Source: Patescibacteria group bacterium (GTDB taxonomy: Bacteria > Patescibacteriota > Microgenomatia > UBA8517). Taken from it: 64,000 nucleotides of DNA. A model generated the notes under the pieces. The model searched no databases. It worked only from the letters and a program-made list of their open reading frames with translations, and was not told the origin of the DNA. The stretch spans positions 319,508 to 383,507 of the forward strand of contig DAITMO010000001.1 of the NCBI GenBank assembly GCA_036835125.1, in the 5' to 3' direction. Shown here piece by piece: positions 1 through 64,000 of this stretch. A program made the position numbers and the translations under genes. How positions within the stretch are numbered: the stretch's first letter is position 1; every line of letters starts with the position of its first letter.

Positions 1-198
1 GGGTCAGTCACTGCAGGATTTGACATTGAAGTTCTTTTTATTGCAAGAAAGTTGGGTTTGAAGATTGTTGAAATTCCAGTTGAATGGTATGAATATGGGC
101 AAAGAAAAGCTGTTAATCCTATTAGTGACTCTATAGAAGGGTTAAGGGGGATACTTATGATTCGCCTCAATGCACTTAAAGGAAAATATAGAGTTTAG
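1..198 (+). CDS. 5'-truncated CDS; C-terminus of a GT2 polyprenyl-phosphate sugar synthase (DPM1/GtrB-like)
   Basis: Frame 1 translates to ...GSVTAGFDIEVLFIARKLGLKIVEIPVEWYEYGQRKAVNPISDSIEGLRGILMIRLNALKGKYRV*. The FDIEvl...kIvEiPv.w segment is typical of the DPM1/GtrB-like GT2 C-terminus. Stop is at 196-198. Confidence 0.5.
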   Translation, partial: GSVTAGFDIEVLFIARKLGLKIVEIPVEWYEYGQRKAVNPISDSIEGLRGILMIRLNALKGKYRV

Positions 199-209
199 AT
201 TATTTAAAA

Positions 210-1304
210 TTAAATATTTTTAAGTAGCTTCAACAATTTTGAGTTTACATATATTCTTTGTCTTGTGTGGATTCCAATATTATTAATTATTTTTTTACTT
301 GTTAACATCTTTAAATATCTTTCACAAGACGAACTTGGAATATTAAGTGCATTGCTCACAATGGCTCTGTTTAGGTATGGTGATTGGTAACTAAATTCCA
401 ACACTCTTAGCAAATTAATATTTGCGTTTTCTTTTTCTATTGTCTTTTTTGATTCATTGAATAAATTATCTATATCAAGGGCAATCTTCATAGAAAGTCT
501 TGCTTGTGTTTCCATTGCTTTTAAGAAATACATAAACCATGAATACCAGTCTTCTTTTGTATCAACTCTCGACAATGCGTTAATGTAGGAAGATTTATTT
601 TTTTCAAAATAACCACTAGGGTAAAGAATTGGGTAAGTTAACAATCTCTGACTTAATAAATACAATGAGATAACCAATCTTCCTGTTCTACCATTCCCAT
701 CTTCGAATGGATGGATGGCTTCTAATCGATGATGGATTATCCCGCAAGCAAGAAGTGGATGAACATCTCCTCTGCTGGCTATAAATTTTTGAAGTTGCCC
801 CATCAAAATTGGCACTTGTGAGGCATCTGGGGGGAGGTATCTAGCCTTTTCTTTTATTGTCCCTTCAGGTCCAATCCAAACATCTCCCTTTCTAAACTCA
901 CCAGGATGTTTACCTTGACCCCTAACACCTTTTAATAATGTTTTGTGAACCTCGCGAATTAATAGCTGCGTAAAACCATATTTTTCAATTATTTCAATAC
1001 CAGCAAACATGGCATTTTCATAATTTTTTATCTCTTGAGCCTCGTTTTTCTTTTCAGGTGTTTGATTTATAATGTCTATTTTATAAACGTCTTCAATTGA
1101 AGCTTGAGTTCCTTCAAGTTGAGAACTCGACTCAGCTTCTTTTGCAAGGATTGGATGCATAAGCAAATTGGGATTTTTAAGCAGTCTAGACATCTGATTT
1201 AAGCCTTCAATTGCACCAGTGGTATTAGCTAATTGATTAGACAAATCCTGATTGTAGATACTATTTAAATCTGGTGGAAAAACAGTTTCTATTAGTTTGT
1301 TCAT
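210..1304 (-). CDS. Fic family protein (putative AMP-transferase), class-II type with N-terminal inhibitory helix and C-terminal wHTH-like tail
   Basis: Canonical Fic motif HPFEDGNGRTGR (HPFx[DE]GNGRxxR). The N-terminal TGAIEG matches the inhibitory (S/T)xxxE(G/N) motif. The 364 aa length is typical of Fic. Confidence 0.85.
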   Translation of the reverse strand: MNKLIETVFPPDLNSIYNQDLSNQLANTTGAIEGLNQMSRLLKNPNLLMHPILAKEAESSSQLEGTQASIEDVYKIDIINQTPEKKNEAQEIKNYENAMFAGIEIIEKYGFTQLLIREVHKTLLKGVRGQGKHPGEFRKGDVWIGPEGTIKEKARYLPPDASQVPILMGQLQKFIASRGDVHPLLACGIIHHRLEAIHPFEDGNGRTGRLVISLYLLSQRLLTYPILYPSGYFEKNKSSYINALSRVDTKEDWYSWFMYFLKAMETQARLSMKIALDIDNLFNESKKTIEKENANINLLRVLEFSYQSPYLNRAIVSNALNIPSSSCERYLKMLTSKKIINNIGIHTRQRIYVNSKLLKLLKNI

Positions 1305-1520
1305 CTTCCCAATTTTGAACTATTTTGGGAAGATTGTCAAGTCATCTCCCCAAAGTTGGGAAGATCAAATACAAATTGGGAAATGCCTATATAGCAAAGG
1401 TGACTTTAAAGGTAGTTTTTGATATTAAATTTGATTCTGAAAAGTATTGGCGTGAGAATCTTGCTGGTAAAAAATACCCTTCATATTAATATCGAGCCCA
1501 GATAATGGTACAATCTAATC
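1305..1520. promoter_or_regulatory. Divergent intergenic control region with three direct repeats of TTGGGAAGAT-like sequence and an extended -10 (TGgTACAAT) immediately upstream of the 1521 ATG
   Basis: TTTGGGAAGATTGTCAAG, GTTGGGAAGATCAAATAC and ATTGGGAAATGCC lie within about 70 bp. TGGTACAAT ends about 8 nt before the ATG at 1521, with no Shine-Dalgarno, so the transcript may be leaderless. Confidence 0.3.
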
Positions 1521-2417
1521 ATGGCTAAATTGTCTATTGTTATAAATGCACAGAATGCAGAGAAAGACTTGTCTTGTGTACTTGCTTCCATCAAAAATCT
1601 CGCTGATGAAATTGTTGTGATTGATCAGGGTTCAACCGATAACACCTCCAAGATTGCTAAAGAGTTTGGGGCTAAAATCTATAAACATGAGTCAGTAAAA
1701 TATGTTGAACTTACCCGTAATTTTGCTATAGGGAAGGCTACGGGTGATTGGATTCTTATACTCGACCCTGATGAAGAGATTGGGAAGGAACTTGCTCTCG
1801 AAATAAAAAAAGTTATTAAGGAGAATAAAGCTGATTACTACCGGATTCCAAGAAAAAATATTATTTTTGGGAAATGGATTGCCAACACTCTCTGGTGGCC
1901 CGACTACCAAACAAGGCTTTTTAAGAAAGGGAAAGTCTCCTGGAGTGAGGTAATTCATTCGGTTCCAATAACAATGGATAAGGGGGGAGATTTTGTGGCT
2001 AACGAGAACTTGGCAATAATTCATCATAATTACAGGACAGTTGAAGAATATTTAGAAAAACTTAATCGCTATACATCGGTTCAGGCTGACATTTTAGTTA
2101 AAGATGGATATGTGTTTAACTGGAAAGATTTGATTGGAAAGCCTTTTAAAGAATTTATTGCTAGATATTTTACGGGTCAGGGTTATAAAGATGGAATTCA
2201 TGGACTTGCTCTTTCACTACTTCAAGCATTTTCAGAACTTGTTGTTTATATAAAAGTCTGGCAGGTAGATAAATTTAAAGAGAGTGAAGTTGGGGTAATA
2301 CCAGTTATTGATGAAATGAGAAACAAAGAAAAGGAACTTCATTATTGGCAGAGAGATGCCATTTATAAAAAAACAGGTAAATTTACCGATAGGATCAAAA
2401 GAAAACTTCGAATTTGA
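1521..2417 (+). CDS. GT2 glycosyltransferase (WaaE/KdtX-like)
   Basis: N-terminal GT-A signature IVVIDQGSTDNT and DxD-like ILDPDEE. RIPRKN...GKW...WWPDYQTRLFKKG is typical of the LPS-core WaaE/KdtX GT2 family. Confidence 0.8.
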   Translation: MAKLSIVINAQNAEKDLSCVLASIKNLADEIVVIDQGSTDNTSKIAKEFGAKIYKHESVKYVELTRNFAIGKATGDWILILDPDEEIGKELALEIKKVIKENKADYYRIPRKNIIFGKWIANTLWWPDYQTRLFKKGKVSWSEVIHSVPITMDKGGDFVANENLAIIHHNYRTVEEYLEKLNRYTSVQADILVKDGYVFNWKDLIGKPFKEFIARYFTGQGYKDGIHGLALSLLQAFSELVVYIKVWQVDKFKESEVGVIPVIDEMRNKEKELHYWQRDAIYKKTGKFTDRIKRKLRI

Positions 2418-2418
2418 T

Positions 2419-2796
2419 ATGGAGATAATAAATTTTAAACCAACTTATAAAACAGAAGAAAATCTTGTTGTAATAGATGAATCGAGTGTTCCGATTCCTG
2501 ATGGCTTTGTTGTTAAAGAACGAAGTGTTGTTGTTTTTCCTCCTGGTTCAAAAGGAGGAAATCACAAGCATCCGAGAAAAGAACTTTTTTATACCACTGG
2601 CGATTTAACATTGAAGTATCTTGAGGGCGATAAAAAGGAAGTTTCTATGGCGTCTGTTAATGGGGAGTATAAACTTTTTGTTATTGACCCAGATTTGCCT
2701 CATGTTGTAATAAACAATACCAATAAAGAGATATGTATGTTTGAATTTGCTGATGATGTTCAGCATGATGTAGAAAAAATAGATTTGCTTTCATGA
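2419..2796 (+). CDS. small cupin-like protein (possible sugar-nucleotide isomerase/epimerase-like fold)
   Basis: ATG at 2419 directly follows the upstream stop (TGAtATG). The protein is about 125 aa with a GNHKHP..ELFY...G....L motif resembling cupin metal/His motifs. The longer 2356 start would overlap the previous gene by 60 nt. Confidence 0.35.
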   Translation: MEIINFKPTYKTEENLVVIDESSVPIPDGFVVKERSVVVFPPGSKGGNHKHPRKELFYTTGDLTLKYLEGDKKEVSMASVNGEYKLFVIDPDLPHVVINNTNKEICMFEFADDVQHDVEKIDLLS

Positions 2797-3731
2797 AAAA
2801 CAATAAGCCAAAAGTTTCGATAATCATTCTTACTACAAATGCTCTTGCAATGACAAAAGAGCAATTAGAGGATATTAAAAAGGTTGAGGTAAAAGGAATT
2901 GATTGCGAGTGTTTGGTTGTTGATAATGCGTCGGGCGATGGAACAGAAGAAGCCTTGAGAAACTACAAACTTCCAAACATGGATTATAAATTTATTCAAA
3001 GTGGTGCAAACTTGGGTTTTGCAGGTGGAAATAATGTTGGAATAAAAGATGCTTTGAGGCGGGGTTTTGATTACATAATCCTCATGAACAATGATCTTAT
3101 TCTTCCAACAGATATTGTTACAAAGATGGTGAATTTTATGGAAGAGAATCCTGACGTTGGAGTGATGTCTCCAAAAATGTATTTTGCAAAAGGATATGAA
3201 TTCCACAAAGATAGGTATAAAGAATCTGAAAAAGGAAAGGTTATTTGGTATGCGGGTGGGGTGATTGATAGAAATAATGTTTATTCAGTTCATAGGGGGG
3301 TTGATGAAGTTGATCATGGGCAGTATGACAAAACCATTGATACAGATTTTGCCAATGGGGCTACTGTTATAATTAGGCGGAGTGTATTTAAAAAAGTTGG
3401 ACTTTTGGACGCTTCATACTTTTTATATTGGGAGGATGCTGATTTTAGTGAAAGAGTAAAACGTTTTGGCTTTAGAGTTGTTTACTATCCAGGTACTTAT
3501 ATGTGGCACAAAGTTTCGGCATCAACTGGAGGGAGTGGAAGTCCTACAAATGATTATTTTTTAATTAGAAATAGATATTTTTTTGCAATGAAGTATCTAA
3601 GGCTTCGAACTAAATTTGCAGTTTTTAGGGATACGGTGAGAGTTATTTTTACGGGACGCAAATGGCAAAAATTGGGGGCAATTGACGCACTTCTTGGAGT
3701 GAGAGGGATGGGAATGTGGAAAAATCGATGA
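2793..3731 (+). CDS. GT2 glycosyltransferase (rhamnosyltransferase/WcaA-like)
   Basis: VSIIILTTN...VVDNASGDGT...GFAGGNNVGI...ILMNNDLIL is a GT-A/GT2 signature. Start overlaps the upstream stop by ATGA. Confidence 0.8.
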   Translation: MKNNKPKVSIIILTTNALAMTKEQLEDIKKVEVKGIDCECLVVDNASGDGTEEALRNYKLPNMDYKFIQSGANLGFAGGNNVGIKDALRRGFDYIILMNNDLILPTDIVTKMVNFMEENPDVGVMSPKMYFAKGYEFHKDRYKESEKGKVIWYAGGVIDRNNVYSVHRGVDEVDHGQYDKTIDTDFANGATVIIRRSVFKKVGLLDASYFLYWEDADFSERVKRFGFRVVYYPGTYMWHKVSASTGGSGSPTNDYFLIRNRYFFAMKYLRLRTKFAVFRDTVRVIFTGRKWQKLGAIDALLGVRGMGMWKNR

Positions 3732-4459
3732 AAAATAATAGTATTTCCGCAATAGTGTTGGTTGGTGGAACTATTGATGAGAATTTATTTAAAAAATGTT
3801 TGTCTTCTATTTCTTGGTGTGATGAAATAATAAAAATTGAAACAAAAGACATTCCTGGAAGCTTTTCTGAGTGGAGAAATGAGGGAGCAAAGAAAGCTAC
3901 TAGTGAATGGCTACTATATATTGATACAGATGAAGAGATAAATGAAAAGTTGAGAGAGGAAATAAAAAATGTAGTTGATAGACAACCTACAACAAAATCT
4001 GCTTATGCAATTCCTCGTAAAAACACTCTTTTGGGACATACCATGCGTTGGGGTGGATGGTACCCCGATTATGTATTAAGACTTATAGAGAGGGATAAAC
4101 TAAAAGGTTGGTTTGGAGAACTTCATGAACAGCCTCTTATTGATGGTGAGGTAGGGAAACTCAAAAATCCATTATTGCATGATAGTCATAGAAAAATTTC
4201 CGGAATGATTGAGAAGACTAATAAATGGTCTGAAATTGAAGCAAAACTTTTATATGAATCAGGGCATCCGAAGATGAACTTTGTTAGGTTTTGTTCTGCG
4301 GGGTTTAGAGAATTTTGGTATAGGGCGATTAAAAAACTTGGTTTTTTGGATGGGAAAGCTGGAGTGGTTGAGATAATCTATCAGGTTTATAGCAGGCTTA
4401 TAACATATTCTAAACTTTGGGAATTGCAGATGAAAGAATCTAATAATAAAAATAAATGA
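3728..4459 (+). CDS. GT2 glycosyltransferase (WaaE/KdtX-like)
   Basis: LYIDTDEE, AIPRKNTLLG, WGGWYPDYVLRLIERD are the same family signatures as 1521..2417. ATG at 3728 overlaps the upstream stop (ATGA); the ORF track's 3716 start is a GTG. Confidence 0.75.
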   Translation: MKNNSISAIVLVGGTIDENLFKKCLSSISWCDEIIKIETKDIPGSFSEWRNEGAKKATSEWLLYIDTDEEINEKLREEIKNVVDRQPTTKSAYAIPRKNTLLGHTMRWGGWYPDYVLRLIERDKLKGWFGELHEQPLIDGEVGKLKNPLLHDSHRKISGMIEKTNKWSEIEAKLLYESGHPKMNFVRFCSAGFREFWYRAIKKLGFLDGKAGVVEIIYQVYSRLITYSKLWELQMKESNNKNK

Positions 4460-5484
4460 AAGCAGGAGTTTTTAATCCATATCTTGATACATTGGGGGGA
4501 GGGGAAAGATACACTCTTTCCTTTGCTAAGGTATTGCAAAACAAGGGATATGAAGTTGATGTTGAGTGGAAGGATGTTGGTATCAAAAAAATTCTTGAAG
4601 AGAGATTTGGAATTGATTTAAAAGAAATAAATATAGTCCCTGATATCAAAAAAGGGGAGGGATATGATCTTTGCTTTTGGGTGTCAGACGGGAGTATCCC
4701 TTTAATGCACGGAAGAAACAATATTCTTCATTTTCAAGTTCCATTTCATAAGGTAAATGGAAAAAGTCTAATGAATAAAATGAAGATGTTTCGAATAAAC
4801 CAGATTGTATGTAATTCAGAGTTTACAAAGAAAGTCATTGATAAAGAGTTTGGAGTAAATAGTGTTGTTGTTTATCCGCCGGTTGATACTGGCAAAATAA
4901 AATCAAAAAGAAAAGAGAACATAATTCTATATGTTGGAAGATTTTCTAAAGTACTTCAAAGTAAGGGGCAGGAGCATTTGGTGGATGCTTTTAAAATTTT
5001 ATGTGACGGAGGAATAAAAGATTGGAAATTAGTTTTGGCTGGGGGAAATGAAGTTGGGGCTGAAAGTTTTATTAAAGAATTGAAAGCTCAATCTGAAGGA
5101 TATCCAATAGAAATAATTGAGAGTCCTGATTATAAAACCTTAGTTGATTTGTATGGAAAATCAAAAATATTTTGGAGTGCTGCTGGATTTGGAAAGGATG
5201 AAAATGTTAGTCCTGAGGTTATGGAACATTTTGGTATAACAGTTGTAGAGGCAATGGCAGGAGGGAATGTCTCAATAATTTATAATGGAGGTGGTTATAA
5301 GGAGATTGTTGAGAATTATACTAATGGCTATCTTTGGAATAGTTTGGATGAGCTGGTTGAAAAAACAAAAGAGATAATAGCAAATCCAAAAAAATTAAAC
5401 GAATTAGCAAGTGCGGCAAAAACATCTGTTCAAAAATATGGCATTAAAACTTTTGAAGAAAAAGTTTTCGAAATTATTAAATAA
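4456..5484 (+). CDS. GT4 (GT-B) glycosyltransferase
   Basis: C-terminal GT4 motif ...FGITVVEAMAGG...GG..EIV plus the ILYVGRFS...KG donor-binding region. ATGA overlap with the upstream gene. Confidence 0.75.
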   Translation: MKAGVFNPYLDTLGGGERYTLSFAKVLQNKGYEVDVEWKDVGIKKILEERFGIDLKEINIVPDIKKGEGYDLCFWVSDGSIPLMHGRNNILHFQVPFHKVNGKSLMNKMKMFRINQIVCNSEFTKKVIDKEFGVNSVVVYPPVDTGKIKSKRKENIILYVGRFSKVLQSKGQEHLVDAFKILCDGGIKDWKLVLAGGNEVGAESFIKELKAQSEGYPIEIIESPDYKTLVDLYGKSKIFWSAAGFGKDENVSPEVMEHFGITVVEAMAGGNVSIIYNGGGYKEIVENYTNGYLWNSLDELVEKTKEIIANPKKLNELASAAKTSVQKYGIKTFEEKVFEIIK

Positions 5485-7825
5485 GATTTGGCCGATTCTT
5501 CTGATATTGTTTTTTGTTGCCGTGTTTTTCTATCCTGTTTTTTTGAAAAAGCAGTTTCCAATACCGGGCGACTTTGTTGCTGGAACATATTTTCCTTGGA
5601 TGGACTATAAATGGGGTTTCCCTGTGAGAGTTCCTGTTAAAAATCCTGTAACTTCAGATGTTGTTTCAATAATTTATCCTTTGAGAACTTATGCAGTAGA
5701 CTTTCTAAAATCTGGACACTTACCACTTTGGAATCCCCTAATGTTTACCGGCACTCCTCTTTTTGCCGATTTTCAGGTTGCACTTTTTTCTCCTACTATT
5801 TTTTTATATTTTTTACTTCCCAAGATATGGGCATGGACGGGACAAATAATTTTACAGCCATTTCTTGCAGCCGTTTTTTGCTATTTTCTTCTTAGGAATT
5901 TTAAATTGGGAAAGATTGCTTCAGTTTTTGGAGGAATTTTTTATGCTTTTAGTTCATTCAATATTATTTGGATGGAATGGAATACCAACACTCTAACAGC
6001 AGCTTTTATTCCTCTTGTTTTTTTGTTTCTTGATAAATTTATTAGCTCCAGTAAAGCTCACTGGGGGATACTTTTTTCGGTGTCAATTTGTATGCAAATT
6101 TTGAGCGGCTACCCGCAACTTGTAATATTTACCCTATTATTTGCAGTAATTTATGTTCTTTTCAAAATTAAGCAATTTAATTTAAAGAAGCTTATTTTAT
6201 TATTTGTATTTATTATCTTGGGCATTGGCCTTTCTTCAGTTTTTTCTGTGCCGGCATCTGAACTTGTACTGAATTCTCAAAGGAAGTTTGAGCTTTTAAG
6301 CAGGGATTTGGTTTATCTTCCATGGAAAAATCTGGTTACAATCTTAGCACCTGATTATTTTGGAAATTCTGCGACCTACAACTACTTTTCTGACGGCAAC
6401 TATACGATTAATACAATTTACTCCGGTATTGTTGTTTTGACTCTGGCGATTATTGGGGTTTCAAAGTGTTTCGGAAGGAAAGAAGTAAAATATTTCACCT
6501 CAGTATTTTTTATTTCTATCATCTTTGCACTACCAACTGTTTTTGGGAAAATACTTTTTAACTCCCATATTCCTGGAATCTCTGCATCATCAAACACAAG
6601 AATATTAGTTTTTGCAAATTTTGCATTAGCAATACTAGCAGGATTTGGAATAACCAAAATTTTGGAAAAGAAAAAGATAAAACTGAAAAGAATGTTTGTG
6701 GCGGCAATTCCTCTTATCTTGCTTATTTTTATATTTATCTTTACCTATTTTTGGGGGATAAATAAAAATGTTTCTATTAGAAATTTGATATTGCCGTTTG
6801 GTTTATCAGGGTTAACGGTTGCGGCACTGATATTCCGGGAAAAAATATATTCATATAGTTTCTTAAAAAAAATCATTGTTGTTTCAGTTTGTGCTTTGGC
6901 AGTTTTTGAGCTTTTCAGATATGGATGGAAATACACTCCATATTCAACTGCTGATTTAATTTTTCCAAACACTCCAATATTGGAATATTTACAAAAAGAC
7001 AAGAGCGTTCACAGGGTTTCCTTGGGAAATACTGTTCCTATGAACATGCTCGTCCCGTACGGAATGGAAACTGTTTCAGGGTATGACGCTTCATATCCTA
7101 TTTGGTGGGCAAGATTTTTATATGCAATTAAAGGGCAAGATCCTGATGAACCGGGATTCAGTTATTATGCAGAATTTGACAGCTACTTCAGTGATTGGTT
7201 TGATATTTTAAATAATAAATATCTATTAGTGTTGGACCCTGAGCAAACCCATGATATTACAAATTCAAATTTGATCTATCAGGTCGAAAAAGATCCAAGG
7301 TTTGAAAAAGTTTTTCAGGACAAGTCAGTGATTGTCTATGAAAATAAGGAAGTATTTCCACGCGCATTCTTTATGAGTGATTGGGAATATGTTCCTGAGA
7401 GTGACACCTTGAAAGTCTTAAAGGATCCCAAGTTTCCTCTTAAAAATAAAATCACAATAGATAAGTATATTGATTTGGAAAAGAGTAAAAACACAAAGGC
7501 AATCATCTCTTATAAAGAGTATTCTCCAGAAAGAAACGTTATAGAAGTTAGTTCAACTGGAAATGGATTCTTGGTTGTAACGGATTCCTGGTATCCGGGG
7601 TGGAAAGTAAAAGTTGATGGGATTGATTCTCAAATATATAGAGCAGATTACATCTTTAAGTCGGTTCCTATTGGCAATGGGAATCATGTAATTGAGTTTT
7701 ACTATGAACCACTGTCTTTAAAGATTGGGAAGATCATAACTTTGGCATCTGGATTTATTTTATTGCTTGTTATATTGCTTCACAGAACGGTTGAAAGATT
7801 AATCATTGTGAGAAAGCGGGACTAG
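5438..7825 (+). CDS. YfhO-like polytopic membrane glycosyltransferase (GT-C fold)
   Basis: About 795 aa with many predicted TM helices. The C-terminal soluble domain has WYPGWKVKVDG...YRADYIFKSV characteristic of the YfhO family. Start is uncertain: ATG at 5438 is preferred (positively charged N-terminus before the first TM helix), the ORF-track GTG is at 5411, and either overlaps the upstream gene. Confidence 0.6.
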   Translation: MALKLLKKKFSKLLNKIWPILLILFFVAVFFYPVFLKKQFPIPGDFVAGTYFPWMDYKWGFPVRVPVKNPVTSDVVSIIYPLRTYAVDFLKSGHLPLWNPLMFTGTPLFADFQVALFSPTIFLYFLLPKIWAWTGQIILQPFLAAVFCYFLLRNFKLGKIASVFGGIFYAFSSFNIIWMEWNTNTLTAAFIPLVFLFLDKFISSSKAHWGILFSVSICMQILSGYPQLVIFTLLFAVIYVLFKIKQFNLKKLILLFVFIILGIGLSSVFSVPASELVLNSQRKFELLSRDLVYLPWKNLVTILAPDYFGNSATYNYFSDGNYTINTIYSGIVVLTLAIIGVSKCFGRKEVKYFTSVFFISIIFALPTVFGKILFNSHIPGISASSNTRILVFANFALAILAGFGITKILEKKKIKLKRMFVAAIPLILLIFIFIFTYFWGINKNVSIRNLILPFGLSGLTVAALIFREKIYSYSFLKKIIVVSVCALAVFELFRYGWKYTPYSTADLIFPNTPILEYLQKDKSVHRVSLGNTVPMNMLVPYGMETVSGYDASYPIWWARFLYAIKGQDPDEPGFSYYAEFDSYFSDWFDILNNKYLLVLDPEQTHDITNSNLIYQVEKDPRFEKVFQDKSVIVYENKEVFPRAFFMSDWEYVPESDTLKVLKDPKFPLKNKITIDKYIDLEKSKNTKAIISYKEYSPERNVIEVSSTGNGFLVVTDSWYPGWKVKVDGIDSQIYRADYIFKSVPIGNGNHVIEFYYEPLSLKIGKIITLASGFILLLVILLHRTVERLIIVRKRD

Positions 7826-7849
7826 GATGTAAAATAGCAAAAGTAGAGT

Positions 7850-8746
7850 ATGAGTAAATTTTCTGTTTCTGTTGTTATACCAAATCTAAATGGGGAAAAG
7901 CTTCTTGAAAAGAACTTGCCGTTTCTTTTAAAGGCAAAAGATAATCCAAAAAACAATATCATCGAAATAATAATAGTTGATGATGGATCTTGGGATGGAA
8001 GTGTAAAACTCATTACCAAAAATTTTCCCCAGGTTAAACTTATTAAGCATAAAGTAAATAGGGGTTTTTCTGCTGGGGTAAATACTGGAACCAGGATGGC
8101 AAAGGGGGACTTGGTACTTTTAATAAACACGGATGTTATTCCCTCCATTAATTTTCTTGAACCGGTTTTTAAACACTTTGAGGATAAGAGGGTGTTTGCT
8201 GTATCTTTGCATGAGAAAGGATATGGATGGGCAAGAGGAAGCTTTGGAGAGGGTTATATTCAGCTTGGGATGGGAGAAGAAACAAAAACTTCCCACAGGA
8301 GTTTTTATGTAAGCGGGGGAAGTGGAGTATTTAGAAGAAGTATCTGGATGGAACTTGGCGGAATGGATGAAAAACTTCTATCTCCTTTTTATTGGGAAGA
8401 TATTGATATTTGTTATCGGGCTGAAAAGAGAGGATATATAAATCTTTGGGAGCCGGAAGGAAAGGTTGAACACCATCATGAGTCCACCATTAGTAAGTTT
8501 CCAAAGTCATATGTCCAAAGAGTAAAAGAGAGAAATCAGCTTTTGGTTATCTGGAAGAATATTCATAGTCCAAAGCTTATTAGGAACCATATTGTAGGGA
8601 TTTTAAAAAGAGCAATTACTCATCCTGGATACTTTAGGATTATTTTTATGGCGCTTTCTAGATTTGGAATTGCAATGAATCACAGAAAGAAAGAGATCAA
8701 ACTAAGTAAAGTGTCGGACGAGGCGGTATTCATGCAGTATAAATAA
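7850..8746 (+). CDS. GT2 glycosyltransferase
   Basis: VSVVIPNLNGEKLL...IIVDDGSWDGS...NRGFSAGVNTG...LLINTDV is a GT-A signature. Confidence 0.8.
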   Translation: MSKFSVSVVIPNLNGEKLLEKNLPFLLKAKDNPKNNIIEIIIVDDGSWDGSVKLITKNFPQVKLIKHKVNRGFSAGVNTGTRMAKGDLVLLINTDVIPSINFLEPVFKHFEDKRVFAVSLHEKGYGWARGSFGEGYIQLGMGEETKTSHRSFYVSGGSGVFRRSIWMELGGMDEKLLSPFYWEDIDICYRAEKRGYINLWEPEGKVEHHHESTISKFPKSYVQRVKERNQLLVIWKNIHSPKLIRNHIVGILKRAITHPGYFRIIFMALSRFGIAMNHRKKEIKLSKVSDEAVFMQYK

Positions 8747-8758
8747 AATAAAAACAAA

Positions 8759-9589
8759 ATGGGCATAACGCTATCTATCGTAATAGTTAATTTAAATACT
8801 AAGGATCTGACAGTGGGATGCATCAGGTCAATTGAGAAATGGGCAAAAGATTTATCTTTTGAAGTTCTTTTGACAGACAATGGCAGTAATGATGGTTCAG
8901 TTGAGGCTTTCAAGGGAATCAAAAAAGAGAAATATTGGAAAGATAGATTCACATTAATACTAAATGATAGTAATACTGGCTATGCAAAAGCGAATAATCA
9001 GGGAATTAAGAAAGCAAAGGGAAAATACATACTTCTTTTGAATAATGACACAGTTGTTCACAAGGATGCACTTCAAAAACTTGTAGAGTTTGCTGATATT
9101 ACACCTGATGCTGGTGTAGTTGGGAGCCGCCTTCTTAATATTGATGACACACTTCAAATGTCTTGCTATCACTTTCCTACAATTACGAACGCAATAAAGG
9201 AATATTGGTTTGGCAAGAAAGGACTGTTTGAAAAATTTGCTCCAAAGGGAGACACTCCTATCACAGTAGACTCTGTTGTTGGTGCAGCATTTCTTATAAC
9301 TCCCGAAGCAAAAAAGAAAGTTGGAATATTGGACGAGAGGTATTTTGCATATTTTGAGGATATAGACTACTGCAGGCAGACTTGGAAACAGGGGCTAAAA
9401 GTCTATTATCTTCCAGACTCTGTAATAACTCACTATCATGGGGCAACATTTAAAAAGTTGGCTAATGAGGCTGAGCGTTGGAAAAGGCTTATTCCTTCAA
9501 GCAAAGTCTATCACGGACTTTTTAAACACTATTTTATAAACGCTATTTTATGGTTAGGACAAAAAAAGAATAAGCTGTTACAAAAATAG
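8759..9589 (+). CDS. GT2 glycosyltransferase
   Basis: LSIVIVNLN...LLTDNGSNDGS...NTGYAKANNQGI...LLLNNDTVV is a GT-A signature. It is a paralog of 7850..8746. Confidence 0.8.
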   Translation: MGITLSIVIVNLNTKDLTVGCIRSIEKWAKDLSFEVLLTDNGSNDGSVEAFKGIKKEKYWKDRFTLILNDSNTGYAKANNQGIKKAKGKYILLLNNDTVVHKDALQKLVEFADITPDAGVVGSRLLNIDDTLQMSCYHFPTITNAIKEYWFGKKGLFEKFAPKGDTPITVDSVVGAAFLITPEAKKKVGILDERYFAYFEDIDYCRQTWKQGLKVYYLPDSVITHYHGATFKKLANEAERWKRLIPSSKVYHGLFKHYFINAILWLGQKKNKLLQK

Positions 9590-9600
9590 TTAAAATAATT

Positions 9601-11148
9601 ATGATTAAGATTTTAAAAAAGAATTGGAAATTTATTCTCATACTTTTTATTTTGTTGAGTTTAAGTGTGGGGATTAGACTTATCAATCTCACAAAGATTC
9701 CTGTATTTGCTGATGAAGCAATTTATGTCAGATGGTCTCAAGTGATGAGGGCGGAACAAACCTTGAGATTTTTGCCTTTAAGCGATGGAAAACAACCTTT
9801 ATATATGTGGCTTGTGATTCCGTTTTTCAAAGTATTTTCTGATCCACTTTTTGCAGGAAGATTTGTTTCTATAATGTCTGGAATTGGGACATTACTGGGA
9901 ATAATAACTCTTTCCTACTTACTCTTTAAAAACAAAACAGTTACAGTTGTTGCTGCATTATTTTATGCACTTTCTCCGTTTACATTTTTCTTTGACAGGA
10001 TGGCGCTTGCCGATTCACTTCTTTCAATGTTTGGGATTTGGACATTTATATTTGCATATTTGGCAGTTAGCAAACAAAGATTGGACTTTGCAATGCTTAC
10101 AGGGTTTGCTCTAGGGGGAGCTTGGCTTACAAAATCACCAGCACTTTTCTTTACCCTCATGCTTCCAGTTTTTTGGCTATTTGCTCCATGGAAGAAGGAA
10201 AAGAAAGAAAACTTATTGGTCTTAGGGAAAACTATTTTCTTTACACTTGTAGCAGCGGCAATCGGATACGGTTTTTATAACATTTTAAGACTTGGTCCAA
10301 ACTTTCACCTTATTTCCTCAAGGAATATGGATTATGTTTATCCAGTTAGTCACATATTTGAAAGACCTTTTGATCCTTTGAAGACTTTCATAATTGCAAG
10401 TTTCAAATGGTACTTTGTGATGGGACCTATTTCTTTATTGGTTCTTGGGGTAACTGGTACTATTTCTAACATTAAAAAATTTTGGAAAATAATTGCTATT
10501 CTTTTATTCTGGTTTTTGGTTCCTCTTGTTATCCAGTGTGAGTTTGCTAAAACCCTGACTGCAAGATACATTCTTTATCCTTTGCCTTATTTGATGATTT
10601 TGGCGGCATCTTTCTTTGTTACAAAAAAGAATTTGTTTAAAAAGATTGGATTTTTATTTGTAATTCTTTTCGTCGTTCAATCAAGTATTTTTGTTTACAA
10701 TTTAATAACCAATCCTGAGAGGGCAAATCTTCCAAGGGTTGAGAGATCAGGATACCTGGAGGAATGGACTGCAGGACAAGGAATAAAGGAAACTGCAGAC
10801 TATTTAATAAACGAAGAAAAGAATAATCCTAATGAGCAAATTGTGATTGGAACTGAAGGATATTTTGGAACGCTTCCTGACGGACTTCAAATGTATTTAA
10901 ATGATCATCCTAGAATTGTTGTGATTGGAGTGGGTTTGAATTTTGATAAACTCCCAAATTCTCTTTATGAATCCAAAAAAGCTGGAAACAAAACTTATTT
11001 ACTTGCAAATACATCAAGGTATTATGGAGATCCTGAGGAAAAAGGTTTAACTCTTATTGCTGAATATCCAAAAGCAGAAAAACCTAATGGAACATATGAA
11101 TCACTACTTCTTTTTGAGGTGACAAATGTTGAAAGTATTCAGAAATAA
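9601..11148 (+). CDS. GT39/PMT_2 (ArnT-like) polytopic membrane glycosyltransferase, GT-C fold
   Basis: First-loop DE motif (PVFADEAIYVRWSQ) after TM1, many TM helices, and a C-terminal soluble domain. Length 515 aa. Confidence 0.65.
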   Translation: MIKILKKNWKFILILFILLSLSVGIRLINLTKIPVFADEAIYVRWSQVMRAEQTLRFLPLSDGKQPLYMWLVIPFFKVFSDPLFAGRFVSIMSGIGTLLGIITLSYLLFKNKTVTVVAALFYALSPFTFFFDRMALADSLLSMFGIWTFIFAYLAVSKQRLDFAMLTGFALGGAWLTKSPALFFTLMLPVFWLFAPWKKEKKENLLVLGKTIFFTLVAAAIGYGFYNILRLGPNFHLISSRNMDYVYPVSHIFERPFDPLKTFIIASFKWYFVMGPISLLVLGVTGTISNIKKFWKIIAILLFWFLVPLVIQCEFAKTLTARYILYPLPYLMILAASFFVTKKNLFKKIGFLFVILFVVQSSIFVYNLITNPERANLPRVERSGYLEEWTAGQGIKETADYLINEEKNNPNEQIVIGTEGYFGTLPDGLQMYLNDHPRIVVIGVGLNFDKLPNSLYESKKAGNKTYLLANTSRYYGDPEEKGLTLIAEYPKAEKPNGTYESLLLFEVTNVESIQK

Positions 11149-12508
11149 ACTATTACCAATAATTAAAAAATATTTGCCAATTATTTTTATTGTACTATTG
11201 GCACTATTTTTGCGTACATATTTACTTCCAACTCGCGCTCTGTTTGATGCTGATCAGGAGGAAATTGCTTTTAAAGCAAAGGAAATTCTTTCTGGAAATC
11301 CTGTTCTTTTAGGACCCAAAACGAGTTTGGGTGGATTTTCAATCGGGCCAGGATTTAGTTATATTTGGGCATTTTTCTCTGTATTAACAAAAGGTCATCC
11401 TATTGCAGGAGCTTATGCCTCGATATTTTTAGGAATACTTACTATTGTGGGTATTTATTTTATATCAAGAAAAATTTTTTCAGAGAAAGTGGGACTAATT
11501 CTTTCTTTTATAATTGCTTTTTCAAACTCCTTCATAGCATGGGATCAAGGTCCTTGGGCACCTTCACTGTTTCATATTTCAGAGATAATTATTTTTTACG
11601 GACTCTATATTTCAAAGAAGAGCAAAATGGGAATACCTTTAATAGCATTAGGTTTAGTTATGGCATTTCAATCACATTTTGCGGTGTTTTTGTTGATCCT
11701 CCCAATTGTAATTTACTTACTTGTATATAAGCCGATGATTAGTAAAAAAACCTTTATTGTTACCTTGTTAATACTATTGATAGGTGTCATGCCTCTTTTG
11801 GTTTATGACATTCTTCATAATTTTGTGAATTTTAATCGTCTTATTTCTGTTTTTTCTTTAGGTGTTTCAGGAGTGCCACCTTCAAAATTAAAATTAATTT
11901 ATACTCTCATTCAAAACTCAGTAAGTGTAATAGTGGTGAGTTTGCCCATTTTTCTCAGGTACGCTATTTTTATTTTGTTAATGGGTATAACTGTTTTTGG
12001 AATATTTAAAGATAAAAAATATCGATCACTAATTCTATTATTTCTTCTTTTTATATTTGTTCCTTTAATTGAGTTTATGTTTTATAGTTCAAGCTTCTCC
12101 GAATATTATCTTATGACAGTAGTAACTCCCTTTGTGTTTATTTTAGGGTATTTGTTAAGCAAAATTAAAAACAATACTCTAATTATTATTGCCTTGATTT
12201 TGTTTTTGGTTCAAAACATGAGAGCTTTTATAAATTTTAAAAGGTCTATCAATCTTGGAGCAAAAGACAGAGTTGTTCAAAAAATAGTGGAAATGGAAGG
12301 GTTTTCAGGTTATGGAGTGTCTATTAGTACAGAACCTGGACAAAATTTCGGTTTTTCATATTTATTTGATTACTACAAAGCTACACCAAACATTCCTCCA
12401 AAAAGTGGAGAGGAAAAAATATTTACAATAATAGTTCCTCCTGGATTTGATGGTATTGAGCCAATTTTTGCTGTTGATGGAGTGGGACTTCGTTGGGAGG
12501 GGATATGA
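11126..12508 (+). CDS. polytopic membrane protein, GT-C-like (ArnT/PMT_2-related)
   Basis: N-terminal TM helix followed by an acidic loop (FDADQEEIAF) and about 12 TM helices. A strong RBS (GAGGTG) sits 5 nt upstream of the ATG. The ORF overlaps the upstream gene by 23 nt. Confidence 0.5.
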   Translation: MLKVFRNKLLPIIKKYLPIIFIVLLALFLRTYLLPTRALFDADQEEIAFKAKEILSGNPVLLGPKTSLGGFSIGPGFSYIWAFFSVLTKGHPIAGAYASIFLGILTIVGIYFISRKIFSEKVGLILSFIIAFSNSFIAWDQGPWAPSLFHISEIIIFYGLYISKKSKMGIPLIALGLVMAFQSHFAVFLLILPIVIYLLVYKPMISKKTFIVTLLILLIGVMPLLVYDILHNFVNFNRLISVFSLGVSGVPPSKLKLIYTLIQNSVSVIVVSLPIFLRYAIFILLMGITVFGIFKDKKYRSLILLFLLFIFVPLIEFMFYSSSFSEYYLMTVVTPFVFILGYLLSKIKNNTLIIIALILFLVQNMRAFINFKRSINLGAKDRVVQKIVEMEGFSGYGVSISTEPGQNFGFSYLFDYYKATPNIPPKSGEEKIFTIIVPPGFDGIEPIFAVDGVGLRWEGI

Positions 12509-12560
12509 ACGGAATTGCTTAAATTATAATCTGAAATTATAATTCTTGAAGAGATTATCT

Positions 12561-13802
12561 ATGAACAACAATCAAAAACGGATATCTACTAAGTTTTTTG
12601 TTTACAAAATACTCACAAACCTTTGGTTTTTAGGAGCCGTTTGGTTATATTTCTATAGAATCTATATAAATGACGCACAAATTGGGATTCTTGACAGTGT
12701 TGCATTTACAATTGGTCTTATAGCAGAAGTGCCTTCAGGTGTTTTGGCTGACAGATTTGGTAGAGATAAAATGGTAAGGCTTGGGCAATTTCTTGCAGGA
12801 AGTGGTCTTATCATCCAAGGGTTTGGTCATAGTCTAACCCAATTTATTTTTGGACAAGCAGTAATGATGATTGGTGTATCTTTTGTTTCTGGAGCAGATG
12901 AAGCTCTATTTTTTGATCAGCTTAAATTTAAAAAGGAATCACCTTTGTGGAGAAAACTAATAACAAGGGGGTCTCAAATAGCTCTTATAGGTACAACCAC
13001 TGCTACTATTCTTGGTGGTTGGATCTATGGTATCGATCCAAGAATACCATGGATAATATCTGGAATCTCTTTAATAGGATCTGTTGGCGTAATATGGTCT
13101 ATTAAAGATACAAGAGTAAAGAAAGGTGGCCAAAGAGTTTTTGATGAACTCAAAGAACAATTGATCAGTATTAAGACGGGTTTTGCAGAATTCTTTACAA
13201 CAAAACTCTTTTTGTATATTCCAATTATAATAACTGTTCAGGGAGTTTTTTATGCTGCAGGATGGGGCCTCTTAAAATTGGTGTTAATGAACAGATTTTA
13301 CTTCGATCCTTTTGCTGGATCAATAGTGATTGCGGCTTGTAGTTTAATTACAGTTGCCGTTTTGGGCTATATGCATAAACATGCTGAAAATCTTAGCGAA
13401 AAAAAAGTATTGACACTAATATCTTTTCTTGCCACTGCAAGTCTTTTATTGTCAGTAGCAAATATTGGATGGTGGGGATTCTTGGTTATTTTGACCTTAC
13501 ACGCAGGTGAGTATGTTTTGGTTCCTTTTATGAGTGAGGTTGTAAACTACCGTACTGGTGAAAATCAAAGAGCGACAGTTTTGTCTGTTGCTTCTTTTCT
13601 TAGGACTCTACCATATGTAGCTTTAGCACCCATAATTGGTAGCTTGAATACCCAAAATAAATTGGAATACTTCTTAGTTTTTTGGGCAATTTTGATAGTA
13701 TCTGCTGTTGTAATTTATTTAGTTTTCAAAAAGAAAGATGTCAAAATCAGTTTGATTAAAGAGAAAGTTGTAGAAGGACGTGTTCCAGAGATAAAGACTT
13801 AA
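12561..13802 (+). CDS. MFS transporter
   Basis: MFS signature GVLADRFGRDKMVRLG after TM2 and about 12 TM helices. The ATG at 12561 is preferred; the ORF track's upstream start is TTG. Confidence 0.7.
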   Translation: MNNNQKRISTKFFVYKILTNLWFLGAVWLYFYRIYINDAQIGILDSVAFTIGLIAEVPSGVLADRFGRDKMVRLGQFLAGSGLIIQGFGHSLTQFIFGQAVMMIGVSFVSGADEALFFDQLKFKKESPLWRKLITRGSQIALIGTTTATILGGWIYGIDPRIPWIISGISLIGSVGVIWSIKDTRVKKGGQRVFDELKEQLISIKTGFAEFFTTKLFLYIPIIITVQGVFYAAGWGLLKLVLMNRFYFDPFAGSIVIAACSLITVAVLGYMHKHAENLSEKKVLTLISFLATASLLLSVANIGWWGFLVILTLHAGEYVLVPFMSEVVNYRTGENQRATVLSVASFLRTLPYVALAPIIGSLNTQNKLEYFLVFWAILIVSAVVIYLVFKKKDVKISLIKEKVVEGRVPEIKT

Positions 13803-13858
13803 AAATAATGGTTCTTCTCATTCAGCATATGGGCACGCTTCGTGATAAAATTTAAGGT

Positions 13859-15352
13859 ATGAAGACAGATGGAGTCGAGCCAGGTTTGGATTCTACAGAC
13901 GAGATAAGTCTCGAGACTGTTAAGGCAAGAAGCATCAAAGGGGTTGTTGCTCTAACTGGAAGATATTTTGTTCTCTATGCAATTACCCTTGTTTCCCAGG
14001 GAATCTTGGGGGCACTTCTCACAACATCCCAATTTGGTATTTTTGGAGTAGTTTCTGCAATTGTTAACTTCTTAGTTTATTTTTCTGATATAGGGCTTGC
14101 TGCAGCATTAATTCAAAAGAAGGAGAAGATTGAAGCAGAAGACTTAAAAACTACTTTTACAGTTCAACAGATATTAGTTGCTGTTCTTCTTATTGGTACT
14201 TTTATGTTATCCCCCTGGATTAAAAGATTCTACGGACTTGATCAGAGTGCAATTTTTCTTCTTTATGCTTTGGGTGTTTCATTTTTGTTGTCTTCTTTAA
14301 AAACTATTCCTTCAGTTCTTTTGGAAAGGGGACTTAAATTTGAAAAACTTGCAATATCAAACATATTAGAGAGCATTGCATATAATATTTGTTTGGTTTT
14401 CTTTGCTTGGAAGGGTTTTGGAATAACAAGTTTTACAATAGCAGTATTGGTGCGGGGTGTTGTAGGGCTTGTTGTTCTTTATTTCTTCCAGCCATGGAAG
14501 CCTGCTTTGGCACTGTCTCGGAAATCTCTTTCAAAACTTCTTAAGTTTGGAATTCCATATCAGATAAATACTTTCATTGCGGTTCTTAAGGATGATGGAT
14601 TGACTTTGGTTCTTGGAAAAGTTATGGGTGTGTCAGCTCTTGGTATTTTAGTTTGGGCTCAGAAGTGGATACAAATTCCTTTAAGGGTCGTAATGGATAA
14701 TGTTACAAGGGTAATGTTTCCTGCTTTTTCCAGGATGCAGGATGATACAGAGAATTTAAAAAGAAGCGTTACCCGCTCAATTTTTTTTACAACAGTTTTG
14801 GTTTTTCCGGCAACCGTTGCAATAGTCCTCCTTTTTCCTGTTGTTACTAATATCATTCCGAAATATCAGCAGTGGTTACCCGCAATTCTTCCTTTAACAC
14901 TTCTATCTATTAATGTTCTATTTGCAGCGATTACTACACAGCTTACAAACCTTCTTAATGCAATTGGGAAAATTAAGATTACTTCAGCTCTTATGGTAAT
15001 GTGGACGGTCCTAACGTGGGTATTGGTCCCATATTTGGCAAAGAGGTTTGGTGCAACAGGCGCAGCAGCGGGTTATGCAGCCGTGGGAGCTTCATCCATA
15101 ATTGCAATATTTATTGTTAAAAAATATGTAAACTTCTCTCTAATTGATGGAGCCCTTAAACCCTTCTTTGCTTCTATTGTGATGGGGGTGACACTTTTGG
15201 TTTTAAGGCATTTCTTACCACAAAACCTAGCTTCTCTTGGAATATTGATTGTTATTGGCTTGACTACCTATGCTCTTTCTATCCTTGCCTTGGTTGGCGC
15301 CTCTTTAGTTGAAGATGTTAAAAAAGGACTTTCTGCAATCGTTAAAAAATAA
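13859..15352 (+). CDS. Wzx-like oligo/polysaccharide flippase (PST/MOP superfamily)
   Basis: About 497 aa and 12-14 TM helices. The overall pattern is typical of PST-family polysaccharide biosynthesis (Wzx) proteins. A good RBS (AAGGT) is present. Confidence 0.65.
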   Translation: MKTDGVEPGLDSTDEISLETVKARSIKGVVALTGRYFVLYAITLVSQGILGALLTTSQFGIFGVVSAIVNFLVYFSDIGLAAALIQKKEKIEAEDLKTTFTVQQILVAVLLIGTFMLSPWIKRFYGLDQSAIFLLYALGVSFLLSSLKTIPSVLLERGLKFEKLAISNILESIAYNICLVFFAWKGFGITSFTIAVLVRGVVGLVVLYFFQPWKPALALSRKSLSKLLKFGIPYQINTFIAVLKDDGLTLVLGKVMGVSALGILVWAQKWIQIPLRVVMDNVTRVMFPAFSRMQDDTENLKRSVTRSIFFTTVLVFPATVAIVLLFPVVTNIIPKYQQWLPAILPLTLLSINVLFAAITTQLTNLLNAIGKIKITSALMVMWTVLTWVLVPYLAKRFGATGAAAGYAAVGASSIIAIFIVKKYVNFSLIDGALKPFFASIVMGVTLLVLRHFLPQNLASLGILIVIGLTTYALSILALVGASLVEDVKKGLSAIVKK

Positions 15353-17042
15353 GTTTCTGCCAATTTTTATTATTTTGGTTGGGTCTGCCGTGTGGTCACT
15401 AACAATGGTCAGAAGCGGTCTTTGCTGGAATGAAGGATGTAGTGGCGGACTTGGATTTTGGGGAGCAAATGGACATGATGGCCTCTGGCACCTTTCTTTA
15501 ATTAACAATTTTGCAAACGGGAATTTTGGAAATCCAGTATTCGCAGGTTATCCTCTTCAAAATTATCACATTGGTTTTGATCTTTTGCTTTCTTGGGTTG
15601 TTAGATTAACTGGAGTTTCGGCAAGCGTTTTATATTTTCAAATTGTTCCACCGCTTTTGGCAGTGTTGGTAGGTGCTTTAGTTTATAAGTTTGTTTATCT
15701 TTGGAAGAAATCTAATTCTGCATCAGCTATTGCTATTTTCTTTGTTTATTTTGGTGGAAGTATGGGATGGATTGTTTCACTTTTAAGAAGTAGTACATGG
15801 GGAGGGGAGAGTATGTTTTGGTCGATGCAGTCAGTTTCCACATTAATCAACCCTCCTTTTGCTCTTTCTCTTGTTTTAATACTTCTTGGATTAATCTCTA
15901 TATTTAAATATCAGGAAAAGAAAAAGTTAATAAATATTATTCTTGCGATATTGTGTTTTGGGCTTTTAGCAGCAGTTAAAATATATGCGTCACTTCTTGT
16001 TCTTACAGCTCTTTTTGTTTCTGGGATTTATTCATTGGTTGTTAAGCGTAATCCGTTAATTAGCAGGGTGTTTATTGGAACTCTTATTGTCTCAATTTTG
16101 TTATATATTCCTTTGAATGGTTTTTCGGGAGGTAATCTTGTTACCTGGAAACCGTTCTGGTTTTTGGAATCAATGATGGCGCTTTCCGATAGGGTTGGCT
16201 GGCAAAAGTTTTATTCTGCAATGACCACTTATAGAATGGGAGGTGTTTGGGGAAAGGCAATAATTGCCTATACGGCAGCATTTCTGATATTTGTGATTGG
16301 CAACTTCGGAACAAGAATATTGGCTCTAAAATCTGTTTTTGGAAATGTTAGAAAAGTTTTTCAACTCACATGGCTGTCTGTTTTCCTAATGATTTTAATT
16401 TTGGCAGGAATTACTGTCCCAACATTTTTTGTTCAGAAAGGAACTGCTTGGAATACTATTCAATTTCTTTATTACTCTTTGTTCTTTACTGGAATTATTG
16501 CGGGGGTAGAAATAGAAGCTTTGATTAAGAGAAAAAGTGTTGTGATTAAATTGATTGTTGTAGGTTCTTTAATTTTGTTTACTATTCCGACAACTGTTGC
16601 AGCTCTTGAAAGCTATATGTCAATTGCCCCTCAATCTATACTTCCAGAGAAAGAAGCTGAAGCACTAAGTTTTCTTAACAAACAAGATAATGGAGTAGTG
16701 TTGACTTATCCATACATAAAAGGTGGCACATTGGAAAATGGGCCAACATCACTCTATCTTTATACAACCACAGCATATGTATCTGCATATTCAGGTAAGC
16801 CAGTATTTTTGGAAGATGAAATGAACTTGGGAATAATGCAGTATGATTTTGAAACGAGACGGGAATCTGTTGAGCAGTTTTTAGACACCTTAGATGAAAA
16901 AGAAGCCTATCAGTTTTTAAGAGACAACAATATAACCTATGTCTACTGGCTAAAGGACCAGCATGCAAGAGTCGGGGATAAACAGCTTGGACTTACCAAA
17001 ATATTTGATAATGGGGATGCTACAATTTATGTAGTAAATTGA
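15309..17042 (+). CDS. polytopic membrane protein, putative GT-C-like glycosyltransferase (inverted paralog of 25093..26955)
   Basis: Shares the motifs GANGHDGLWH...NP.FAG...Y...GGESMFW with the minus-strand gene at 25093..26955. Start is ambiguous (TTG at 15309, ATG at 15315) and overlaps the upstream flippase gene. Confidence 0.5.
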   Translation: MKMLKKDFLQSLKNKFLPIFIILVGSAVWSLTMVRSGLCWNEGCSGGLGFWGANGHDGLWHLSLINNFANGNFGNPVFAGYPLQNYHIGFDLLLSWVVRLTGVSASVLYFQIVPPLLAVLVGALVYKFVYLWKKSNSASAIAIFFVYFGGSMGWIVSLLRSSTWGGESMFWSMQSVSTLINPPFALSLVLILLGLISIFKYQEKKKLINIILAILCFGLLAAVKIYASLLVLTALFVSGIYSLVVKRNPLISRVFIGTLIVSILLYIPLNGFSGGNLVTWKPFWFLESMMALSDRVGWQKFYSAMTTYRMGGVWGKAIIAYTAAFLIFVIGNFGTRILALKSVFGNVRKVFQLTWLSVFLMILILAGITVPTFFVQKGTAWNTIQFLYYSLFFTGIIAGVEIEALIKRKSVVIKLIVVGSLILFTIPTTVAALESYMSIAPQSILPEKEAEALSFLNKQDNGVVLTYPYIKGGTLENGPTSLYLYTTTAYVSAYSGKPVFLEDEMNLGIMQYDFETRRESVEQFLDTLDEKEAYQFLRDNNITYVYWLKDQHARVGDKQLGLTKIFDNGDATIYVVN

Positions 17043-17075
17043 TATCTCTATTTAAAGGTAAATTAAGGTAAATTA

Positions 17076-18773
17076 ATGAAGAAACTTACTACATTATTTA
17101 AGAAAAAATGGGTTTGGGTTATACTGGTTATTGCTGCAACAATCCCCACTTTTACAAGTTTAATGAGACCAGGGTTTTTCCCGATGCAGGATGATCTTCA
17201 GGCTTTCAGAATTTACGAAATGGATAAATGCTTTTCCGATTTTCAAATTCCATGCCGTTGGGTACCTGATGCAGGATATAAGTATGGATATCCACAATTC
17301 AATTATTATCCTCCCAGTGTTTATTATCTCGGGGAGGCATTTCATAAACTAGGATTCCAATTTATAGATTCGGTAAAAATTGTTTTTGCATTAGGATACA
17401 TTCTATCTGCCTTAACAATGTTTCTTCTTGTGAGTGAAATATTTGGTAATTTCCCGGGATTTGTTTCAGGGGTTATTTATACATACGTTCCATATAAAGC
17501 AATGGAAGTTTATGTCAGGGGGGCTATGAGTGAGTTCTGGTCACTTGTTTTTTATCCTTTGATTTTTTGGGCAGTTTATAAACTTATTAAAACATTAAAG
17601 AAAAAGTATATTGCTGTGTTGGGAATATCCTTGGCGCTTCTTTTAACAACACACCTTCTTATGTCAATGATTTTTTCTTTGTCTGCAGTTGTATGGACCA
17701 TCTATTGGTTGGTCAAAGAGAAAAAGGTGAAAGAAATTGGTAAGGTGATTGCTGGGGTAATTCTTGGAATATGTTTGGCTGCATTCTTTGTACTGCCGGT
17801 TATATTTGAACAAAAATATGCCCATACGGAGACAATGACAATGGGATATTTTGGATATCTTCAGCATTTTGTAAATGTCTATAAAATGTTCTTATCCAGA
17901 GAATGGGGATTTGGTTCATCTGGTTTTCCAAATGAAGTATTAAATCTTTCAACTGGAATAATCCAGTGGATTTTTGGACTTATTACAGTCGGATTGGCAG
18001 GAATTCTTTTTATCAAGAGAAAAAAGAAAGAATATCTTTTCCTTACTTTGATACTGGGAGGACTGGAAATATTTACTCTTTTCATGATGCATGCAAAATC
18101 AACTTTTATTTGGAAATTGATACCAATTCTTGCTTGGCTGCAATTTCCCTGGAGATTTCTTACTGTTAGTATTTTCCTTTTGGCAATCTTGGCTGGTATC
18201 GGAATTTATTTAATTCCAAAGTTTAAAGTGTGGATTGGGATCATTGTTATGGTAATAGCAGTAGCACTTACAGGTTCATACTTCACTCCCAAAAGCTGGC
18301 TAGATATTAGCGATACCGATCATTTTTCGGGTGTGTCATGGCAGAAGAAATTAACTATTAGTATTTTTGATTATTTACCTATATATGCAAAACTTCCGCC
18401 AATTACAGAAGCACCAGACGTGCCAGAAGTATTAGATGGCATGGCAGTATTTATGGATTATAAAAAAGGAAGTAATTATCAGGTTGGAGATATTATTGCT
18501 CACGAAGACTCCACAATACGCCTGCCTCTTTTTGATTTCCCTGGAATGAAAGTTTTTGCAAATGGAGAAGTTATTGATCATTACAACAATGACTGCAGGG
18601 GTCAGGAGTTTTGTCTTGGTTTAATTACATTTAAATTGCCTGCTGGAACTTATCACCTGGAAACAAGGCTAACAGATACTCCAATTAGAGTTGTTGGTAA
18701 CTATTTATCTTTGTTTGGAGTAGTTACCGTGTGTTATCTTTTAATAAAGAAAGATGAAAAGAATTCTAAATAA
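17076..18773 (+). CDS. YfhO-like/PTPS-related polytopic membrane protein (GT-C-like), tandem paralog 1 of 3
   Basis: Conserved N-terminal block QDDLQAFRIYEMDKCFSDFQIPCRWVPDAGYKYGYPQFNYYPP and C-terminal beta-rich block (FDFPGMKVFANGEV). The protein is about 560 aa with many TM helices. Confidence 0.55.
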   Translation: MKKLTTLFKKKWVWVILVIAATIPTFTSLMRPGFFPMQDDLQAFRIYEMDKCFSDFQIPCRWVPDAGYKYGYPQFNYYPPSVYYLGEAFHKLGFQFIDSVKIVFALGYILSALTMFLLVSEIFGNFPGFVSGVIYTYVPYKAMEVYVRGAMSEFWSLVFYPLIFWAVYKLIKTLKKKYIAVLGISLALLLTTHLLMSMIFSLSAVVWTIYWLVKEKKVKEIGKVIAGVILGICLAAFFVLPVIFEQKYAHTETMTMGYFGYLQHFVNVYKMFLSREWGFGSSGFPNEVLNLSTGIIQWIFGLITVGLAGILFIKRKKKEYLFLTLILGGLEIFTLFMMHAKSTFIWKLIPILAWLQFPWRFLTVSIFLLAILAGIGIYLIPKFKVWIGIIVMVIAVALTGSYFTPKSWLDISDTDHFSGVSWQKKLTISIFDYLPIYAKLPPITEAPDVPEVLDGMAVFMDYKKGSNYQVGDIIAHEDSTIRLPLFDFPGMKVFANGEVIDHYNNDCRGQEFCLGLITFKLPAGTYHLETRLTDTPIRVVGNYLSLFGVVTVCYLLIKKDEKNSK

Positions 18774-20430
18774 ATATTGGCCTTTAATACTTGTATTTGC
18801 TTTAAGCTTCTTTGTTACATGGCCGCTTTTTAAGTATGGATATTTTTCTCACCAAGATAATTTGCAAGTTATTCGCATCTTTGAAATGAAAAAGTGTTTT
18901 TCTGATCTGCAGATTCCATGCCGCTGGGTTCCTGATATGGGGTGGGGAAACGGATTTCCACTGTTTAATTTTTATGGTGTCTCTCTTTATTATTTGGGTG
19001 CTTTATTTAGTTATATAGTAGGCTATATTGTGTCTTCAAAAATTATTTTCTTTTTGTCCCTGGTTTTGGGGAGCTTTGGAATATACCTATTGGCAAAAAG
19101 TCTTTGGGGAAAATATGCAGGTATGGCTTCAGCGATTCTATACATGTTTGCTCCCTATAAAGCATTGGATATCTATGTCAGGGGGGCGCTTGCAGAAAGC
19201 TTTGCCTTGGCTATCATTCCTTTTGTTTTTTACTTTGGCTACAAACTTATTGTTTCCCCAAAAAACAACAAGAAACAGAACAACAAATACGGGATATTGT
19301 TCTCGCTATCTTTATTTGTTTTTATGATAACCCACAATATTATGGTTTTGATATTTATTCCAATATTGGGACTTTGGATGCTTTATTGGTTGTATGTTGA
19401 GAAGTGGAAAAATATTAAAAATGTAGTTTTATATGTATTGTTTGGAATCGGAATGTCGTGCTTTTTTATACTTCCTGCATTTCTTGAGAAGGGGCTTGTA
19501 CAAACAGAATCTTTGCTCCGGTTTGAATTGGATTTCAGGGCTAACTACTTAAGAATTTATCAGTTGTTTTTTGACCGCGTCTGGGGTTATGGAACTTCTA
19601 TTCCGGGACCGGAAGGGGGAATGAACTTTCAAATTGGCTGGCCGCACTGGCTACTGGGACTAACTTCATTGGTGTTTATTTTTAATAAAAAAGTTACCAA
19701 AAAGATGAAAGTATTAATCTTGGGAATTATTGGAGCGTTTCTTTTCTCTATATTTATGACCCACAACAAATCTACATTTATTTGGGTTAATATTAGTCTT
19801 TTAAAGTATTTCCAGTTTCCCTGGAGGTTTTTATCCCTTTCGATATTTGCCGCCTCCCTTCTCGGAGGCTTCATAGTTTCAAACTTCAGGAGTAGGTGGC
19901 AGCTTTATCTTTCTGTTGTTGTTGTACTTCTATCTGTTTTGTTAAATTGGCAGTATTTTAAGCCTAAAGAATTCTACTCTATTAAAGACAGTGAACTACT
20001 TTCTGATGCATCATGGGATGAACAAAGGAAGGGAGCGCTTCTTGATTATCTGCCTAAAACTGCCTTGGAACCAAGAGAGGAAGCGCCAGTAGAGCCATTA
20101 ATAGTTTCTGGAAATGCAAAGACAGAGAGCTTTGTGAATAATTCCAACAAATGGAAATTGGACATTGAAGTTACCGAAAGTTCGGTCATTGAAGTACCTG
20201 TTTTTTATTTCCCAAATTGGCGGGTATATGTTGACGGGAATAAATATCCTTTTACCTATGACAACATCTTGGGAAGAATTTCGTTTACTTTGGAGCCTGG
20301 TAGGTATTCTATTGATGGAAAGTTTGAGAATACACCGGTAAGAACACTGGGAAACACCCTGTCGCTTATAAGTATCATTGGGCTTGCTGTTTATACAATT
20401 TATGGAAAAAATAAGAAAATATCTAAATAA
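18754..20430 (+). CDS. YfhO-like/PTPS-related polytopic membrane protein (GT-C-like), tandem paralog 2 of 3
   Basis: HQDNLQVIRIFEMKKCFSDLQIPCRWVPDMGWGNGFPLFNFY and C-terminal YFPNWRVYVDGNKYPF are homologous blocks to 17076. The start overlaps the upstream gene by 20 nt. Confidence 0.55.
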   Translation: MKRILNKYWPLILVFALSFFVTWPLFKYGYFSHQDNLQVIRIFEMKKCFSDLQIPCRWVPDMGWGNGFPLFNFYGVSLYYLGALFSYIVGYIVSSKIIFFLSLVLGSFGIYLLAKSLWGKYAGMASAILYMFAPYKALDIYVRGALAESFALAIIPFVFYFGYKLIVSPKNNKKQNNKYGILFSLSLFVFMITHNIMVLIFIPILGLWMLYWLYVEKWKNIKNVVLYVLFGIGMSCFFILPAFLEKGLVQTESLLRFELDFRANYLRIYQLFFDRVWGYGTSIPGPEGGMNFQIGWPHWLLGLTSLVFIFNKKVTKKMKVLILGIIGAFLFSIFMTHNKSTFIWVNISLLKYFQFPWRFLSLSIFAASLLGGFIVSNFRSRWQLYLSVVVVLLSVLLNWQYFKPKEFYSIKDSELLSDASWDEQRKGALLDYLPKTALEPREEAPVEPLIVSGNAKTESFVNNSNKWKLDIEVTESSVIEVPVFYFPNWRVYVDGNKYPFTYDNILGRISFTLEPGRYSIDGKFENTPVRTLGNTLSLISIIGLAVYTIYGKNKKISK

Positions 20431-22069
20431 ATACATATTTTTAATAATTCTTTTGCTGGCGATACCGGCAGTGCGGTATCTATTTGTTTATGGTTTTTTT
20501 GGAGTCTCGGATGATCTTCATATTGGCTGGCTTTATGAAATGGATAGGGTTATTAAGATGCTTCAACTTCCTCCAAGATATGTTCCTGATTTAAGTTTTG
20601 GATTTGGATATCCGCTATTCAATTTTGTCTATCCGCTTCCTTTTTATTTTGGTGAGGTATTTCATCTTTTGGGGTTTTCGTTGGTAAACAGCGTAAAAAT
20701 AGTCTTTGGATTGTCAATTCCTCTTTCAATGTTTTTTATGTACAAATTCTTAAAAGAGTTTTTGAATGAAGAGTTTTCACTTGCCGGATCTGTTTTATAC
20801 GTATATATGCCGTATAGGGCAACTGAGCTTTTTGTTAGAGGAACAATTGGGGAGATTGTTGCCTTTGTATTTCTGCCCTTAATTGCATTATCTATTGTCA
20901 ATTTAACAAAAGAGAAAATAGAAAATAAGTGGATTGGAATATTGGCATTATCGGTTGGAGGTTTGATTCTTTCTCACAACATAATGGCATATATGTTTGT
21001 GCCGTTTGTGCTGCTACTTCTAGTTTTGAGAATTGTATTTGTTGTTAAAAACAGAAAGGAATCTATTGTTAAAAGTATTAGTGGTTTAATATTAGGTTTG
21101 ATAGTATCTTCATACTTTTGGTTTCCTGCAATCAGTGAGAGTTTACTTGTGAAGTATGACACGGTATTTAATTTTTATGACCATTTCCCGACGCTTAAGC
21201 AATTCATAACTCCATTCTTTGGTTATGGTGCTTCAGTTCCCGGTCCATATGACACAATGTCTTTTTATGTTGGATTAACCGGGATCTTTGTAGTTGCTGC
21301 CGGGTCCCTTCTTTTTTTAATAAAGTTTAAGAAGTTTTCAAAAACCGAAAAGGTTTATATTACTTGGGGCATTACTATTCTTTTAATTAGTATGTTCATG
21401 ATGAACTTTAGATCTGCATTTCTTTGGAGAAATTTGCCACTTCTTCCTTACTTTCAATTCCCCTGGAGGTTTTTGTCAATGGTTGCTTTTGCTTCCCCAA
21501 TAATCCTACTAGGATTAACTAAAAATAAGTTTGGTAATGCTATTTCATTTGTGGTTCTTTTGACGGCGATTGTTTTAAACTTTAATTATTTTAAGACAAG
21601 TGAGTATTTGGGTAGAGGGGACTATTATTATATTAATAGGTATATACCGGTTCCCATGGCTTCAGAAGAATACAAAAAGACATCTGAGGAATATTTGCGT
21701 CTTCCTCTTGGCACTGAGGAAAGACCGGAATCTAATATGCCGAGGGCATATTCAGAGATACCAGGCATTGTTGAGGTGGTTGAGATAAATCCGCTTGATG
21801 CAAAGATTATTACAGATAGTAATGAGGGTTTCATTTTAAATTACAGCAAGTATTATTTTCCTGGATGGTTGGCTAAAATAGATGGTGAAAATACAGAAAT
21901 TAGTGCTGGAAAACCATATGGTCAGATTACAGTACAGGTTCCATCAGGCAGACACATGGTTGAAATTTTCTATCGTGAGACACCAAAAAGGTTAATATTT
22001 GATGCAATATCACTTGTGGGTATTGGAATATCTGTTTATTATATTTTCAGAAGAGAGAAAGAAAAGTAA
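20402..22069 (+). CDS. YfhO-like/PTPS-related polytopic membrane protein (GT-C-like), tandem paralog 3 of 3
   Basis: SDDLHIGWLYEMDRVIKMLQLPPRYVPDLSFGFGYPLFNFVYP and C-terminal YFPGWLAKIDGENTEI. The ATG at 20402 (MEKIRKYLNKYIF) is chosen by analogy with the N-terminus of paralog 2; the ORF extends to 20378. Confidence 0.5.
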   Translation: MEKIRKYLNKYIFLIILLLAIPAVRYLFVYGFFGVSDDLHIGWLYEMDRVIKMLQLPPRYVPDLSFGFGYPLFNFVYPLPFYFGEVFHLLGFSLVNSVKIVFGLSIPLSMFFMYKFLKEFLNEEFSLAGSVLYVYMPYRATELFVRGTIGEIVAFVFLPLIALSIVNLTKEKIENKWIGILALSVGGLILSHNIMAYMFVPFVLLLLVLRIVFVVKNRKESIVKSISGLILGLIVSSYFWFPAISESLLVKYDTVFNFYDHFPTLKQFITPFFGYGASVPGPYDTMSFYVGLTGIFVVAAGSLLFLIKFKKFSKTEKVYITWGITILLISMFMMNFRSAFLWRNLPLLPYFQFPWRFLSMVAFASPIILLGLTKNKFGNAISFVVLLTAIVLNFNYFKTSEYLGRGDYYYINRYIPVPMASEEYKKTSEEYLRLPLGTEERPESNMPRAYSEIPGIVEVVEINPLDAKIITDSNEGFILNYSKYYFPGWLAKIDGENTEISAGKPYGQITVQVPSGRHMVEIFYRETPKRLIFDAISLVGIGISVYYIFRREKEK

Positions 22070-22075
22070 AAAGAA

Positions 22076-23326
22076 ATGAAGAAAATTTTAGCAATAGTAC
22101 TAACAGTTGGGATACTCCTTCGGGTTTTCCTTTCAATGACTACATACCATGCAGATGTTGCGGCTTTAGGATTTGCAGGGAAAATAATATCGCAAGGAAA
22201 TATATCTAACTTTTATGACTTTTTAGGGAATTTGCCAGAGGATGATCCATATCTTGCAGTTTATCCAAAAGACCTTTTTATCTATCCTCCTACCATATAC
22301 TTTCTAAATGGATTGTTTGCTAAGTTGACTAATTGGATGATTTCTCCTGAAGTTCTTAATAATTTCACTCTTAATTTTACTTCTACATTAGGAAATTCTC
22401 AGCTAAATTTGTATCTATTGCTTCTGAAGCTACCCTATTTTGCATTTGATATTGCTTCAGTATTTGTTTTAATGGCGCTTTTTAAGGATGAAAAGAAAAA
22501 GATGTTAGCTTTTATTGTTTGGATTTTTAATCCAGTGAGTATTTATGCAACATATATGATGGGACAGTTTGATATTATTCCGACATTCTTTGTAATTCTT
22601 GCAATGTATCTGGCAATGAAGAGAGAAAAAATATACCTAGCCTCCTTAATGTTGGGGATTGGAATGTCTTTTAAGATTTATCCGCTACTATTCTTAATTC
22701 CTTTGGCTTTAACAAAAGATAAATGGATAGATAGAATCAAAGTGTTTGTTCTTGGTATCCTGCCCTATATTCTTTCAGTTCTTCCTTTCATTTTCTCAAA
22801 AGGGTTTAGGGCCTCAGCTCTTGTTGCCGGGCAAACTACAAAAAGTTTATATGCGATCTTACCGATTTCAGGCGGAGAATCGATAATGATATATTTGGCG
22901 GCAATAATTTTTGTATATATTGTGTTTCTATTCTCTGAAAATAAACTAGAAAACTTGTGGCAGAAATTTTTCATAATCTCATCATTGTTTTTCATTTTTA
23001 CTCATTATCATCCACAATGGTTTACCTGGATAACTTCGTTTATTATTATTGATTTGGTTAAAAATGGGGCTAAAAGATGGCCTATTATTCTGTTGGCGCT
23101 AGTTAGCTGGCTTGGTCTTGTTACATTTTTTGATCCTGGATTAACTACTTGGCTATTTGCTCCATTGGTACCGAATCTTTGGGGTAAACCTGGGCTCTGG
23201 GAACTTGTTGGAGTGAATCTTGATATCAATATTGCAAGAAGTTATTTGCAAACTGTTTTTGCAGCGGTAGGCTTTTATTATATCTACAACTATTTTCCCA
23301 GGAAAAACGAGAATATAGCAAAATGA
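22076..23326 (+). CDS. polytopic membrane protein, DUF2029/GT87-like (GT-C-like mannosyltransferase family), tandem paralog 1 of 2
   Basis: KLPYFAFDIASVFVLM...WIFNPVSIY...GMSFKIYPLLFLIPLAL matches the conserved pattern of the DUF2029/PimE-like family. About 10 TM helices. Confidence 0.45.
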   Translation: MKKILAIVLTVGILLRVFLSMTTYHADVAALGFAGKIISQGNISNFYDFLGNLPEDDPYLAVYPKDLFIYPPTIYFLNGLFAKLTNWMISPEVLNNFTLNFTSTLGNSQLNLYLLLLKLPYFAFDIASVFVLMALFKDEKKKMLAFIVWIFNPVSIYATYMMGQFDIIPTFFVILAMYLAMKREKIYLASLMLGIGMSFKIYPLLFLIPLALTKDKWIDRIKVFVLGILPYILSVLPFIFSKGFRASALVAGQTTKSLYAILPISGGESIMIYLAAIIFVYIVFLFSENKLENLWQKFFIISSLFFIFTHYHPQWFTWITSFIIIDLVKNGAKRWPIILLALVSWLGLVTFFDPGLTTWLFAPLVPNLWGKPGLWELVGVNLDINIARSYLQTVFAAVGFYYIYNYFPRKNENIAK

Positions 23327-24534
23327 AAAAACTAATTGTTACGGCAATAATTTTAAGGCTACTTATTTCAATGTTTATATTTCATCCAGATATTAAAACA
23401 TTCAATTTTCAAGCTTCATTTTTAAGGCATGGGGTTTTTAATATTTATTCCTATCTTATAGACAACAAGGAAACACTTCCTTTAAAGGAAAACTTTGTTT
23501 ATTTCCCTCTAACTTATCTTACGCTTGGGTCATACCAGGCAGTTGTTGCACCTTTAATGGGTAACGACTTTGATTCGTGGCTTTCCAATGCTGATTCGTT
23601 TGGAATTGTTACGGATTCGAATATTTTTAAATATATGCTTGCTTTAAAGCTTCCATATCTGGTTTTGGATATGGTGGTTGCTTTTATGCTTTTGAAGTAT
23701 TTTGAAGACAAAAAGGTAGGGAAGAGAGCATTTATCTTCTGGTTATTTAATCCTTTTACAATTTTTATTATCTATGCTTTTGCGAATGTAGACATATATC
23801 CAGTTGTGTTGGTTTTATCCTCCATTCTTTTGATGAAAAAAGGGAAGTCAGGGTTTGCGGCATTAATGCTTGGACTGGCGGCAGGCTTTAAAATTTATCC
23901 TCTGCTTTTTGTGCCGTTCCTTTTTGTATCAGGTAAGTCTTGGAAAGAAAAATTAAAACTGGCAACTATCCCTTTTGGAATATTTGTGGCAGTATCTCTT
24001 CCTTTTCTTTCATTAGCGTTTTTGGAATCAACTCTCATTTCAGGGCTTACTACAAGACTTTTTAATCCAGGGATAAATGTTGGTTTTGGAGAATCAATTA
24101 TTGTGGGATTGATGCTTCTTTCGGCTCTATTCTTTTATAGTCTTTTGGTTGATAAAAAACCAAATATGTTCAATTACTTTTTGACAACACTCCTTGTCAT
24201 ATTTGCATTCTCCCATTTCCATGTTGCATGGCTTTTGTGGATTGCTCCCTTTTTGGTAATTGTTGCAGCTAAAGAATCCAAGCTTTCAGGGATTGTCTTT
24301 ATGCTTAGTATTGCGGCAATTTTAATACCTCTTCTTTATCAGGATAGATCTATGTCTATCTCGCTTTTTAGAATTTATTCAACCTGGTTTGATTTGCTGC
24401 CGACTCCGTTTACTGCTATTCAGAAGTTCTTTGATCCTTATAGCTTACAGAGTATTTTGCATTCACTATTTGCGGGAGGAGCCGGAATATTGGTGTATAA
24501 ATTATTTAGGGAGAATAGTTTAGAAAAAAAATAA
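23323..24534 (+). CDS. polytopic membrane protein, DUF2029/GT87-like, tandem paralog 2 of 2
   Basis: KLPYLVLDMVVAFMLL...WLFNPFTIF...GFKIYPLLFVPFLFV. ATGA overlap with paralog 1. Confidence 0.45.
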   Translation: MKKLIVTAIILRLLISMFIFHPDIKTFNFQASFLRHGVFNIYSYLIDNKETLPLKENFVYFPLTYLTLGSYQAVVAPLMGNDFDSWLSNADSFGIVTDSNIFKYMLALKLPYLVLDMVVAFMLLKYFEDKKVGKRAFIFWLFNPFTIFIIYAFANVDIYPVVLVLSSILLMKKGKSGFAALMLGLAAGFKIYPLLFVPFLFVSGKSWKEKLKLATIPFGIFVAVSLPFLSLAFLESTLISGLTTRLFNPGINVGFGESIIVGLMLLSALFFYSLLVDKKPNMFNYFLTTLLVIFAFSHFHVAWLLWIAPFLVIVAAKESKLSGIVFMLSIAAILIPLLYQDRSMSISLFRIYSTWFDLLPTPFTAIQKFFDPYSLQSILHSLFAGGAGILVYKLFRENSLEKK

Positions 24535-24536
24535 AG

Positions 24537-25142
24537 ATGAAAAAAATGATTTGGCTGACAATAGTCTTTGTATTAGGACTGGTGTTTGTTGTTCCGGTTA
24601 TTCTCTCCATGGGTTTAAAAATGATTCCTATTAATACTCAACCTGGATTAAATTATGATGTAAGGCTTTCAATTTATAGAGACAGGTTGTTTCTCCAGAA
24701 ATTTACCGCCAAGGAAGACAATTTGACTGCAATTGGAATGTCTATCAGAAATCCCAATTTGAAAAATAAAGCGGAAATATATTTCAACTTGATGAACTTG
24801 GATGGAAGCATTATACGAAGCGTTGCTATAAGCGGCATGAATCTTGAAGATGGTTCTTTTACCAAGTTTGTTTTTGATCCGATTCCCGATTCATTTGGAA
24901 AGGAATATTTGTTCACCCTATCTTCTCCTGGGGCAGGACCGGAGGAAACAATAGAACTATTTATTATTGGAACTGATGATCCGTCTGGAATAACAGAATA
25001 TTCATACATGGGTGAATCTTTCTCTGGAGGAACTCCGATTGTTCAATATGTAAAGCCGATAAGCAAGGTAAATACAGTTAAAGAAGTTTATACTAATTTG
25101 ATTTCCAGACTTCTGCCGCATCATTCTCAAAAATCTTATTAA
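24537..25142 (+). CDS. hypothetical membrane-anchored extracytoplasmic protein
   Basis: N-terminal signal anchor (IWLTIVFVLGLVFVVPVIL) followed by a roughly 170 aa domain with no recognisable motif. Its 3' end overlaps the convergent gene 25093..26955 by 50 nt. Confidence 0.4.
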   Translation: MKKMIWLTIVFVLGLVFVVPVILSMGLKMIPINTQPGLNYDVRLSIYRDRLFLQKFTAKEDNLTAIGMSIRNPNLKNKAEIYFNLMNLDGSIIRSVAISGMNLEDGSFTKFVFDPIPDSFGKEYLFTLSSPGAGPEETIELFIIGTDDPSGITEYSYMGESFSGGTPIVQYVKPISKVNTVKEVYTNLISRLLPHHSQKSY

Positions 25143-26955
25143 GTCCATATTCTTCTGGAGTGACTGCTGGCGTTAGTTCTTTTGGATAATAAATAATATT
25201 TGCGTGAGTTTCTTCAAATGCTTTTTGGACAGTTTGTGTTTCACTTCCTTCAAAGATGGTCTTTTTAATAGTGTCTCTTTCGCGCCAGCTGTAGCCCATT
25301 ATGTCAGCTTGTTCATAGTCTTCAAAATATGTTCTTCGACTTGAGAAAGCTGCAACATATGAAGTATCAAACCAGTCCCAGATATTTGGTGTGACTTGTT
25401 TTAAATCTAGGTATTGATTGTAGGGTGGTGTAACAATAACAATATCTTTCGTGGTGTTTTTCTTGATATAGTTTAGAGCTCCAAGTTCACCTTCTGAAAT
25501 TCTTGCAAATGCAGGTCTTTTATAGAATTCATAGATAAGCCCTATCTGGGTTGGAATCATGATGGCGATAAGGGTAAGAGCAAATACTATTCGGATCGGG
25601 GTATGTTTTATTTTTGAAAGCAATTTAGAAACAGATATTCCTGCAAGTATTCCAAAGAACAATACAAAATACTGCAGAAACTGGCTGGTGTTGCTGGCAA
25701 CCCCTTTTTGGAGGAACAAAAGCGGTAGAACCAAGGAAATTACGATAGCTGATTTGATAAATACATTTGTCTTTATATATTCTTTAAGACCAATGAATCT
25801 TACTCCAAGATTTCCAAAGAAGAAGATAAGGAGTCCTATTCCCTCATACTCAAGAATTCTTAATATAGATTTAATTCCGCCGCGGTCAAGATAAAATTGA
25901 CGTCTCAACTCAAGGTCTATCCAATCAAGGCGGGAGTTTTCCACTATCATTGTTCGTATATACCACCAGGGTTGGAATATTAAAAATGCTGTAGATCCTG
26001 AAGTATTTGGAATGTAAAGGGCAGCAGCTAATATTCCACTAATGCCAGTGATTATAAGTGTGTCAATTTTCTTTTCTTTAATTAGTTGCCAAAGTCCTGC
26101 AATTCCAAGAGCTCCTAGGGCAACAACTCCTGCATATACTTTAAAGCTTGCCAGGGTGCCAAAAAGGACTACACAGATTACTGAATATATTATTTTTGCC
26201 TTCTTTTCTTTTTGTTCCCTAAATGAAAGATAGAAATAAAGGCCAGTAAGTATTAAGAAGTCTGAGGCAATCTGAGGAGGGTTGCCTGCAGCACTTTGCG
26301 GTTGTGTTGCCCAGAATATGCTTTCTCCTCCTATTGTTTTATTTTTGATAAAAGTGACAATATATCCAAAACTTCCTGCAAAATATGTAAATATTGTTGC
26401 CCAAATAGGTGCATATTGGTTTTTACTCAGTTTTTTAGTTAGATAGTAAGCAGATACTCCCAAGAATAGGGAACCTATAAATGGAAATACTCTGAAGTAC
26501 AGGGTTACATCGGACACTGGAAGATACTTACCAATCATTGCCGGCAGAATATCACTAAAGAAGTGGTAGTTGATGAGCCTTTCTCCAGCAAAGGATGGAT
26601 TTTGGAATGGCCACCCTCGTCTTATCTCGTCCATTAACGCAATGTGCCATGCTCCATCGTGTCCGTTTGCACTCCAGAAAAGCATATCTCCACTCTTTGA
26701 GAATATTCCACTTGGGGAAATGATTGCCATTTGTCCAACAATTCCAAGGATAAAGACAAGAAGTGTTATAGCTGTCCGCTTATTCCATTTGGTGTTTGTC
26801 TTTTCTATTGCTTTTGCAATTGGTTTTCCTGCAAAAAGCATTAGGACAAGAATTGTGGGGACGATTAAGACAGGAATTTTTAAGAGTATGAATATATAGG
26901 AAAGGAGTGTCAGGCAAGAAAAAGCAGCAATTGAGAACATTAGTATTCCTTCCAT
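25093..26955 (-). CDS. polytopic membrane protein, putative GT-C-like (inverted paralog of 15309..17042)
   Basis: SANGHDGAWHIAL...NPSFAGERLINYHFF...GGESIFWATQ blocks are shared with 15309..17042. It is 620 aa with many TM helices and is the only minus-strand gene between 15 kb and 43 kb. Confidence 0.5.
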   Translation of the reverse strand: MEGILMFSIAAFSCLTLLSYIFILLKIPVLIVPTILVLMLFAGKPIAKAIEKTNTKWNKRTAITLLVFILGIVGQMAIISPSGIFSKSGDMLFWSANGHDGAWHIALMDEIRRGWPFQNPSFAGERLINYHFFSDILPAMIGKYLPVSDVTLYFRVFPFIGSLFLGVSAYYLTKKLSKNQYAPIWATIFTYFAGSFGYIVTFIKNKTIGGESIFWATQPQSAAGNPPQIASDFLILTGLYFYLSFREQKEKKAKIIYSVICVVLFGTLASFKVYAGVVALGALGIAGLWQLIKEKKIDTLIITGISGILAAALYIPNTSGSTAFLIFQPWWYIRTMIVENSRLDWIDLELRRQFYLDRGGIKSILRILEYEGIGLLIFFFGNLGVRFIGLKEYIKTNVFIKSAIVISLVLPLLFLQKGVASNTSQFLQYFVLFFGILAGISVSKLLSKIKHTPIRIVFALTLIAIMIPTQIGLIYEFYKRPAFARISEGELGALNYIKKNTTKDIVIVTPPYNQYLDLKQVTPNIWDWFDTSYVAAFSSRRTYFEDYEQADIMGYSWRERDTIKKTIFEGSETQTVQKAFEETHANIIYYPKELTPAVTPEEYGLNKIFENDAAEVWKSN

Positions 26956-26982
26956 ACGTAGATTATATATAATAGTATAAGT

Positions 26983-28398
26983 ATGGGAAAGAAGACGTGG
27001 CTGATTCTGCTTGGAATTGTTCTTTTGGGGTTGGTTATCAGACTTATTAAAATTGGATCTCTTCCTCTTTACGGTGATGAGCTGACAATGGTATATGACA
27101 CCTACTCAATCAGCAAAACTGGAATGGATGCTACTGGAGAAAAGCTTCCTTTAACCTTTAAGATGGGAGCGGGTCGTCCTGGTGGATACATTTATTTTTC
27201 TGTTCCTTTTGTTGCCGCCTTTGGTCCTAATGTTTGGGGGGAGAGATCTCTGTCTCTTCTTTCGGGGGTTGGAATAATTATCCTCATATATTTCCTGGGA
27301 AAGAAATTGTTTGGTGAAAAGGTCGGGTTAACTGCAAGCATTCTTACTGCAATTTCTCCATGGGATATTTATTTAAGCAGGGGAGGATTTGAAGCACATT
27401 TTGCGCTGTTTCTGGCTCTTTTTGGGATAACAATGTTTTTTTACAGGAGATATATTTTTTGGGCAATTTTCTGGGGATTAGCACTTTTTACTTATCCGAC
27501 TTTCAAGTTAACTCTACCTATTATTTTTGTACTTTTAACTTTAGTACAGGGAGTCGCAAAATCATTAAAAGACAAAAAGTATATTGCAGGAACTTTACTT
27601 CTTTTGGTTTTTGGAGGAATTATCGCTACTCAAACTTTTACTGCGGGAAGCGAAGATAGATTTCTTTCCCAGAATGTTCTATCTGATGAAAAAACCAAAA
27701 ACAATCTGATTCAGGTGGTGAGTACAGAAAGAAATACCTCTATTCTTCCAAGTTTCTTAAAACCAGTTTTTATAAATAGAAAAATAGAATATGGAAAGAT
27801 TATACTTGATAATTATGTGGCCAATATCTCCCCACAGTTTCTCTTTTTGAGGGGGGACGGGAATCCCAGACATAATCCTGGAGAAATGGGAATGCTCTAT
27901 TTGGCAGAACTACCAATACTTTTAGTCTCCATTTTTCTTTTATGGAAGGAAGACAAGAAGAAGTTCACTATTCTTTTTGGTTGGATTTTGATAGTACCTC
28001 TTGCAACAATGTTAATGGGACAAACTCATGCTTTAAGAAATGGCTTTATGCTTCCTCCTTTAATTCTTTTGACTGCTTTTACACTTTCAAAGATGTCTAA
28101 AAAATATGTTAAGTTATTTGGTATTCTTGTTGGAATTCAGTTGGTTTATATTTTAGTGCGTCTTTATACAGTTGTTCCTGCTAAATTTGCAGACTTCTGG
28201 TCAGCTCCTGCAAAAGAGGCAGCTCTTATTGCAATAGAGGAGAGTAAGAATGGACAAAAAGTTACTTTGGATGTTACAAAAATAGACAATATTGAATATG
28301 CATATGAGGTATATGCAAAGGTTGACCCAAAAGAAGTTATTACCCAGAGCGGTAGTTTCCCCAAAGTTTATGGCAATGTCACAATCACTGATAAATAA
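26983..28398 (+). CDS. GT39/PMT_2 (ArnT-like) membrane glycosyltransferase
   Basis: DE loop motif LPLYGDELTMVYDTYSISKTG...LPLTF, polytopic, C-terminal soluble domain. Confidence 0.6.
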   Translation: MGKKTWLILLGIVLLGLVIRLIKIGSLPLYGDELTMVYDTYSISKTGMDATGEKLPLTFKMGAGRPGGYIYFSVPFVAAFGPNVWGERSLSLLSGVGIIILIYFLGKKLFGEKVGLTASILTAISPWDIYLSRGGFEAHFALFLALFGITMFFYRRYIFWAIFWGLALFTYPTFKLTLPIIFVLLTLVQGVAKSLKDKKYIAGTLLLLVFGGIIATQTFTAGSEDRFLSQNVLSDEKTKNNLIQVVSTERNTSILPSFLKPVFINRKIEYGKIILDNYVANISPQFLFLRGDGNPRHNPGEMGMLYLAELPILLVSIFLLWKEDKKKFTILFGWILIVPLATMLMGQTHALRNGFMLPPLILLTAFTLSKMSKKYVKLFGILVGIQLVYILVRLYTVVPAKFADFWSAPAKEAALIAIEESKNGQKVTLDVTKIDNIEYAYEVYAKVDPKEVITQSGSFPKVYGNVTITDK

Positions 28399-28408
28399 AT
28401 TCAAAGTC

Positions 28409-29878
28409 ATGACACATGGCAAGGCTTTTAAGATTATTTTATTTACTGTGGTTCTTATTTTTACGTTTATTTTAAGAGCTCATAACTATGAAAAAACTCC
28501 TACACCATCTCATTTAGACGAACAGCTCTATGCTCTTTCTGGAATTAACTTGATAGAAACAGGAGTTCCGGTTTCCTGGTCTACACTGGATTATCCGGAG
28601 AGTGCTGTTGTTTTTGATGGGAAAATCTCCTATAAAGGTGGAGAACCTTCTGCGTCGGTTAAGCTTTTTAAGCCGTGGCTTGATGAACCGCCTCTTTTCT
28701 CGTTACTGGTTGGAGAATCTGCACATTTATTTGGTGCAGACAGGAATGATTTTATTCCCTCTTCATTTATTAGATTCCCAATTGTGATAATTTCTACACT
28801 AACCTCAATTCTTATATTTCTTATTGCCAAAAAGGTTAGTGGTTACAGGATCGGAATTCTATCAATGCTTATTTATGGAACCGAACCGGTTATGGTTTTT
28901 GCGTCCCGCAGTGCAATGCCCGAGACTTTGATTACCTTTTTGTATTTGCTGGTAGTTTATTTATTAATTTATTTTATCAAATCCCCCAAATCTAGATACT
29001 TGATTCCAATCCCTATACTTGCTGGAATTGCAGGACTTGCGAAGCCAACCGGGTATTTTATTTTAGGAATTGCGGCTTACCTTGTTATTGCGAAATTGGT
29101 TGAAAATAAAACTAGTTGGAAGAAGATATCCATGACTGTTGGATATTTGATATTAGGAATTGTGCCTTTTGTTATTTTCTATATTTGGTATGGAAATCAT
29201 TTTGATCCAGAAATATTTAAAAGGATTATTTCTATTCAAGGTTTTAGGCCTGTGGGTTTTGAAAACTTGGCATGGTTTTTTATAACTCCAAGTTTTTCCA
29301 CTGTGGTTTTCAAAAGCAGTTGGTATGTGTTTTTGCTTCTTGCCAGTGCATTTTATATTTTCCAGCCAAAAGATAAATTGCAAAAAATTATTAGTTTGTC
29401 ATTTGTCTACTGGCTATGTGTGGTAATGGTTTCTTCAGGGGAGGTGGATCTTCTTTCCTGGTATAGATTTCCAGCACTTCCTTTTATGGCAATAATGGGT
29501 GCATGGGGAATAGAATATTTAGTTAAGAGGTCTGACTTTTTTGCCTCATTTTTAGCTGTTGGATTATTCTTAGGACCTCGTACACTTCTGGTTAATGCTT
29601 TTAGGCCAAACGTGATGCAGGGAACTTTTAGAGCAACAATACTAACACTTCTTGCACCATCTCTTCTCAATTCAGTTTTCAACAAAAAGGTATTCAAGGT
29701 TATCTCCAGAGCAGTCATTATTGGAGTGGTGGTGGTTGGGATGTGGTGGAATATCAAATACGTATACAATGCTTATGAAGTCGAATGCCAAAACAAAATT
29801 TGCCCGATGGTGCCAACAACTACCTTATCAAGTATTCACTTTCCTCTTGTCTGGAGGCTGTTTGTTCTTAGCGAGTAA
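28409..29878 (+). CDS. GT39/PMT_2-like membrane glycosyltransferase
   Basis: ATG at 28409 directly after the upstream stop. HLDEQLYALSGINLIETG DE-type loop and many TM helices. The ORF-track start at 28292 would overlap the upstream gene by about 100 nt. Confidence 0.5.
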   Translation: MTHGKAFKIILFTVVLIFTFILRAHNYEKTPTPSHLDEQLYALSGINLIETGVPVSWSTLDYPESAVVFDGKISYKGGEPSASVKLFKPWLDEPPLFSLLVGESAHLFGADRNDFIPSSFIRFPIVIISTLTSILIFLIAKKVSGYRIGILSMLIYGTEPVMVFASRSAMPETLITFLYLLVVYLLIYFIKSPKSRYLIPIPILAGIAGLAKPTGYFILGIAAYLVIAKLVENKTSWKKISMTVGYLILGIVPFVIFYIWYGNHFDPEIFKRIISIQGFRPVGFENLAWFFITPSFSTVVFKSSWYVFLLLASAFYIFQPKDKLQKIISLSFVYWLCVVMVSSGEVDLLSWYRFPALPFMAIMGAWGIEYLVKRSDFFASFLAVGLFLGPRTLLVNAFRPNVMQGTFRATILTLLAPSLLNSVFNKKVFKVISRAVIIGVVVVGMWWNIKYVYNAYEVECQNKICPMVPTTTLSSIHFPLVWRLFVLSE

Positions 29879-29897
29879 AGCTGGTAACATTTAGTAT

Positions 29898-31559
29898 ATG
29901 AAGAAGCTGATTTATCCAATACTTCTTGGTTTAATTGTTCTCCTTGCTTTCTTTTTGCGTTTCTATAAGGTTACTCAGTCTCCACCTTCTTTAAATTGGG
30001 ATGAGACTTCAATTGCCTATAATGCATACTCGATTTTAAAGACTGGTAAGGATGAATGGGGAGTAAAGTTTCCTCTGAACTTTAAGTCCTATGGTGAGTA
30101 TAAACTTCCGGCTCAAATTTATGCTTCAATTTCGGGAATTGCAATATTTGGACTTAACGGATTGGGAGTGAGAATTACTCCTGTTGTGTATGGTACTCTT
30201 ACAGTCCTTCTTTTATATTTTTTGGCAAACTTGCTGTTTAAGGACAAAAGGGTTGGACTTTTGTCTGCTTTTATTCTTGCAGTTTCTCCCTGGCATATAC
30301 AACTAACTAGGGCAAGTTTTGAATCAGGCTTTTCAGTATTTTGGGTTGTCTTGGGGGCAATATTATTTATTAAGGGTTTTGAAAAGAAAAAGTATTGGGC
30401 GCTTTCCATTATTCCTTTTGTAATTTCTATTTATACATATAATGCTGCCCGTGTTTTTACTCCTCTATTTATTTTTATGTTGTTTTTGATTTATAGAAAA
30501 GAACTTTTGAAAGACTTGAAAGTATTTTTAATTTCTTTTGGAATATTTGTTATCAGTGTTGTTCCCATCGGTTTATCATTCTTCAGTGGTGAAGCTTCAG
30601 CTAGGTTTAAGTTGGTGAGTATTATGGATGACCCCGGTTTTGTTCAGAGAGTTAATCAGGCAAGAGGAAAAACTGATCTGCCAGATCCACTGCCTAGATT
30701 GATACATAACAAAGTAACCCACTTTGCCTATGTGTTTGCTGGAAATTATTTGAGCCATTTTACTCCAGATTTTTTGTTTATGAATGGAGCAGGACATAAA
30801 CAGCATCATGTACAGGGAATTGGAGAACTTTTCTGGGTGCAAGCCCCTTTTATACTGGTGGGGATCTATTTCCTTTTCAAAAAGAAAGAAAAATGGAGAT
30901 TTTTCATAATTGCCTGGCTACTTTTGACATTCATTCCGGTTTCTATAACGGTGGACAGCATTCCTAATGCGTTAAGGACTATTCTTGCAGTTATTCCATA
31001 TTCGCTTCTCTCTGCTTATGGTTTTTGGCAGATTTTTGATATTTTTAAAGGTAAGAAAAAGGGGAGATTTTTTAATTTATCAATTATCCTAGTTTCAGCA
31101 GGTCTTTTCCTTTACCAATTTATTAATTTCCAAAATAATCTTTATAACATTTATCCAAAGCTGTATTCGCGCGACTGGCAGTATGGGTATAGGCAGGTCG
31201 TTACCTATATCAAAGATCATTACGATGAATATGATTTAATAGTATTCAGCCGTACATATGGTGAGCCACACATGTTTACCTTGTTCTTTATGAATTGGGA
31301 CCCCGCTAAGTATCAGAATGATCCAAATTTAGTTAGGTATGAATCAAATGATTGGGTTTGGGTCTTAAATTTTGATAAATTCTATTTCCCGGATTTGGGG
31401 GATGATGGAACAAAATACAAAGACATAGTTGATTTGAATCCTGGGAAGAAGATACTTTTTGTTGGACGATCACAGGACTTTTCTGATTCAGTTGAAAGGC
31501 TTTATACTGTTGATTTTCTTAATGGGAACAGGGCATTTGATATTGTTGAAAGCAAATGA
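29898..31559 (+). CDS. GT39/PMT_2-like membrane glycosyltransferase, tandem paralog 1 of 3
   Basis: PPSLNWDETSIAYNAYSILKTGKDEWGVKFPLNFKSYGEYKLP is a conserved block with the next two genes. Length 553 aa. Confidence 0.6.
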   Translation: MKKLIYPILLGLIVLLAFFLRFYKVTQSPPSLNWDETSIAYNAYSILKTGKDEWGVKFPLNFKSYGEYKLPAQIYASISGIAIFGLNGLGVRITPVVYGTLTVLLLYFLANLLFKDKRVGLLSAFILAVSPWHIQLTRASFESGFSVFWVVLGAILFIKGFEKKKYWALSIIPFVISIYTYNAARVFTPLFIFMLFLIYRKELLKDLKVFLISFGIFVISVVPIGLSFFSGEASARFKLVSIMDDPGFVQRVNQARGKTDLPDPLPRLIHNKVTHFAYVFAGNYLSHFTPDFLFMNGAGHKQHHVQGIGELFWVQAPFILVGIYFLFKKKEKWRFFIIAWLLLTFIPVSITVDSIPNALRTILAVIPYSLLSAYGFWQIFDIFKGKKKGRFFNLSIILVSAGLFLYQFINFQNNLYNIYPKLYSRDWQYGYRQVVTYIKDHYDEYDLIVFSRTYGEPHMFTLFFMNWDPAKYQNDPNLVRYESNDWVWVLNFDKFYFPDLGDDGTKYKDIVDLNPGKKILFVGRSQDFSDSVERLYTVDFLNGNRAFDIVESK

Positions 31560-32911
31560 AAATTGGAAAAAATAAAATCCTTCTTATCCTAGTATTTATT
31601 TTCTTCTTGATAACTAGGCTTTTTATGATCTCAGATATACCGGGATCTGTTTATTGGGATGAAGCATCAATTGGATATAATGCATATTCAATAGGAACTG
31701 ATCTGAAGGATGAATGGGGACAAACTCTACCTTTGCACTTTAGAGCTTTTGGAGAGTTTAAGCTTCCTGTCTATATTTATTCTGTTGTGCCATTTGTAAA
31801 AATATTAGGGCTTAATGCTTTTGCTGTAAGGCTTCCTGCAGTGCTTTATAGTTTGGGTTCAATATTCTTAGTTTATCTTTTAGTTAAAAAGATTACGAAC
31901 AAAGATTTGCTTGGTGTATTATCTGCCTTTTTGCTGAGTATCTCTCCCTGGTTATTTATTTTTTCAAGAACTGGATATGAGGCAACAGCGGGGCTCTTCT
32001 TTATACTAGCTGGTACATACTTAGTATTACTTTCGGAAAAAAAGAATTTTTATTATTTATTGGGAACTTTCTCTTTTATCTTGTCTTTTTATAGCTACAA
32101 TTCCTTCCGTATTATCGGGCCGGTTTTGTTAGCTTTTCTAACTTTGCATAAATTTAACAAAAAGAGAATTCCTATTATTGTTTTATCTTTTGTAATATTT
32201 GTGATTTCTTTAATCCCAGTTTATCGGCTCTATAAATTTGATAATGGCGCATCACGCTTCACTCAGGTTGGTGTGTCAAATGCTAGCCAGGTTGTCAAAA
32301 ACTACTTTGCAAATTTTTCACCACGATTCTTGTTTATAAATGGTGATACAAATCCTAGAAGCCAGGTTCCAGATCACGGAGAATTATTTTATCTTGACAT
32401 GGTCTTTACTGTCTTGGGACTCATTTATATTATTAAGGGTAAAAAACTAATTAATTATTTGCCGGTTTTGATGTTGGTACTTTCTCCAATTCCAGCAGCT
32501 CTTACAAAAGAGTCTCCTCATGCGCTTCGTGCAATTCTTGCCGCACCAAGCTTTGCAATGATTTCTGCTTTTGGCATCTTTTTCTTTATCGAAAAGTTTA
32601 AGAAATATTCAAAATATGTTTTGTCATTAATTGTTGCGGGGTACTTGGTACTTTTTGGCTTTTATTATTCTGACTTTATTAAGAACTACAACAACGAAAC
32701 GAGAAAGGCTTGGCAATATCAATACAAAGAGATATTTTTAAATAAGACTGCCGGGGTTGTTACTGATGAATATGCACAGCCCTATATTTTTGCACTGTTC
32801 TATCAAAAGTATTCACCTGAGAATTTTAGGAGTGAGGTAAAATACAACCCACCCGATAAATGGGGGTTCTCTCTTGTTTCCTCATTTAACGGGTTTGAAT
32901 TTAGAAAATGA
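31556..32911 (+). CDS. GT39/PMT_2-like membrane glycosyltransferase, tandem paralog 2 of 3
   Basis: IPGSVYWDEASIGYNAYSIGTDLKDEWGQTLPLHFRAFGEFKLP. ATGA overlap with the upstream gene. Confidence 0.6.
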   Translation: MKIGKNKILLILVFIFFLITRLFMISDIPGSVYWDEASIGYNAYSIGTDLKDEWGQTLPLHFRAFGEFKLPVYIYSVVPFVKILGLNAFAVRLPAVLYSLGSIFLVYLLVKKITNKDLLGVLSAFLLSISPWLFIFSRTGYEATAGLFFILAGTYLVLLSEKKNFYYLLGTFSFILSFYSYNSFRIIGPVLLAFLTLHKFNKKRIPIIVLSFVIFVISLIPVYRLYKFDNGASRFTQVGVSNASQVVKNYFANFSPRFLFINGDTNPRSQVPDHGELFYLDMVFTVLGLIYIIKGKKLINYLPVLMLVLSPIPAALTKESPHALRAILAAPSFAMISAFGIFFFIEKFKKYSKYVLSLIVAGYLVLFGFYYSDFIKNYNNETRKAWQYQYKEIFLNKTAGVVTDEYAQPYIFALFYQKYSPENFRSEVKYNPPDKWGFSLVSSFNGFEFRK

Positions 32912-34506
32912 GATATTTAAAGATTATTGTTCTTACATTGATAGTTTTGGCAGCCACTTTTTTAAGGTTGTATAAACTAACTGATGTTCCTCCATCTTTG
33001 AATTGGGATGAAACTGCAGCGGGTTATAACGCCTATACAATTGCTAATTGGGGAGCAGATGAATATGGGAACAAGTTTCCAATAACTTTCAGGTCTTTCG
33101 GAGATGATAAACATCCTGTACATATTTATATAACTGCACTTTTTGTAAAAGTGTTCGGTCTTAATGAGTTTGTCACAAGGTTTCCCAGTGCCTTATTTGG
33201 AATACTGACAGTCGTTGCTATTTATTTTCTAGTTAAGAAAATGTTTAAGAGTGAAGTTGCTGGAATTTTTGCTTCGCTGTTTTTAGCTGTTTCTCCCCAT
33301 CATTTGCAGCTTTCAAGAGGGCTTTGGGAGGCAAATTTTGCATTATCCTTCTATATTTTTGGCTTACTGTTTTTCTATAAATTTTTGGAAAAGAAAAAAT
33401 GGATGCTTCCTATCTCAATTCTTTGTTTTGGATTATCATTCTTTTCCTATCACTCTTCCAAAGTCCTTGTTCCACCAACACTTATTCTTCTTTTAGTTTT
33501 TTATTTCAAAAAGATTGTTAAAGATAGAAAAATATTAATCATTTCAGGATTGGTGTTCCTTCTTTTTGTTGGACTGACCATCAAGGATCCGAGAATCTTG
33601 GGTTTTGCCAGAGTTGAACAAAATAAATTCAGTAAAGATGACATAAAAAATACTTTTATCTATCAAAAAACAAATAGCCAAATTTTAGGAAAAGCTGAAA
33701 TAGTTTTTGACAGTTACAAAACATATTTCTATCCAAAGTATTTGTTTACCTCGGGAGACACTAACCCCAGAAACTCAGCTAATGCTTTTGGTCAGTTTTA
33801 CAAAATTGATGCGCTATTGATGGTGGTAGGAATCGTGGCACTTATTCTTTTAAGGTCAAAGGAGTCACTAACTATGGCAATGTGGCTTATCCTCGCACCT
33901 TTACCTGCTGCACTTGCTGGAGGGCCACAGAATGCGATTAGGGCATGTTTTATGATTGGAGTGGGGATTATTTTATCCGCGCTAGGGGCTGCAAAGATTG
34001 CTGCTATTTTTAAGAAAAAGGTTTGGTATGTGGCAATAAGCATTTTGGTACTCGCACCTCTTTTTTGGGAGTTTGGAAAATATATGAATTATTACTACAC
34101 GGTTTATGGGCAGAAGCATGCAATTGAGTGGCAGTATGGAATGAAAGGGATTGTGAGGTATCTAAAGAAGAATCCTGATAGAGTGCAAGTTTATATGGAT
34201 AAAATCAGGCAGCAGCCGTATATATTTTTCCTATATTATCTTAAGACTCCCTTGCCTGAACTGTTAGAGACGGTTAAATACGATCAGAGTGAATCTAAGA
34301 GCTACAATACAGTCGTATCATTCGATAAATATCAATTCGGTGGCAACTGGAATATAATTGATAGCATCCCGACCTGCGGGGTAACCTATATAATGACGCC
34401 TAGTTATCATTCAGGTTTGAGATATGCGGCGGATCTGGAGACAAAAGAAGTGATTGAGTATCCTGATGGCAGTGATGCATTTTATATAGTAGAAGGATGT
34501 AAATAA
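32908..34506 (+). CDS. GT39/PMT_2-like membrane glycosyltransferase, tandem paralog 3 of 3
   Basis: VPPSLNWDETAAGYNAYTIANWGADEYGNKFPITFRSFGDDKHP. ATGA overlap with the upstream gene. Confidence 0.6.
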   Translation: MRYLKIIVLTLIVLAATFLRLYKLTDVPPSLNWDETAAGYNAYTIANWGADEYGNKFPITFRSFGDDKHPVHIYITALFVKVFGLNEFVTRFPSALFGILTVVAIYFLVKKMFKSEVAGIFASLFLAVSPHHLQLSRGLWEANFALSFYIFGLLFFYKFLEKKKWMLPISILCFGLSFFSYHSSKVLVPPTLILLLVFYFKKIVKDRKILIISGLVFLLFVGLTIKDPRILGFARVEQNKFSKDDIKNTFIYQKTNSQILGKAEIVFDSYKTYFYPKYLFTSGDTNPRNSANAFGQFYKIDALLMVVGIVALILLRSKESLTMAMWLILAPLPAALAGGPQNAIRACFMIGVGIILSALGAAKIAAIFKKKVWYVAISILVLAPLFWEFGKYMNYYYTVYGQKHAIEWQYGMKGIVRYLKKNPDRVQVYMDKIRQQPYIFFLYYLKTPLPELLETVKYDQSESKSYNTVVSFDKYQFGGNWNIIDSIPTCGVTYIMTPSYHSGLRYAADLETKEVIEYPDGSDAFYIVEGCK

Positions 34507-34516
34507 TAAAAACAAT

Positions 34517-35359
34517 ATGAAACTTTCAGTTGTTTTGTCTACAAGAAATGAAGAAGAAAATATCGGCAGGTGTTTAACGTCTGTCAAAGATTTTGCTGAT
34601 GAAATGATTATTGTAGATGAACAGTCTTCAGATAGAACTCGAGAAATTGCAAGAGATTTGGGAGCAAAAGTATATATTGAACCACACGAAGAAATTTTCC
34701 ATATAACCAAGCAAAAGGCGATGGACAAAGCAAAAGGAGAGTGGATTCTTCAGATGGATGCTGATGAGGAAGTTAGTGAGGAATTGGCAAAAGAAATTGT
34801 CTCTGTAATTAACAGCGATGAACAAAAAATGACCCGCAATAGATTGTTTTTAAGGCATCAGAGATTGATTGAAGAAAGGGGTGGAAAGATTGGAAAAGAA
34901 AATGGGGATATAGTTGGATATTTTATTCCAAGAAGAAATATTTTTCTTGGGAAACCTCTTATTCATGCAGGAGTATATCCGGATGGGGTAATTAGGTTGG
35001 TTAAGAATGGATATGCAAAGTTTCCAATGAAATCTGTTCATGAACAGATAAGTTTGAATGGGAGAGTGTCCTGGTTAAATAATGACTTGCTGCATTATGA
35101 TTCACCAAATCTTTCAAAATATATTTGGAGATTAAATAGATATACAGATCTTTTTGCAAAGGAATTAAAAGAAAAGAATGTTCACAAAAATTTCTTTTCA
35201 TACATGAATTATGTTTGCATTAAACCAAAAATAATTTTTCTGAAACTGTTTTTCAGACATCTTGGATTTTTGGATGGAGCAAGGGGGTTTCTTTGGAGTT
35301 TTTTCTCAGCCTCTCATTACCCGATTGCCTATTTTAAATATATAACTAATAAGGTATAA
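34517..35359 (+). CDS. GT2 glycosyltransferase (WaaE/KdtX-like)
   Basis: LSVVLSTRNEEENI...MIIVDEQSSDRT...QMDADEE...IPRRNIFLGKPL...GVYPDGVIRLVKNG. Confidence 0.75.
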   Translation: MKLSVVLSTRNEEENIGRCLTSVKDFADEMIIVDEQSSDRTREIARDLGAKVYIEPHEEIFHITKQKAMDKAKGEWILQMDADEEVSEELAKEIVSVINSDEQKMTRNRLFLRHQRLIEERGGKIGKENGDIVGYFIPRRNIFLGKPLIHAGVYPDGVIRLVKNGYAKFPMKSVHEQISLNGRVSWLNNDLLHYDSPNLSKYIWRLNRYTDLFAKELKEKNVHKNFFSYMNYVCIKPKIIFLKLFFRHLGFLDGARGFLWSFFSASHYPIAYFKYITNKV

Positions 35360-35365
35360 AAAATT

Positions 35366-36073
35366 ATGATTTTAAAAGATAAAGTAGCTGTTGTAACTGG
35401 AGCAAGCGATGGATTGGGGCGTGAGGTTGCACTCAAACTTGCAAAAGAAGGGGCTCTCTTGGCATTGGTTGCAAGGGATGAGGAAAAACTTAATAAAGTT
35501 AAAGAAGAATGTGAGAAGCTTGGGTCTTCCAATGTAAAAATATATCCGTGTGACGTATCTGACAGATCTGCTGTTGAAAATATTGTCCGACAAATTGAAG
35601 TGGATTTTGGTGAAGTTCAAATTCTTCTTAATATTGCAGGTATATGGCAAAAGATGAACAACAGTGGCGACATACCAATGGATGAGATAGACAAAGTAAT
35701 AGACATTGATCTAAAAGGATTAGTTTATCTGACAAACTTAATGATGCCGATTCTCAAGAGGCAAGAAGAAGCAATAATAATCAATGATTCTTCAAAATCA
35801 GGAGTTACTGCTCAGCCTGGACAAAGTGTTTATTCTGCAGCTAAATGGGGGGTGACTGGTTTTACGGAAGTAATAAAAACAGAACTGAAGGGCACAAATG
35901 TTCGTGTAGCAGGGCTCTACCAGAGTGGAACAAATACCGGATTGTTTGATAAAGCTGGGGAACACTTGAATCAGGAAAAATTTATTAAACCTGAAGACTT
36001 GGCAGATGTAGTTATCTTCATGCTTTCCCGTCCTTCTCAAATCTGGCTTCATGATGTGAGGGTAGAGTATTAA
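35366..36073 (+). CDS. SDR-family oxidoreductase (short-chain dehydrogenase/reductase)
   Basis: KVAVVTGASDGLGREVA (TGxxxGxG Rossmann motif) and catalytic YSAAK (YxxxK). Confidence 0.8.
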   Translation: MILKDKVAVVTGASDGLGREVALKLAKEGALLALVARDEEKLNKVKEECEKLGSSNVKIYPCDVSDRSAVENIVRQIEVDFGEVQILLNIAGIWQKMNNSGDIPMDEIDKVIDIDLKGLVYLTNLMMPILKRQEEAIIINDSSKSGVTAQPGQSVYSAAKWGVTGFTEVIKTELKGTNVRVAGLYQSGTNTGLFDKAGEHLNQEKFIKPEDLADVVIFMLSRPSQIWLHDVRVEY

Positions 36074-36104
36074 ACCCGTCTCTGATTAAATGTATAATTA
36101 GTGT

Positions 36105-37096
36105 ATGTTCAAAATTGCAATTGATGTTGGTCCTCTTTCAACTGGGGATGCTATTCGTGGAATTGGTGTTTATACGAGGGAGCTTTTGAGTGCTTTAGAG
36201 TTACTACAAAAGGAAAAGAAAGATGAATTTGAAGTTTATCCAGTTGATTATTTTAATGCTCAAGGATCAACTCGTTACAATGTTGTTCACTTTACGCGGT
36301 TTAATCCTTTTCGTATTTCAGTTCCTTTTGAGAAACCAGCTGGGACTAAGTTTGTTTTGACTATTTATGATTTGATTCCCCTGATTTATCCCAAACACTA
36401 TCCACCTGGAATAAAAGGGTGGGTAAGGTGGCAGATAAATAAATATTTGATTAGAAAGAACATTGATAAAATAATTACGATTTCAGAGACTTCTAAAAAA
36501 GATATTTGCAGGTTTATAGGAGTTGATCCAAATAAAGTTGTTGTTACTTATCTTGCTCCAAGAAGTATTTTTAAGAAAGTACAAAATGCAAAAATAGAAA
36601 ATCTTCCAAAACATTTTGCACTGTACGTAGGAGATATCAACTACAACAAAAATATTCCAAATTTGGTTAAAGCTTGCAAGCTGGCGGGAGTCAAACTTGT
36701 TATTGCAGGTAAACAGGCGGCAGGACTTGATAAGGTTGATTTAGAACATCCAGAAAATAGGCATCTAAAAAACACCAGATGGGACGAAGTGGTAAGACTC
36801 GGATTTGTTGCGGATGAGGATTTGGTAAATATTTATAACTTGGCTGACGTTTACATCCAACCCTCCTATTATGAGGGTTTTGGATTACCTCTTTTGGAGA
36901 CTGAAGCTTGTGGAACTCCTATTGTTGCTTCTAAAAACCAATGCCATGTTGAGATATTGGGTTCTAGTTTTGACTATGTTGATCCAAAAGACCCCAACTC
37001 AATTGCAAAGGGTATTTTGAACCCGAATATAAATAAAAAATTACCAAGAGATTATTCTTGGGCAAAGACTGCAAAGGAAACTCTTGAAGTTTATAA

Positions 37097-37100
<4 letters not shown>
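36105..37100 (+). CDS. GT4 (GT-B) glycosyltransferase
   Basis: YIQPSYYEGFGLPLLETEACGTPIVAS is the classic GT4 EX7E region. Confidence 0.75.
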
Positions 37101-39208
<2,108 letters not shown>

Positions 39209-39209
<1 letters not shown>

Positions 39210-39865
39210 TGAATATAACAATAGTTGTCCCTTTCTATAACGAGAAAAAACATATAAAAGAAGTGGTTGATGGTCTTTCTTCTTACAGGCTTCCTGTTGT
39301 TGTGGTGGATGATGGGAGTAGTGATTCCTATGCATTAAAAAACAGTCCGAAAGTTACTCTTTTGAAGCACAAGATAAATTTGGGAAAGGGAGCTGCAATG
39401 AAAACTGGAACAGATTTTGCATTTAGTAACGGCGCAGATGCAGTTATCTTTATGGATGGAGATAATCAGCATAAGCCTGAGGATATTAAGAAATTTATTG
39501 AAGTTCTTCAAACCGGTAAGTACGATGCTGTGTTTGGAGCAAGGAACTTCAATTACAGTGTTCCCTTAATTAGGTATATGGGCAATAAAGTTGTTTCCAT
39601 GCTTCTTAGAATTCTTTTTGGAATATACGTATCTGACGTTCTTTGTGGATTTAAGGCGTTGACAAAGAAAGCGTATAAAGCGGTTTATTGGGAATCTACT
39701 GGGTATGGAGTTGAGACTGAAATGATTGCAAGGTTTGGTAAAAATAAACTGACATACAAAGAAGTTTCAATAGAAGCGATTTACCACGATAAAGTTAAGG
39801 GTGTCACAGTTTTGGATGCGTTTGGTATAATGGGACAGATAGTTAAGTGGAAGCTAACAATCTAG
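39209..39865 (+). CDS. GT2 polyprenyl-phosphate sugar synthase (DPM1/GtrB-like)
   Basis: ITIVVPFYNEKKHI...VVVVDDGSSD...GKGAAMKTG...IFMDGDNQHKPEDI is a DPM1-like GT2. It is short (218 aa) and single-domain. Confidence 0.7.
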
Positions 39866-39872
39866 AAATAAA

Positions 39873-40205
39873 ATGATAATTGGTTTACAAATAATTGCTT
39901 TAATATTTTCTTTCTCAATGGTTTATTTTGCCGTACTTCATTATAAACGTGGGGAACTCAGGAAAAGTGAGATTATTGCATGGGTGGGGATGTGGTCGGC
40001 TGCTGTTGTTGTAATAATATTTCCTGAGCTTTTAAGAACATTTGCAAGCACATTTTTGGTCACAAGAGTATTTGATCTCATGGTAATAGGTGGTTTCGTG
40101 TTGGTTATTTCTATGGTCAGTTCGGCTTATTTAAGAACAAAAAGGATAGAGAAAAAGCTTGAAGATATGGTACGACGCGATGCATTGAAGGATAAGAAAA
40201 AGTGA
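39873..40205 (+). CDS. small membrane protein, DUF2304-like partner of polyprenyl-P-sugar synthase
   Basis: 110 aa with three predicted TM helices and a charged C-terminal tail (KRIEKKLEDMVRRDALKDKKK). It lies immediately downstream of the DPM1-like GT2, which is the arrangement typical of DUF2304. Confidence 0.5.
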   Translation: MIIGLQIIALIFSFSMVYFAVLHYKRGELRKSEIIAWVGMWSAAVVVIIFPELLRTFASTFLVTRVFDLMVIGGFVLVISMVSSAYLRTKRIEKKLEDMVRRDALKDKKK

Positions 40206-40217
40206 TAAACCCTCTAT

Positions 40218-41000
40218 ATGACTATAAAAGTTCCTAAAATCTCAGTCATTATTCCTTCATTTAATAAAAAAGAGTTTATATCAAAAACATTAGATTCTGT
40301 AATTGCTCAAAATTATCCAAATCTTGAAATAATTATTATGGATGGGGAATCAACTGATGGAACTTTAAAAATAATTGAAGACTATGCAAAAAAATATCCT
40401 GAAATTGTTAAATACCAATCAAAGAAAGACAAAGGACAATGGGATGCTATAAATAAGGGGTTCAGAGTGGCTAAGGGAAAAATCTTAACATATATTAATG
40501 CAGATGATGAATATCTACCAGGAGCTTTTTCTGAAGTTTCCCGAATGTATCGGGCAAATGTTGATGCATTCTGGTTTGCAGGTCGTGGACGAGTGATTGA
40601 TAAAAGTGGTCTGAGAATTGCTAAATGGTCTACTTTTTACAAGAATTTGCTTCTTTTTCTGAATTCTAGATTACTACTTTTGATTACCAACTATTTGATG
40701 CAGCCATCTACCTTTATTACAAGAACTGCGTGGAAAAGATTTGGACCGTTTATTGGGTTTAGTAATTTTGTTTTGGAATATGATATGTGGCTTAAGATAT
40801 CAAAACAAAGAATGCCTGTAATTACTAATAGATATTTATCTAGTTTTAGAATAGAGCCTGGGACAATTTCAGCGAGTTTATCAAAAACTCTCCTTTCTCA
40901 AGATGAAAGAATTGTTAAGAAATATACACAGAATGCTTTGATTTTGTTAATTCATAAACTGCACAATCTTGGAAGACTTCTTGTTGTTAAGATTGTATGA
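40218..41000 (+). CDS. GT2 glycosyltransferase
   Basis: ISVIIPSFNKKEFI...IIIMDGESTDGT...DKGQWDAINKG...YINADDEY. Confidence 0.75.
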   Translation: MTIKVPKISVIIPSFNKKEFISKTLDSVIAQNYPNLEIIIMDGESTDGTLKIIEDYAKKYPEIVKYQSKKDKGQWDAINKGFRVAKGKILTYINADDEYLPGAFSEVSRMYRANVDAFWFAGRGRVIDKSGLRIAKWSTFYKNLLLFLNSRLLLLITNYLMQPSTFITRTAWKRFGPFIGFSNFVLEYDMWLKISKQRMPVITNRYLSSFRIEPGTISASLSKTLLSQDERIVKKYTQNALILLIHKLHNLGRLLVVKIV

Positions 41001-42433
41001 AAAATAAAATAATTATCTTTATCAAAAGAAATTGGTTGGTGATTGTTTCACTTTTGATATCTTTTTTGATGTTTTATCCTGCTCTTTCTTCATTTTTTAC
41101 ACATGATGATTTTTATTTCCTAAAGATTTCAAAAGCTCAGAACATTTCTGAATTTGCCAAGTTTTTTGATCCTTTGCATGACCCGGAACATATTGGGGTT
41201 TATAGGCCACTTCCTTTAAGGGCATATTATTTTTTGGGTACATCGGTTTTTAATCTTAATCCTTTGGGGCAGAGAGTAATCTCGTTCGTGACCTTTTTTA
41301 TCAATATTCTTTTGGTTGGATATCTAGTAAGGGTACTTACAAAAAAGGATAATATTGCCGGAATTTCGGAATTTTTATATGCAGTCAGTGTCACGCATTT
41401 TGGTCAGCTTTATTATATTGGGGCATATCAGGAACTTCTCATTACTCTTCTTACTCTTTTATCTGTAATATTTTTTGCAAAATCAAAAATACTACCATCA
41501 TTCATATTTTTTGTGATGGGACTCATGTGCAAGGAAACTGCTGTGGTTATTCCAGGACTTTTGGGGGCAGTCTATTTATTCCAAAACTGGGGAGGGAAAA
41601 GGAAACCGTCTTTTAAGAAGCTTTTATTATCATTGTTGCCGTTTGTTTTACTCACAGTTGTCTATTTATACTTACATTTCTTCCACCTTGGAACAATTGA
41701 GGGGGACTCATATGTCTGGAATTTTTCTCCAACGAAAGCTCTTAATACAACTCTCTGGTATTTTCTATGGTCTCTGAATCTTCCCGAAATGCTTGTAGAT
41801 TTTGTGGGACCGGGGATTCACTTGAATCCAAATTTAATGAAGTTCTGGTCACCTCAAATTATTCCAATATTTATATTGTTTGGGATAGAGGTTGTTATCG
41901 TTGTTTATTCGCTTGTTAAATCTATCAAATCAAAAGCAGAGAAAAATCTTAAGTTTGTAATTCTTTTTTCTGCATTCTGGTTTTTGGCGACAATCCTACC
42001 AGTAGTATTTCTTCCACTTCATAAGTTTACTTATTACTTAACACTCCCTCTTGTTGGGGTTGTTCTTATAATTTCTACACTAATTAGCATGAATACAAAG
42101 AAAGCTGTTGTTTTTGGTATTGTTTGGCTTACTCTTTCATTATTTAGTCTGAAATTAACAATAAACACCAACTGGATAACGCAGGGAGTGGGAATTTCAG
42201 AAAGAGTGTTTGAGTACTTCAAGGAATACCAAAGTGAAATGGATGGAAAAACAATTGTTTTTATCGATACAAAAGAAGATGAAGATCTTCCCTGGTCACC
42301 GACAGAAACAGTAAAAACAGTTATATCAGGTAAAAACTTTTTTGATTTGTTTTTCCCAAATCTTTCAGACAAAATATCATATGGAGGAGAGGGAGAAATT
42401 AAGATACAGTCCAGACAGTTTTTAGGATACTAA
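40997..42433 (+). CDS. polytopic membrane protein, putative GT-C-like
   Basis: 478 aa with N-terminal TM, FFTHDDFYF...HIGVYRPLPLRAYYF and about 10 further TM helices. The YRPLP/GRFRPI loop resembles 47667..49238. Confidence 0.4.
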   Translation: MKNKIIIFIKRNWLVIVSLLISFLMFYPALSSFFTHDDFYFLKISKAQNISEFAKFFDPLHDPEHIGVYRPLPLRAYYFLGTSVFNLNPLGQRVISFVTFFINILLVGYLVRVLTKKDNIAGISEFLYAVSVTHFGQLYYIGAYQELLITLLTLLSVIFFAKSKILPSFIFFVMGLMCKETAVVIPGLLGAVYLFQNWGGKRKPSFKKLLLSLLPFVLLTVVYLYLHFFHLGTIEGDSYVWNFSPTKALNTTLWYFLWSLNLPEMLVDFVGPGIHLNPNLMKFWSPQIIPIFILFGIEVVIVVYSLVKSIKSKAEKNLKFVILFSAFWFLATILPVVFLPLHKFTYYLTLPLVGVVLIISTLISMNTKKAVVFGIVWLTLSLFSLKLTINTNWITQGVGISERVFEYFKEYQSEMDGKTIVFIDTKEDEDLPWSPTETVKTVISGKNFFDLFFPNLSDKISYGGEGEIKIQSRQFLGY

Positions 42434-42435
42434 CA

Positions 42436-43095
42436 ATGAAAACTATTGTAGAAAAACATTTTGATGAAGTTGCAGACACCTATGATACTGGCAAGAAGCG
42501 ATATTCATATTATTATTCAAGTTTAAAAAAGCTTCTAAGTAATTTAATTGGTAAAAACAAAAAAGTGTTTGAGTTTGGTTGTGGAACAGGGGACTTACTT
42601 GTCTCACTTAATCCGAAGTTGGGATTTGGAATGGACATTAGTAAGAAGATGATTGAAACTGCAAAGAAAAAACATTCAAGTAAAAAGAATGTTGTGTTTT
42701 CGACTTCAATGCCAAAGGGGAAATTTGACTACATTTTTTTGAGTGACGTGGTAGAACACTTGAGTGATCACAAAAATACTTTTAAAGACTTAAAAAGAGT
42801 AATGAATGGTGATGCAAAGATAATTGTTACAATGGCTAATCCTATCTGGGAACCTCTATTAATGTTATGGGAGACACTTGGCTTAAAAATGAAGGAAGGG
42901 AAACACAAAAGGGTGGGATATAGGGAATTGAAACATATATTGGAGAATCTTCACTTAAGGGTTGTCAAACATGACTACAAACTTCTTATCCCAATTGAAG
43001 TTCCTTTTATAACTAACTTTGCAAATAAATACTTAGAAAGATCATTGAAAAAGCTTTGTTTCATTGAGTATTTTGTCGTGGAGCGTGAACACTAG
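42436..43095 (+). CDS. class I SAM-dependent methyltransferase
   Basis: Motif I VFEFGCGTGDLLVSL and motif post-I FLSDVVEHL. Confidence 0.75.
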   Translation: MKTIVEKHFDEVADTYDTGKKRYSYYYSSLKKLLSNLIGKNKKVFEFGCGTGDLLVSLNPKLGFGMDISKKMIETAKKKHSSKKNVVFSTSMPKGKFDYIFLSDVVEHLSDHKNTFKDLKRVMNGDAKIIVTMANPIWEPLLMLWETLGLKMKEGKHKRVGYRELKHILENLHLRVVKHDYKLLIPIEVPFITNFANKYLERSLKKLCFIEYFVVEREH

Positions 43096-43098
43096 TTT

Positions 43099-44304
43099 CT
43101 AAAGCTTGAATTCTTTTAGTCCAATCCAGGCAAGCTTAAAAAGAAGAAGTCCGTGATAGAATCTTCTTATGTTTGTTGATCCGTATTCTCTTTCTTTGTA
43201 ACGGATGGGAACTTCAATCACTTTTAAGTTATGTTTTATAGCAGAGAAAATTAGAGCAAAATCTCCAAATGGATCGATTTTTAGGTATTTAAGGTAATCT
43301 TTTTTCATTTTTTCGAAATCTTTTTTCCAGAAGACCTTTGTTCCACAGAGCGTATCTTTAAAATGTTGCCCTAATATCCAGGTAAAAACAAAACCGAAGA
43401 ATTGGTTACCCATTTTATTTAGTGTCTGCATTGCCTGGTCTTCCATTGGGTAGACCAATCTACTACCGTTAGCAAAATCACCAAGTCCATTAGCTAGTAC
43501 GTTGTAGAATTTTGGAAGGTCAGAGGCGGGGACTGTTCTATCTGCATCATAGATCATAAATATATCGTTTGTTGCTTTTTCAAAACCAAGTTTTACTGCG
43601 TCAGCCTTCCCTTTACCTTTTTGTTTGAAAGATTTTATTCTAATGAATTTGTTGTTTTTATATTTTTCTACTTGTTTGCCTATTACCTCCCATGTTTTAT
43701 CTTTAGAACCACCTTCGATGAAAACTATTTCCTGGTTTTTACCGAATTTTGGTATGGATTTAACAATTTTTTCAATGTTTCCTTCTTCGTTTCTTGCAGG
43801 AACAATGATTGAAACAGAATAATCATTGTTTTTGGATCTAAGATTGTTGGTTTTTTGTTTGGCTATTGTTATTGCTGTTATTCCAAAGAACCTTTTTTGA
43901 ATACTAATAACTTCAAATCCACTAAGGTTTAAGATATTTGCTAAATCATCCTGGTCAAGCCAGTTTTGATTTTTTATTTTCTTTCTAAGACCCAAAAATG
44001 AGGCGAAATTCAATACTGGCTCCCAAATGGGATTGTGATATGAGATTAGTACTCTTGTTTCTTTATCTATGTTTTTCTTTAATTCCTCAAAATATTTTTG
44101 GATGTCTGGAATGTCTCCAATAACATTATCAAGAATGATTTCCCCACCGATGGTGGAAAAATCTTTATCAGCAAGCGACCCTAGCTGTGAAGCTTTACTG
44201 AGAAGATAGCACTGTTTCTGGCGTGAAGCTTCATAAACTCTATTTAAGTCACTATGATAGGCTTTTTGGAAAATATTTTGTGGCATTGTATGTCGTTGTG
44301 CCAT
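43099..44304 (-). CDS. two-domain protein: N-terminal methyltransferase-like domain (degenerate SAM motif) fused to a C-terminal GT2 domain
   Basis: N-terminal region ...ISYHNPIWEPVLNFASFLGLRKK is homologous to the C-terminal half of the MT at 42436..43095 (NPIWEPLLMLWETLGLKMK), but its glycine motif is degenerate. The C-terminal half YSVSIIVPARNEEGNIEKIV...FIEGGSKDKT...YDADRTV is GT2. Confidence 0.6.
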   Translation of the reverse strand: MAQRHTMPQNIFQKAYHSDLNRVYEASRQKQCYLLSKASQLGSLADKDFSTIGGEIILDNVIGDIPDIQKYFEELKKNIDKETRVLISYHNPIWEPVLNFASFLGLRKKIKNQNWLDQDDLANILNLSGFEVISIQKRFFGITAITIAKQKTNNLRSKNNDYSVSIIVPARNEEGNIEKIVKSIPKFGKNQEIVFIEGGSKDKTWEVIGKQVEKYKNNKFIRIKSFKQKGKGKADAVKLGFEKATNDIFMIYDADRTVPASDLPKFYNVLANGLGDFANGSRLVYPMEDQAMQTLNKMGNQFFGFVFTWILGQHFKDTLCGTKVFWKKDFEKMKKDYLKYLKIDPFGDFALIFSAIKHNLKVIEVPIRYKEREYGSTNIRRFYHGLLLFKLAWIGLKEFKL

Positions 44305-44316
44305 TATAACTATTAT

Positions 44317-45294
44317 TTATTTTTTGATAAGCATTAATATTAATCCAATTATCTTTTCTTTATCTTTTGGATTGCTCTCAGCCACTAACAAGGTTAAAGC
44401 AGTTAATGCCTCAGGGGAAATTTTTGAAACATTTAAAATATTGGCTTTCTTTAGAAACCAAATAAATGCAAAAGCTCCACTTCTTTTGTTTCCATCGACA
44501 AATGGATGTCCTTTTGCAATAAAGTAAAGCAAATGTGCAGCCTTTTCTTCCAAAGTTGGATATAAATCCTTTTTTCCATATGATTGAAGAATATTTCTAA
44601 CAATAGAATCTATTTCTTCACCTTGTTTTCCTTGACCAAAAAGATTAGTGGCGTTACCCAGATCAATAAGGTTTGTTTTTAGATCAAACAATGCCCTTGT
44701 CAATTCATCAGAAGTTATATCTATTTGTCTTTTAGTACTGCCTTTTGTTGGTAATCCTGACTTGTCATACGTATCAAGAGATAGCCAAGTTGAAGCAAAC
44801 AGTTTTACTAAATCTAGAACATCGGATGTTCTTAGTTCATTGTTTTCAGGAAGATACTTTTTAACATTATCTACAGCTTGCAAAAATGATTGATAATTTT
44901 TAGTTAAACGTTTTTTATTGATAGTATAACCTTGCAAGATGTGTTGTCTTAGTGTTTTGGTGGCCCACTGGCGAAATTTTGTAGCTTTTTTAGAATTGAC
45001 GCGATATCCTATAGATAAAATTAGGTCTAAATTATAGTATTCTATTTTTCTTTTTACCCATCTACCACCCTCATTTTGAACTGTTTCCATTTTGGAAACA
45101 GTTGAACTTCTATCAAGCTCTCTTGTTGCAAATATATTATTGACGTGTTTGGATATTGCTGCTTTTTGAACATCAAAGAGTTTGCCAATTTGAGGTTGTG
45201 TTAAAAATATGTTTTTCCTGGTTTCATCAAACCTGACTTCAACAGCTCCATCGCTGCCTTGATAAACGATTATTTTATTATTTCCATTTGCCAT
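44317..45294 (-). CDS. RhuM-like N-terminal domain fused to Fic/Doc-family domain (Doc-like motif)
   Basis: N-terminal KIIVYQGSDGAVEVRFDETRKNIFLTQPQIGKLFDVQKAAISKHVNNIF matches the RhuM virulence-protein family. C-terminal HPFVDGNKRSGAF is a Doc-type motif (HxFx[DN]GNKR) that lacks the second Arg of the AMPylating Fic motif. Confidence 0.75.
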   Translation of the reverse strand: MANGNNKIIVYQGSDGAVEVRFDETRKNIFLTQPQIGKLFDVQKAAISKHVNNIFATRELDRSSTVSKMETVQNEGGRWVKRKIEYYNLDLILSIGYRVNSKKATKFRQWATKTLRQHILQGYTINKKRLTKNYQSFLQAVDNVKKYLPENNELRTSDVLDLVKLFASTWLSLDTYDKSGLPTKGSTKRQIDITSDELTRALFDLKTNLIDLGNATNLFGQGKQGEEIDSIVRNILQSYGKKDLYPTLEEKAAHLLYFIAKGHPFVDGNKRSGAFAFIWFLKKANILNVSKISPEALTALTLLVAESNPKDKEKIIGLILMLIKK

Positions 45295-45340
45295 ATTTTA
45301 TTTTCTCACACTGTAAAGTTTAGGACCATATTAGTAATTT

Positions 45341-46333
45341 ATGTTTAGTCATATTATACTTGAAGCTATGCGTGAGGTTAAAGTACTTATAAAAAAACCT
45401 TTTGTTCAGTATTTTTTATTTTTTCTCATAGTAGCCACTTATGGAGTTCTCTTTTTGGAAGTAATTAAGTATCCTGGATTCTTCAAAAACTATTTTTTTG
45501 TTGATGCAAAGATCATATTTGCTGCTTCAATATTTCTTTTGACTTTTCTTAACACAAAAACAAAACTGATGCCTCTAGTGTTTAAGATTAACAATATTTT
45601 ATTAGTTGTTCTTACTGCATTATATTTGGGTCTATATCTGCTTGAAGGAGCAAACTATACGAATTATGTTCTTTCAAAATTTGGATTTCATTTAGATGGA
45701 CTAATTCTTCCTGTTCTTTTTGGATTTTTTATTTTTCTTGTTCAAAAGTTTAAAGACGAAGTAGTTAATTTTGGAAAGAAAAGTAAAGTATATCCAGTAT
45801 TTGTACTTTTGATAGTCTATTTTGTGGTTAGAAATTTGAGCTACTCTTTGGAAATGGGAGTTTCCAGGACTTCTTATATTCTTTTCCATTTAGGGAACAC
45901 TTATGACGAAAAGATGACATACCAGTGGGGAGTTTTTTATGACTTTATGTCATTTATCAAAAATAATACTCCGTTAGACTCAACAATTATTATTCCTCCA
46001 GAAGAAGGAGCTTGGCTTATGGGGACAGGGGAACCAAATTTTGTTAGAGCATTCCTTTATCCAAGAACAATTGTTCCAGAAACTCTAATTATTTCTGATG
46101 AGAAAATAGAATCTTATAATGATAATACTTACATTTTAATTTCTTGGGGGCAAGAAGCGTGTCGTCCAGATCCAGATTGTCATGGTTGGCCAAAACAAAA
46201 AATTAAAACTTTTGAAATAATTTATAAAAAACCTGATTCAAGTGACGTAGCTGAAATCAAAAAAGATACTATTTATGATCCTGATAGTAAAACGTATGTA
46301 TATGGTTTGATTAAACCGTTAGTAACTAATTAA
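45341..46333 (+). CDS. hypothetical polytopic membrane protein (cassette copy A, gene 1)
   Basis: N-terminal half has about 6 TM helices. C-terminal soluble domain YDEKMTYQWGVFYDFMSFIKNNTPLDSTIIIPP...AFLYPRTIV is homologous to 49228..50136. Confidence 0.45.
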   Translation: MFSHIILEAMREVKVLIKKPFVQYFLFFLIVATYGVLFLEVIKYPGFFKNYFFVDAKIIFAASIFLLTFLNTKTKLMPLVFKINNILLVVLTALYLGLYLLEGANYTNYVLSKFGFHLDGLILPVLFGFFIFLVQKFKDEVVNFGKKSKVYPVFVLLIVYFVVRNLSYSLEMGVSRTSYILFHLGNTYDEKMTYQWGVFYDFMSFIKNNTPLDSTIIIPPEEGAWLMGTGEPNFVRAFLYPRTIVPETLIISDEKIESYNDNTYILISWGQEACRPDPDCHGWPKQKIKTFEIIYKKPDSSDVAEIKKDTIYDPDSKTYVYGLIKPLVTN

Positions 46334-46336
46334 ATT

Positions 46337-47674
46337 ATGTTCCTATCTATTTTATTTATACTACTTATAACTTTTGGAATTGGTTTACCATTGGTTTTGT
46401 TGATTGCACCAAAGGCTAACACTTTTATAAAACTTGGACTTTCTTTTCCGATTGGGATTGGGATTTTTACACTTCTAATGTTTGGGGCAAACCTTTTAGG
46501 GTTAAGGTTCACATTACTAAATGAATTACTTCTTCTGTTGGTAATTTCTACCCCTTTGGTTTTGATTCAATTGAAAAAAATAAAGTTGTTGTTTAAGGAA
46601 ATAAAAAAGAGAATTAAAAACTCAAAGTTTGATTTGGCAGAAAAGATTATATTGGGAATATCGGCCTTTCTTATCGTTGTAAGTTTTATTAATACTTTTT
46701 ATTGGCCTGTTTACATGTGGGATTCTGTTGTTCTTTATGATTTTAGAGGACACGTGTTTGCTTCAACTGGTTTTATGAAAGATGTTTTTATTAATCCGTA
46801 TTATTATAGTTACCCGCTTTTAACTTCACTCACCCATACAATAGTTTATCTCTGTGGTGGAAAATATCCTCAGTTTATTTATTCGATCTTTTACTTGTCA
46901 CTAGGGATTTCTTTTTATGGGCTTTTGAGAGAATTTGTTTCTAGAAAAACGGGACTTATTTTTACATTGCTACTTTTAATGACTGGACCACTTTTTTATC
47001 ACTCACTATATTCCTACACAAACCTTACTTATACAGTTTATTTAAGTCTTGGAGCAATTCTAATATACCTTTGGGACAAAAAGGGGAATATTGGATACCT
47101 GATTTTGTCAGCTCTTATGGTAGGTCTCTCAACGTGGGTTAGGGCAACTGAGCCGTTTTGGTTGGCATCAATATTGATTGTTGTTGTGATATCAATTTTA
47201 AGAAAAAAGATATTAGGATTATTTATATATCCTTTAATTGTGGTCTTAATCCATGAAGTTTGGAGAAATTATCGAATCTTTTTGGCGAGTACTAGTAAAT
47301 CAACTGTAGCGGAAGTTGCTTCGTACACAGGAATATTGCCTTCAATATTTGATTTGGAAAGATGGAGACAAATAATTGTTTATTTATATAAATATACAAT
47401 TATTCCATGGGGATCCATATTCATTGCCTTTATTTTAGCCTTGGTTGTTATCATTTTTCAAAAGAAACTTAAAAAATTCTGGTTGGTATTTACTATTACA
47501 ATAGTTTTCTTAGCTGTCGTTGTTTTAGGGACACTATATTATAGTTTGACTTTTATTGACTGGTATCGAATTGGAGATGCAGTTGAACGTCTCTCTATGA
47601 TTTTTTATCCGTTGTTTGTTTATTCTTCGTTCTTGGTACTGTATGATTTAGGCAGTAAAGAAAAACATGATTAA
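46337..47674 (+). CDS. polytopic membrane protein, putative GT-C-like (cassette copy A, gene 2)
   Basis: YWPVYMWDSVVLYDFRGHVF...YPLLTSLTHTIVYLCGG..PQFIYSIFYLSLGISFYGL is homologous to 50138..51454. Confidence 0.45.
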   Translation: MFLSILFILLITFGIGLPLVLLIAPKANTFIKLGLSFPIGIGIFTLLMFGANLLGLRFTLLNELLLLLVISTPLVLIQLKKIKLLFKEIKKRIKNSKFDLAEKIILGISAFLIVVSFINTFYWPVYMWDSVVLYDFRGHVFASTGFMKDVFINPYYYSYPLLTSLTHTIVYLCGGKYPQFIYSIFYLSLGISFYGLLREFVSRKTGLIFTLLLLMTGPLFYHSLYSYTNLTYTVYLSLGAILIYLWDKKGNIGYLILSALMVGLSTWVRATEPFWLASILIVVVISILRKKILGLFIYPLIVVLIHEVWRNYRIFLASTSKSTVAEVASYTGILPSIFDLERWRQIIVYLYKYTIIPWGSIFIAFILALVVIIFQKKLKKFWLVFTITIVFLAVVVLGTLYYSLTFIDWYRIGDAVERLSMIFYPLFVYSSFLVLYDLGSKEKHD

Positions 47675-49238
47675 GTTTCTGAAAAATAAATGGCCCATTC
47701 TGACTATTGTTGCTTTCTGGTTACCGATAACCTTTTATAATACCAAGATTTATTGGATGTTGGTTGATGATGGTGGTGATGTTGTTTTTGCGAGAACATT
47801 ATTTGAAAAGTTTTCTCATCTCTATATTGGACAATTTATATCACAACTCCTTGAAACAGGGGGAAGGTTTCGCCCTATATATTGGTTTTATCACACTTGG
47901 GTGTGGCTGATCGGGGGTAACAGTTTTCAATTTCAACATTTTGCACACATGATTGTTATAGGAATAACAGTTCTTTTTATATATTTAATTGTACATGAAA
48001 TATCTAAATCAAAAGTGTTGGCACTTTTTGCATCATTTTTTTATTTTTTTGTTCCACTCAATACAGAAAATATAATGAGGCTTGGTCCTCAGGAACCCCT
48101 CATGGCTATGTTTTTTGCGATTTTTTTCTACCTTGTTATTAAAACCAAAAAAATATTTTTATCGTCTCTGATGCTTGCCTTGGCTGTATTTACCAAAGAA
48201 ACTGCATTAGCTATTTTGCCGATTATATTTATTTATTATCTATATGAAAAGAAAAACTCTTCCAATAAAGATCTAAAAATTAGTTTCAGGTTGTTGTTCA
48301 CAGTTGGAACATCTGCGTTGATCATGATACTCATTACCTTCTTAAGAAGGAGCGGTTACAGCACAAATTATTCTTTTGATGCACAGATGATTATGAAAAA
48401 TATAATTGTCTACTTTAGAGAATTAACAATTGGCACTTCTGGTATATTTCCGTTTGTTCCATCACTTTATCTGCTTAGGAACGTAAGAAAAATAATTAGA
48501 AAACAGCAATTTTTTGAAACAAGAATTGATTTATTCGAATTTTTATTTTTTGGAGCCTTCTTGTGTTTCTTGGTAATTCAGCTTCCATGGGCCTACGCCC
48601 TTACGCGTTATCTAATGCCCGCAATTTTATTCCTTACATTATTTATGTTTTTAGAAATATATCAGAATATTCTAATTCTGCGTAAGTTTAATTTTGTCAA
48701 AAAACATTCAAAATCTTTTACAATATTATCAATACTATTGGTTTTTTACACAATGTCATTATGGTGGTTGGATGTTGTTTTAAAAGAAAGTTCATCAGCA
48801 TCTTACCAAAATGTCTATCAGGAAATATCAAAAGTTCCACAAAATACAGTTATATTGATGAATATGGCAGAAGGTGAATCTACAATGGAATTGGTATATG
48901 AAATACAAGTCATTTTGAATGAATTCTGGGATAGAAGAGATATAAGGTCAGAATATCTGGACATGGATAATTTACCAGATGAGAAATACATAATAATAGA
49001 CTCAGCACAGTTTCTTAGAAAATATCCAAAAGAAGAATTGATAAGAGTTTTCGGAAAAGAGTTCTATTCTACTGAAAATGTTTCCAGAAGATTAGTGTTA
49101 ACAACACCCCTCGAGTTAATAAAACAATCGCTTAAAAAAGTAATTAATGCAATTTTATATAAAAAAGAATTCAGTCCAGAAGGTATTTATACATATTATC
49201 AAAGTTACAGTAATTGGTATTTTTTCAATGAAAAATAA
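47667..49238 (+). CDS. polytopic membrane protein, putative GT-C-like
   Basis: 523 aa with MLVDDGGDV acidic loop, GGRFRPIYWFYH, and FAVFTKETALAILPI typical of the ArnT/PMT-like core. C-terminal soluble domain. Confidence 0.4.
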   Translation: MIKFLKNKWPILTIVAFWLPITFYNTKIYWMLVDDGGDVVFARTLFEKFSHLYIGQFISQLLETGGRFRPIYWFYHTWVWLIGGNSFQFQHFAHMIVIGITVLFIYLIVHEISKSKVLALFASFFYFFVPLNTENIMRLGPQEPLMAMFFAIFFYLVIKTKKIFLSSLMLALAVFTKETALAILPIIFIYYLYEKKNSSNKDLKISFRLLFTVGTSALIMILITFLRRSGYSTNYSFDAQMIMKNIIVYFRELTIGTSGIFPFVPSLYLLRNVRKIIRKQQFFETRIDLFEFLFFGAFLCFLVIQLPWAYALTRYLMPAILFLTLFMFLEIYQNILILRKFNFVKKHSKSFTILSILLVFYTMSLWWLDVVLKESSSASYQNVYQEISKVPQNTVILMNMAEGESTMELVYEIQVILNEFWDRRDIRSEYLDMDNLPDEKYIIIDSAQFLRKYPKEELIRVFGKEFYSTENVSRRLVLTTPLELIKQSLKKVINAILYKKEFSPEGIYTYYQSYSNWYFFNEK

Positions 49239-50136
49239 AATTTTATTCAATTTAATAAATGCATTATTATTAACGCTTCTAGCAAGTTCATTGGTTGAGG
49301 CGTTTACTTATTCAGGGTTTTTGATAAAACATTTTGGTTTGGGAATTGGTTTAGCGCTTCTTTCTATATTTGCACTATCGTTTTATCTTTTTAGAAAAAT
49401 TTATAAAAATTCAATTATCATGAAAATGCTTGTTATGGCGACATATTTGATGACTATTCTTTACCTTATTTTTAGTACTTTAGAAAAGATTAATTATTCA
49501 AATTATGTTTTTAGCCACTTTCACCTTCATCCGTATTTGTTTTTGTTATCAACAATATTAATGTCCTTATTATTTCTGATAAACGACAAAACGACAAAAG
49601 TAAATATATACATCTATGTAGTTTTGTTTATTGTTTCGTTGCAATATCTAATTAATGGTGCGACAGAAATAAGTAGGTCACACATCGGCTTCATGTTTAA
49701 AAATATAAATGCAAATTATAATGAGAAAATGGAAGTTTTGGTAGAAAAAATTCCTTATGATTTCGCGATGTTTATCAAAAACAATACACCTGAGAATTCA
49801 ACAATATTAATTCCACCTCAATCCTATCCTTGGGACAAAACAAGCAATGTTGGATATTTGAGATATTTCTTGTATCCAAGGAATCTCATCAATGGTGGTG
49901 AAAAAAATTCTGCTGTAGATTTAAGTACGATTGATTTTGTATTAATTGATTATGGAGAGACAAATATTTCAGAAAATGGTTTTACAAATGTTTGGCCAAA
50001 GTTTGACGTAAAAGGAAATAGTATACTTTATTGGAATCCTGAGACAGGAGAGACGATAGAAGACAAAACAGGAATTTATAAATATAACGAGAATGACAGG
50101 TCTGAAAAATGGGGAATAATAAGGATTAAGCATTAA
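49228..50136 (+). CDS. hypothetical polytopic membrane protein (cassette copy B, gene 1)
   Basis: YNEKMEVLVEKIPYDFAMFIKNNTPENSTILIPP...YFLYPRNLI is paralogous to 45341..46333. The ATG at 49228 overlaps the upstream stop by 11 nt; the ORF extends to 49147. Confidence 0.4.
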   Translation: MKNKILFNLINALLLTLLASSLVEAFTYSGFLIKHFGLGIGLALLSIFALSFYLFRKIYKNSIIMKMLVMATYLMTILYLIFSTLEKINYSNYVFSHFHLHPYLFLLSTILMSLLFLINDKTTKVNIYIYVVLFIVSLQYLINGATEISRSHIGFMFKNINANYNEKMEVLVEKIPYDFAMFIKNNTPENSTILIPPQSYPWDKTSNVGYLRYFLYPRNLINGGEKNSAVDLSTIDFVLIDYGETNISENGFTNVWPKFDVKGNSILYWNPETGETIEDKTGIYKYNENDRSEKWGIIRIKH

Positions 50137-50137
50137 T

Positions 50138-51454
50138 ATGTTGATAATACCTTTTCTTTTGTTGTTACTTTTTTTGGGTTTACTTATAACAATTACCCTG
50201 AAGATTAAGGTTGGGTTGGTCGAAAGACTTTCTCTTTCTTATCTTTCAGGAATCGGGATTTCTACTTTCTTTGTTTTTGCTTTTGACATCATTTTTAATA
50301 TCAATTACAGTATTAATAATACTTTCTCCATTCTAATATGTCTTTGTGTGATTCTTTTTGCAATTAAATACAAGGACACAGTTGAATTTTTAAGAACTGT
50401 TAGATTTGTTAAAAAACCTTTGAAATGGCAGACTGTTTTATTTTGGTCATTTGTTTTATTGTTTTTTACTTACACACTTTTAAAGAACGCTTACTGGCCA
50501 ATTTCTGATTGGGATGCTTTAGCAATGTACGATTTCAGAGCAAAAGTTCTATTAGTTAATTCGAATTTGGTACAAGCCGCTCTAACTAACGGCTATTTTA
50601 TTGGATATCCACTTCTCACCTCTTTGGGCCACCTTTTTGTCTATCAGATTGGACTGAATAATCCAAAATTTATATATAGTTTGTTTTATCTTTCTTTTGT
50701 TTGTATATTTTACTATTCGCTTAAAAGAAACATTAGTGAAAATAAAGCAATGTTCTATTCTCTCTTGCTTTCCATGATTCCGGAAATATTTTCCCATGCC
50801 ACAATGGCATATACTAATCTGCCCTATACAATTTATTTGTGTTCAGGAGTTTTTTATTTGTATGAGTGGATTAGAAGTAAGAAACTTTCCTGGTTATTGA
50901 TATCTGCCGTAATGGTAAGTTTGTCTATCTGGGTGAGATTTTCTGAGCCTTTTTGGTTTGTTCCAGTTCTAGTCGTAATTACAGTTTCCTTCAAACAAAG
51001 AAAATGGCTGTCAATTATTTATTATTTATTTTTTATTTTGATTTCTTGGGGTTTTTGGAATTATTTCACAGTTTTTATGAACACAATGATCCAACCTAGT
51101 TTGAAAGCCTCAATTCCCAGTGTAGTTTCCGTTGGAAAAATGACGATTTTAACCAGGACTTTGATGGTATCAGATTTTCTTTATAAATACGTCTTTTCTA
51201 CATGGGGTTTGGTGTTCTTACTATATATTTTGGCAACTTTTAGGGCATTTACGGATAAATACAAGTATATCTTATATATAAATTTACTCTTCTTTGTAAT
51301 TCTATTTGTTGGGACATTTAGTTTTGCTAACGCCTACCCACGTTGGCAAGACATTCCTGATTCAGCTAGAAGAATGAGTATATTTTTCTTACCATTAATG
51401 ATCTTTTCAACAGCCATCTATATGGAAACACGTTCAAAACGATCAATTCAATGA
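50138..51454 (+). CDS. polytopic membrane protein, putative GT-C-like (cassette copy B, gene 2)
   Basis: YWPISDWDALAMYDFRAKVL...YPLLTSLGHLFVYQIG..PKFIYSLFYLSFVCIFYYSL is paralogous to 46337..47674. Confidence 0.45.
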   Translation: MLIIPFLLLLLFLGLLITITLKIKVGLVERLSLSYLSGIGISTFFVFAFDIIFNINYSINNTFSILICLCVILFAIKYKDTVEFLRTVRFVKKPLKWQTVLFWSFVLLFFTYTLLKNAYWPISDWDALAMYDFRAKVLLVNSNLVQAALTNGYFIGYPLLTSLGHLFVYQIGLNNPKFIYSLFYLSFVCIFYYSLKRNISENKAMFYSLLLSMIPEIFSHATMAYTNLPYTIYLCSGVFYLYEWIRSKKLSWLLISAVMVSLSIWVRFSEPFWFVPVLVVITVSFKQRKWLSIIYYLFFILISWGFWNYFTVFMNTMIQPSLKASIPSVVSVGKMTILTRTLMVSDFLYKYVFSTWGLVFLLYILATFRAFTDKYKYILYINLLFFVILFVGTFSFANAYPRWQDIPDSARRMSIFFLPLMIFSTAIYMETRSKRSIQ

Positions 51455-52227
51455 AACATCATCCATTTTTTACTATAGTTACATGTACAAAAAACTCAGG
51501 AAAATTCTTGAGAAAAAATTTAAAATCTGTGGCATCACAGACGTTTAAGGATTATGAACAAATAATTATTGATGGAAGTTCTATAGACAAAACAGTAGAA
51601 ATATCAAAAATTTTTATAAACAAAGATCAAAATGTCAAATTATTTATATATCCACCAAAAGGTATCAGTAATGCATTCAATTTGGGTATTAAAAAATCAC
51701 TTGGTAAGTATCTATTTTTTTTAAATAGTGATGATTATTTGTATGATAATGATGTCTTAAAAAATGTAAGTATATTTTTAAGTAAAAATCCAGACTTGGA
51801 TTGGATGTATGGTAGAATAAATGTAATTAGAGAAAACGGCAAAAAAATTGGAGAATTCCCCAAATGGAAAATATTCCAATTTCCACATAAATACCTTTTA
51901 AAATATATCAATTTTATTCCCCACCAAGGAGTTTTTATGAAGAGAAGTGTTATTAAAAGATTTGGTGGTTTTAATGAAAACTTGAAGGCAAATATGGATT
52001 ATGACCTTTGGTTACGTATTGCACAAAAGACAAAATGGAATTTTTACGATAGGTTAATATCAAATTACACCGTTAGAGAGGGTTCTGTTTCATCTAGTTA
52101 TGACAACAGGAATTCTGTACTAAATGAGTTTGAAAACATCCAAGGAAAACATTTAAATATATTTGAAGCTAAGATTGCAGAAAAATTAAATATTTTGTTG
52201 ATAAAAATCAATAAAATATATCGTTAA
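51451..52227 (+). CDS. GT2 glycosyltransferase
   Basis: FTIVTCTKNSGKFL...IIIDGSSIDKT...LNSDDY. ATGA overlap with the upstream gene. Confidence 0.7.
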   Translation: MKHHPFFTIVTCTKNSGKFLRKNLKSVASQTFKDYEQIIIDGSSIDKTVEISKIFINKDQNVKLFIYPPKGISNAFNLGIKKSLGKYLFFLNSDDYLYDNDVLKNVSIFLSKNPDLDWMYGRINVIRENGKKIGEFPKWKIFQFPHKYLLKYINFIPHQGVFMKRSVIKRFGGFNENLKANMDYDLWLRIAQKTKWNFYDRLISNYTVREGSVSSSYDNRNSVLNEFENIQGKHLNIFEAKIAEKLNILLIKINKIYR

Positions 52228-52239
52228 GATTTTTAGAAT

Positions 52240-53175
52240 ATGTCTAACAAAACACCCATATTATTAATTATTTTCAATAGACCTGAAACAACACAAAGAG
52301 TGTTTGATATTGTAAAAGAATACAAGCCTAAAATGTTGTTTATTGCTGCAGATGGACCAAGGAAAAGTAAAATTGGTGAAGATGTAAAATGTAATGAAGC
52401 TAGAAAGATTACAGAAAATATTGATTGGCCCTGTAAGGTCAAAAGGTTGTATCAAAGAAACAATTTAGGTTGCGGGGTTGGTCCTTATAAGGCAATATCG
52501 TGGTTTTTTAAAAATGTCAAAGAAGGAATTATCTTGGAAGATGATTGTTTACCTGATATAAGTTTTTTTCAATTTTGTAGTGAAATGCTTGCCAAATATA
52601 GGAATATAGAAAGAATTATGCATATTGGTGGTAATAATTTTCAAAAACCATATCAACAAAATGCATACACATATTATTTCTCAAAGTATCCTCAAAGCTG
52701 GGGGTGGGCTACTTGGAGAAGGGCTTGGGAACATTATGATTTTGAGATGAAAGATTGGCCGATTGTCAAAAAGTTGAAAAAATTTGACATTGTTTTTAAT
52801 TCATATATGGAGAAAAAATATTGGCATACCATTTTTGATTTCAATTTCTATTTTAAAAATAAAGATATATGGGACTATCAATGGGTTTATGCGATTTGGA
52901 AAAATAGTGGAATGGCTATAATTCCAGATATAAATCTTGTTAAGAACATAGGTTTTAATAGTAACGCTACACATACAACAAATATATTGGCTATAGCAAA
53001 GAACCTGACTTTAAATAAAATGAGATTTCCACTAAAACACCCCAAGTCAATTTCAGTAGATAAGCTTAAAGATGCCTATTTATTCAAAAATGGTTATAAT
53101 AATAAATTAATCACAATGGTTTATATTTTCGTTGCACGCCATTATAAAATATGGCAATCTAGAAATCTTTTATGA
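52240..53175 (+). CDS. GT-A glycosyltransferase resembling GnT-I (GT13-like), EDD motif
   Basis: ILLIIFNRPETTQRVFDIV...LFIAADGPR and GIILEDDCLPDISFFQF align with the GnT-I (MGAT1) VVEDDLEVAPDFFEYF catalytic EDD region. Confidence 0.5.
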   Translation: MSNKTPILLIIFNRPETTQRVFDIVKEYKPKMLFIAADGPRKSKIGEDVKCNEARKITENIDWPCKVKRLYQRNNLGCGVGPYKAISWFFKNVKEGIILEDDCLPDISFFQFCSEMLAKYRNIERIMHIGGNNFQKPYQQNAYTYYFSKYPQSWGWATWRRAWEHYDFEMKDWPIVKKLKKFDIVFNSYMEKKYWHTIFDFNFYFKNKDIWDYQWVYAIWKNSGMAIIPDINLVKNIGFNSNATHTTNILAIAKNLTLNKMRFPLKHPKSISVDKLKDAYLFKNGYNNKLITMVYIFVARHYKIWQSRNLL

Positions 53176-53846
53176 TAAAAACAATAAAATTAAAATTTAT
53201 ATTTGCTAAACATAAGATTTATAAGATATTAAATAATTTGCACAGGATTATGGTGAACCCTGAAAAACAGGAACTGAGTTTATATTGGGATAAGGAGTTT
53301 GCAAAGATCCTTGATACATGGGGAGAGGATAATGTTTGGTTGGAAATTCAACTTCTTTTAATAAATTGCAAAGGTACAGTTTTAGATGTTGCATGTGGTA
53401 CTGGACGAACAATGGAAATATTGAACAAATATAAAAATATAAATGTCCATGGATTTGATATTTCTGAATTTTTAATTGAAAAAGCTAAAGAAAGGGGTAT
53501 AGACAAGAAAAAACTGAAAATTTGTGATGCCACAAAAACAAATTATCCAAATAACTTTTTTGACTACTCGTATTCAATAGGTTCTCTTGAACATTTTACA
53601 AAAAAAGGAATTTCTGGATTCCTAAATGAATGTAGCAGATATACTAAAATTGGTAGTTTCCACATGATTCCTGTTTCAAGAAGTGGAAAGAACGAAGGTT
53701 GGTTAAAAACAAAACAAAGTTTTTTTAATAATTCAGAAAATTGGTGGTTAAAATATTTCTCTTCAAATTTCAAAAATGTATATGTTATAAATTCGAAGTG
53801 GGAAGATGGCATTTCTATTGGTAAATGGTTTTTGTGTTATAAATGA
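53172..53846 (+). CDS. class I SAM-dependent methyltransferase
   Basis: Motif I VLDVACGTGRTMEIL. ATGA overlap with the upstream gene. Confidence 0.7.
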   Translation: MIKTIKLKFIFAKHKIYKILNNLHRIMVNPEKQELSLYWDKEFAKILDTWGEDNVWLEIQLLLINCKGTVLDVACGTGRTMEILNKYKNINVHGFDISEFLIEKAKERGIDKKKLKICDATKTNYPNNFFDYSYSIGSLEHFTKKGISGFLNECSRYTKIGSFHMIPVSRSGKNEGWLKTKQSFFNNSENWWLKYFSSNFKNVYVINSKWEDGISIGKWFLCYK

Positions 53847-53871
53847 AAATATAGTTAATTAATTTAAACTA

Positions 53872-54447
53872 ATGTTATTTAAATTACTAAAAAAAATAAT
53901 TATTAAGATAATTGGATATGTTAATTTAAGACAGATTGACAGAATTGGAACGAATTCCGTGGTAAATGGCACTCTCGATAAAAGGAATAGCAAGTCTAAA
54001 ATAGAAATAGGTAAAGATTGTTTGATTTCTGGTACCTTAGTTTGTGAGACGAAGAATTCTAGGATAATCATAGGAAACAATGTCTTTGTTGGTGGCGGAG
54101 CATTATTGGACTCTGCTATTAGAATTGAAATTCAGGATGATGTATTGGTTTCATATCAATGTCTGTTACAAGACAGCGACAATCACAACTTGGATTTTGA
54201 AATTCGTAAGAATGACTTGCGTGACTGGAGAAATAACAATAAACATAATTGGGATACAACTCCTATGAAGCCAATATTGATAAAAAGGGGAGCGTGGATT
54301 GGTGCGCGGGCAATAATATTAAAAGGTGTGACCATTGGTGAATGTGCTGTTGTGGGTGCAGGAAGTGTGGTGACGAAAGATGTGGAATCTTATACAGTAG
54401 TGGCTGGAAACCCAGCAAGATTTATCAAGAATATTAAACACACATGA
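53872..54447 (+). CDS. hexapeptide-repeat (LbH) acyl/acetyltransferase, likely sugar O/N-acetyltransferase
   Basis: Repeated [LIV]G...... hexapeptides (IIIGNNVFVGGGALLDSAIRIEIQDDVLV; IKRGAWIGARAIILKGVTIGECAVVGAGSVVTKDV) and VAGNPARFIK at the C-terminus. Confidence 0.75.
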   Translation: MLFKLLKKIIIKIIGYVNLRQIDRIGTNSVVNGTLDKRNSKSKIEIGKDCLISGTLVCETKNSRIIIGNNVFVGGGALLDSAIRIEIQDDVLVSYQCLLQDSDNHNLDFEIRKNDLRDWRNNNKHNWDTTPMKPILIKRGAWIGARAIILKGVTIGECAVVGAGSVVTKDVESYTVVAGNPARFIKNIKHT

Positions 54448-55193
54448 ATTGGGAAGAAACAATAGTTTGGCTTAGAGATCAAAAAAGCAAAAGAGATCTG
54501 GTTAAAGATTGTTTCTATGATGATCCAATAGTGTCAGCCGCTGATCGTTATTGGAAAAGCAGCGAATGGGATGCTGTTAAAAAATTTTTACCGAGGAAAA
54601 AAGGAAACATTTTAGATATTGGAGCAGGAAGGGGAATTACTTCATATGCTTTCGCCAAAGATGGCTGGAAAGTAACTGCAGTTGAACCTAATCCTGGAAA
54701 GATTGTTGGAATTGGTGCTATCAAAGAACTGTCAAAAAGCTCTGGTATCTCTATAACAGTGTGTAATAAGTGGGGAGAAAAATTACCTTTTGAAGATTTA
54801 TCATTTGATGTTGTTTTTGTTCGCGAAGTTCTCCACCACGCAAAGGATCTTGATAAGTTTTGTAAGGAAATGTGTAGGGTTCTCAAAAAGGGAGGGACAT
54901 TCATTGCAATAAGAGAACATGTTGTTAACAACGAAGCTGATCTCAGAATTTTTTTAAAAAAACATCCATTACATAAATTATATGGTGGTGAGAATGCTTA
55001 TAAGTTGAATGTTTATATTGATGCAATTGAAAAAGCAGGAGTAAGATTAACGAGTATATTGAACCCTCTTGAATCAGACATAAATTTATATCCTAGAAAA
55101 AATTCATTTATACCTGTGACAATAATGTCATTTATAGGCAGCCTAATAAACTATCCAGGTAGACTTTATTCGTTTATTGGTAGAAAAAAATGA
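54444..55193 (+). CDS. class I SAM-dependent methyltransferase
   Basis: Motif I ILDIGAGRGITSYAFAKDGWKVTAVEP and motif II/III VVFVREVLHH. Confidence 0.7.
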   Translation: MNWEETIVWLRDQKSKRDLVKDCFYDDPIVSAADRYWKSSEWDAVKKFLPRKKGNILDIGAGRGITSYAFAKDGWKVTAVEPNPGKIVGIGAIKELSKSSGISITVCNKWGEKLPFEDLSFDVVFVREVLHHAKDLDKFCKEMCRVLKKGGTFIAIREHVVNNEADLRIFLKKHPLHKLYGGENAYKLNVYIDAIEKAGVRLTSILNPLESDINLYPRKNSFIPVTIMSFIGSLINYPGRLYSFIGRKK

Positions 55194-56113
55194 TGGAAAA
55201 AACAATTATTGTGACTGGTGCTGCGGGTTTTTTGGGAAGGAACGTATCGAAATATTTTTCGAGTATGGGATGGAAAGTGTATGGAGTTGGCTTGGGTGAT
55301 TGGAGCTATACTTCTTATTCTGATTGGGGGTTGGAAAAGTGGGTAAAAACAGAAGTTAGTCTTGAAGTACTCAATTCACTGCAAATTGAACCAGATGTAA
55401 TTGTTCATTGTGCAGGCAAGGGGTCAGTTGGTTTTTCAGTCACAAACCCAGAAGAAGATTATAAAGCTAATGTTGATAGTCTTTTGCCTGCATTGGAATT
55501 TGTTAGAACAAAAAAACTAAAGACAAGAATCATTTATCCTTCAAGCGCTGCAGTTTATGGAGAAAAGGAAAACAAACCAATTAATGAAAGTGATATTCTT
55601 TCTCCAATCTCTCCCTATGGTTTTCATAAAAAGATGGCAGAAGAATTGTGTTACTCTTACTCAACTAATTTTGGTTTAAATATATCAGTCATAAGGTTTT
55701 TTTCACTATACGGTATAGGACTTCGTAAACAGCTTCTGTGGGAGGCATGTAAAAAAGTAGACATTGAAAAAGGTGACAAAGTGCAATTTTTTGGAACAGG
55801 AAAAGAAGTTAGGGATTGGCTAAACATTGAAGACGCCTCACGTTTAATATATGAGTTGTCAAAATCAAGAAATACTTTTGAGGTTGTTAATGGGGCAAGT
55901 GGAAAAGCAGTTAGAAACGAAGACATAATACAAATGCTTATAGATAGTTTTGGCAAGAAAATGTCTGTTGAGTTTAATGGCATGAATAGAAATGGAGATC
56001 CTAAAAACTACTGGGCTGATATATCCAAGGCGTTAGCTCTTGATTGGAAACCAAATATCGATTTAAGTGAAGGGATTAATGAATATGTTAAATACTATAA
56101 ATCCATAAAATGA
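55190..56113 (+). CDS. NAD-dependent epimerase/dehydratase (extended SDR), sugar-nucleotide modifying
   Basis: TIIVTGAAGFLGRNV glycine motif; catalytic SPYGFHKKMAEEL (YxxxK); 307 aa. Confidence 0.7.
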   Translation: MMEKTIIVTGAAGFLGRNVSKYFSSMGWKVYGVGLGDWSYTSYSDWGLEKWVKTEVSLEVLNSLQIEPDVIVHCAGKGSVGFSVTNPEEDYKANVDSLLPALEFVRTKKLKTRIIYPSSAAVYGEKENKPINESDILSPISPYGFHKKMAEELCYSYSTNFGLNISVIRFFSLYGIGLRKQLLWEACKKVDIEKGDKVQFFGTGKEVRDWLNIEDASRLIYELSKSRNTFEVVNGASGKAVRNEDIIQMLIDSFGKKMSVEFNGMNRNGDPKNYWADISKALALDWKPNIDLSEGINEYVKYYKSIK

Positions 56114-57273
56114 AAAGAGTAGGCTTTGTAGTCTTAACATCAAACAACTGGCTAGGAGGAATAAATTACTTCAAAAACCTTCTTTATGCAATTTCTAAAT
56201 TGAAGGACAAAAAGATCCAACCTGTGTTATTTTTTGGAACGAAAGAAAACAAAAATACCATAAAATATTTTAGTTCCTATGGAGTAATTGTCCAAAGTAG
56301 AATTCTAGATAGAGATAATCTATGGGGTTTAGTCAACGTTGCTTTAATGAGACTTTTAAATTGGAGTTTTTTATTAGAAAAACTCTTTACAGAAAATAAC
56401 ATAGATGTAGTTTCCCATTCTAGGTTTATTACAGGCAACAAAAAGATTAAAACAATCAATTGGATAGTAGATTTTCAGCACATTTATCTTCCCGAAATGT
56501 TTTCTGTAATTGAGAGAATGTACAGGAATATATTATTTGCTAGATATGCAAAGTATAGTGACATAGTAATTTTAAGTAGCAATAGTGCATATAAAGATTT
56601 CAAAAAAATCTATCCGAAATATGCAGATAAGGGTAAAATTCTGCATTTTGTATCCCAGATCTCGGAAAATATACACAAATGCAATGACATTGCCAAAGTA
56701 AAAAGGAAATATGGTTTTGAAAGAAAATACTTTTTTCTACCAAATCAATTATGGAGACATAAGAACCATATGGTAGTTTTAGAAGCAATAAATTTTTTAA
56801 AACAACAAGGAAAGGAAGTGTTGGTTGTTTGTACTGGCAATATGAATGATTATAGAAATTCGAAATATGTGAATCAAATTAAGGATTATATAAAAAGACA
56901 CAATCTACAAAACAATATTCTTTTTCTGGGATTAGTGGATAATAACGAATTTCTAACATTATTCAGACATTCTTTGGCAGTAATAAATCCTTCATTGTTT
57001 GAGGGTTGGAGTACAACAGTAGAAGAAGCAAAAAGTATGAATAAAGATATAATCCTTTCTGACATAGAAGTTCACAAAGAGCAAAATCCTTCAAATTCCA
57101 CATATTTTGACCCGAATAATGGAGAAGAACTTGCCGAAAAACTTTGGAACAAATGGCAAAAGAGTAAAGATAAAACCTATTACAAACTTGAAAAATTTGT
57201 TTTGAGAGACATTGCGCTTAAAATAGCCGATTTTGGGAAAAAATATCAAGAAATAATTCTTGATATAATGTAG
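56110..57273 (+). CDS. GT4 (GT-B) glycosyltransferase
   Basis: VINPSLFEGWSTTVEEAKSMNKDIILSD is the GT4 EX7E region. About 390 aa. Confidence 0.65.
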   Translation: MKRVGFVVLTSNNWLGGINYFKNLLYAISKLKDKKIQPVLFFGTKENKNTIKYFSSYGVIVQSRILDRDNLWGLVNVALMRLLNWSFLLEKLFTENNIDVVSHSRFITGNKKIKTINWIVDFQHIYLPEMFSVIERMYRNILFARYAKYSDIVILSSNSAYKDFKKIYPKYADKGKILHFVSQISENIHKCNDIAKVKRKYGFERKYFFLPNQLWRHKNHMVVLEAINFLKQQGKEVLVVCTGNMNDYRNSKYVNQIKDYIKRHNLQNNILFLGLVDNNEFLTLFRHSLAVINPSLFEGWSTTVEEAKSMNKDIILSDIEVHKEQNPSNSTYFDPNNGEELAEKLWNKWQKSKDKTYYKLEKFVLRDIALKIADFGKKYQEIILDIM

Positions 57274-57328
57274 ACATGAACGGCGTTTCTATTAAACAAA
57301 TACGAATCAAACCGTTGATTAAATCGTA

Positions 57329-58546
57329 ATGCTAAAAATTAAACGCAGTTCCATTATTGTAGTTGATCACCCTTCACAATTGTTGCTTGCCTGTAATCTT
57401 AGTACTTTCCTATCTAATGAATATGGATACAGGAGTAAGCTGCTGATATTCAAACATGAATATTGGAAATATTTCCATATAGGAAAATATAAAAAATTCT
57501 TTTCAAAAATATATTGGTTTGATAGATGCTGGTACCCTCCGCCTCATATGAATATTTTCAAACAACTTGTTTCATCTATTTTATTGCTACCACAGTTGTT
57601 TTATATAAAAATTAAATTGATTTCTATTGGTGTGAAAAAAAGAGACATAATTTTTGGATTATCTAATTGTACTTTTTTAGAAGATTTGGTTATTAGTACT
57701 TTCAGAGATTCGAAAAAAATTGCAATGATGTTTTCCTTGGATTATAACTTTTGGTTAAACAGACCGAATAGCGATAAATTTGGAACGAATTTATCAATAG
57801 AAATTACACAATTGATAAGACACTTATTTGGTTTGCCAAAAACACTTTTTCTATATAATAAAAAAGTAAGTAAGCTTGGAGACGGTGATTATTATTTTGG
57901 ATATGATGACAAAATAAACAAAATATTTGACGCGCTTCTGTTGATATATGATGGTCATAAGATTACCAATAAAAATCTTCAAGACAAAAATGTGTATACG
58001 GCCACCTTTCCACATTTAATCAATATGAATTTTTCTGAATCGACTAAAAAGAAAATAATTTTCTTAGGCTCTGATTTTTTAATAGGCAACAACGCTGATC
58101 AAAAAGTATTTATTTATGAAATTAACCAATATTTGGATTATCTGAGGCGTTTGTATTCAAATAAGTATATATTGGTTTACAAACCACATCCAAGAGAAAC
58201 TCTAGAAAGCACTTTGTTGAACTTAAAAGGTTTTGTGAAAATAAATGATAAAAGACCAGCGGAAATATTTTTTATAGAAAATAAGAAAAATATTAAATCA
58301 GTTTTTTCAGTGGTGTCGACTGCTATTTTATCTTCATATAGTATTGGGATTGATGGTTATTTATTTCTTAATCTATTTCCATTTGATGAAGTCCGATCAT
58401 CTATTTACAATAAATTGTTTTCAAACTTGCCGCGGTCCTGTTTTATAGATAATCTGGAGGCACCTCCCAAACCTGTTATAAAGAAGAATGGCTCAAATAT
58501 ACCTAGTTTTAGCGAATCACTGCATAAATTGCTTAAAAACATATGA
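57329..58546 (+). CDS. hypothetical GT-B-like transferase with HP motif (sialyl-/Kdo-transferase-like or capsule-synthesis family)
   Basis: It has no GT2/GT4 signature. ILVYKPHPRE contains the His-Pro dyad conserved in CMP-sugar-utilising sialyl/Kdo transferases. It lies directly upstream of a CMP-sugar synthetase-like gene. Length 405 aa. Confidence 0.3.
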   Translation: MLKIKRSSIIVVDHPSQLLLACNLSTFLSNEYGYRSKLLIFKHEYWKYFHIGKYKKFFSKIYWFDRCWYPPPHMNIFKQLVSSILLLPQLFYIKIKLISIGVKKRDIIFGLSNCTFLEDLVISTFRDSKKIAMMFSLDYNFWLNRPNSDKFGTNLSIEITQLIRHLFGLPKTLFLYNKKVSKLGDGDYYFGYDDKINKIFDALLLIYDGHKITNKNLQDKNVYTATFPHLINMNFSESTKKKIIFLGSDFLIGNNADQKVFIYEINQYLDYLRRLYSNKYILVYKPHPRETLESTLLNLKGFVKINDKRPAEIFFIENKKNIKSVFSVVSTAILSSYSIGIDGYLFLNLFPFDEVRSSIYNKLFSNLPRSCFIDNLEAPPKPVIKKNGSNIPSFSESLHKLLKNI

Positions 58547-59421
58547 AACAGACAAACAAAAATAAAATAGAAGAAACACTTTTTAAGTTGTCAATTTGTA
58601 GCCCGAGAACAATATATGAATATTATCCCAGGACTCGAGATAGGAGTGATGTTAAAGTGATGAGATGTAAGCGTTGTGGTGTAATCTTTCTTTCCCGCAC
58701 AGATCATATATCAGGTAAGCATTATGAACGGATGAAAAAAAATGACTATTGGTCGATCGCCGAGAAAAAACAAATGGATTTAGATGACAAAATACGGGCA
58801 ACAAGATATAAGTCTGTGATTTTTGGAAAAAAATGGCTTGATGTTGGGACTGGAATGGGAGGCATTATGAATCTGTTAAGAGGTGTTTCAAGAGAAGTGA
58901 CTGGAGTAGAACCCCAAAATGATATTCGCAGAGATCTAAGAAAAAAAGGTTTTGAGGTGTTTGCAGGAATAGATGAAGTAAAGGAAAATAACTTTGACAT
59001 AGTAACCATGTTCCATGTTCTTGAACATTTAGATGATCCTATCTCCTTTATTCAAAAAGTCCATAGAAAAATTGTCAAAAATGGAAAATTGGTTATTGAA
59101 GTACCGCATGCAAATGATTTTTTGATAAAAACTCTTAATTTAAAATCATTTAAAAACTTCACTTTTTGGAGCGAACACCTAATTTTACATACAAGACAAA
59201 GTCTAACGCTTTTCTTAAAAAAAGCTGGTTTCAAAAAAGTTAAGGTTTATGGTTTCCAGAGATATGGTTTGATGAATCATGTCTATTGGTTGGTCAAAGG
59301 GAAACCAGGGGGTCAAATTTTCTGGAGTAAATATAATTCAAAATTTATTGATAAAATATATTCGTATTTACTTGACAAAATTGACCGTACAGATACACTA
59401 GTTGCTATCGCAGAAAAATAA
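58543..59421 (+). CDS. class I SAM-dependent methyltransferase with N-terminal zinc-ribbon-like Cys pair
   Basis: MRCKRCGVIFLS (CxxC) followed by motif I WLDVGTGMGGIMNLL and motif II IVTMFHVLEHL. Confidence 0.7.
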   Translation: MKQTNKNKIEETLFKLSICSPRTIYEYYPRTRDRSDVKVMRCKRCGVIFLSRTDHISGKHYERMKKNDYWSIAEKKQMDLDDKIRATRYKSVIFGKKWLDVGTGMGGIMNLLRGVSREVTGVEPQNDIRRDLRKKGFEVFAGIDEVKENNFDIVTMFHVLEHLDDPISFIQKVHRKIVKNGKLVIEVPHANDFLIKTLNLKSFKNFTFWSEHLILHTRQSLTLFLKKAGFKKVKVYGFQRYGLMNHVYWLVKGKPGGQIFWSKYNSKFIDKIYSYLLDKIDRTDTLVAIAEK

Positions 59422-59432
59422 CCAATAGATTT

Positions 59433-60218
59433 ATGAGAAAAAAAAGTGCAATCTTTATTACTGTTAGAACCACATCTTCTCGACTACCCCAAAAAGCATT
59501 GCTTAAGATACGTAATCAGAGAGTGATTGAACATGTAATTGATCGGGCCAAACTTTGTAAAAATGCTAATCTGGTAGTTCTTTGTACAACAACAAATAAA
59601 GAAGATGATGTTCTAGTAGATATTGCAAAGAGAAAGAAAATAAAGTCATTTCGTGGATCAGAGAAAGATAAACTTGTTAGATGGCGGGATGCTGCACGAG
59701 AATTTAAGATTGACTATTTTGCAACATTTGACGGCGATGATTTTTTTTGTTCTCCAATTTTAGTCGATTTATCAATTCTTCAAATGTCCAAAAATCCTTG
59801 TGATATTATTCAGGCCCCACAGGGATTGATTTGTGGTTCTTTTACGTTCTGCATCTCTGTTAAAGCGCTTGAAAAAGTATGTGAAATAAAAGATTCCAAT
59901 GAAACAGAAATGATGTGGGGATATTTTACAGAAACTGGATTATTTAGTGTAAATAATCTACAAGTTAGAAACCCTCTTTATTTTAATTCTAAAATTAGAA
60001 TGACATTGGATTATGCTGAAGATTTTGCATTCTTCTATAGAATTTATGACCGGATGCATATGAAAAAAAACAACGTGGATTTAATAAAAATTATAAAAAT
60101 GCTAAATAAAAATCCAGATATTCCAAAAATAAATATTTTTCGTCAAACGCAGTTCTTGCAAAACCAAAAGAATAAGACTAATATTTTGCTTAAGAAGAAT
60201 ATAAATTATGAAAATTGA
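59433..60218 (+). CDS. cytidylyltransferase of the CMP-ulosonic acid synthetase / SpsF family (CTP_transf_3)
   Basis: AIFITVRTTSSRLPQKALLKI matches the I.AR..S.RLP.K.L N-terminal signature of SpsF/NeuA/KdsB-type cytidylyltransferases. Length 261 aa. Confidence 0.6.
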   Translation: MRKKSAIFITVRTTSSRLPQKALLKIRNQRVIEHVIDRAKLCKNANLVVLCTTTNKEDDVLVDIAKRKKIKSFRGSEKDKLVRWRDAAREFKIDYFATFDGDDFFCSPILVDLSILQMSKNPCDIIQAPQGLICGSFTFCISVKALEKVCEIKDSNETEMMWGYFTETGLFSVNNLQVRNPLYFNSKIRMTLDYAEDFAFFYRIYDRMHMKKNNVDLIKIIKMLNKNPDIPKINIFRQTQFLQNQKNKTNILLKKNINYEN

Positions 60219-61443
60219 TAAAGGATGGCGCTTCAGAGGGAACGAGTTGAAGTATATAAAACAAGTGTTGGACGCAGGGATGGGTAGTGGAACGACTGGG
60301 AGTTTCAATATGAGAGTCGAACAGGCGTTTGCTAAGAAGTTTGGAGTTAAATATGCCATTACTTCAAATTCAGGCACTTCAACTTTACATCAAGCATTAA
60401 TGGCGTTTGGAGTTTGTCCAGGTGATGAAGTTTTAGTTCCTGCTTTAAGTCCAATAATGTGCGGTATTGCTCCCGTCTTTGCAGGTGCTAAACCTGTTTT
60501 TGTTGATGTTGATAAAGATACGTTTTTAATGGATCCAAAAGATATTGAAAAGAAGATTACTAAGAAAACAAAAGTAATTATGGCAGTTAATTTATATGGA
60601 CAGATGTGCGATATGAGTTCAATAATGGCAATTGCGCGAAAATATAATTTGTATGTTCTTGAGGATTGTGCAGAGTGTTATTTGGCGAGGGATAATAAGG
60701 GACGATTAGCTGGCACAGTCGGACATATTGGTAGTTTCAGTATGCAAACTACAAAGCATATTACTTCAGGTGACGGTGGAATACTTGTTACAAACAATGA
60801 AAAATTGGCTGAAAGAATGAGGAAATTTGGTGGTTTGGGATTCAAACACCTTCGTGCAGATAGAACTAAAATTAAAAAGAATAGGGATCTATTTCAAGAT
60901 CCAAATTATCAAAGACATGATAATTTGGGGTGGAATTATAGATTATCAGAATTAGGAGCCTCTGTAGCGCTTGCACAAATAGAAAAACTAGATTGGTTAA
61001 TAAACAAAAGGCAACAAATGGCAAGGAAGTACTTAGAAGCATTAGATGGCTGTAGTTGGATTACGCCGCAATTTCTACCCAAGGATTATATTCATTCTTA
61101 CTATACTTTTGTTGCCCGATATGATGGATTAGAAAAAAGGGGTGTAAGTTGGTTTGATTTTAGAAAGAAATATATTGAGTTTGGTGGAGATGGAATTTAT
61201 TCTGCTTGGGTTCTAATTTACAATGAACCAATAATGAAGTTGATGAGTGAAGAAGGACGTTTCTCTAAAGATATAGATGGACAAGCTACTGCTTATAAGG
61301 GTTTCTTGAAAAATAATTGTCACTGTCCAAATGCTGAATTGTTACAACCTAAAATTTTGCAATTTACAACAAACCAGAACACCATAACAGAAATGAACAA
61401 ACAAAGGGACGTTCTAGGAAAAACAATAAAATATTTTGATTAG
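60208..61443 (+). CDS. DegT/DnrJ/EryC1/StrS-family PLP-dependent sugar aminotransferase
   Basis: FGVKYAITSNSGTSTLHQALMAFGV...; the lysine region SFSMQTTKHITSGDGG matches the SF...K.i..GeGG PLP-lysine motif. Confidence 0.8.
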   Translation: MKIDKGWRFRGNELKYIKQVLDAGMGSGTTGSFNMRVEQAFAKKFGVKYAITSNSGTSTLHQALMAFGVCPGDEVLVPALSPIMCGIAPVFAGAKPVFVDVDKDTFLMDPKDIEKKITKKTKVIMAVNLYGQMCDMSSIMAIARKYNLYVLEDCAECYLARDNKGRLAGTVGHIGSFSMQTTKHITSGDGGILVTNNEKLAERMRKFGGLGFKHLRADRTKIKKNRDLFQDPNYQRHDNLGWNYRLSELGASVALAQIEKLDWLINKRQQMARKYLEALDGCSWITPQFLPKDYIHSYYTFVARYDGLEKRGVSWFDFRKKYIEFGGDGIYSAWVLIYNEPIMKLMSEEGRFSKDIDGQATAYKGFLKNNCHCPNAELLQPKILQFTTNQNTITEMNKQRDVLGKTIKYFD

Positions 61444-61460
61444 CTTCCATTACTTTTTCA

Positions 61461-62543
61461 ATGTCCAATAATAGTAATTCCGAAAATCTGTTTTTGCCAA
61501 ATAATCATAGTAATTATAAGACCAAGTGGAGAAATGTATCACCTTCGGTTTGGCGAAAGGTTGAACAAATATCATCCAAATATTATGACCTCGGATATAT
61601 AAAGGATATCAAACAAAATGATGAATGGGAGAAAATGAGTAATAACTTTAAAATATCTTCAATAAAGGATGGGATACTTATTAGTAGTTTGTTAAGAAAG
61701 AATATTAATATTAAGAATATAAGAAAAATTAATTCAATTGAGAAGATATCTTCATTCTTAAGATTAAAGGGTGTTGTCACACCCAAGATAAAACCAACAA
61801 AAACAGGAGAAAATTGTTGTCATTCAGATAGTCATTACTGGCAGTTGTTTGAATTCATTCCTGGAGATCATTATCGTGGAACCGAATCTCAACTAAAGAA
61901 TGTTGCCATGGAAATTTCTAAAATGCATACGGTGTTTTCTGAAATTCCTTTTGAGGTAGAAAAAAAAGCAAAGATAGCATGGAAAAAAAACGAATGGGAA
62001 GACATGTTCGAAAGATCTAAGTTTGGAGGAACAGAATTGGATAATAAAATTTATAAAGAAAAAGAATACATTACTGATACTATTAATTGGGTTGGCAATA
62101 ATTATGAACCGACTATCCAAACTTTTCAGGCAATACATGGAGATTTGCATCCCCAAAATACACTGTACCAAGGAAACAAGCTTGTTGGCATTCTTGATTT
62201 CGATGACACAAAAGTAAGTGAGCGCATTAGAGATTTTGGAAATGCCCTTCATCGTTTTGTAAGACAATACGTAGTTTTTCAAAACAAACCCTGGAAAGAA
62301 GAACTGCCCAAAGGAATATTTATGTTTATAAATTCTTATTCTAAGATAATAAATATTAATGAAAAGGAGTTACGTACAACTGAGGTTTTGATGAAGGATG
62401 AGTTATTGCGAAAATTATTTGTTGGTTTAAAGCAGTACTATGTAGATGGAGATGACAGGCATATTTCTCATGGGGAATTTGAAAAAAAGATAAACCTACT
62501 GAAAGAAACGAGGTTTTTTGGTAAAATTTTAAAATCATACTAA
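61461..62543 (+). CDS. protein-kinase-like fold phosphotransferase (APH/choline-kinase family)
   Basis: Brenner motif IHGDLHPQNTL and the downstream ILDFDD metal-binding Asp. Confidence 0.65.
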   Translation: MSNNSNSENLFLPNNHSNYKTKWRNVSPSVWRKVEQISSKYYDLGYIKDIKQNDEWEKMSNNFKISSIKDGILISSLLRKNINIKNIRKINSIEKISSFLRLKGVVTPKIKPTKTGENCCHSDSHYWQLFEFIPGDHYRGTESQLKNVAMEISKMHTVFSEIPFEVEKKAKIAWKKNEWEDMFERSKFGGTELDNKIYKEKEYITDTINWVGNNYEPTIQTFQAIHGDLHPQNTLYQGNKLVGILDFDDTKVSERIRDFGNALHRFVRQYVVFQNKPWKEELPKGIFMFINSYSKIININEKELRTTEVLMKDELLRKLFVGLKQYYVDGDDRHISHGEFEKKINLLKETRFFGKILKSY

Positions 62544-62601
62544 TTAATAGAAAATATGAGGTTGTGTTACAGTGTTAAAGATGTAAACTAACGGAGATAA
62601 T

Positions 62602-63153
62602 ATGATAAATAAAAAATTGCCTCTAAATGAACGATTGAAAAAAATTCGATTGATTGCCTCTGACGTGGATGGAGTGCTAACAGATGGAAAAATAAGATTG
62701 GTTGGTGAGGAGGAAATGAAGGTATTTAATGGTAAAGAGGCTATGAAGATAGATATGATAATCAGAAGTGGAATTCCTGTAGTTTGGATTACTGGACGTA
62801 AATGTGCTGCTGTTATAAAAAGAGGAAAAGAATTGAATATTCGTTTAATTTTCAAAAAAGAATTACAAGCAAAAAAATTATTATTGAATGAAGATTTTGA
62901 AAAAAATTACAAAGTTTCCCCCGAACAAGTTTTATATGTTGGTGATGATTTCAACGACTTGTTTTTAATGTCATATTTTGGTGTGTCTGCAACTCCACAT
63001 GATGGATCTGCTCAAAATATCAAGATTGCTGATATTGTAACCAATAAAAATGGCGGCGATGGAGTATTAGCTGAAGTCATTGAAATGGTCATGAAGGCTC
63101 AGGGAACATGGAATAAATATCTTAAGGAATATACTGATCACTTTCTTGAATAA
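62602..63153 (+). CDS. HAD-IIIA phosphatase of the KdsC family (ulosonic-acid phosphate phosphatase-like)
   Basis: DVDGVLTDGKI (DxDGVxTDG motif I), VLYVGDDFNDL (motif III) and 183 aa length match KdsC and Neu5Ac/KDN-9-P phosphatases. Confidence 0.7.
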   Translation: MINKKLPLNERLKKIRLIASDVDGVLTDGKIRLVGEEEMKVFNGKEAMKIDMIIRSGIPVVWITGRKCAAVIKRGKELNIRLIFKKELQAKKLLLNEDFEKNYKVSPEQVLYVGDDFNDLFLMSYFGVSATPHDGSAQNIKIADIVTNKNGGDGVLAEVIEMVMKAQGTWNKYLKEYTDHFLE

Positions 63154-63156
63154 AAA

Positions 63157-63996
63157 ATGAAAACAAAAAATAATAGTTATTTGTTTGATCTTTTTAATCT
63201 CAAAAACCAGGTTGTTATACTAACTGGGGGATTGGGAAAATTGGGCACCCAATACGCTGAAGCTCTAATAAAAGCAAATGCTCGTGTTGCAATTTTTGAT
63301 GTTTCAGATGAAATAAATGAACGACTTCGTTCACTGGCAAAAGATTTTCCTCTGATGTTCTTGAAAGTTGATGTTACCAACGAAAAAGAAGTTAAAAAAG
63401 CATTAGAGAAAGTTATCAGTAGGTGGCAGGTTCCGACCATATTGATTAACAATGCCGGATGGAAAGCATCTCCAAGTGTTTCTTTAGGTGCCGGTTTGCC
63501 CTTTGAGGACTATTCAGTTGCCTTGTGGAATGAGGTGTTTGATAAGAATTTAACCTCAGCGATGATTTGTTCGAAAGTTTTTGGAGCTAGAATTATTAAG
63601 GAAAATAAAAAAGGTGTGATTGTCAATATTGCTTCGGTGTATGCTCTTGTCTCTCCTGACCAAAGAATTTATAAATACAGAGAAAAAAGCGGTATGGGTA
63701 AGTTTGTTAAAGATGCCTCTTATAGCGCTTCAAAAGCGGCTTTAATAGCATTAACTAGAGATTTGAGTGTCCAATGGGCAGACAAAGGAATCCGTGTCAA
63801 TGCTATCGCTCCAGGGGGAGTATTAAGCATAAACGGTGATAAACAATTTATAAAAGCATATAAAAACAGGGTGCCGTTGAATAGAATGGCTAATGTCGAT
63901 GAGATGAACGGTGCAGTGATCTTTCTTGCCTCAACCGCCTCATCTTATATGACAGGTACGACTTTGGTTGTGGATGGAGGTCTAGTTGCCTGGTAA
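63157..63996 (+). CDS. SDR-family oxidoreductase
   Basis: [16 protein letters not shown] glycine motif; YSASKAAL catalytic YxxxK; 279 aa. Confidence 0.75.
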
Positions 63997-64000
63997 TATT

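What the first reader, a model, noticed from the sequence alone, without database searches (positions are those of the whole stretch)
26983..34506. Five consecutive GT39/PMT_2-like genes, the last three forming a tandem triplet
Genes 29898, 31556 and 32908 share the block (P)PSLNWDE[TA]..[GA]YNAY[ST]I....DE[WY]G..FP..F[KR][SA][FY]G[ED] and overlap one another by ATGA. Genes 26983 and 28409 carry the same DE-loop architecture but are more divergent. Taken with 9601 and 11126, this gives at least seven ArnT/Pmt-like enzymes in the window.
Basis: seen in the sequence. Interest (0 to 1): 0.55.

Follow-up and report, generated by a model that had tools for sequence, protein, structure and literature searches.

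The report
Conserved GT-C glycosyltransferase paralogue array
Five neighbouring genes in this tiny Woesebacteria-like (candidate phyla radiation) genome do encode ArnT/PMT-type membrane sugar-transferases, but they are ancient paralogues kept in the same order across related genomes, not recent duplicates, and they probably perform separate steps in building the cell-surface sugar coat.

Summary
Five co-oriented ORFs (26983-34506) all score above Pfam's PMT_2 gathering cut-off. The last three overlap by ATGA and share the cited EL1 motif, although its spacer is 5 residues, not 4.

The genes are not recent copies. 29898, 31556 and 32908 are only 30-32% identical, and 26983 belongs to the same family (26-30%). 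28409 is a separate PMT_2 lineage with no C-terminal domain.

In at least 11 Woesebacteria/Microgenomates MAGs, each family-A gene has a 1:1 orthologue (49-82% identity) in the same order, and each orthogroup has 100% bootstrap support. 28409 sits in a variable slot. The candidate catalytic and donor-binding residues (D34, E35, K/R68, R137, E141, R345) are kept in all four orthogroups.

An AlphaFold model of 32908 (pLDDT 90.5) matches AglB/STT3, ArnT, ALG12 and PMT at TM 0.5-0.6. That is the GT-C fold, but no solved family is close. GT39 membership specifically is not established.

A DPMS/ArnC/GtrB-like GT2 with a DUF2304 partner (39209/39873) is the likely donor synthase. The window holds 15 GT-C-clan genes within a large envelope-glycan locus.

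Verdict: a real feature and a new member of a known kind. The acceptor is unknown and interest is moderate to low.

The parts
26983..28398 (+). Family-A GT-C glycosyltransferase (471 aa) and the oldest branch of the family. Its C-terminal soluble domain is short (~76 aa).
   Evidence: PMT_2 30.1 bits. 26-30% identical to 29898/31556/32908, E 1e-27 to 1e-41. Its own orthogroup spans 11 genomes with 100% bootstrap support. It keeps D34, E35, D51, R68, R137, E141 and R345.
28409..29878 (+). Separate PMT_2-type GT-C lineage (489 aa, or 502 aa from ATG 28370). It has no C-terminal domain and occupies a variable slot in the array.
   Evidence: PMT_2 55.7 bits. The best in-window BLAST hit is E 7e-4, to 17076. 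It has more than 120 orthologues at 51-84% identity. It lies directly upstream of the triplet in L005, L017 and L018, and is absent in L001, L002, L006, L008, L010, L011 and L013. It keeps the D-E, K68, R91 and R137 equivalents but lacks D51, E141, R345 and W408.
29898..31559 (+). Family-A GT-C glycosyltransferase (553 aa), first gene of the triplet, with a 137-aa C-terminal soluble domain.
   Evidence: PMT_2 42.1 bits and PMT 30.3 bits. Orthogroup of 12 genomes with 100% bootstrap support. Motif confirmed.
31556..32911 (+). Family-A GT-C glycosyltransferase (451 aa), second gene of the triplet, with a truncated 76-aa C-terminal domain. It overlaps its upstream neighbour by ATGA.
   Evidence: PMT_2 38.6 bits and PMT 27.5 bits. 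Overlap confirmed. Orthogroup with 100% bootstrap support. C-terminal domain lengths.
32908..34506 (+). Family-A GT-C glycosyltransferase (532 aa), third gene of the triplet, with a 135-aa C-terminal soluble domain. It overlaps its upstream neighbour by ATGA.
   Evidence: PMT_2 80.4 bits. AF2 model pLDDT 90.5, pTM 0.92. Foldseek hits to AglB, STT3, ArnT, ALG12, PglB, PMT and Emb. ArnT profile hit at E 3.8e-5. Over 1100 homologues.
34517..35359 (+). GT2 glycosyltransferase (280 aa) found next downstream of the 32908 orthologue in relatives; in the permuted L006 it follows the 31556 orthologue. Its role is unknown.
   Evidence: Glycos_transf_2 70.2 bits. Syntenic in L001-L013 at 60-72% identity. 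The closest solved proteins are GmaR and SunS, over the N-terminal ~100 aa only.
39209..39865 (+). Candidate polyprenyl-phosphate-sugar synthase (GT2, 218 aa), the likely maker of the lipid-linked donor.
   Evidence: The closest solved proteins are DPMS 5mlz (E 2e-12, full length), ArnC and GtrB. NCBIfam best hits are AglJ 100 bits and PpgS 92 bits, both below their cut-offs. Syntenic in L002, L007 and L018.
39873..40205 (+). DUF2304 small membrane protein, the likely partner of the synthase (like Rv3632 with PpgS).
   Evidence: PF10066 68.5 bits. The same GT2-DUF2304 pair occurs in L018. The precedent is described in PMC3485146.
9601..12508 (+). Two further distant PMT_2 genes (9601-11148 and 11126-12508).
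   Evidence: PMT_2 50.1 and 31.2 bits. They are 16-22% identical to family A and branch outside it.
25093..26955 (-). Conserved polytopic membrane protein of unknown family, divergently adjacent to 26983. It is the only minus-strand gene in the array and a paralogue of 15309.
   Evidence: No Pfam or NCBIfam family. 31% identical to 15309. Orthologue in every relative at 55-65% identity. hhalign to family A gives only 11% probability.
17076..24534 (+). Five more GT-C-clan genes upstream: the PTPS_related trio 17076/18754/20378 and the GT87/PIG-M pair 22076/23323.
   Evidence: Pfam hits, paralogy and syntenic orthologues.
13859..15352 (+). Wzx/MOP-type flippase in the same locus.
   Evidence: Polysacc_synt_3 192.7 bits. 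NCBIfam MOP flippase 155 bits.

Best explanation
The five genes encode polytopic GT-C-fold glycosyltransferases of the Pfam PMT_2 type. They lie in one co-directional, tightly packed gene block inside a very large cell-envelope glycan locus of a Woesebacteria-like CPR bacterium (MAG GCA_964443015.1). Four of them (26983, 29898, 31556, 32908) descend from duplications that predate the divergence of this clade. Each has since been kept as a distinct, catalytically intact gene in a fixed order, and the triplet genes are joined by start/stop overlaps. 28409 is an unrelated PMT_2 lineage inserted in a variable slot.

Inferred mechanism: a GT2 enzyme (39209, with its DUF2304 partner 39873) charges polyprenyl phosphate with a sugar on the cytoplasmic face, and the lipid-linked sugar is then flipped. 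Each GT-C enzyme transfers the sugar on the outer face of the membrane, using the EL1 Asp-Glu (D34/E35) at the acceptor and Lys/Arg residues (K68, R137, R345) at the lipid phosphate. The paralogues are non-redundant. Their fixed group-specific residues and different C-terminal extracytoplasmic domains give each its own acceptor or linkage, so together they add successive or alternative sugars to a surface glycopolymer or to surface glycoproteins.

Shown: family membership, fold, age of the duplications, synteny and residue conservation. Inferred: donor type, topology, division of labour and acceptor.
For: PMT_2 scores above gathering for all five genes. The confident AF2 model of 32908 matches GT-C enzymes only: AglB, STT3, ArnT, ALG12/9, PglB, PMT and Emb, with E 1e-8 to 1e-3. 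The profile aligns 32908 residues 67-222 to ArnT, placing D67-K68-H69-P70 on ArnT's 'EKPP'. ArnT K85 contacts the lipid-carrier phosphate, and a conserved Arg does the same in the oligosaccharyltransferases (PMC7801869). Paralogues are 26-32% identical while orthologues are 49-82% identical in the same order in L001-L013, L017 and L018. The four orthogroups each have 100% bootstrap support. D34, E35, D51, K/R68, R91, R137, E141, R345 and W408 are invariant in all four orthogroups, and group-specific fixed residues occur at positions 32, 33, 67, 69, 284, 288, 434 and 438. C-terminal domain lengths are specific to each orthogroup. Start/stop overlaps or abutment at the triplet junctions are conserved in 10 of 11 genomes. 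39209 is closest to DPMS, ArnC and GtrB, is followed by DUF2304, and the pair is syntenic in L018. The surrounding locus holds a Wzx flippase, GT2 and GT4 genes and sugar-nucleotide enzymes.
Against: There are no biochemical data for any member of this family. The acceptor is completely unknown. The similarity to characterised GT-C enzymes is remote: TM 0.5-0.6, 12-16% identity, and an ArnT sequence hit of only E 3.8e-5 over 156 residues. The donor-synthase assignment rests on similarity below NCBIfam's equivalog cut-offs and on a position 4.7 kb downstream, not on adjacency. The strictly adjacent GT2 (34517) does not look like a polyprenyl-phosphate synthase. Conserved gene overlaps may simply reflect genome compaction.
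Confidence: 0.6

Rival explanations
1. The genes encode genuine protein O-mannosyl/glycosyl-transferases (CAZy GT39, as the public annotation says). They would glycosylate Ser/Thr of secreted or surface proteins such as pilins or S-layer proteins, with the paralogues covering different protein substrates, as the eukaryotic PMT1/2/4 subfamilies do.
For: The Pfam PMT model passes its cut-off for 29898 (30.3 bits), 31556 (27.5 bits) and 9601 (37.1 bits). Sources name the orthologues 'glycosyltransferase family 39'. The EL1 'DE' motif matches the PMT hallmark. A GT39-annotated enzyme in a Firmicute is required for protein glycosylation (PMC6151902). The adjacent GT2 34517 is closest to the protein and peptide glycosyltransferases GmaR and SunS.
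Against: The PMT score for 32908 is below its cut-off (22.2 vs 22.7), and 26983 and 28409 do not hit PMT at all. There is no PMT_4TMC or MIR domain. Among solved structures, the PMT proteins rank below AglB, STT3, ArnT and ALG12 and align over only ~260-280 columns. The only PDB sequence hit is ArnT. The 'GT39' names are automatic.
Confidence: 0.2
2. The triplet, or the whole quartet, forms a hetero-oligomeric GT-C complex like Pmt1-Pmt2 or EmbA-EmbB. The overlapping genes would ensure stoichiometric co-production. This is compatible with the main explanation but makes a distinct claim.
For: Start/stop overlaps at both triplet junctions are conserved in 10 of 11 genomes. Order and co-occurrence are strictly conserved. 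Known GT-C paralogue pairs form heterodimers (PDB 6p25 Pmt1-Pmt2 and 7bvf EmbA-EmbB, both among the fold hits).
Against: No interaction evidence exists. L006 has a permuted order (32908 orthologue before the 29898 and 31556 orthologues) and L008 has a 663-nt gap. Gene overlaps are common in compact CPR genomes.
Confidence: 0.2
3. The proteins are oligosaccharyltransferase-like enzymes that move a pre-assembled lipid-diphosphate-linked glycan en bloc onto protein. That glycan would be built by the many GT2 and GT4 enzymes of the locus and flipped by the Wzx 13859.
For: The best Foldseek E-values are to AglB and STT3 (1e-8 to 1e-7). There are weak NCBIfam hits to archaeo_STT3. An invariant W408-Q-Y-G right after the last TM helix recalls WWDYG. 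A Wzx flippase and many cytoplasmic glycosyltransferases lie nearby.
Against: There is no Pfam STT3 hit. The archaeo_STT3 scores are 18-23 bits against a cut-off of 450. WQYG degenerates in 31556 (WQY[EQ]) and 26983 (WSA[ED]). The isolated C-terminal domain model (pLDDT 83) has no PDB neighbour at E < 0.1, so it does not resemble the AglB or PglB periplasmic domain.
Confidence: 0.07
4. The proteins are ArnT-like (GT83) enzymes that modify a membrane lipid, for example to resist cationic peptides.
For: The only significant PDB sequence hit is ArnT. The best TM-score among bacterial enzymes is to ArnT (0.57/0.56). Sources name the orthologues 'ArnT-like'. 39209 is similar to ArnC.
Against: From established knowledge, CPR/Patescibacteria lack an outer membrane and lipid A. 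No ArnA, ArnD or ArnE/F equivalents were found among the Pfam-scanned genes of the window. Four conserved, differentiated paralogues are hard to reconcile with a single lipid decoration.
Confidence: 0.05
5. The triplet is a recent tandem duplication or amplification, or an assembly artefact.
For: The genes are adjacent, share an orientation and carry a shared motif.
Against: Protein identity is only 30-32%. Every copy has its own orthologue in at least 11 other genomes, and each orthogroup has 100% bootstrap support. The identical protein is recovered from independent assemblies in NCBI, ENA and Logan.
Confidence: 0.01

Closest known systems
ArnT (CAZy GT83; Cupriavidus metallidurans, PDB 5ezm/5f15)
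   Same: ArnT has the GT-C fold and carries the Pfam PMT_2 signature. It is the only solved protein found by sequence profile (E 3.8e-5), with TM 0.57/0.56. It shares an EL1 acidic residue and an [DE]-K-x-P motif aligned to ArnT E84/K85, and it also has a small extracytoplasmic C-terminal domain. It is expected to share the polyprenyl-monophosphate-sugar donor, made here by an ArnC/DPMS-like GT2.
   Different: Structural-alignment identity is only 12-13% (Foldseek). There is no lipid A in this organism and no arn operon context. The C-terminal domain is unrelated by Foldseek. This family exists as four conserved paralogues rather than one gene.
Protein O-mannosyltransferases (CAZy GT39: yeast Pmt1/Pmt2/Pmt4; actinobacterial Pmt; Cbes_1864)
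   Same: Both have the 'DE' motif in the first extracytoplasmic loop. Marginal PF02366 hits are present. Both form paralogue families with division of labour and heterodimers. The public annotation gives these genes the GT39 name.
   Different: There is no PMT_4TMC or MIR domain. 32908, 26983 and 28409 do not pass the PMT model. PMT structures rank lower in the fold search. No protein acceptor is known.
embC-embA-embB arabinosyltransferase operon of mycobacteria (GT-C, CAZy GT53)
   Same: It is also a tandem triplet of differentiated GT-C paralogues in one operon, using a polyprenyl-phosphate sugar donor and carrying out distinct steps of envelope polysaccharide assembly. EmbA-EmbB form a heterodimer. 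Emb structures appear among the fold hits.
   Different: Emb proteins are about 1,050-1,100 aa with large carbohydrate-binding C-terminal domains. They belong to a different Pfam family (Arabinose_trans). TM to the target is only 0.21-0.23. This is an analogy of organisation, not family membership.
PpgS (Rv3631) / Rv3632 / Rv3779 system of M. tuberculosis; also three-component GtrB-GtrA-GtrC and CsbB-GtcA-YfhO systems
   Same: The logic is the same: a GT2 polyprenyl-phosphate-sugar synthase, a small membrane partner (DUF2304 here) and a GT-C transferase acting outside the membrane (PMC3485146). 39209 scores 92 bits to the PpgS model.
   Different: The PpgS score is below the equivalog cut-off of 370. 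Here the synthase would serve many GT-C enzymes and lies 4.7 kb from the array. The sugar is unknown.
Oligosaccharyltransferases AglB/STT3/PglB (CAZy GT66)
   Same: These give the best Foldseek E-values. They share the overall GT-C architecture with a C-terminal extracytoplasmic domain.
   Different: There is no STT3 HMM hit, no WWDYG or DK/MI motifs, and the C-terminal domain is not similar.

Membership tests
Pfam PMT_2 (PF13231), GT-C clan | HMM score at or above the curated gathering score (26.1 bits) | tested here: met
   30.1, 55.7, 42.1, 38.6 and 80.4 bits for the five genes.
Pfam PMT_2 (PF13231), GT-C clan | GT-C fold: polytopic membrane domain with a long first extracytoplasmic loop | tested here: met
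   The AF2 model of 32908 has pLDDT 90.5. All 36 Foldseek hits with E < 0.02 are GT-C enzymes. Only 32908 was modelled, so the others are inferred by homology.
Pfam PMT_2 (PF13231), GT-C clan | Conserved acidic catalytic residue(s) in extracytoplasmic loop 1 | tested here: met
   D34-E35 are invariant in 38 homologues and in all four orthogroups. They are also present in 28409, and in 9601 as D-E.
Pfam PMT_2 (PF13231), GT-C clan | Basic residues that bind the lipid-carrier phosphate (ArnT K85 equivalent; conserved Arg) | tested here: inconclusive
   K68 aligns to ArnT 'EKPP', and K/R68, R137 and R345 are invariant in family A. Spatial proximity was not checked. 28409 lacks R345.
Pfam PMT_2 (PF13231), GT-C clan | Use of a polyprenyl-phosphate-linked sugar donor | not testable with these tools
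   Only contextual support: a DPMS/ArnC/GtrB-like GT2 plus DUF2304 in the locus.
CAZy GT39 (protein O-mannosyltransferase, PMT) | Pfam PMT (PF02366) N-terminal domain above its cut-off (22.7 bits) | tested here: inconclusive
   29898 scores 30.3 and 31556 scores 27.5, so both pass. 32908 scores 22.2 and just fails. 26983 and 28409 have no hit.
CAZy GT39 (protein O-mannosyltransferase, PMT) | C-terminal PMT_4TMC domain (and MIR domains in eukaryotic members) | tested here: not met
   No such Pfam hit at E <= 0.01 in any of the five genes.
CAZy GT39 (protein O-mannosyltransferase, PMT) | CAZy family HMM assignment (dbCAN) | not testable with these tools
   No CAZy/dbCAN library is available. The 'GT39' names are automatic annotations.
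CAZy GT39 (protein O-mannosyltransferase, PMT) | Transfers mannose to Ser/Thr of proteins | not testable with these tools
   This needs biochemistry or glycoproteomics.
CAZy GT83 (ArnT) | Significant full-length similarity to ArnT | tested here: inconclusive
   The profile hit to 5ezm is E 3.8e-5 but covers only residues 67-222. TM is 0.57.
CAZy GT83 (ArnT) | arn operon context (ArnA/B/C/D/E/F) and a lipid A acceptor | tested here: not met
   Pfam scans of the window genes found no ArnA formyltransferase/decarboxylase, ArnD deformylase or ArnE/F. Only an ArnC-like GT2 is present. The absence of lipid A in CPR is background knowledge and was not tested here.
CAZy GT66 (STT3/AglB/PglB oligosaccharyltransferase) | STT3 HMM hit and a WWDYG motif in a homologous C-terminal domain | tested here: not met
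   There is no Pfam STT3 hit. NCBIfam archaeo_STT3 scores 18-23 bits against a cut-off of 450. Only 'WQYG' is present, and it is degenerate in two orthogroups. The C-terminal domain model has no PDB neighbour.

The most novel reading that the evidence does not exclude
The four family-A paralogues, with the neighbouring conserved GT-C genes and the unclassified 25093c/15309 family, could form a lineage-specific extracytoplasmic glycan assembly line of Woesebacteria/Microgenomates. It might act as a hetero-oligomeric complex. It would build a CPR-specific surface glycopolymer or glycoprotein coat entirely from polyprenyl-phosphate sugars outside the membrane, with a role in envelope integrity or host attachment. 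The C-terminal W-Q-Y-G/QQPYIF domain would then be a new acceptor-recognition module.
Probability: 0.2. Interest if true: 0.55.

Novelty: new member of a known kind. Interest (0 to 1): 0.3.

Why it matters
CPR/Patescibacteria have tiny genomes and are thought to live attached to other cells, yet almost nothing is known about their surface chemistry. This organism spends about 3.5% of a 643-kb contig on 15 GT-C-type enzymes, and its relatives keep the same differentiated paralogues in the same order. That argues for strong selection on a complex, externally assembled surface glycan. The result gives a defined, conserved gene set and named candidate catalytic residues for future expression, structural or glycomics work. 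It also corrects the automatic 'GT39 / ArnT-like' labels, which suggest functions (protein O-mannosylation, lipid A modification) that are not established here. In itself it remains an uncharacterised branch of a well-known enzyme superfamily.

Tried and rejected
1. Recent tandem duplication was rejected: paralogues are 30-32% identical, each has 1:1 orthologues, and each orthogroup has 100% bootstrap support.

2. A single-sequence PDB search with 32908 found nothing relevant. Only a 38-sequence profile reached ArnT.

3. The oligosaccharyltransferase idea, based on 'WQYG' after the last TM helix, gained no support. I modelled the C-terminal domain alone (pLDDT 83.3). Foldseek found no PDB neighbour (best E 0.12) and the sequence profile found nothing.

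4. I tested whether the unannotated conserved neighbour 25093c/15309 is a distant GT-C. hhalign against family A gave 11% probability, so no claim is made.

5. The promoter/terminator scan of 24-41 kb gave counts equal to the shuffled expectation and says nothing about operon boundaries.

6. The first NJ run timed out. The second gave NaN distances from the Kimura correction. The third had artefactual support values because the replicates were unrooted. The corrected version is.

7. My crude hydropathy TM count produced overlapping segments and is not used.

8. Literature searches for CPR plus GT39, mannosyltransferase or ArnT-like found no description of such arrays.

9. No tRNA genes are present in the window.

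Full report
OBSERVATION. The five ORFs exist as described: 26983-28398, 28409-29878, 29898-31559, 31556-32911 and 32908-34506, all on the + strand. The gaps before 28409 and 29898 are 10 and 19 nt. The last three genes overlap by ATGA, read directly from the sequence. For the second gene the ORF opens at TTG 28292. ATG 28409 lies just after the upstream stop, but public gene calls give 502 aa, which corresponds to ATG 28370.

The shared EL1 block is real but needs a 5-residue spacer, not the 4 written. In that form it matches 29898 and 32908. A slightly loosened form matches all three genes and nothing else in the six-frame translation. 31556 deviates from the stated block with PGSVYWDE and TLP.

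FAMILY. Pfam PMT_2 (gathering score 26.1) scores 30.1, 55.7, 42.1, 38.6 and 80.4 bits for the five genes, and 50.1 and 31.2 bits for 9601 and 11126.

The PMT model PF02366 is marginal. 29898 (30.3 bits) and 31556 (27.5 bits) pass its 22.7-bit cut-off, 32908 (22.2 bits) just misses it, and 26983 and 28409 have no hit. No PMT_4TMC, MIR or STT3 domain is found. NCBIfam gives only sub-threshold hits to TIGR03663 (Agl23 type) and archaeo_STT3.

RELATIONSHIPS INSIDE THE WINDOW. All-vs-all BLASTP shows that 29898, 31556 and 32908 are 30-32% identical over their full length (E 1e-62 to 1e-77). 26983 belongs to the same family at 26-30% identity (E 1e-27 to 1e-41). 9601 and 11126 are distant relatives (E 1e-6 to 1e-12). 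28409 is a singleton whose best in-window hit is E 7e-4, to 17076.

The two 'more divergent' genes are therefore not equivalent. One is a fourth member of the triplet's family, here called family A. The other is a separate PMT_2 lineage.

ORGANISM AND CONSERVATION. The exact 32908 protein is encoded on NCBI MAG GCA_964443015.1, contig CAYUBF010000001.1 (642,871 bp), and in independent ENA and Logan assemblies. Homologues number over 1100. The named ones come from Woesebacteria, Microgenomates and Patescibacteria and are auto-annotated 'glycosyltransferase family 39' or 'ArnT-like'.

Thirteen loci from GTDB species representatives were compared ORF by ORF. The gene order is 23323 - 24537 - 25093c(-) - 26983 - [slot] - 29898 - 31556 - 32908 - GT2(34517). 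It recurs in L001, L002, L004, L005, L007 (from 25093c onward; the contig ends there), L008, L010, L011 and L013. Each window gene has a single best orthologue at 49-82% identity, while the second-best hits, which are paralogues, stay near 30%. L006 has a permuted order.

A neighbour-joining tree with 200 rooted bootstrap replicates places each of the four family-A genes in its own orthogroup of 11-12 genomes, each with 100% support. The duplications therefore predate the divergence of these genomes.

28409 has its own large orthogroup, with more than 120 proteins at 51-84% identity. When present it sits directly upstream of the triplet, as in L005, L017 and L018. It is absent from seven of the thirteen loci. 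In L005, L007 and L018 the same slot holds other extra genes. The slot is therefore variable inside an otherwise fixed array.

CATALYTIC COMPETENCE AND SPECIALISATION. In a 38-sequence alignment the invariant residues include R20, D34, E35, D51, R91, R137, E141, Y181, Y270, R345 and W408. A per-orthogroup table shows that D34, E35, D51, K/R68, R91, R137, E141, R345 and W408 are kept in all four orthogroups, so none looks like a pseudo-enzyme.

Each orthogroup also has its own fixed residues at positions 32, 33, 67, 69, 284, 288, 434 and 438. The extracytoplasmic C-terminal domain is specific to each orthogroup: about 137 aa in 29898, 135 aa in 32908, 76 aa (76-126 in relatives) in 31556 and about 76 aa in 26983. 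28409 has no such domain. This pattern is what stable functional divergence would produce.

Start/stop overlaps or abutment at both triplet junctions are conserved in 10 of 11 genomes.

STRUCTURE. The AlphaFold2 model of 32908 is confident (pLDDT 90.5, pTM 0.92). Foldseek against the PDB returns only GT-C enzymes at E < 0.02:
- AglB (E 1e-8), yeast and human STT3, and PglB.
- ArnT (TM 0.57/0.56).
- ALG12 (TM 0.55/0.60) and ALG9.
- Pmt4, Pmt1/2, Emb and DPY19.

Identity is 12-16% and TM is about 0.5-0.6, so the fold is certain but no solved family is close. By sequence, only a profile reaches the PDB, hitting ArnT 5ezm at E 3.8e-5 over residues 67-222. That alignment places 32908 D67-K68-H69-P70 on ArnT 'EKPP'. 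In ArnT, K85 contacts the phosphate of the lipid carrier and E84/K85 contact the metal ion. A conserved Arg binds the phosphate in PglB, AglB and STT3 (PMC7801869). K68 and R345 are thus plausible equivalents. This is an inference, because the 3D proximity could not be checked.

DONOR SUPPLY AND CONTEXT. 39209 (GT2, 218 aa) is closest among solved proteins to the polyprenyl-phosphate glycosyltransferases DPMS (E 2e-12, full length), ArnC and GtrB. Among NCBIfam models it is closest to AglJ and PpgS, below their cut-offs. It is followed by a DUF2304 protein (68.5 bits) and preceded by an Fcl-like epimerase/reductase.

The GT2-DUF2304 pair is syntenic in L018. It mirrors M. tuberculosis PpgS/Rv3632, which supplies the GT-C enzyme Rv3779 (PMC3485146). 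The GT2 that follows the array in the relatives (34517) resembles GmaR and SunS only over its N-terminal ~100 aa, so its role is open.

The whole window is an envelope-glycan locus. It holds 15 GT-C-clan genes covering 22.8 kb, which is 36% of the window and about 3.5% of the contig. It also holds a Wzx flippase, an MFS transporter, many GT2 and GT4 genes, methyltransferases and a nonulosonic-acid-like sugar module. The GT-C-clan status of PTPS_related, GT87, Mannosyl_trans2 and PMT_2 is stated in PMC7801869.

MECHANISM (best explanation, confidence 0.6). A GT2 synthase loads a sugar onto polyprenyl phosphate in the cytoplasm, and the lipid-linked sugar is flipped. Each GT-C paralogue then transfers it on the outer face of the membrane, with the EL1 Asp-Glu at the acceptor and Lys/Arg residues at the phosphate. 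The paralogues are non-redundant and act on different acceptors or linkages of a surface glycopolymer or glycoprotein.

Family, fold, age of the duplications, synteny and residue conservation are shown. Donor, topology, division of labour and acceptor are inferred.

RIVALS. Five alternatives were considered:
- True GT39 protein O-glycosyltransferases (0.2): the DE motif and marginal PMT hits favour it, but the defining C-terminal domain is missing.
- A hetero-oligomeric complex (0.2, compatible with the main explanation): conserved gene coupling and the Pmt1-Pmt2 and EmbA-EmbB precedents favour it, but there is no interaction evidence.
- An oligosaccharyltransferase-like enzyme (0.07): the best Foldseek E-values and 'WQYG' favour it, but there is no STT3 hit and the C-terminal domain has no structural neighbour.
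- ArnT-like lipid modification (0.05): there is no arn context, and CPR lack lipid A (background knowledge).
- Recent duplication or artefact (0.01): refuted.

COMPARISON AND NOVELTY. In organisation, the closest analogue is the mycobacterial embCAB triplet of differentiated GT-C paralogues. In sequence and fold, the closest known enzyme is ArnT within the PMT_2 branch. In pathway logic, the closest known system is PpgS/Rv3632/Rv3779.

Membership of Pfam PMT_2 and the GT-C clan is met. Membership of GT39, GT83 or GT66 is not established, because for each of them a defining feature was tested and not met. No paper in the held library describes these arrays in CPR.

I rate this a new member of a known kind. 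It is a real, strongly conserved feature that is biologically suggestive for CPR surface biology, but it is an uncharacterised branch of a familiar superfamily with no surprising mechanism in view. Interest is 0.3.

Noticed in passing
window 5411-51454 (genes at 5411, 9601, 11126, 17076, 18754, 20378, 22076, 23323, 26983, 28409, 29898, 31556, 32908, 37097, 50138): Fifteen genes belong to Pfam GT-C-clan families (YfhO, PMT_2 x8, PTPS_related x2 plus one paralogue, GT87/PIG-M x2, PIG-V). They cover 22.8 kb, which is 36% of the window and about 3.5% of the 643-kb contig. This is a striking investment for a CPR-sized genome.
   Followed up: partly
window 25093-26955 (-) and 15309-17042 (+): These two polytopic proteins are 31% identical paralogues with no Pfam or NCBIfam family. 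25093c is the only minus-strand gene in the array and is conserved in every relative at 55-65% identity, including its ~50-nt convergent overlap with 24537-25142. Profile comparison to family A gave only 11% probability, so its nature (possibly a new GT-C-like family) is open.
   Followed up: partly
window 38274-40205: An Fcl-like NDP-sugar epimerase/reductase (38274), a DPMS/ArnC/GtrB/PpgS-like GT2 (39209) and a DUF2304 small membrane protein (39873-40205) lie together. This looks like a polyprenyl-phosphate-sugar synthase module resembling M. tuberculosis ppgS/Rv3632.
   Followed up: yes
window 28409-29878 and the equivalent position in L001-L018: The position between the 26983 orthologue and the 29898 orthologue is a variable slot holding 0-3 genes in different genomes: a 28409-type PMT_2 gene, extra family-A-like genes or a GT2. 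The flanking order stays fixed.
   Followed up: partly
window 34517-35359: This GT2 follows the family-A array in the relatives: it is next downstream of the 32908 orthologue in twelve loci and of the 31556 orthologue in the permuted L006. Its closest solved relatives are the protein and peptide glycosyltransferases GmaR and SunS/ThuS (N-terminal ~100 aa only), not the polyprenyl-phosphate synthases.
   Followed up: partly
window ~52000-64000 (GC 0.28-0.34): This lower-GC segment encodes a nonulosonic-acid-like sugar pathway: hexapeptide acetyltransferase 53872, epimerase/dehydratase 55190, GT4 56110, a polysialyltransferase-like protein (PF07388) 57329, CMP-sugar cytidylyltransferase-like 59433, DegT aminotransferase 60208, APH-type kinase 61461 and HAD phosphatase 62602. 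This is unusual for a CPR genome.
   Followed up: no
window 210-1304 (-) and 44317-45294 (-): Two Fic-domain genes lie on the minus strand, the second fused to a RhuM domain. The second sits where GC content starts to drop, which may mark the boundary of a variable or acquired glycan region.
   Followed up: no
window 40997-42433, 45341-46333, 46337-47674, 47667-49238: Further polytopic membrane proteins have no Pfam hit or only weak ones (PMT_2 17.2 bits for 46337; EpsG 25.7 bits for 47667). They may be additional polymerase or GT-C-like enzymes.
   Followed up: no
L001, L002, L003, L012, L013 record titles: Several MAGs that carry clear orthologues of this Woesebacteria-type array are titled 'uncultured Gammaproteobacteria bacterium' in their TPA records. 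This is probably a taxonomic mislabel.
   Followed up: no

Follow-up and report, generated by a model that had tools for sequence, protein, structure and literature searches.

A truncated methyltransferase-glycosyltransferase gene and an inserted RhuM-Doc gene side by side in a glycan locus of a Patescibacteria group bacterium

Class I methyltransferases bind SAM through the GxGxG motif (motif I) on the β1 loop. A methyltransferase (MT) domain is joined to a GT2 glycosyltransferase (GT) domain in a family of bifunctional MT-GT2 proteins of about 470-480 amino acids. One of two adjacent genes in the window, which is the whole stretch of 64,000 nucleotides analysed, encodes a protein with the same domain order and with an orthologous GT-A domain and C-terminal MT half. 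The bifunctional proteins have a complete MT domain, whereas the window protein and its clade lack the N-terminal half and have a stand-alone MT gene alongside instead. Among multidomain O-antigen terminators, Klebsiella pneumoniae O7 ORF6 and WbdD-type proteins likewise couple a SAM methyltransferase module to GT2 modules for glycan assembly (PMC11231755), but they consist of MT, kinase, coiled coil and two GTs, with a different, polymerising GT subtype and an active MT, and the likeness is one of general logic. The best structural and profile matches to the GT domain are DPMS (5mlz), GtrB (5ekp, 9nyc) and ArnC (8vxh, 9bhc), at an identity of only 17-26%. The GT-A fold and the metal/nucleotide motif DAD are common to all of these and the window protein. 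GtrB, ArnC and archaeal DPMS have transmembrane helices, those at the C-terminus serving as anchor and lipid-phosphate site, while the window protein has none; its N-terminal half MT domain (half-MT) is extra in comparison with DPMS, GtrB and ArnC.

The canonical motif of AMPylating Fic proteins is HxFx(D/E)GNGRxxR, and in Doc, with HxFx(D/N)(A/G)NKR, a lysine replaces the second glycine. Doc of phage P1 is the toxin of the type II toxin-antitoxin system Phd/Doc, and such toxins have a Phd-type antitoxin gene directly upstream in the same operon. P1 Doc is a kinase phosphorylating EF-Tu at T382, with growth arrest (PMC5851678). The Fic fold and the motif HxFx(D)(A/G)NKR are common to P1 Doc and the product of the second gene, RhuM-Doc, and HIFNDANKR of P1 aligns to the motif of the window protein. 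Sequence similarity is limited to the motif region, and the window protein has no Phd gene but an extra N-terminal part of about 190 amino acids, RhuM and helical. RhuM was stated in 2013 to be often fused to DOC, and in the literature it is associated with restriction-modification and PrrC loci (PMC3710099), none of which is found at the window locus. For BifA of Streptococcus equi subsp. zooepidemicus, the one protein described as having RhuM and Fic that has been studied by experiment, a role as host-directed virulence factor has been reported, not one as toxin or in defence (PMC6529018). The RhuM/Fic/DOC family is equivalent to the PADLOC model PDC-S23 and shows no architectural difference from the window protein: the two Pfam domains, the length of about 325 amino acids, the Doc motif and the single-gene organisation are the same. 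A literature search found no paper naming PDC-S23; PDC systems are phage-defence candidates. The RhuM-Doc fusion is thus not new, and the window gene adds one more member to a named, widely distributed family. Particular to it are only the Woesebacteria-type CPR host and the insertion site in a glycan locus.

The genes and intergenic segments concerned are the following.

42436..43095, plus strand: stand-alone MT, 219 amino acids
43096..43098: convergent gap, 3 nt between stop codons
43099..44304, minus strand: MT-like/GT2 gene, 401 amino acids as longest ORF
44305..44316: right-hand insertion edge, a 12-nt spacer from the RhuM-Doc stop to the longest-ORF GT2 start
44317..45294, minus strand: RhuM-Doc gene, 325 amino acids
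45295..45340: left-hand insertion edge, a 46-nt spacer from the RhuM-Doc start to the divergent 330-aa gene
45341..46333, plus strand: conserved divergent neighbour, encoding a multi-pass membrane protein of 330 amino acids unmatched in Pfam

A preliminary description of the two minus-strand genes had given ORFs, domains and motifs that were all found again at the same positions. Other minus-strand ORFs of at least 150 amino acids are restricted in the 64-kb window to 210-1304 and 25093-26955, apart from one nested in the antisense frame of an epimerase gene (38430-39038). The two genes are probably independent features standing side by side, a truncated, vertically inherited half-MT/GT2 gene and an inserted RhuM-Doc gene, with the roles proposed below. 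Woesebacteria/Patescibacteria relatives (loci L001, L002, L010 and L013-L015) were compared for synteny.

Four segments of the MT-like/GT2 protein are referred to below.

44163..44228, minus strand: strain-specific in-frame insertion of 66 nt (aa 26-47, SRQKQCYLLSKASQLGSLADK)
43855..44142, minus strand: methyltransferase remnant (aa 55-150), β4-β7 and helices only, without motif I, post-I and β1-β3
43195..43818, minus strand: GT-A (GT2) catalytic domain (aa 163-370), PF00535, with DAD motif
43105..43173, minus strand: C-terminal amphipathic helix (aa 378-400) in the AF2 model, the protein ending at residue 401

Homology of the MT part with the C-terminal half of its MT neighbour had been noted, and BLASTP of the stand-alone MT against the 401-aa protein bears this out with 30% identity over 70 amino acids (E 5e-10; MT 100-169, GT2 protein 56-125), a stretch that includes the NPIWEP motif common to both proteins. 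The Pfam profile Methyltransf_23 matches at aa 56-134, corresponding to profile positions 85-163 of 164, but the match is sub-threshold (18.4 bits, cutoff 27). Homology to the MT core comprises motifs II and III and β4-β7, and the 606 library matches are mostly MT domains. The AF2 model of the protein (pLDDT 81.8, pTM 0.82) has only four strands in aa 55-150 and thus not the seven-stranded Rossmann-like sheet. GxGxG is found neither in the window protein nor in the first 120 amino acids of any of the 120 closest homologues, and an intact copy, named earlier as the observation that would overturn the description, did not appear on alignment. The motif had been called degenerate. Alignments to the neighbouring MT and to the full-length fusions show instead that the whole β1-β3 segment is missing throughout the clade. 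The proposal of a non-catalytic domain without canonical SAM binding therefore stands, except that the SAM motif is deleted rather than degenerate; the alignments support an N-terminal domain that is a non-catalytic MT remnant, in which canonical SAM binding would be impossible.

The glycine-poor stretch behind the idea of a degenerate motif is probably the strain-specific insert at aa 26-47. The 66 nt appear as a clean gap in the DNA alignment against L010 and L001 and are missing from 119 of the 120 closest homologues, the exception being the identical P0001. No second copy was found in the window or the compared loci, and the region is predicted to be disordered (pLDDT below 50 for residues 30-54 in AF2). 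P0001 is called as an identical protein of 395 amino acids in other assemblies. Homologues of half-MT/GT2 begin at MxxNIFQK, and the TATAAT at 44303-44308 lines up with one that precedes the L010 orthologue. The true start is, on this comparison, probably the ATG at 44286, giving 395 amino acids.

A genome scan gave 580 relatives of the MT-like/GT2 protein. The 77 loci L016-L092, from Bacteroidota, Nitrospira, Planctomycetes, Omnitrophota, Parcubacteria and Saccharibacteria, match residues 56-401 with 42-51% identity, and nearly all of their proteins have about 100-110 additional N-terminal residues. In a 50%-cluster library the homologous stretch likewise begins at about position 100-120 of the target in most matches. 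A strict GxGxG is present in 64 of 80 full-length-family loci, and most of the others have GCxxG variants. The proteins of the window clade are 324-397 amino acids long and have no N-terminal MT half. Relative to the full-length fusions there are two deletions, one of about 78 amino acids that takes out β1-β3 together with GCGxG and the acidic residue of post-I, and one of about 27 hydrophobic amino acids after β6. Identity to the full-length fusions is on average 54% for the GT-A domain and 41% for the C-terminal MT half. As judged from these alignments, half-MT/GT2 is not a typical member of the widespread family of about 475 amino acids but a clade-specific truncated derivative of it.

The stand-alone MT is a class I SAM-dependent methyltransferase that matches the Pfam profiles Methyltransf_23, 11, 31, 25 and 12 and has motif I intact (GCGTG at aa 48-52). 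Its residues 2-218, the full length, align to the N-terminal domain of the fusions of about 475 amino acids with 30-37% identity, which marks it as a paralogue of the MT domain in the MT-GT2 fusions. The half-MT domain had been suspected to be a duplicate of this neighbour. Decay from such a duplicate is not supported: the fused C-terminal MT halves are 41% identical to half-MT and only 28% identical to the stand-alone MT. Half-MT, being closer to the fused domains than the stand-alone MT is, is an orthologous remnant of the fused MT domain. An MT orthologue with 52-77% identity lies convergent to the GT2 gene in all seven distinct loci of the truncated clade. In the remaining 77, almost all of which have the full-length MT half, a second MT is clear only in L074 and L055, with a weak match in L059. 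The convergent junction in the window reads TAG (43093-43095), ttt and cta (43099-43101), and the terminator scan found no terminator-like site between the stops, in agreement with the gap of 3 nt without terminator noted before. In relatives the junction is equally tight or overlapping, with an overlap of 11 nt in L010, L013 and L015.

The half-MT domain is conserved nearly as well as the catalytic domain. The pairwise identity among 52 clade members is 0.68 for half-MT, 0.73 for GT-A and 0.18 for the linker, and the residues N91, E95, R107, Q113, N114 and W115 of half-MT are invariant. Since half-MT is far above the linker and close to the catalytic domain, it appears to be under purifying selection. 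That the domain is instead a functionless leftover of the ancestral MT domain, decaying neutrally, is unlikely. Every SAM-binding element has been lost, a disordered insertion of 22 amino acids just upstream is tolerated in this strain, and the same domain has been shortened independently in the Omnitrophota relatives L082 and L091, all of which would fit neutral decay. Against it stand the level of identity across the 52 members, the many invariant residues and an AF2 model that gives a confident folded unit with pLDDT mostly in the high 70s to low 90s.

The GT-A domain matches Glycos_transf_2 (PF00535) at aa 165-352 with E 4.5e-22. The DAD motif is at aa 253-255 (43540-43548), with D253 and D255 unchanged across 52 sequences. 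The profile match to DPMS 5mlz (E 5e-15) has the DAD motif aligned, and Foldseek placed the GT domain with ArnC, DPMS and GtrB, the E values ranging from 5e-13 to 1e-9 (ArnC 5e-13, DPMS 6e-12). Scores of the NCBIfam models are well below cutoff, 102 against 325 for AglJ and 59.6 against 375 for DPhHxTase. No transmembrane hairpins follow the GT domain in the AF2 secondary structure. The domain is probably polyprenyl-phosphate glycosyltransferase-like, the lipid-phosphate acceptor being suggested by fold similarity alone. The glycan locus is rich in membrane glycosyltransferases of GT-C type.

Taken as a vertically inherited core gene of the surface-glycan locus of Woesebacteria/Microgenomates, half-MT/GT2 would descend from a bifunctional methyltransferase-GT2 enzyme of about 475 amino acids, which in this clade would have lost β1-β3 (about 78 amino acids) and the hydrophobic segment of about 27 amino acids. 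The remaining half-domain of four strands may have been selected as a non-catalytic structural or docking module, with methylation presumably supplied by the stand-alone MT paralogue convergent to the GT2 gene. With a nucleotide sugar as donor, the GT would probably glycosylate a lipid phosphate, and the lipid-linked sugar could then be used by the GT-C-type enzymes of the locus. A more specific and rather doubtful suggestion is that in Woesebacteria-type CPR bacteria an ancestral MT-GT of one polypeptide has been re-partitioned into two proteins, the dead half-MT forming a pseudo-dimerisation interface that recruits the stand-alone MT. Of the two, only the stand-alone MT would then have the SAM site and the hydrophobic segment, which may associate with membranes. 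The MT-GT machine would be reassembled in trans from both proteins and would supply the GT-C enzymes with a methylated lipid-linked sugar. If true, this would be a clear natural case of a pseudoenzyme domain kept as docking site for an active paralogue, and an interaction between the two proteins would offer a handle on an MT-GT2 family found widely among Bacteroidota, Nitrospira, Planctomycetes and CPR. The interest of the GT2 gene lies in the clade-wide erosion of a domain, with half an MT fold apparently selected after loss of the cofactor site and an intact paralogue always adjoining. For annotation, proteins of the truncated clade should not be named methyltransferases, as one Woesebacteria entry is.

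The RhuM-Doc protein comprises two parts.

44854..45294, minus strand: RhuM N-terminal module (aa 1-147), β-hairpins and helices in the AF2 model
44320..44727, minus strand: Doc-type Fic-fold domain (aa about 190-325), by Foldseek, profile and motif

The fusion of a RhuM N-terminus to a Fic/Doc domain, as described before, is confirmed by Pfam matches to both and by structural matches to Doc. Virulence_RhuM (profile positions 1-70 of 252) matches at aa 64-135, and the Fic profile does so at aa 226-281. The PADLOC model PDC-S23 covers aa 5-324 (profile positions 4-324 of 327, E 2.3e-109), and PDC-S05 models match aa 1 to about 150. Homologues number 7997 and carry the NCBI name virulence protein RhuM/Fic/DOC family protein. 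In the top 120, identity to the window protein is 57-100%, coverage 94-100% and the median length 325 amino acids. The window protein is full length among these 120, so the earlier reservation that it might be a fragment of a larger pseudogene is removed.

The motif HPFVDGNKRSG is at aa 263-273 (44476-44508), and all of 50 sequences compared keep H263, D267, G268, N269, K270 and R271. Of the 120 best homologues, 115 carry the Doc motif and none the Fic motif. The window protein reads GNKRSG and does not have the canonical motif of AMPylating Fic. Foldseek matched the Doc domain to P1 Doc (3k33_A, 3dd7_A and 3kh2; probability 1.0, TMt 0.62-0.73), and a profile match to the Doc-family entry 9vzc had E 1e-6. 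The conserved HxFxDGNKR, aligned to P1 Doc, agrees with the initial assignment to the Doc type, or kinase type, and not the Fic type. The other Fic gene in the window (210-1304) carries HPFEDGNGRTGR, in contrast to RhuM-Doc.

No separate small antitoxin ORF was found at RhuM-Doc, where the upstream gap measures 46 nt and the downstream one 12 nt. All short ORFs present lie within the coding sequence and none is free-standing, as had been observed initially. Nor is there a Phd-like or other conserved small partner beside family members in six different contexts. The protein is a candidate for a single-gene toxin or defence factor. By analogy with P1 Doc, the Doc-type active site (HxFxDGNKR) would make it a kinase that stops translation via phosphorylation of EF-Tu. 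With no antitoxin gene, the RhuM and linker part might restrain the activity in cis until triggered. The AF2 model of the protein is of only moderate confidence (pLDDT 74, pTM 0.50), and the interdomain arrangement that bears on such cis-inhibition is tentative.

A conventional type II toxin with its antitoxin elsewhere in the genome, or an orphan or inactive copy, is an improbable alternative. It would agree with the Doc-type motif and Doc-like fold, with the NCBIfam DOC_P1 match, which is sub-threshold (34.6 bits, cutoff 38.65), and with the classical toxin-antitoxin pairs that otherwise occupy the slot. The missing small partner in the six contexts speaks against it, as do the intact catalytic residues and the conservation of the two-domain architecture of 325 amino acids in thousands of proteins, which points to a self-contained unit. 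Still less probable is a role of RhuM-Doc as an effector that is exported to act on other cells, for example the host of an episymbiotic CPR bacterium. BifA, which is described with RhuM at the N-terminus and Fic at the C-terminus, does enter host cells, and its effects depend on the Fic histidine (PMC6529018), but nothing at the window locus looks like a secretion signal or a gene of a secretion system, the family is spread over free-living bacteria, plasmids and transposons, and the protein matches a defence-candidate model (PDC-S23).

The two genes differ in their history. In every relative examined (L001, L002, L010 and L013-L015) the GT2 gene runs against the direction of the glycan locus and converges on the MT, and this orientation is therefore ancestral. 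RhuM-Doc is absent from all six of these loci. The joint minus-strand island proposed earlier is thus not upheld, the GT2 gene standing there without RhuM-Doc, and of the two genes only RhuM-Doc is an insertion, a conclusion drawn from synteny alone. Next to the insertion, a syntenic gene for a membrane protein of 321-330 amino acids is found in L001, L002 and L005-L010. At the right edge the homology with L010 picks up again at the TATAAT, and in L001 the slot is empty with the flanking genes only 6 nt apart. Neither repeats nor a recombinase were found at the edges of RhuM-Doc. The composition (GC 0.319, GC3 0.212) is inside the range of the neighbours, and the check for horizontal acquisition that had been proposed thus gave no sign of foreign origin.

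One horizontally acquired, functionally linked island, such as a toxin guarding or regulating a glycosyltransferase cassette, is very unlikely and largely refuted by synteny: the genes are on the same strand with only 12 nt between them, making co-transcription possible, and a RhuM-Doc of 69% identity (P0124) is also located within a glycan locus of another CPR genome, but six independent relatives keep the position and orientation of the GT2 gene without RhuM-Doc, their slot is empty or holds unrelated toxin-antitoxin modules, neither gene shows a compositional shift, and RhuM-Doc occurs elsewhere in unrelated contexts, including as Tn3 cargo on a Legionella plasmid.

RhuM-Doc would accordingly be a single-gene mobile insertion upstream of the GT2 gene, in the intergenic slot between divergent genes. 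The same slot contains AbiEi/AbiEii in L010, AbiEii in L013 and MazF with HigB/HTH in L014, and additional AbiE pairs are found at adjacent junctions in sister genomes. The slot thus captures toxin-antitoxin and abortive-infection modules recurrently in sister genomes, and the insertion site shows strand-switch junctions of CPR glycan loci to be recurrent landing pads for such genes. A promoter-like site on the minus strand, TTAACC-17-TATAAT at 45381-45353, is a consensus match only.

The locus contains three open reading frames, called as follows.

42436-43095, + strand, methyltransferase (MT), 219 aa
43099-44304, - strand, half-MT/GT2 protein, 401 aa
44317-45294, - strand, RhuM-Doc, 325 aa

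The stop codons of the first two genes are convergent and 3 nt apart, with no terminator-like site between them in the terminator scan, which bears out the coordinates and the junction of the preliminary description. The 401-aa protein contains a GT2 glycosyltransferase domain (aa 165-352, Pfam E 4.5e-22), preceded at aa 56-134 by a sub-threshold match to the last half only of Methyltransf_23 (profile positions 85-163 of 164). Residues 100-169 of the neighbouring MT align with residues 56-125 of the GT2 protein (30% identity over 70 aa, BLASTP E 5e-10), confirming that the MT-like part is homologous to the C-terminal half of its neighbour. The 325-aa protein has Pfam matches to Virulence_RhuM (aa 64-135) and Fic (aa 226-281), with HPFVDGNKRSG at aa 263-273. 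The nearest named relatives of the window are Woesebacteria/Microgenomates. Scanning gave 14 promoter-like and 2 terminator-like sites against 12.8 and 1.4 in shuffled sequence; since site counts are no higher than the shuffled expectation, promoter assignments are taken as weak.

The glycine motif of the MT-like part had been described as degenerate, but comparison with its relatives shows that the SAM-binding half has been deleted instead. The 120 closest homologues (at least 59% identical, 324-397 aa) all start with MxxNIFQK..Y..DL..VY and about 25 residues later reach IILDNVIGDIPD, the aligned counterpart of IFLSDVVEHLSD (β4, motif II) in the neighbouring MT; GxGxG is absent from the first 120 residues of every one. 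A scan limited to one genome per species gave 580 relatives. Beyond the Woesebacteria/Patescibacteria group the match spans residues 56-401 with 42-51% identity, and in nearly all of these loci, from genomes including Bacteroidota, Nitrospira, Planctomycetes, Omnitrophota, Parcubacteria, Saccharibacteria and Peribacteria, the reading frame is longer upstream by about 100-110 residues. A strict GxGxG, typically VLEIGCGTG, was found in 64 of 80 loci, and most of the remaining 16 have GCxxG variants in an otherwise complete N-terminal half. When aligned to the full-length fusions the Woesebacteria clade lacks about 78 aa comprising β1-β3, and a second gap of about 27 aa follows β6, where the fusions have a hydrophobic stretch (IPxxSxxxNxxLxxLP...). 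Loss of the N-terminal half agrees with a search of a library of 1.8 billion representative proteins using the N-domain alone: nearly all of the 606 matches begin at query position 49-50 or so, and at about position 100-120 in most targets. The suggestion that the domain is a non-catalytic remnant is borne out in so far as β1-β3 are absent, and the domain is accordingly predicted to be inactive. In two Omnitrophota proteins (L082, L091) the MT domain is partly and independently shortened. P0070, a protein from Woesebacteria that belongs to the truncated clade, goes by 'type 12 methyltransferase' in public databases; this name is doubtful for a clade without the SAM-binding half and is probably an annotation error inherited from the full-length family.

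The window protein carries a clean in-frame insertion of 66 nt (44163-44228, - strand; aa 26-47, the 22 aa SRQKQCYLLSKASQLGSLADK), shared among the 120 closest homologues only by identical copies from the same organism and predicted to be disordered in the AF2 model. We infer that this insertion was probably what had been mistaken for a degenerate glycine motif. An origin as a relic of motif I was rejected, as the insertion is missing from an 86%-identical relative and from 119 of the 120 homologues and has no second copy in the window or the fetched loci. A hairpin with a 12-bp stem (44137-44163) lies directly after it, within the coding sequence. In a short DNA alignment around the GT2 start, homology with the related locus L010 picks up at TATAAT, 3-8 nt past the RhuM-Doc stop codon. 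The longest-frame start at 44304 overlaps this TATAAT, which is conserved upstream of the L010 orthologue, and homologues begin at the equivalent of M7. The resumed homology suggests that the GT2 gene retains its own -10 element and that the real start is probably the ATG at 44286, giving 395 aa and matching the calls in ENA assemblies.

To judge from sequence conservation, the remnant of the MT domain is apparently maintained under selection. Mean pairwise identity within the clade is 0.68 for the half-MT and 0.73 for the GT-A domain, with 0.18 for the linker, and the half-MT forms a confident four-stranded unit in the AF2 model (whole model pLDDT 81.8, pTM 0.82). It is on average 41% identical to the matching part of 77 other relatives, nearly all with a full-length MT half, while against the same 77 the stand-alone MT reaches only 28% with its C-terminal half. 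The half-MT is thus an orthologous remnant, and the stand-alone MT an older paralogue and no recent duplicate. The fusions' MT domain can be aligned with the stand-alone MT along the whole of the latter, hydrophobic tail included. Each of the seven distinct truncated-clade loci has an orthologue of the stand-alone MT beside the GT2 gene, and a clear second MT occurs in only two of the 77 other loci (a match in L059 is weak). One of these, L074, has a separate same-strand MT (6113-6772), 45% identical to that of the window, just after a full-length MT-GT2 gene; the other, L055, from a Verrucomicrobia MAG, has a 707-aa MT-GT2-MT triple fusion (5001-6767). On the simplest reading, methylation would have been transferred to the separate MT paralogue and the fused MT domain trimmed down to a non-catalytic module. 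The main interest is evolutionary: a widespread, uncharacterised MT-GT2 enzyme has shed its SAM-binding half in one CPR clade, with the rest of the domain apparently still under selection and an intact paralogue adjoining. The literature search turned up no paper that bears directly on a characterised MT-GT2 polyprenyl-phosphate enzyme.

A PDB profile search with the GT domain gave the archaeal dolichyl-phosphate mannose synthase 5mlz (E 5e-15) and also ArnC, and the top Foldseek matches of the protein are ArnC, DPMS and GtrB (E 5e-13 to 1e-9). Residues 253-255 form an invariant DAD motif. Transmembrane helices, present in these enzymes, are missing from the half-MT/GT2 protein, whose C-terminus has just an amphipathic helix (378-400). 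Multi-pass proteins of GT-C type (PMT_2, PTPS_related, YfhO, PIG-V-like) are abundant in the locus, together with a Wzx-like flippase. A role as a lipid-linked sugar donor enzyme would fit both the fold matches and this neighbourhood. The following features form a glycosylation locus on a single strand that, at about 60 kb, is unusually large.

5411-7825, YfhO-like protein, 804 aa
13859-15352, Wzx-like flippase
15309-22069 and 28292-34506, + strand, runs of consecutive reading frames of about 450-580 aa

The four Pfam-scanned frames of these runs with matches (17076-22069, 28292-31559) are GT-C-type, PMT_2 and PTPS_related. A 620-aa frame at 25093-26955 on the - strand, amid the + strand glycan array, has no Pfam match at E <= 0.001.

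The two minus-strand genes had been described as a joint island. Synteny was compared in six loci with GT2 orthologues of 51-86% identity (L001, L002, L010, L013, L014 and L015), and the island does not hold, as the GT2 gene keeps its position in all six and RhuM-Doc is absent from each. In every one of them the GT2 orthologue is opposite in strand to the surrounding glycan locus and is followed by the convergent 219-aa MT orthologue, fused in L002 to the next membrane protein; their GT2/MT junction is also tight or overlapping. The flanking genes are also the same: one with DUF2304, two of GT2 type, and one each for an epimerase, a PIG-V-like protein and a membrane protein of about 325 aa. 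Because relatives have the same arrangement, both the antisense orientation and the lack of a terminator are ancestral traits that go with a compact genome.

RhuM-Doc lies in the slot between the GT2 gene and a divergent gene for a 330-aa membrane protein. These two genes are 6 nt apart in L001, and other relatives carry the following.

L010: AbiEi/AbiEii pair in the slot; modules in the locus at 4515-5899 and 7877-9144
L013: AbiEii gene and 75-aa frame in the slot; module at 4120-4964
L014: MazF-like toxin with a 116-aa partner and a HigB(Gp49)/HTH_3 pair in the slot; modules at 2355-3880 and 5136-6421

Extra AbiE pairs lie between the GT2 and MT genes in L014 and between the MT and the following gene in L010. 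The junctions on and around the GT2/MT pair in sister Woesebacteria are a recurrent landing pad for toxin-antitoxin and abortive-infection modules in a conserved glycan locus, and on synteny RhuM-Doc would be an insertion at this site. At its edges the direct or inverted repeat matches are short and at chance level, there is neither a target-site duplication nor a terminal inverted repeat, and no recombinase gene marks the insertion. Flanking composition had been proposed as a check for horizontal acquisition; neither GC, GC3 nor GC skew pointed to a foreign source. The 64-kb window has no tRNA genes and hence no tRNA-linked integration.

RhuM-Doc matches the candidate system PDC-S23 of PADLOC along its whole length (E 2.3e-109) and has at least 7997 homologues, the best 120 of which are 57-100% identical, with a median of 325 aa, and spread over CPR phyla, Gammaproteobacteria and others. 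It is thus intact and no pseudogene fragment. Its novelty had been overestimated, since the single-gene family is already known and several sources name homologues "virulence protein RhuM/Fic/DOC family protein". No literature was found under the name PDC-S23, and a relaxed Pfam search with the RhuM N-terminus and linker gave nothing meaningful. Anantharaman et al. (PMC3710099) had already noted in 2013 that fusions of RhuM to DOC are frequent. [quoted passage not shown]

The C-terminal 135 or so residues superpose on P1 Doc (3k33, 3dd7, 3kh2; Foldseek probability 1.0, TMt 0.62-0.73), and the motif aligns with HIFNDANKR of that protein. Of the best 120 homologues, 115 carry HxFx[DN][GA]NKR, and GNGR, the Fic motif, is missing from all of them. 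Since P1 Doc acts as a kinase on T382 of EF-Tu (PMC5851678), a prediction of non-AMPylating chemistry for RhuM-Doc is reasonable by analogy. A second Fic-family gene at the opposite end of the window (210-1304, - strand, 364 aa, Fic_N and Fic) contrasts with this Doc-type motif: it carries HPFEDGNGRTGR, the motif of canonical AMPylases, along with SSQLEG, an inhibitory-helix motif of the form SxxxEG.

A frame search of the flanks in the window left no room for an antitoxin gene, so the account of a Doc-type RhuM fusion without one stands. No partner gene is shared across six family contexts: the window, another CPR glycan locus, a gammaproteobacterial chromosome, Moranbacteria beside a restriction-modification pair, and plasmids of Vibrio and Legionella. 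Small downstream frames in Moranbacteria (80 aa) and the Vibrio plasmid (103 aa) were rejected as antitoxins, having no mutual similarity and no Pfam match. The most economical hypothesis is that the RhuM/linker part would regulate Doc in cis; interdomain confidence in the structure model is low (pTM 0.50). In the other CPR glycan locus (L093, JGI 3300025000, 4515-5969; with PMT_2, GT2, epimerase and Wzx-like flippase genes) a 69%-identical RhuM-Doc and a 127-aa 23S_rRNA_IVP/bAvd-like gene are divergently oriented. On the conjugative Legionella pneumophila plasmid NZ_CP016875.1 (L102, 2097-6002) the RhuM/Fic/DOC gene starts 1 nt after a Tn3-family transposase gene ends, which suggests that it moves there as transposon cargo.

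Follow-up and report, generated by a model that had tools for sequence, protein, structure and literature searches.

Gene families and conserved linkage suggest a CMP-activated amino ulosonic acid-like sugar pathway with an HP-motif transferase in a Patescibacteria group genome

A run of genes at the end of a 64,000-nucleotide stretch from a Patescibacteria group bacterium (the window) raises the question of whether it encodes the synthesis of a CMP-activated, sialic-acid-like amino sugar and, if so, by which route. An earlier note, made from the sequence alone, had described seven contiguous genes and assigned each to a family. All seven were confirmed as co-directional, plus-strand open reading frames within 57329-63996, and the Pfam and NCBIfam models used for family assignment agreed with these calls. 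The claim that the genes mostly overlap by 4 bp did not hold, as the successive spacings are −4, +11, −11, +17, +58, and +3 nt, with a 4-bp overlap at one of six junctions. It is the genes directly upstream (53172-57273) that more typically overlap in this way.

The earlier note had also anticipated a KdsA/NeuB-type synthase beyond position 64000. We extended the window using metagenome contig L001, which is 100% identical over 5,065 bp, and found a NeuB-type synthase directly downstream (L001:5095-7011, which would be 64030-65946), beginning 33 nt after the stop codon of the final window gene. Its 638-residue product consists of NeuB and SAF domains fused to an MJ1311/endonuclease-IV-like TIM barrel. 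A hexapeptide acetyltransferase follows (L001:7026-7706, which would be 65961-66641; Hexapep, 52 bits); it resembles the phn_thr-fam, CatB, and Vat models below their cut-offs, and no homologue was found in the most closely related locus, L050. The seven window genes are the front part of a longer operon and sit within a very large island of ~74 kb for glycan assembly. The NeuB domain is intact and scores best with the Neu5Ac synthase model (329 bits versus 224 for PseI). In this family, a near-invariant Ser replaces Arg314, the residue essential in the ManNAc site of the N. meningitidis enzyme.

The TIM barrel is likewise intact. It has motifs H-x-P, HPG, ENMP, FDxxHA, and HxxD in common with MJ1311 (PDB 3wqo), a "D-tagatose 3-epimerase-like protein" from Methanocaldococcus jannaschii, and keeps seven of nine endonuclease-IV-type ligand positions relative to it; the other two are lost where the D-E-H of MJ1311 is an invariant G-E-G in the fusion family. 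Unlike this barrel, MJ1311 is not fused to NeuB. All eight multi-domain proteins scanned from the barrel's subfamily are NeuB fusions, and stand-alone genes directly follow a NeuB+SAF gene in both cases with informative context. The fused barrel serves the synthase as a dedicated partner. Its superfamily includes a phosphodiesterase as well as IolE and IolI, and two roles appear about equally probable: it may supply the aldose as an aldose-ketose isomerase/epimerase, or act as a metallo-phosphoesterase on the product while this is still phosphorylated.

The cytidylyltransferase (59433-60218; 261 aa) is a genuine CTP_transf_3 member (PF02348, 52 bits versus a cut-off of 22.6), as had been claimed, and not an unrelated NTP-transferase. 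It contains the SSRLPQK and DGDD motifs, and its profile matches the cytidylyltransferase structure 6oew over the full length at 106 bits, KdsB/KpsU at 36-49 bits, and NeuA at 20 bits. Its best solved relative, 6oew, is presumably a Leptospira interrogans entry. Matches to KdsB models are weak, N-terminal, and far below the cut-offs; assignment as a KdsB, NeuA, or PseF orthologue was rejected. In protein P0083, the NeuB fusion synthase also carries a domain homologous to this enzyme (37% identity). Presumably, the enzyme is a CMP-ulosonate synthetase. The adjoining DegT/DnrJ/EryC1-family PLP aminotransferase (60208-61443; 411 aa; PF01041, 261 bits) carries the PLP lysine motif TTKHIT, and its homologues (84% identical in L050, ~60% in a group of loci termed variant 1) always lie directly 3′ of such a cytidylyltransferase gene. 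Among PDB entries it scores 197 bits with 7b0m, 180 with perosamine synthetase, 143 with KdnA (5k8b), and 98 with NtdA; the PseC and LegC models reach ~200 bits, below their cut-offs, and scyllo-inosose aminotransferases ~160. Judged by these scores, its best relatives among solved structures are NDP-sugar aminotransferases, which counts against the route proposed below.

The last window gene (63157-63996; 279 aa) encodes a classical SDR oxidoreductase (adh_short_C2, 165 bits) with TGxxxGxG, NNAG, and YxxxK present. Its best NCBIfam models, all below cut-off, are sugar-acid dehydrogenases (gluconate 5-DH, mannonate oxidoreductase, and KduD). In L052 and L053, its closest homologues (58-62% identity) come after the kinase/phosphatase genes and are followed by an aldehyde dehydrogenase, not an aminotransferase, which hints at an aldehyde intermediate. 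Other variants have a class III aminotransferase in place of DegT.

Between aminotransferase and SDR lie a kinase (61461-62543; 360 aa) and a phosphatase (62602-63153; 183 aa). An HMM search upheld the assignment of the APH/ELK-fold small-molecule kinase to the APH family (PF01636, 48.5 bits); both HGDLHPQN and DFD are preserved. Foldseek matches to its AlphaFold2 model (pLDDT 92) are homoserine kinase II, YtaA, amicoumacin kinase, APH(9), and NahK, and choline and ethanolamine kinases are matched as well; this fold match is generic, a point against the proposed route, and the enzyme is presumably a sugar kinase. The phosphatase belongs to the KdsC subfamily of HAD enzymes (TIGR01670, 126 bits versus a cut-off of 107; DVDGVLTDG and GDDFND present). 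It scores 114 with the KdsC equivalog (cut-off 208), 88 with the KDN-9-P phosphatase model NF058599 (cut-off 180), and ~80-89 bits with KdsC entries in the PDB. That this enzyme and the cytidylyltransferase fall under every equivalog cut-off also counts against the proposed route. The phosphatase is 77% identical in L050; in L053 it shares 48% identity with the kinase-adjacent HAD and only 25% with the synthase-adjacent one. A HAD phosphatase lies within 2.5 kb in nine of ten loci with a kinase homologue. Among fused-synthase loci, the same holds for 6/6 with the kinase versus 0/16 without it (one-sided hypergeometric p ~1.3e-5, phylogenetic non-independence ignored). The phosphatase tracks the kinase and not the synthase, and the two are gained and lost together.

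The NeuB–TIM fusion and its partners were found in more than 25 loci, mostly from Patescibacteria, with others from Nitrospirota, Planctomycetota, and one Nanoarchaeia MAG. L050 repeats the window's gene set in almost identical order (42-84% protein identity) but lacks a classical SDR, an absence that weighs against the proposed route. With parts of the cassette in dozens of further loci, this is no chance juxtaposition. The order cytidylyltransferase, DegT, fusion recurs in the window, L050, and seven variant-1 loci. Across variants, four functions recur: the NeuB synthase, CTP_transf_3, an aminotransferase of the DegT or class III type, and an oxidoreductase, either SDR or GFO_IDH_MocA, which one close relative lacks. 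An HP-motif transferase belongs to the recurring set wherever one was seen. Variant-1 loci keep the synthase (~60% identical) without kinase or phosphatase, which counts against the proposed route, as the substrate of the synthase may or may not be phosphorylated.

Taken with the downstream NeuB gene, the polysialyltransferase-family match of the first gene (see below), and the true CTP_transf_3, these data support the earlier proposal of a CMP-activated amino ulosonic acid-like pathway with an HP-motif transferase. Going by protein families and gene linkage, we consider it likely that the genes encode a pathway to a CMP-activated amino-ulosonate derived from NeuB, together with a transferase. 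The window genes, synthase, and acetyltransferase probably form one cassette that builds an amino NeuB-type 3-deoxy-2-ulosonic (sialic-acid-like) sugar, activates it with CMP, and displays it on the surface via the HP-motif transferase. The general kind of pathway is a known one and its route is not; family membership and gene linkage are its basis, from which we infer the order of steps and the identity of the sugar. In our proposal, the kinase would phosphorylate a free sugar, the NeuB domain would condense the aldose phosphate with PEP, and the phosphatase would then strip the phosphate, so that kinase and phosphatase would serve as "adapter" enzymes flanking the synthase step, as in the animal Neu5Ac-9-P route. 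The SDR would oxidize a hydroxyl to a carbonyl, preferably the freed terminal CH2OH to an aldehyde, for transamination by the DegT enzyme in parallel with the KdsC, KdnB, KdnA, and KdsB route to Kdo8N. The acetyltransferase and methyltransferase would next modify the sugar, the cytidylyltransferase would form the CMP-sugar, and the first gene product would transfer or polymerize it. This specific post-condensation, Kdo8N-like order is put forward tentatively. The sugar itself may be Kdo8N-like, Leg/Pse-like, or Neu-like.

Amination might instead precede condensation, in a kanosamine-like scheme modeled on NtdC and NtdA, which act on glucose 6-phosphate. The kinase would then give a hexose 6-phosphate, which oxidoreductase and aminotransferase would turn into an amino-hexose 6-phosphate to be acetylated, condensed with PEP, dephosphorylated, and CMP-activated, yielding a neuraminic-acid-type (5-amino) or 7-amino nonulosonate. 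NtdC belongs to the GFO_IDH_MocA family, and L051 has such an oxidoreductase in place of the SDR, adjoining a class-III aminotransferase, a HAD, and a kinase. The detectable relationship to NtdA, the preference for the Neu5Ac-synthase model, the polysialyltransferase family of the first gene, and the acetyltransferase directly after the synthase favor this scheme too, as does the endogenous Neu5Ac of Leptospira, which has a similar gene trio (PMC3438082). We nevertheless find the scheme and its products unlikely, given the Ser in place of Arg314 and the aldehyde dehydrogenase paired with the nearest SDR homologues, a partner suited to an aldehyde rather than a ring ketone. Moreover, KdsC-family enzymes act on ulosonate phosphates, and we know of no precedent for SDR oxidation at C2 of an aldose phosphate.

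A conventional legionaminic/pseudaminic-type route would have the aminotransferase act on an NDP-4-keto-6-deoxy sugar, with dehydratase and NDP-sugar hydrolase encoded elsewhere or the endonuclease-IV-like domain as hydrolase. The PseC, LegC, and GDP-perosamine synthetase scores, the phosphodiesterase in the barrel's superfamily, and extended SDR genes upstream (55190-56113 and 38274-39209) fit this route, as do the GDP-mannose 4,6-dehydratase-like genes that L013 and L019 carry next to the synthase or cluster (read from translations, not HMMs), which also count against our proposal. Yet the parts of the ~74 kb that were covered, namely ORFs and the Pfam labels precomputed for the 10-kb extension, revealed no Epimerase_2/NeuC, LegG, PseG, or clear PseB/LegB; the Pfam scan covered all but five large membrane-protein ORFs (18754-22069, 28292-32911) and ORFs <150 aa upstream of 50 kb. 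Every equivalog score of the aminotransferase is far below cut-off, sister clusters exchange DegT for a class-III enzyme (to our knowledge not used on NDP-4-keto sugars), and the strict kinase–phosphatase pairing would go unexplained, making this route quite improbable. Still more remote is LicA/LicC-like CDP activation of a phospho-alcohol or phospho-sugar, the alternative raised in the earlier note, or an aminocyclitol built by SDR, DegT, kinase, and phosphatase, with NeuB in a separate pathway. The matches to choline and ethanolamine kinases and scyllo-inosose aminotransferases, and IolE and IolI in the barrel's superfamily, speak for it. It is disfavored by a cytidylyltransferase that is CTP_transf_3, not LicC-type, by the fusion of a homologous domain to the synthase in P0083, by the absence of the kinase from most loci keeping cytidylyltransferase, aminotransferase, and synthase, and by the physical fusion of the TIM domain to an intact NeuB domain.

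For the Kdo8N-like order, the chemical precedent is Shewanella oneidensis (KdsA, KdsC, KdnB, KdnA, and KdsB), where a phosphatase exposes the terminal hydroxyl for oxidation to the aldehyde by a dehydrogenase, after which a DegT transaminase forms the amine and a CTP_transf_3 enzyme the CMP-sugar. The KdsC-subfamily phosphatase and the KdnA match agree with it. The Shewanella synthase is, however, KdsA-type and its alcohol dehydrogenase iron-dependent, our aminotransferase is nearer perosamine synthetases than KdnA, and the kinase and fused barrel have no counterpart there. The animal Neu5Ac and Bacteroides thetaiotaomicron KDN routes run from a sugar 6-phosphate through NANS/KDN-9-P synthase and a 9-phosphate phosphatase, KdsC-family in Bacteroides, to a CMP synthetase. 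They resemble the cassette in pairing a NeuB+SAF synthase with a dedicated phosphatase, a likeness that extends to the joint gain and loss of kinase and phosphatase. The cassette differs in its APH-fold rather than ROK/GNE-type kinase, a phosphatase below the KDN-9-P cut-off, the extra oxidoreductase/aminotransferase pair, and the fused barrel.

The closest described relative is a NulO sub-cluster of Leptospira interrogans (YP_002102/YP_002103/YP_002104), comprising a CMP-NulO synthetase, an aminotransferase, and a NulO synthase that bears an "endonuclease-like" domain at its C-terminus (Ricaldi et al. 2012, PMC3438082). By inference only, the trio was interpreted as an animal-like route to Neu5Ac with phosphorylated intermediates, the fused domain, homologous to phosphodiester-cleaving endonucleases, being the phosphatase; a kinase and a phosphatase were also proposed as "adapters" flanking the synthase step (PMC3438082). 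The trio shares the cytidylyltransferase, aminotransferase, and fused-NeuB logic of the cassette, and its proteins are putative orthologues of the corresponding cassette proteins. The window adds an APH-fold kinase, separate KdsC phosphatase, SDR, methyltransferase, acetyltransferase, and polysialyltransferase-like gene, in a Patescibacteria-like genome without nearby legionaminic acid genes.

The methyltransferase (58543-59421; 292 aa; class I SAM-dependent; Methyltransf_23, 76 bits) presumably acts in O- or N-methylation of the sugar. Its homologues in L050 and L019 (41-60% identity) lie beside the cytidylyltransferase; L020 has a 45% homologue away from it, and in L053 a separate methyltransferase adjoins it. 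The first gene (57329-58546; 405 aa) encodes a GT-B-like transferase with an HP motif, a GT38-like member of the bacterial polysialyltransferase family and presumably a CMP-ulosonate transferase or polymerase. The suggested kinship to CMP-sugar transferases was borne out by PF07388 (alpha-2,8-polysialyltransferase; E=3.6e-10, 40.3 bits, cut-off 23.3), which matches residues 193-338, spanning the HP-motif region; PDB sequences gave no match. Like GT38 polysialyltransferases (NeuS/SiaD) and other HP-motif sialyltransferases in its nucleotide-binding half, the protein has the HP motif (KPHPRE at 285) and the downstream S-T motif (VVST at 328), with FLGSDF at 245. It differs in covering only positions 168-305 of the 316 in the profile, in an unrelated N-terminal half, in showing no clear D/E-D/E-G motif, and in a donor sugar that is probably not Neu5Ac. 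In nine related loci, the transferase adjoining the NeuB fusion shares 28-38% identity with its C-terminal half. Sister loci have HP-motif or Capsule_synth transferases of their own in the position of this gene: variant-1 loci (a relative of this half with QPHPNE), one variant-2 locus (a Capsule_synth protein, PF05159), and the unfused group (KLHPNE, no Pfam match). Close homologues of the window protein number only 3 in 5.8e9 proteins.

Seven open reading frames close the window on the forward strand, all at the positions the earlier note gave for them, and Pfam and NCBIfam bore out the family it had assigned to each. Its description of the run as mostly 4-bp overlapping, the sole inaccuracy, does not hold, as the junctions measure −4, +11, −11, +17, +58, and +3 nt. 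The HP-motif transferase proposed at 57329–58546 (+) matched the PF07388 polysialyltransferase family above the gathering score (40.3 bits, cut-off 23.3, residues 193–338). It is followed by a class I methyltransferase (58543–59421), a CTP_transf_3 cytidylyltransferase (59433–60218; PF02348, 52 bits vs 22.6), a DegT aminotransferase with its PLP lysine present (60208–61443), an APH-fold kinase whose catalytic core (HGDLHPQN/DFD) is intact (61461–62543), a KdsC-subfamily phosphatase (62602–63153; TIGR01670, 126 bits vs 107), and a classical SDR that scores best with models of sugar-acid dehydrogenases (63157–63996). An exact-protein look-up with the SDR returned six contigs, with the shared stretch 100% identical in five and differing by a single base in one. 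The metagenome contig L001, which matches the window end, reaches 10 kb beyond it. A synthase had been predicted past position 64000, and it is present on L001, starting 33 nt after the SDR stop codon: a 638-aa protein with NeuB, SAF, and AP_endonuc_2 domains (L001:5095–7011, equivalent to window 64030–65946). A hexapeptide acetyltransferase follows (L001:7026–7706), and downstream lie GT-C-type membrane proteins, then a GT2, a methyltransferase, and a flippase.

This gene complement most probably specifies a CMP-activated, NeuB-derived amino-ulosonate pathway together with an HP-motif transferase, and the amino-ulosonate interpretation offered at first reading is thereby supported. We compared 43 genome loci, plus 5 more reached via kinase homologues. 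The recurring set comprises NeuB, an oxidoreductase (SDR, or GFO_IDH_MocA in locus L051), an aminotransferase (DegT or class III), and CTP_transf_3, accompanied by HP-motif transferases where visible; it is what an amino-ulosonate pathway needs. The alternative of a LicA/LicC-type activation was rejected, as the cytidylyltransferase belongs to CTP_transf_3 rather than to the LicC-type NTP_transferases and most related loci do without the kinase. Aminocyclitol synthesis as the function of the cassette was likewise considered and rejected.

The synthase keeps the metal-binding histidines of NeuB, as a PEP-condensing synthase of this family should. It scores below the cut-offs for both the Neu5Ac synthase equivalog TIGR03569 (NeuB_NnaB; 329 bits, cut-off 399.65) and the PseI equivalog (224 bits, cut-off 340). 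The KRPGNG motif of Neisseria meningitidis NeuB aligns with KSPGKG in the new family, placing a near-invariant Ser at Arg314, the position mutated in structures 4ipi (R314A) and 4ipj (R314K); because of this substitution, the protein is predicted not to be a canonical ManNAc-type synthase. Of 45 family members, at least 90% keep Ser318.

The C-terminal TIM barrel of the fusion has the PF01261 (AP_endonuc_2) fold with E-D-H-E metal ligands, as in ketose 3-epimerases and xylose isomerases, and its profile found a single significant match in the PDB, MJ1311 of Methanocaldococcus jannaschii. Family motifs are kept at H415 (VHGPE), H468 (VHPG), E506 (ENMP), D544 and H547 (FDTSHA), H574 (HISD), and E612 (PEIW). 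Where MJ1311 has D-E-H, the NeuB-fused barrels have an invariant G-E-G. In our reading of the sequences, the barrel appears to retain seven of the nine established endonuclease-IV metal ligands; the trinuclear-zinc residues of MJ1311 were placed by alignment. Searched exhaustively with HMMER, the barrel by itself returned 858 representatives of 50%-identity clusters at E ≤ 0.001, of which 166 reached E ≤ 1e-30. Every multi-domain barrel protein scanned (8/8, some of them fragments) was linked to NeuB, among them a CBS-NeuB-SAF-barrel form of ~750 aa; this arrangement is common among more distant relatives (P0165, P0173, P0184, and P0222, about 740–770 aa). Both stand-alone barrels with informative context lie directly 3′ of a NeuB+SAF gene, a count that leaves aside the stand-alone barrel P0148, whose contigs are too short. 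The barrel is a partner dedicated to this clade of synthases.

Two activities fit the distribution of this partner. KdsC genes beside the synthase are confined to loci that lack the barrel (7 unfused kinase-less loci vs 0/16 fused kinase-less loci), which fits a phosphoesterase. In other relatives the place of the barrel is taken by a SIS_2 isomerase (L054) or a NeuB-fused cupin (L052), which fits an isomerase that supplies the aldose. The cupin protein is a second type of NeuB fusion with a faint lyxose-isomerase match (L052:14617–16170), beside a HAD and a CTP_transf_3 gene. At L054 a short NeuB adjoins a GmhA-like SIS_2 protein that, speculatively, supplies heptose phosphate. It seems that NeuB is repeatedly paired with a sugar isomerase of one kind or another.

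Among the tailoring enzymes, the cytidylyltransferase is tied to the synthase by adjacency, which is conserved across loci, and by fusion, as protein P0083 carries a domain of this type (37% identity) in front of the NeuB fusion. A profile of the window protein and its relatives matched PDB entry 6oew over its full length (106 bits), the N-terminal half of KdsB/KpsU (36–49 bits), and NeuA barely (20 bits), and there was no NeuA or PseF match in NCBIfam at E < 0.01. The enzyme belongs to CTP_transf_3 and is orthologous to no characterized synthetase. The aminotransferase is closest to the "sugar aminotransferase" 7b0m (197 bits), ahead of perosamine synthetases (180), KdnA (5k8b; 143), and NtdA (98), and lies below the equivalog cut-offs for PseC (207 bits vs 423.5) and the LegC family (200 vs 420). 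The transferase carries its HP motif, KPHPRE, at residue 285, inside the stretch matched by PF07388, and so shares family and motif with the GT38 polysialyltransferases. The match covers profile positions 168–305 of 316, and the D/E-D/E-G motif is not clear by eye. A phmmer search of the PDB gave no match for this protein, and a large homologue search returned only 3 proteins.

The model of the kinase (pLDDT 92) resembles homoserine kinase II, YtaA, amicoumacin kinase, APH(9), and NahK, all generic APH/ELK neighbors. A HAD phosphatase lies within 2.5 kb in 6/6 fused-synthase loci with the kinase and in 0/16 without it (adequate flanks), a pairing with a hypergeometric p of ~1.3e-5, uncorrected for relatedness. 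The window phosphatase shares 48% identity with the HAD beside the kinase in L053 and only 25% with the one beside the synthase at the same locus, and it falls short of the KdsC equivalog NF007019 (114 vs 208) and of the KDN-9-P phosphatase equivalog. The phosphatase therefore tracks the kinase, not the synthase. Such paired gain and loss would be the pattern expected of "adapter" enzymes acting before and after the synthase.

Full-length homologues of the synthase (54–63% identity) come nearly all from Patescibacteria MAGs, with more distant ones in Nitrospirota, Thermodesulfovibrionales, Planctomycetota, and one Nanoarchaeia MAG. The last of these, on a contig labelled Candidatus Nanoarchaeia (DPANN archaea), is a complete NeuB-SAF-TIM fusion of 46% identity directly after a second NeuB-like ORF (L027:10785–12773); provided that this contig was binned correctly, the fusion would span two domains of life. 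In one variant of the locus (7 Patescibacteria loci), the NeuB fusion is accompanied by a cytidylyltransferase of the window type (~50% identity), a DegT (~60%), a short SDR, and an HP-motif transferase related to the C-terminal half of the window protein. A second variant, from MAGs labelled Uhrbacteria, Kaiserbacteria, Magasanikiibacteriota, and others, has a methyltransferase and SDR of the window types, a different CTP_transf_3, a class-III aminotransferase, and the NeuB fusion; four of its loci (L019–L022) add a HAD phosphatase and a kinase of the window type, and the transferase of L019 belongs to the Capsule_synth family. The window joins the cytidylyltransferase/DegT pair of the first variant to the methyltransferase, kinase, phosphatase, and SDR of the second. 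Its closest relative, L050, encodes the methyltransferase, cytidylyltransferase, DegT (84%), kinase, KdsC (77%), and fusion (78%), with no classical SDR at that locus.

A further, unfused group (L032–L049, e.g., L033:4721–10876 and L041:2400–8925) is present in MAGs of Gemmatimonadales, Ignavibacteria, and Bacteroidota, with partial versions in Planctomycetota. Its genes encode a KLHPNE-motif transferase-like protein, CTP_transf_3, a split transketolase with separate N and C subunits, a class-III aminotransferase, an SDR, in some cases KdsC, and a short NeuB that lacks the SAF domain. In L052:6923–13298 and L053:6894–13883, NeuB, the kinase, (KdsC), and an SDR of the window type precede genes for an aldehyde dehydrogenase and for a full-length transketolase/DXS-like enzyme, and an aminotransferase is lacking; the product there could be a dicarboxylic (ulosaric) or chain-extended sugar. 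For the transketolase variants, a two-carbon DXS/transketolase extension of a terminal aldehyde is speculation on our part. In some variant loci the synthase, or else the methyltransferase/cytidylyltransferase pair, has as its neighbor a gene that reads in translation as GDP-mannose 4,6-dehydratase-like (L013:11911–12936 and L019:3293–4360); none lies near the window cassette.

We infer the order of the steps, and therefore the structure of the sugar as well. Behind the nearest homologues of the SDR (58–62% identity) come an aldehyde dehydrogenase and a transketolase/DXS-like enzyme in place of an aminotransferase, and many variants use a class-III aminotransferase. Together these features hint at an aldehyde intermediate formed, as in Kdo8N synthesis, by oxidizing a primary alcohol. 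The Kdo8N pathway (KdsA-KdsC-KdnB-KdnA-KdsB) is the nearest proven mechanistic analogue for the amination and shares a KdsC-type phosphatase (TIGR01670 subfamily) with the cassette. It uses a KdsA-type synthase and the KdnB-type iron-dependent alcohol dehydrogenase, whereas the cassette has a NeuB-type synthase and a classical SDR; for this reason the cassette is not a member of the pathway, though it may work in the same way. Terminal amination after condensation is the order that we tentatively prefer, at something short of an even chance. Under that order the DegT enzyme might act as a KdnA-type transaminase on a terminal aldehyde of the free ulosonate; its score is 143 bits with KdnA but 180 with perosamine synthetase, and the aldehyde dehydrogenase and class-III alternates lend indirect support. 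Amination ahead of condensation is unlikely.

A conventional NDP-sugar route whose missing genes lie elsewhere is still less probable. Epimerase_2/NeuC, PseG, a clear PseB/LegB, and LegG were all absent from the window ORFs scanned and from the Pfam labels of the 10-kb extension (~74 kb), a scan that covered all but five large ORFs (18754–22069 and 28292–32911) and small upstream ORFs. Two extended SDRs (55190–56113 and 38274–39209) gave generic Epimerase-family matches. Compared with the canonical Neu5Ac pathway (NeuC-NeuB-NeuA), the cassette is without NeuC, the synthase equivalog score and Arg314, and a NeuA-type synthetase; compared with the legionaminic and pseudaminic pathways, it is without the dehydratase, the hydrolase, and the LegC/PseC or LegI/PseI equivalogs in the scanned parts. 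We regard as possible, if doubtful, a route independent of nucleotide sugars to a chemically undescribed ulosonic acid, polymerized by the polysialyltransferase-like enzyme. Such a sugar might be, for example, a terminally aminated, N-acetylated, methylated acid of the KDN/Neu type or of another chain length, made by a NeuB synthase lacking the canonical Arg314 that would be fed or finished by its dedicated MJ1311/endonuclease-IV-like barrel.

To our knowledge, the biochemically characterized bacterial routes to sialic-acid-like sugars all start from nucleotide sugars, with the exception of KDN in Bacteroides. The NeuB–TIM-barrel partnership, shared by the cassette and more than 160 clusters at 50% identity, would point to a widespread alternative that relies on kinase/phosphatase "adapters" together with a fused metallo-TIM barrel and is concentrated in Patescibacteria. 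We know of almost nothing on the surface chemistry of these bacteria, though they live attached to hosts. Sialic-acid-like sugars shape cell–cell recognition, phage susceptibility, and immune evasion, and the proposed route, if true, would mean that ultrasmall Patescibacteria, as well as some DPANN archaea, have a coat resembling polysialic acid. If the product is a new amino-ulosonate, a small sugar family gains a member and chemo-enzymatic synthesis gains enzymes.

The closest described system is the Leptospira trio. Ricaldi et al. showed endogenous Neu5Ac in Leptospira and put forward an animal-like route that would pass through a phosphorylated intermediate (PMC3438082), a route that is itself a proposal. 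The window cassette looks like a fuller version of that system, with an explicit kinase and phosphatase, where we infer the orthology, and it offers a concrete handle on the 2012 hypothesis of an "animal-like" sialic acid route. In full-text literature searches this paper was the only relevant one, and none turned up for the cluster in Patescibacteria, for a NeuB-TIM fusion under such terms, or for the transketolase variant.

The whole window and the 10 kb past its end make up one very large surface-glycan island around the cassette (window 1–57273 and L001:7740–15061), with at least 10 GT2/GT4 genes, at least 8 GT-C-type membrane glycosyltransferases (PMT_2, GT87/PIG-M-like, PIG-V-like, YfhO, and PTPS_related), two Polysacc_synt flippases, several methyltransferases, and an MFS transporter. 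No Pfam match was obtained for several island ORFs of 330–620 aa, e.g., 15309–17042, 25093–26955 (−), 40997–42433, 45341–47674, and 52240–53175. Two Fic/DOC-domain genes run on the opposite strand, one at the island edge (210–1304, −) and one inside it (44317–45294, −), the latter with a RhuM-family N-terminal region and accompanied by a GT2 gene (43099–44304, −). Between 48000 and 58000, a segment spanning the transferase gene and those just upstream of it, G+C is 0.28–0.30, compared with 0.33–0.37 elsewhere, and this segment could be more recently acquired or faster-evolving.
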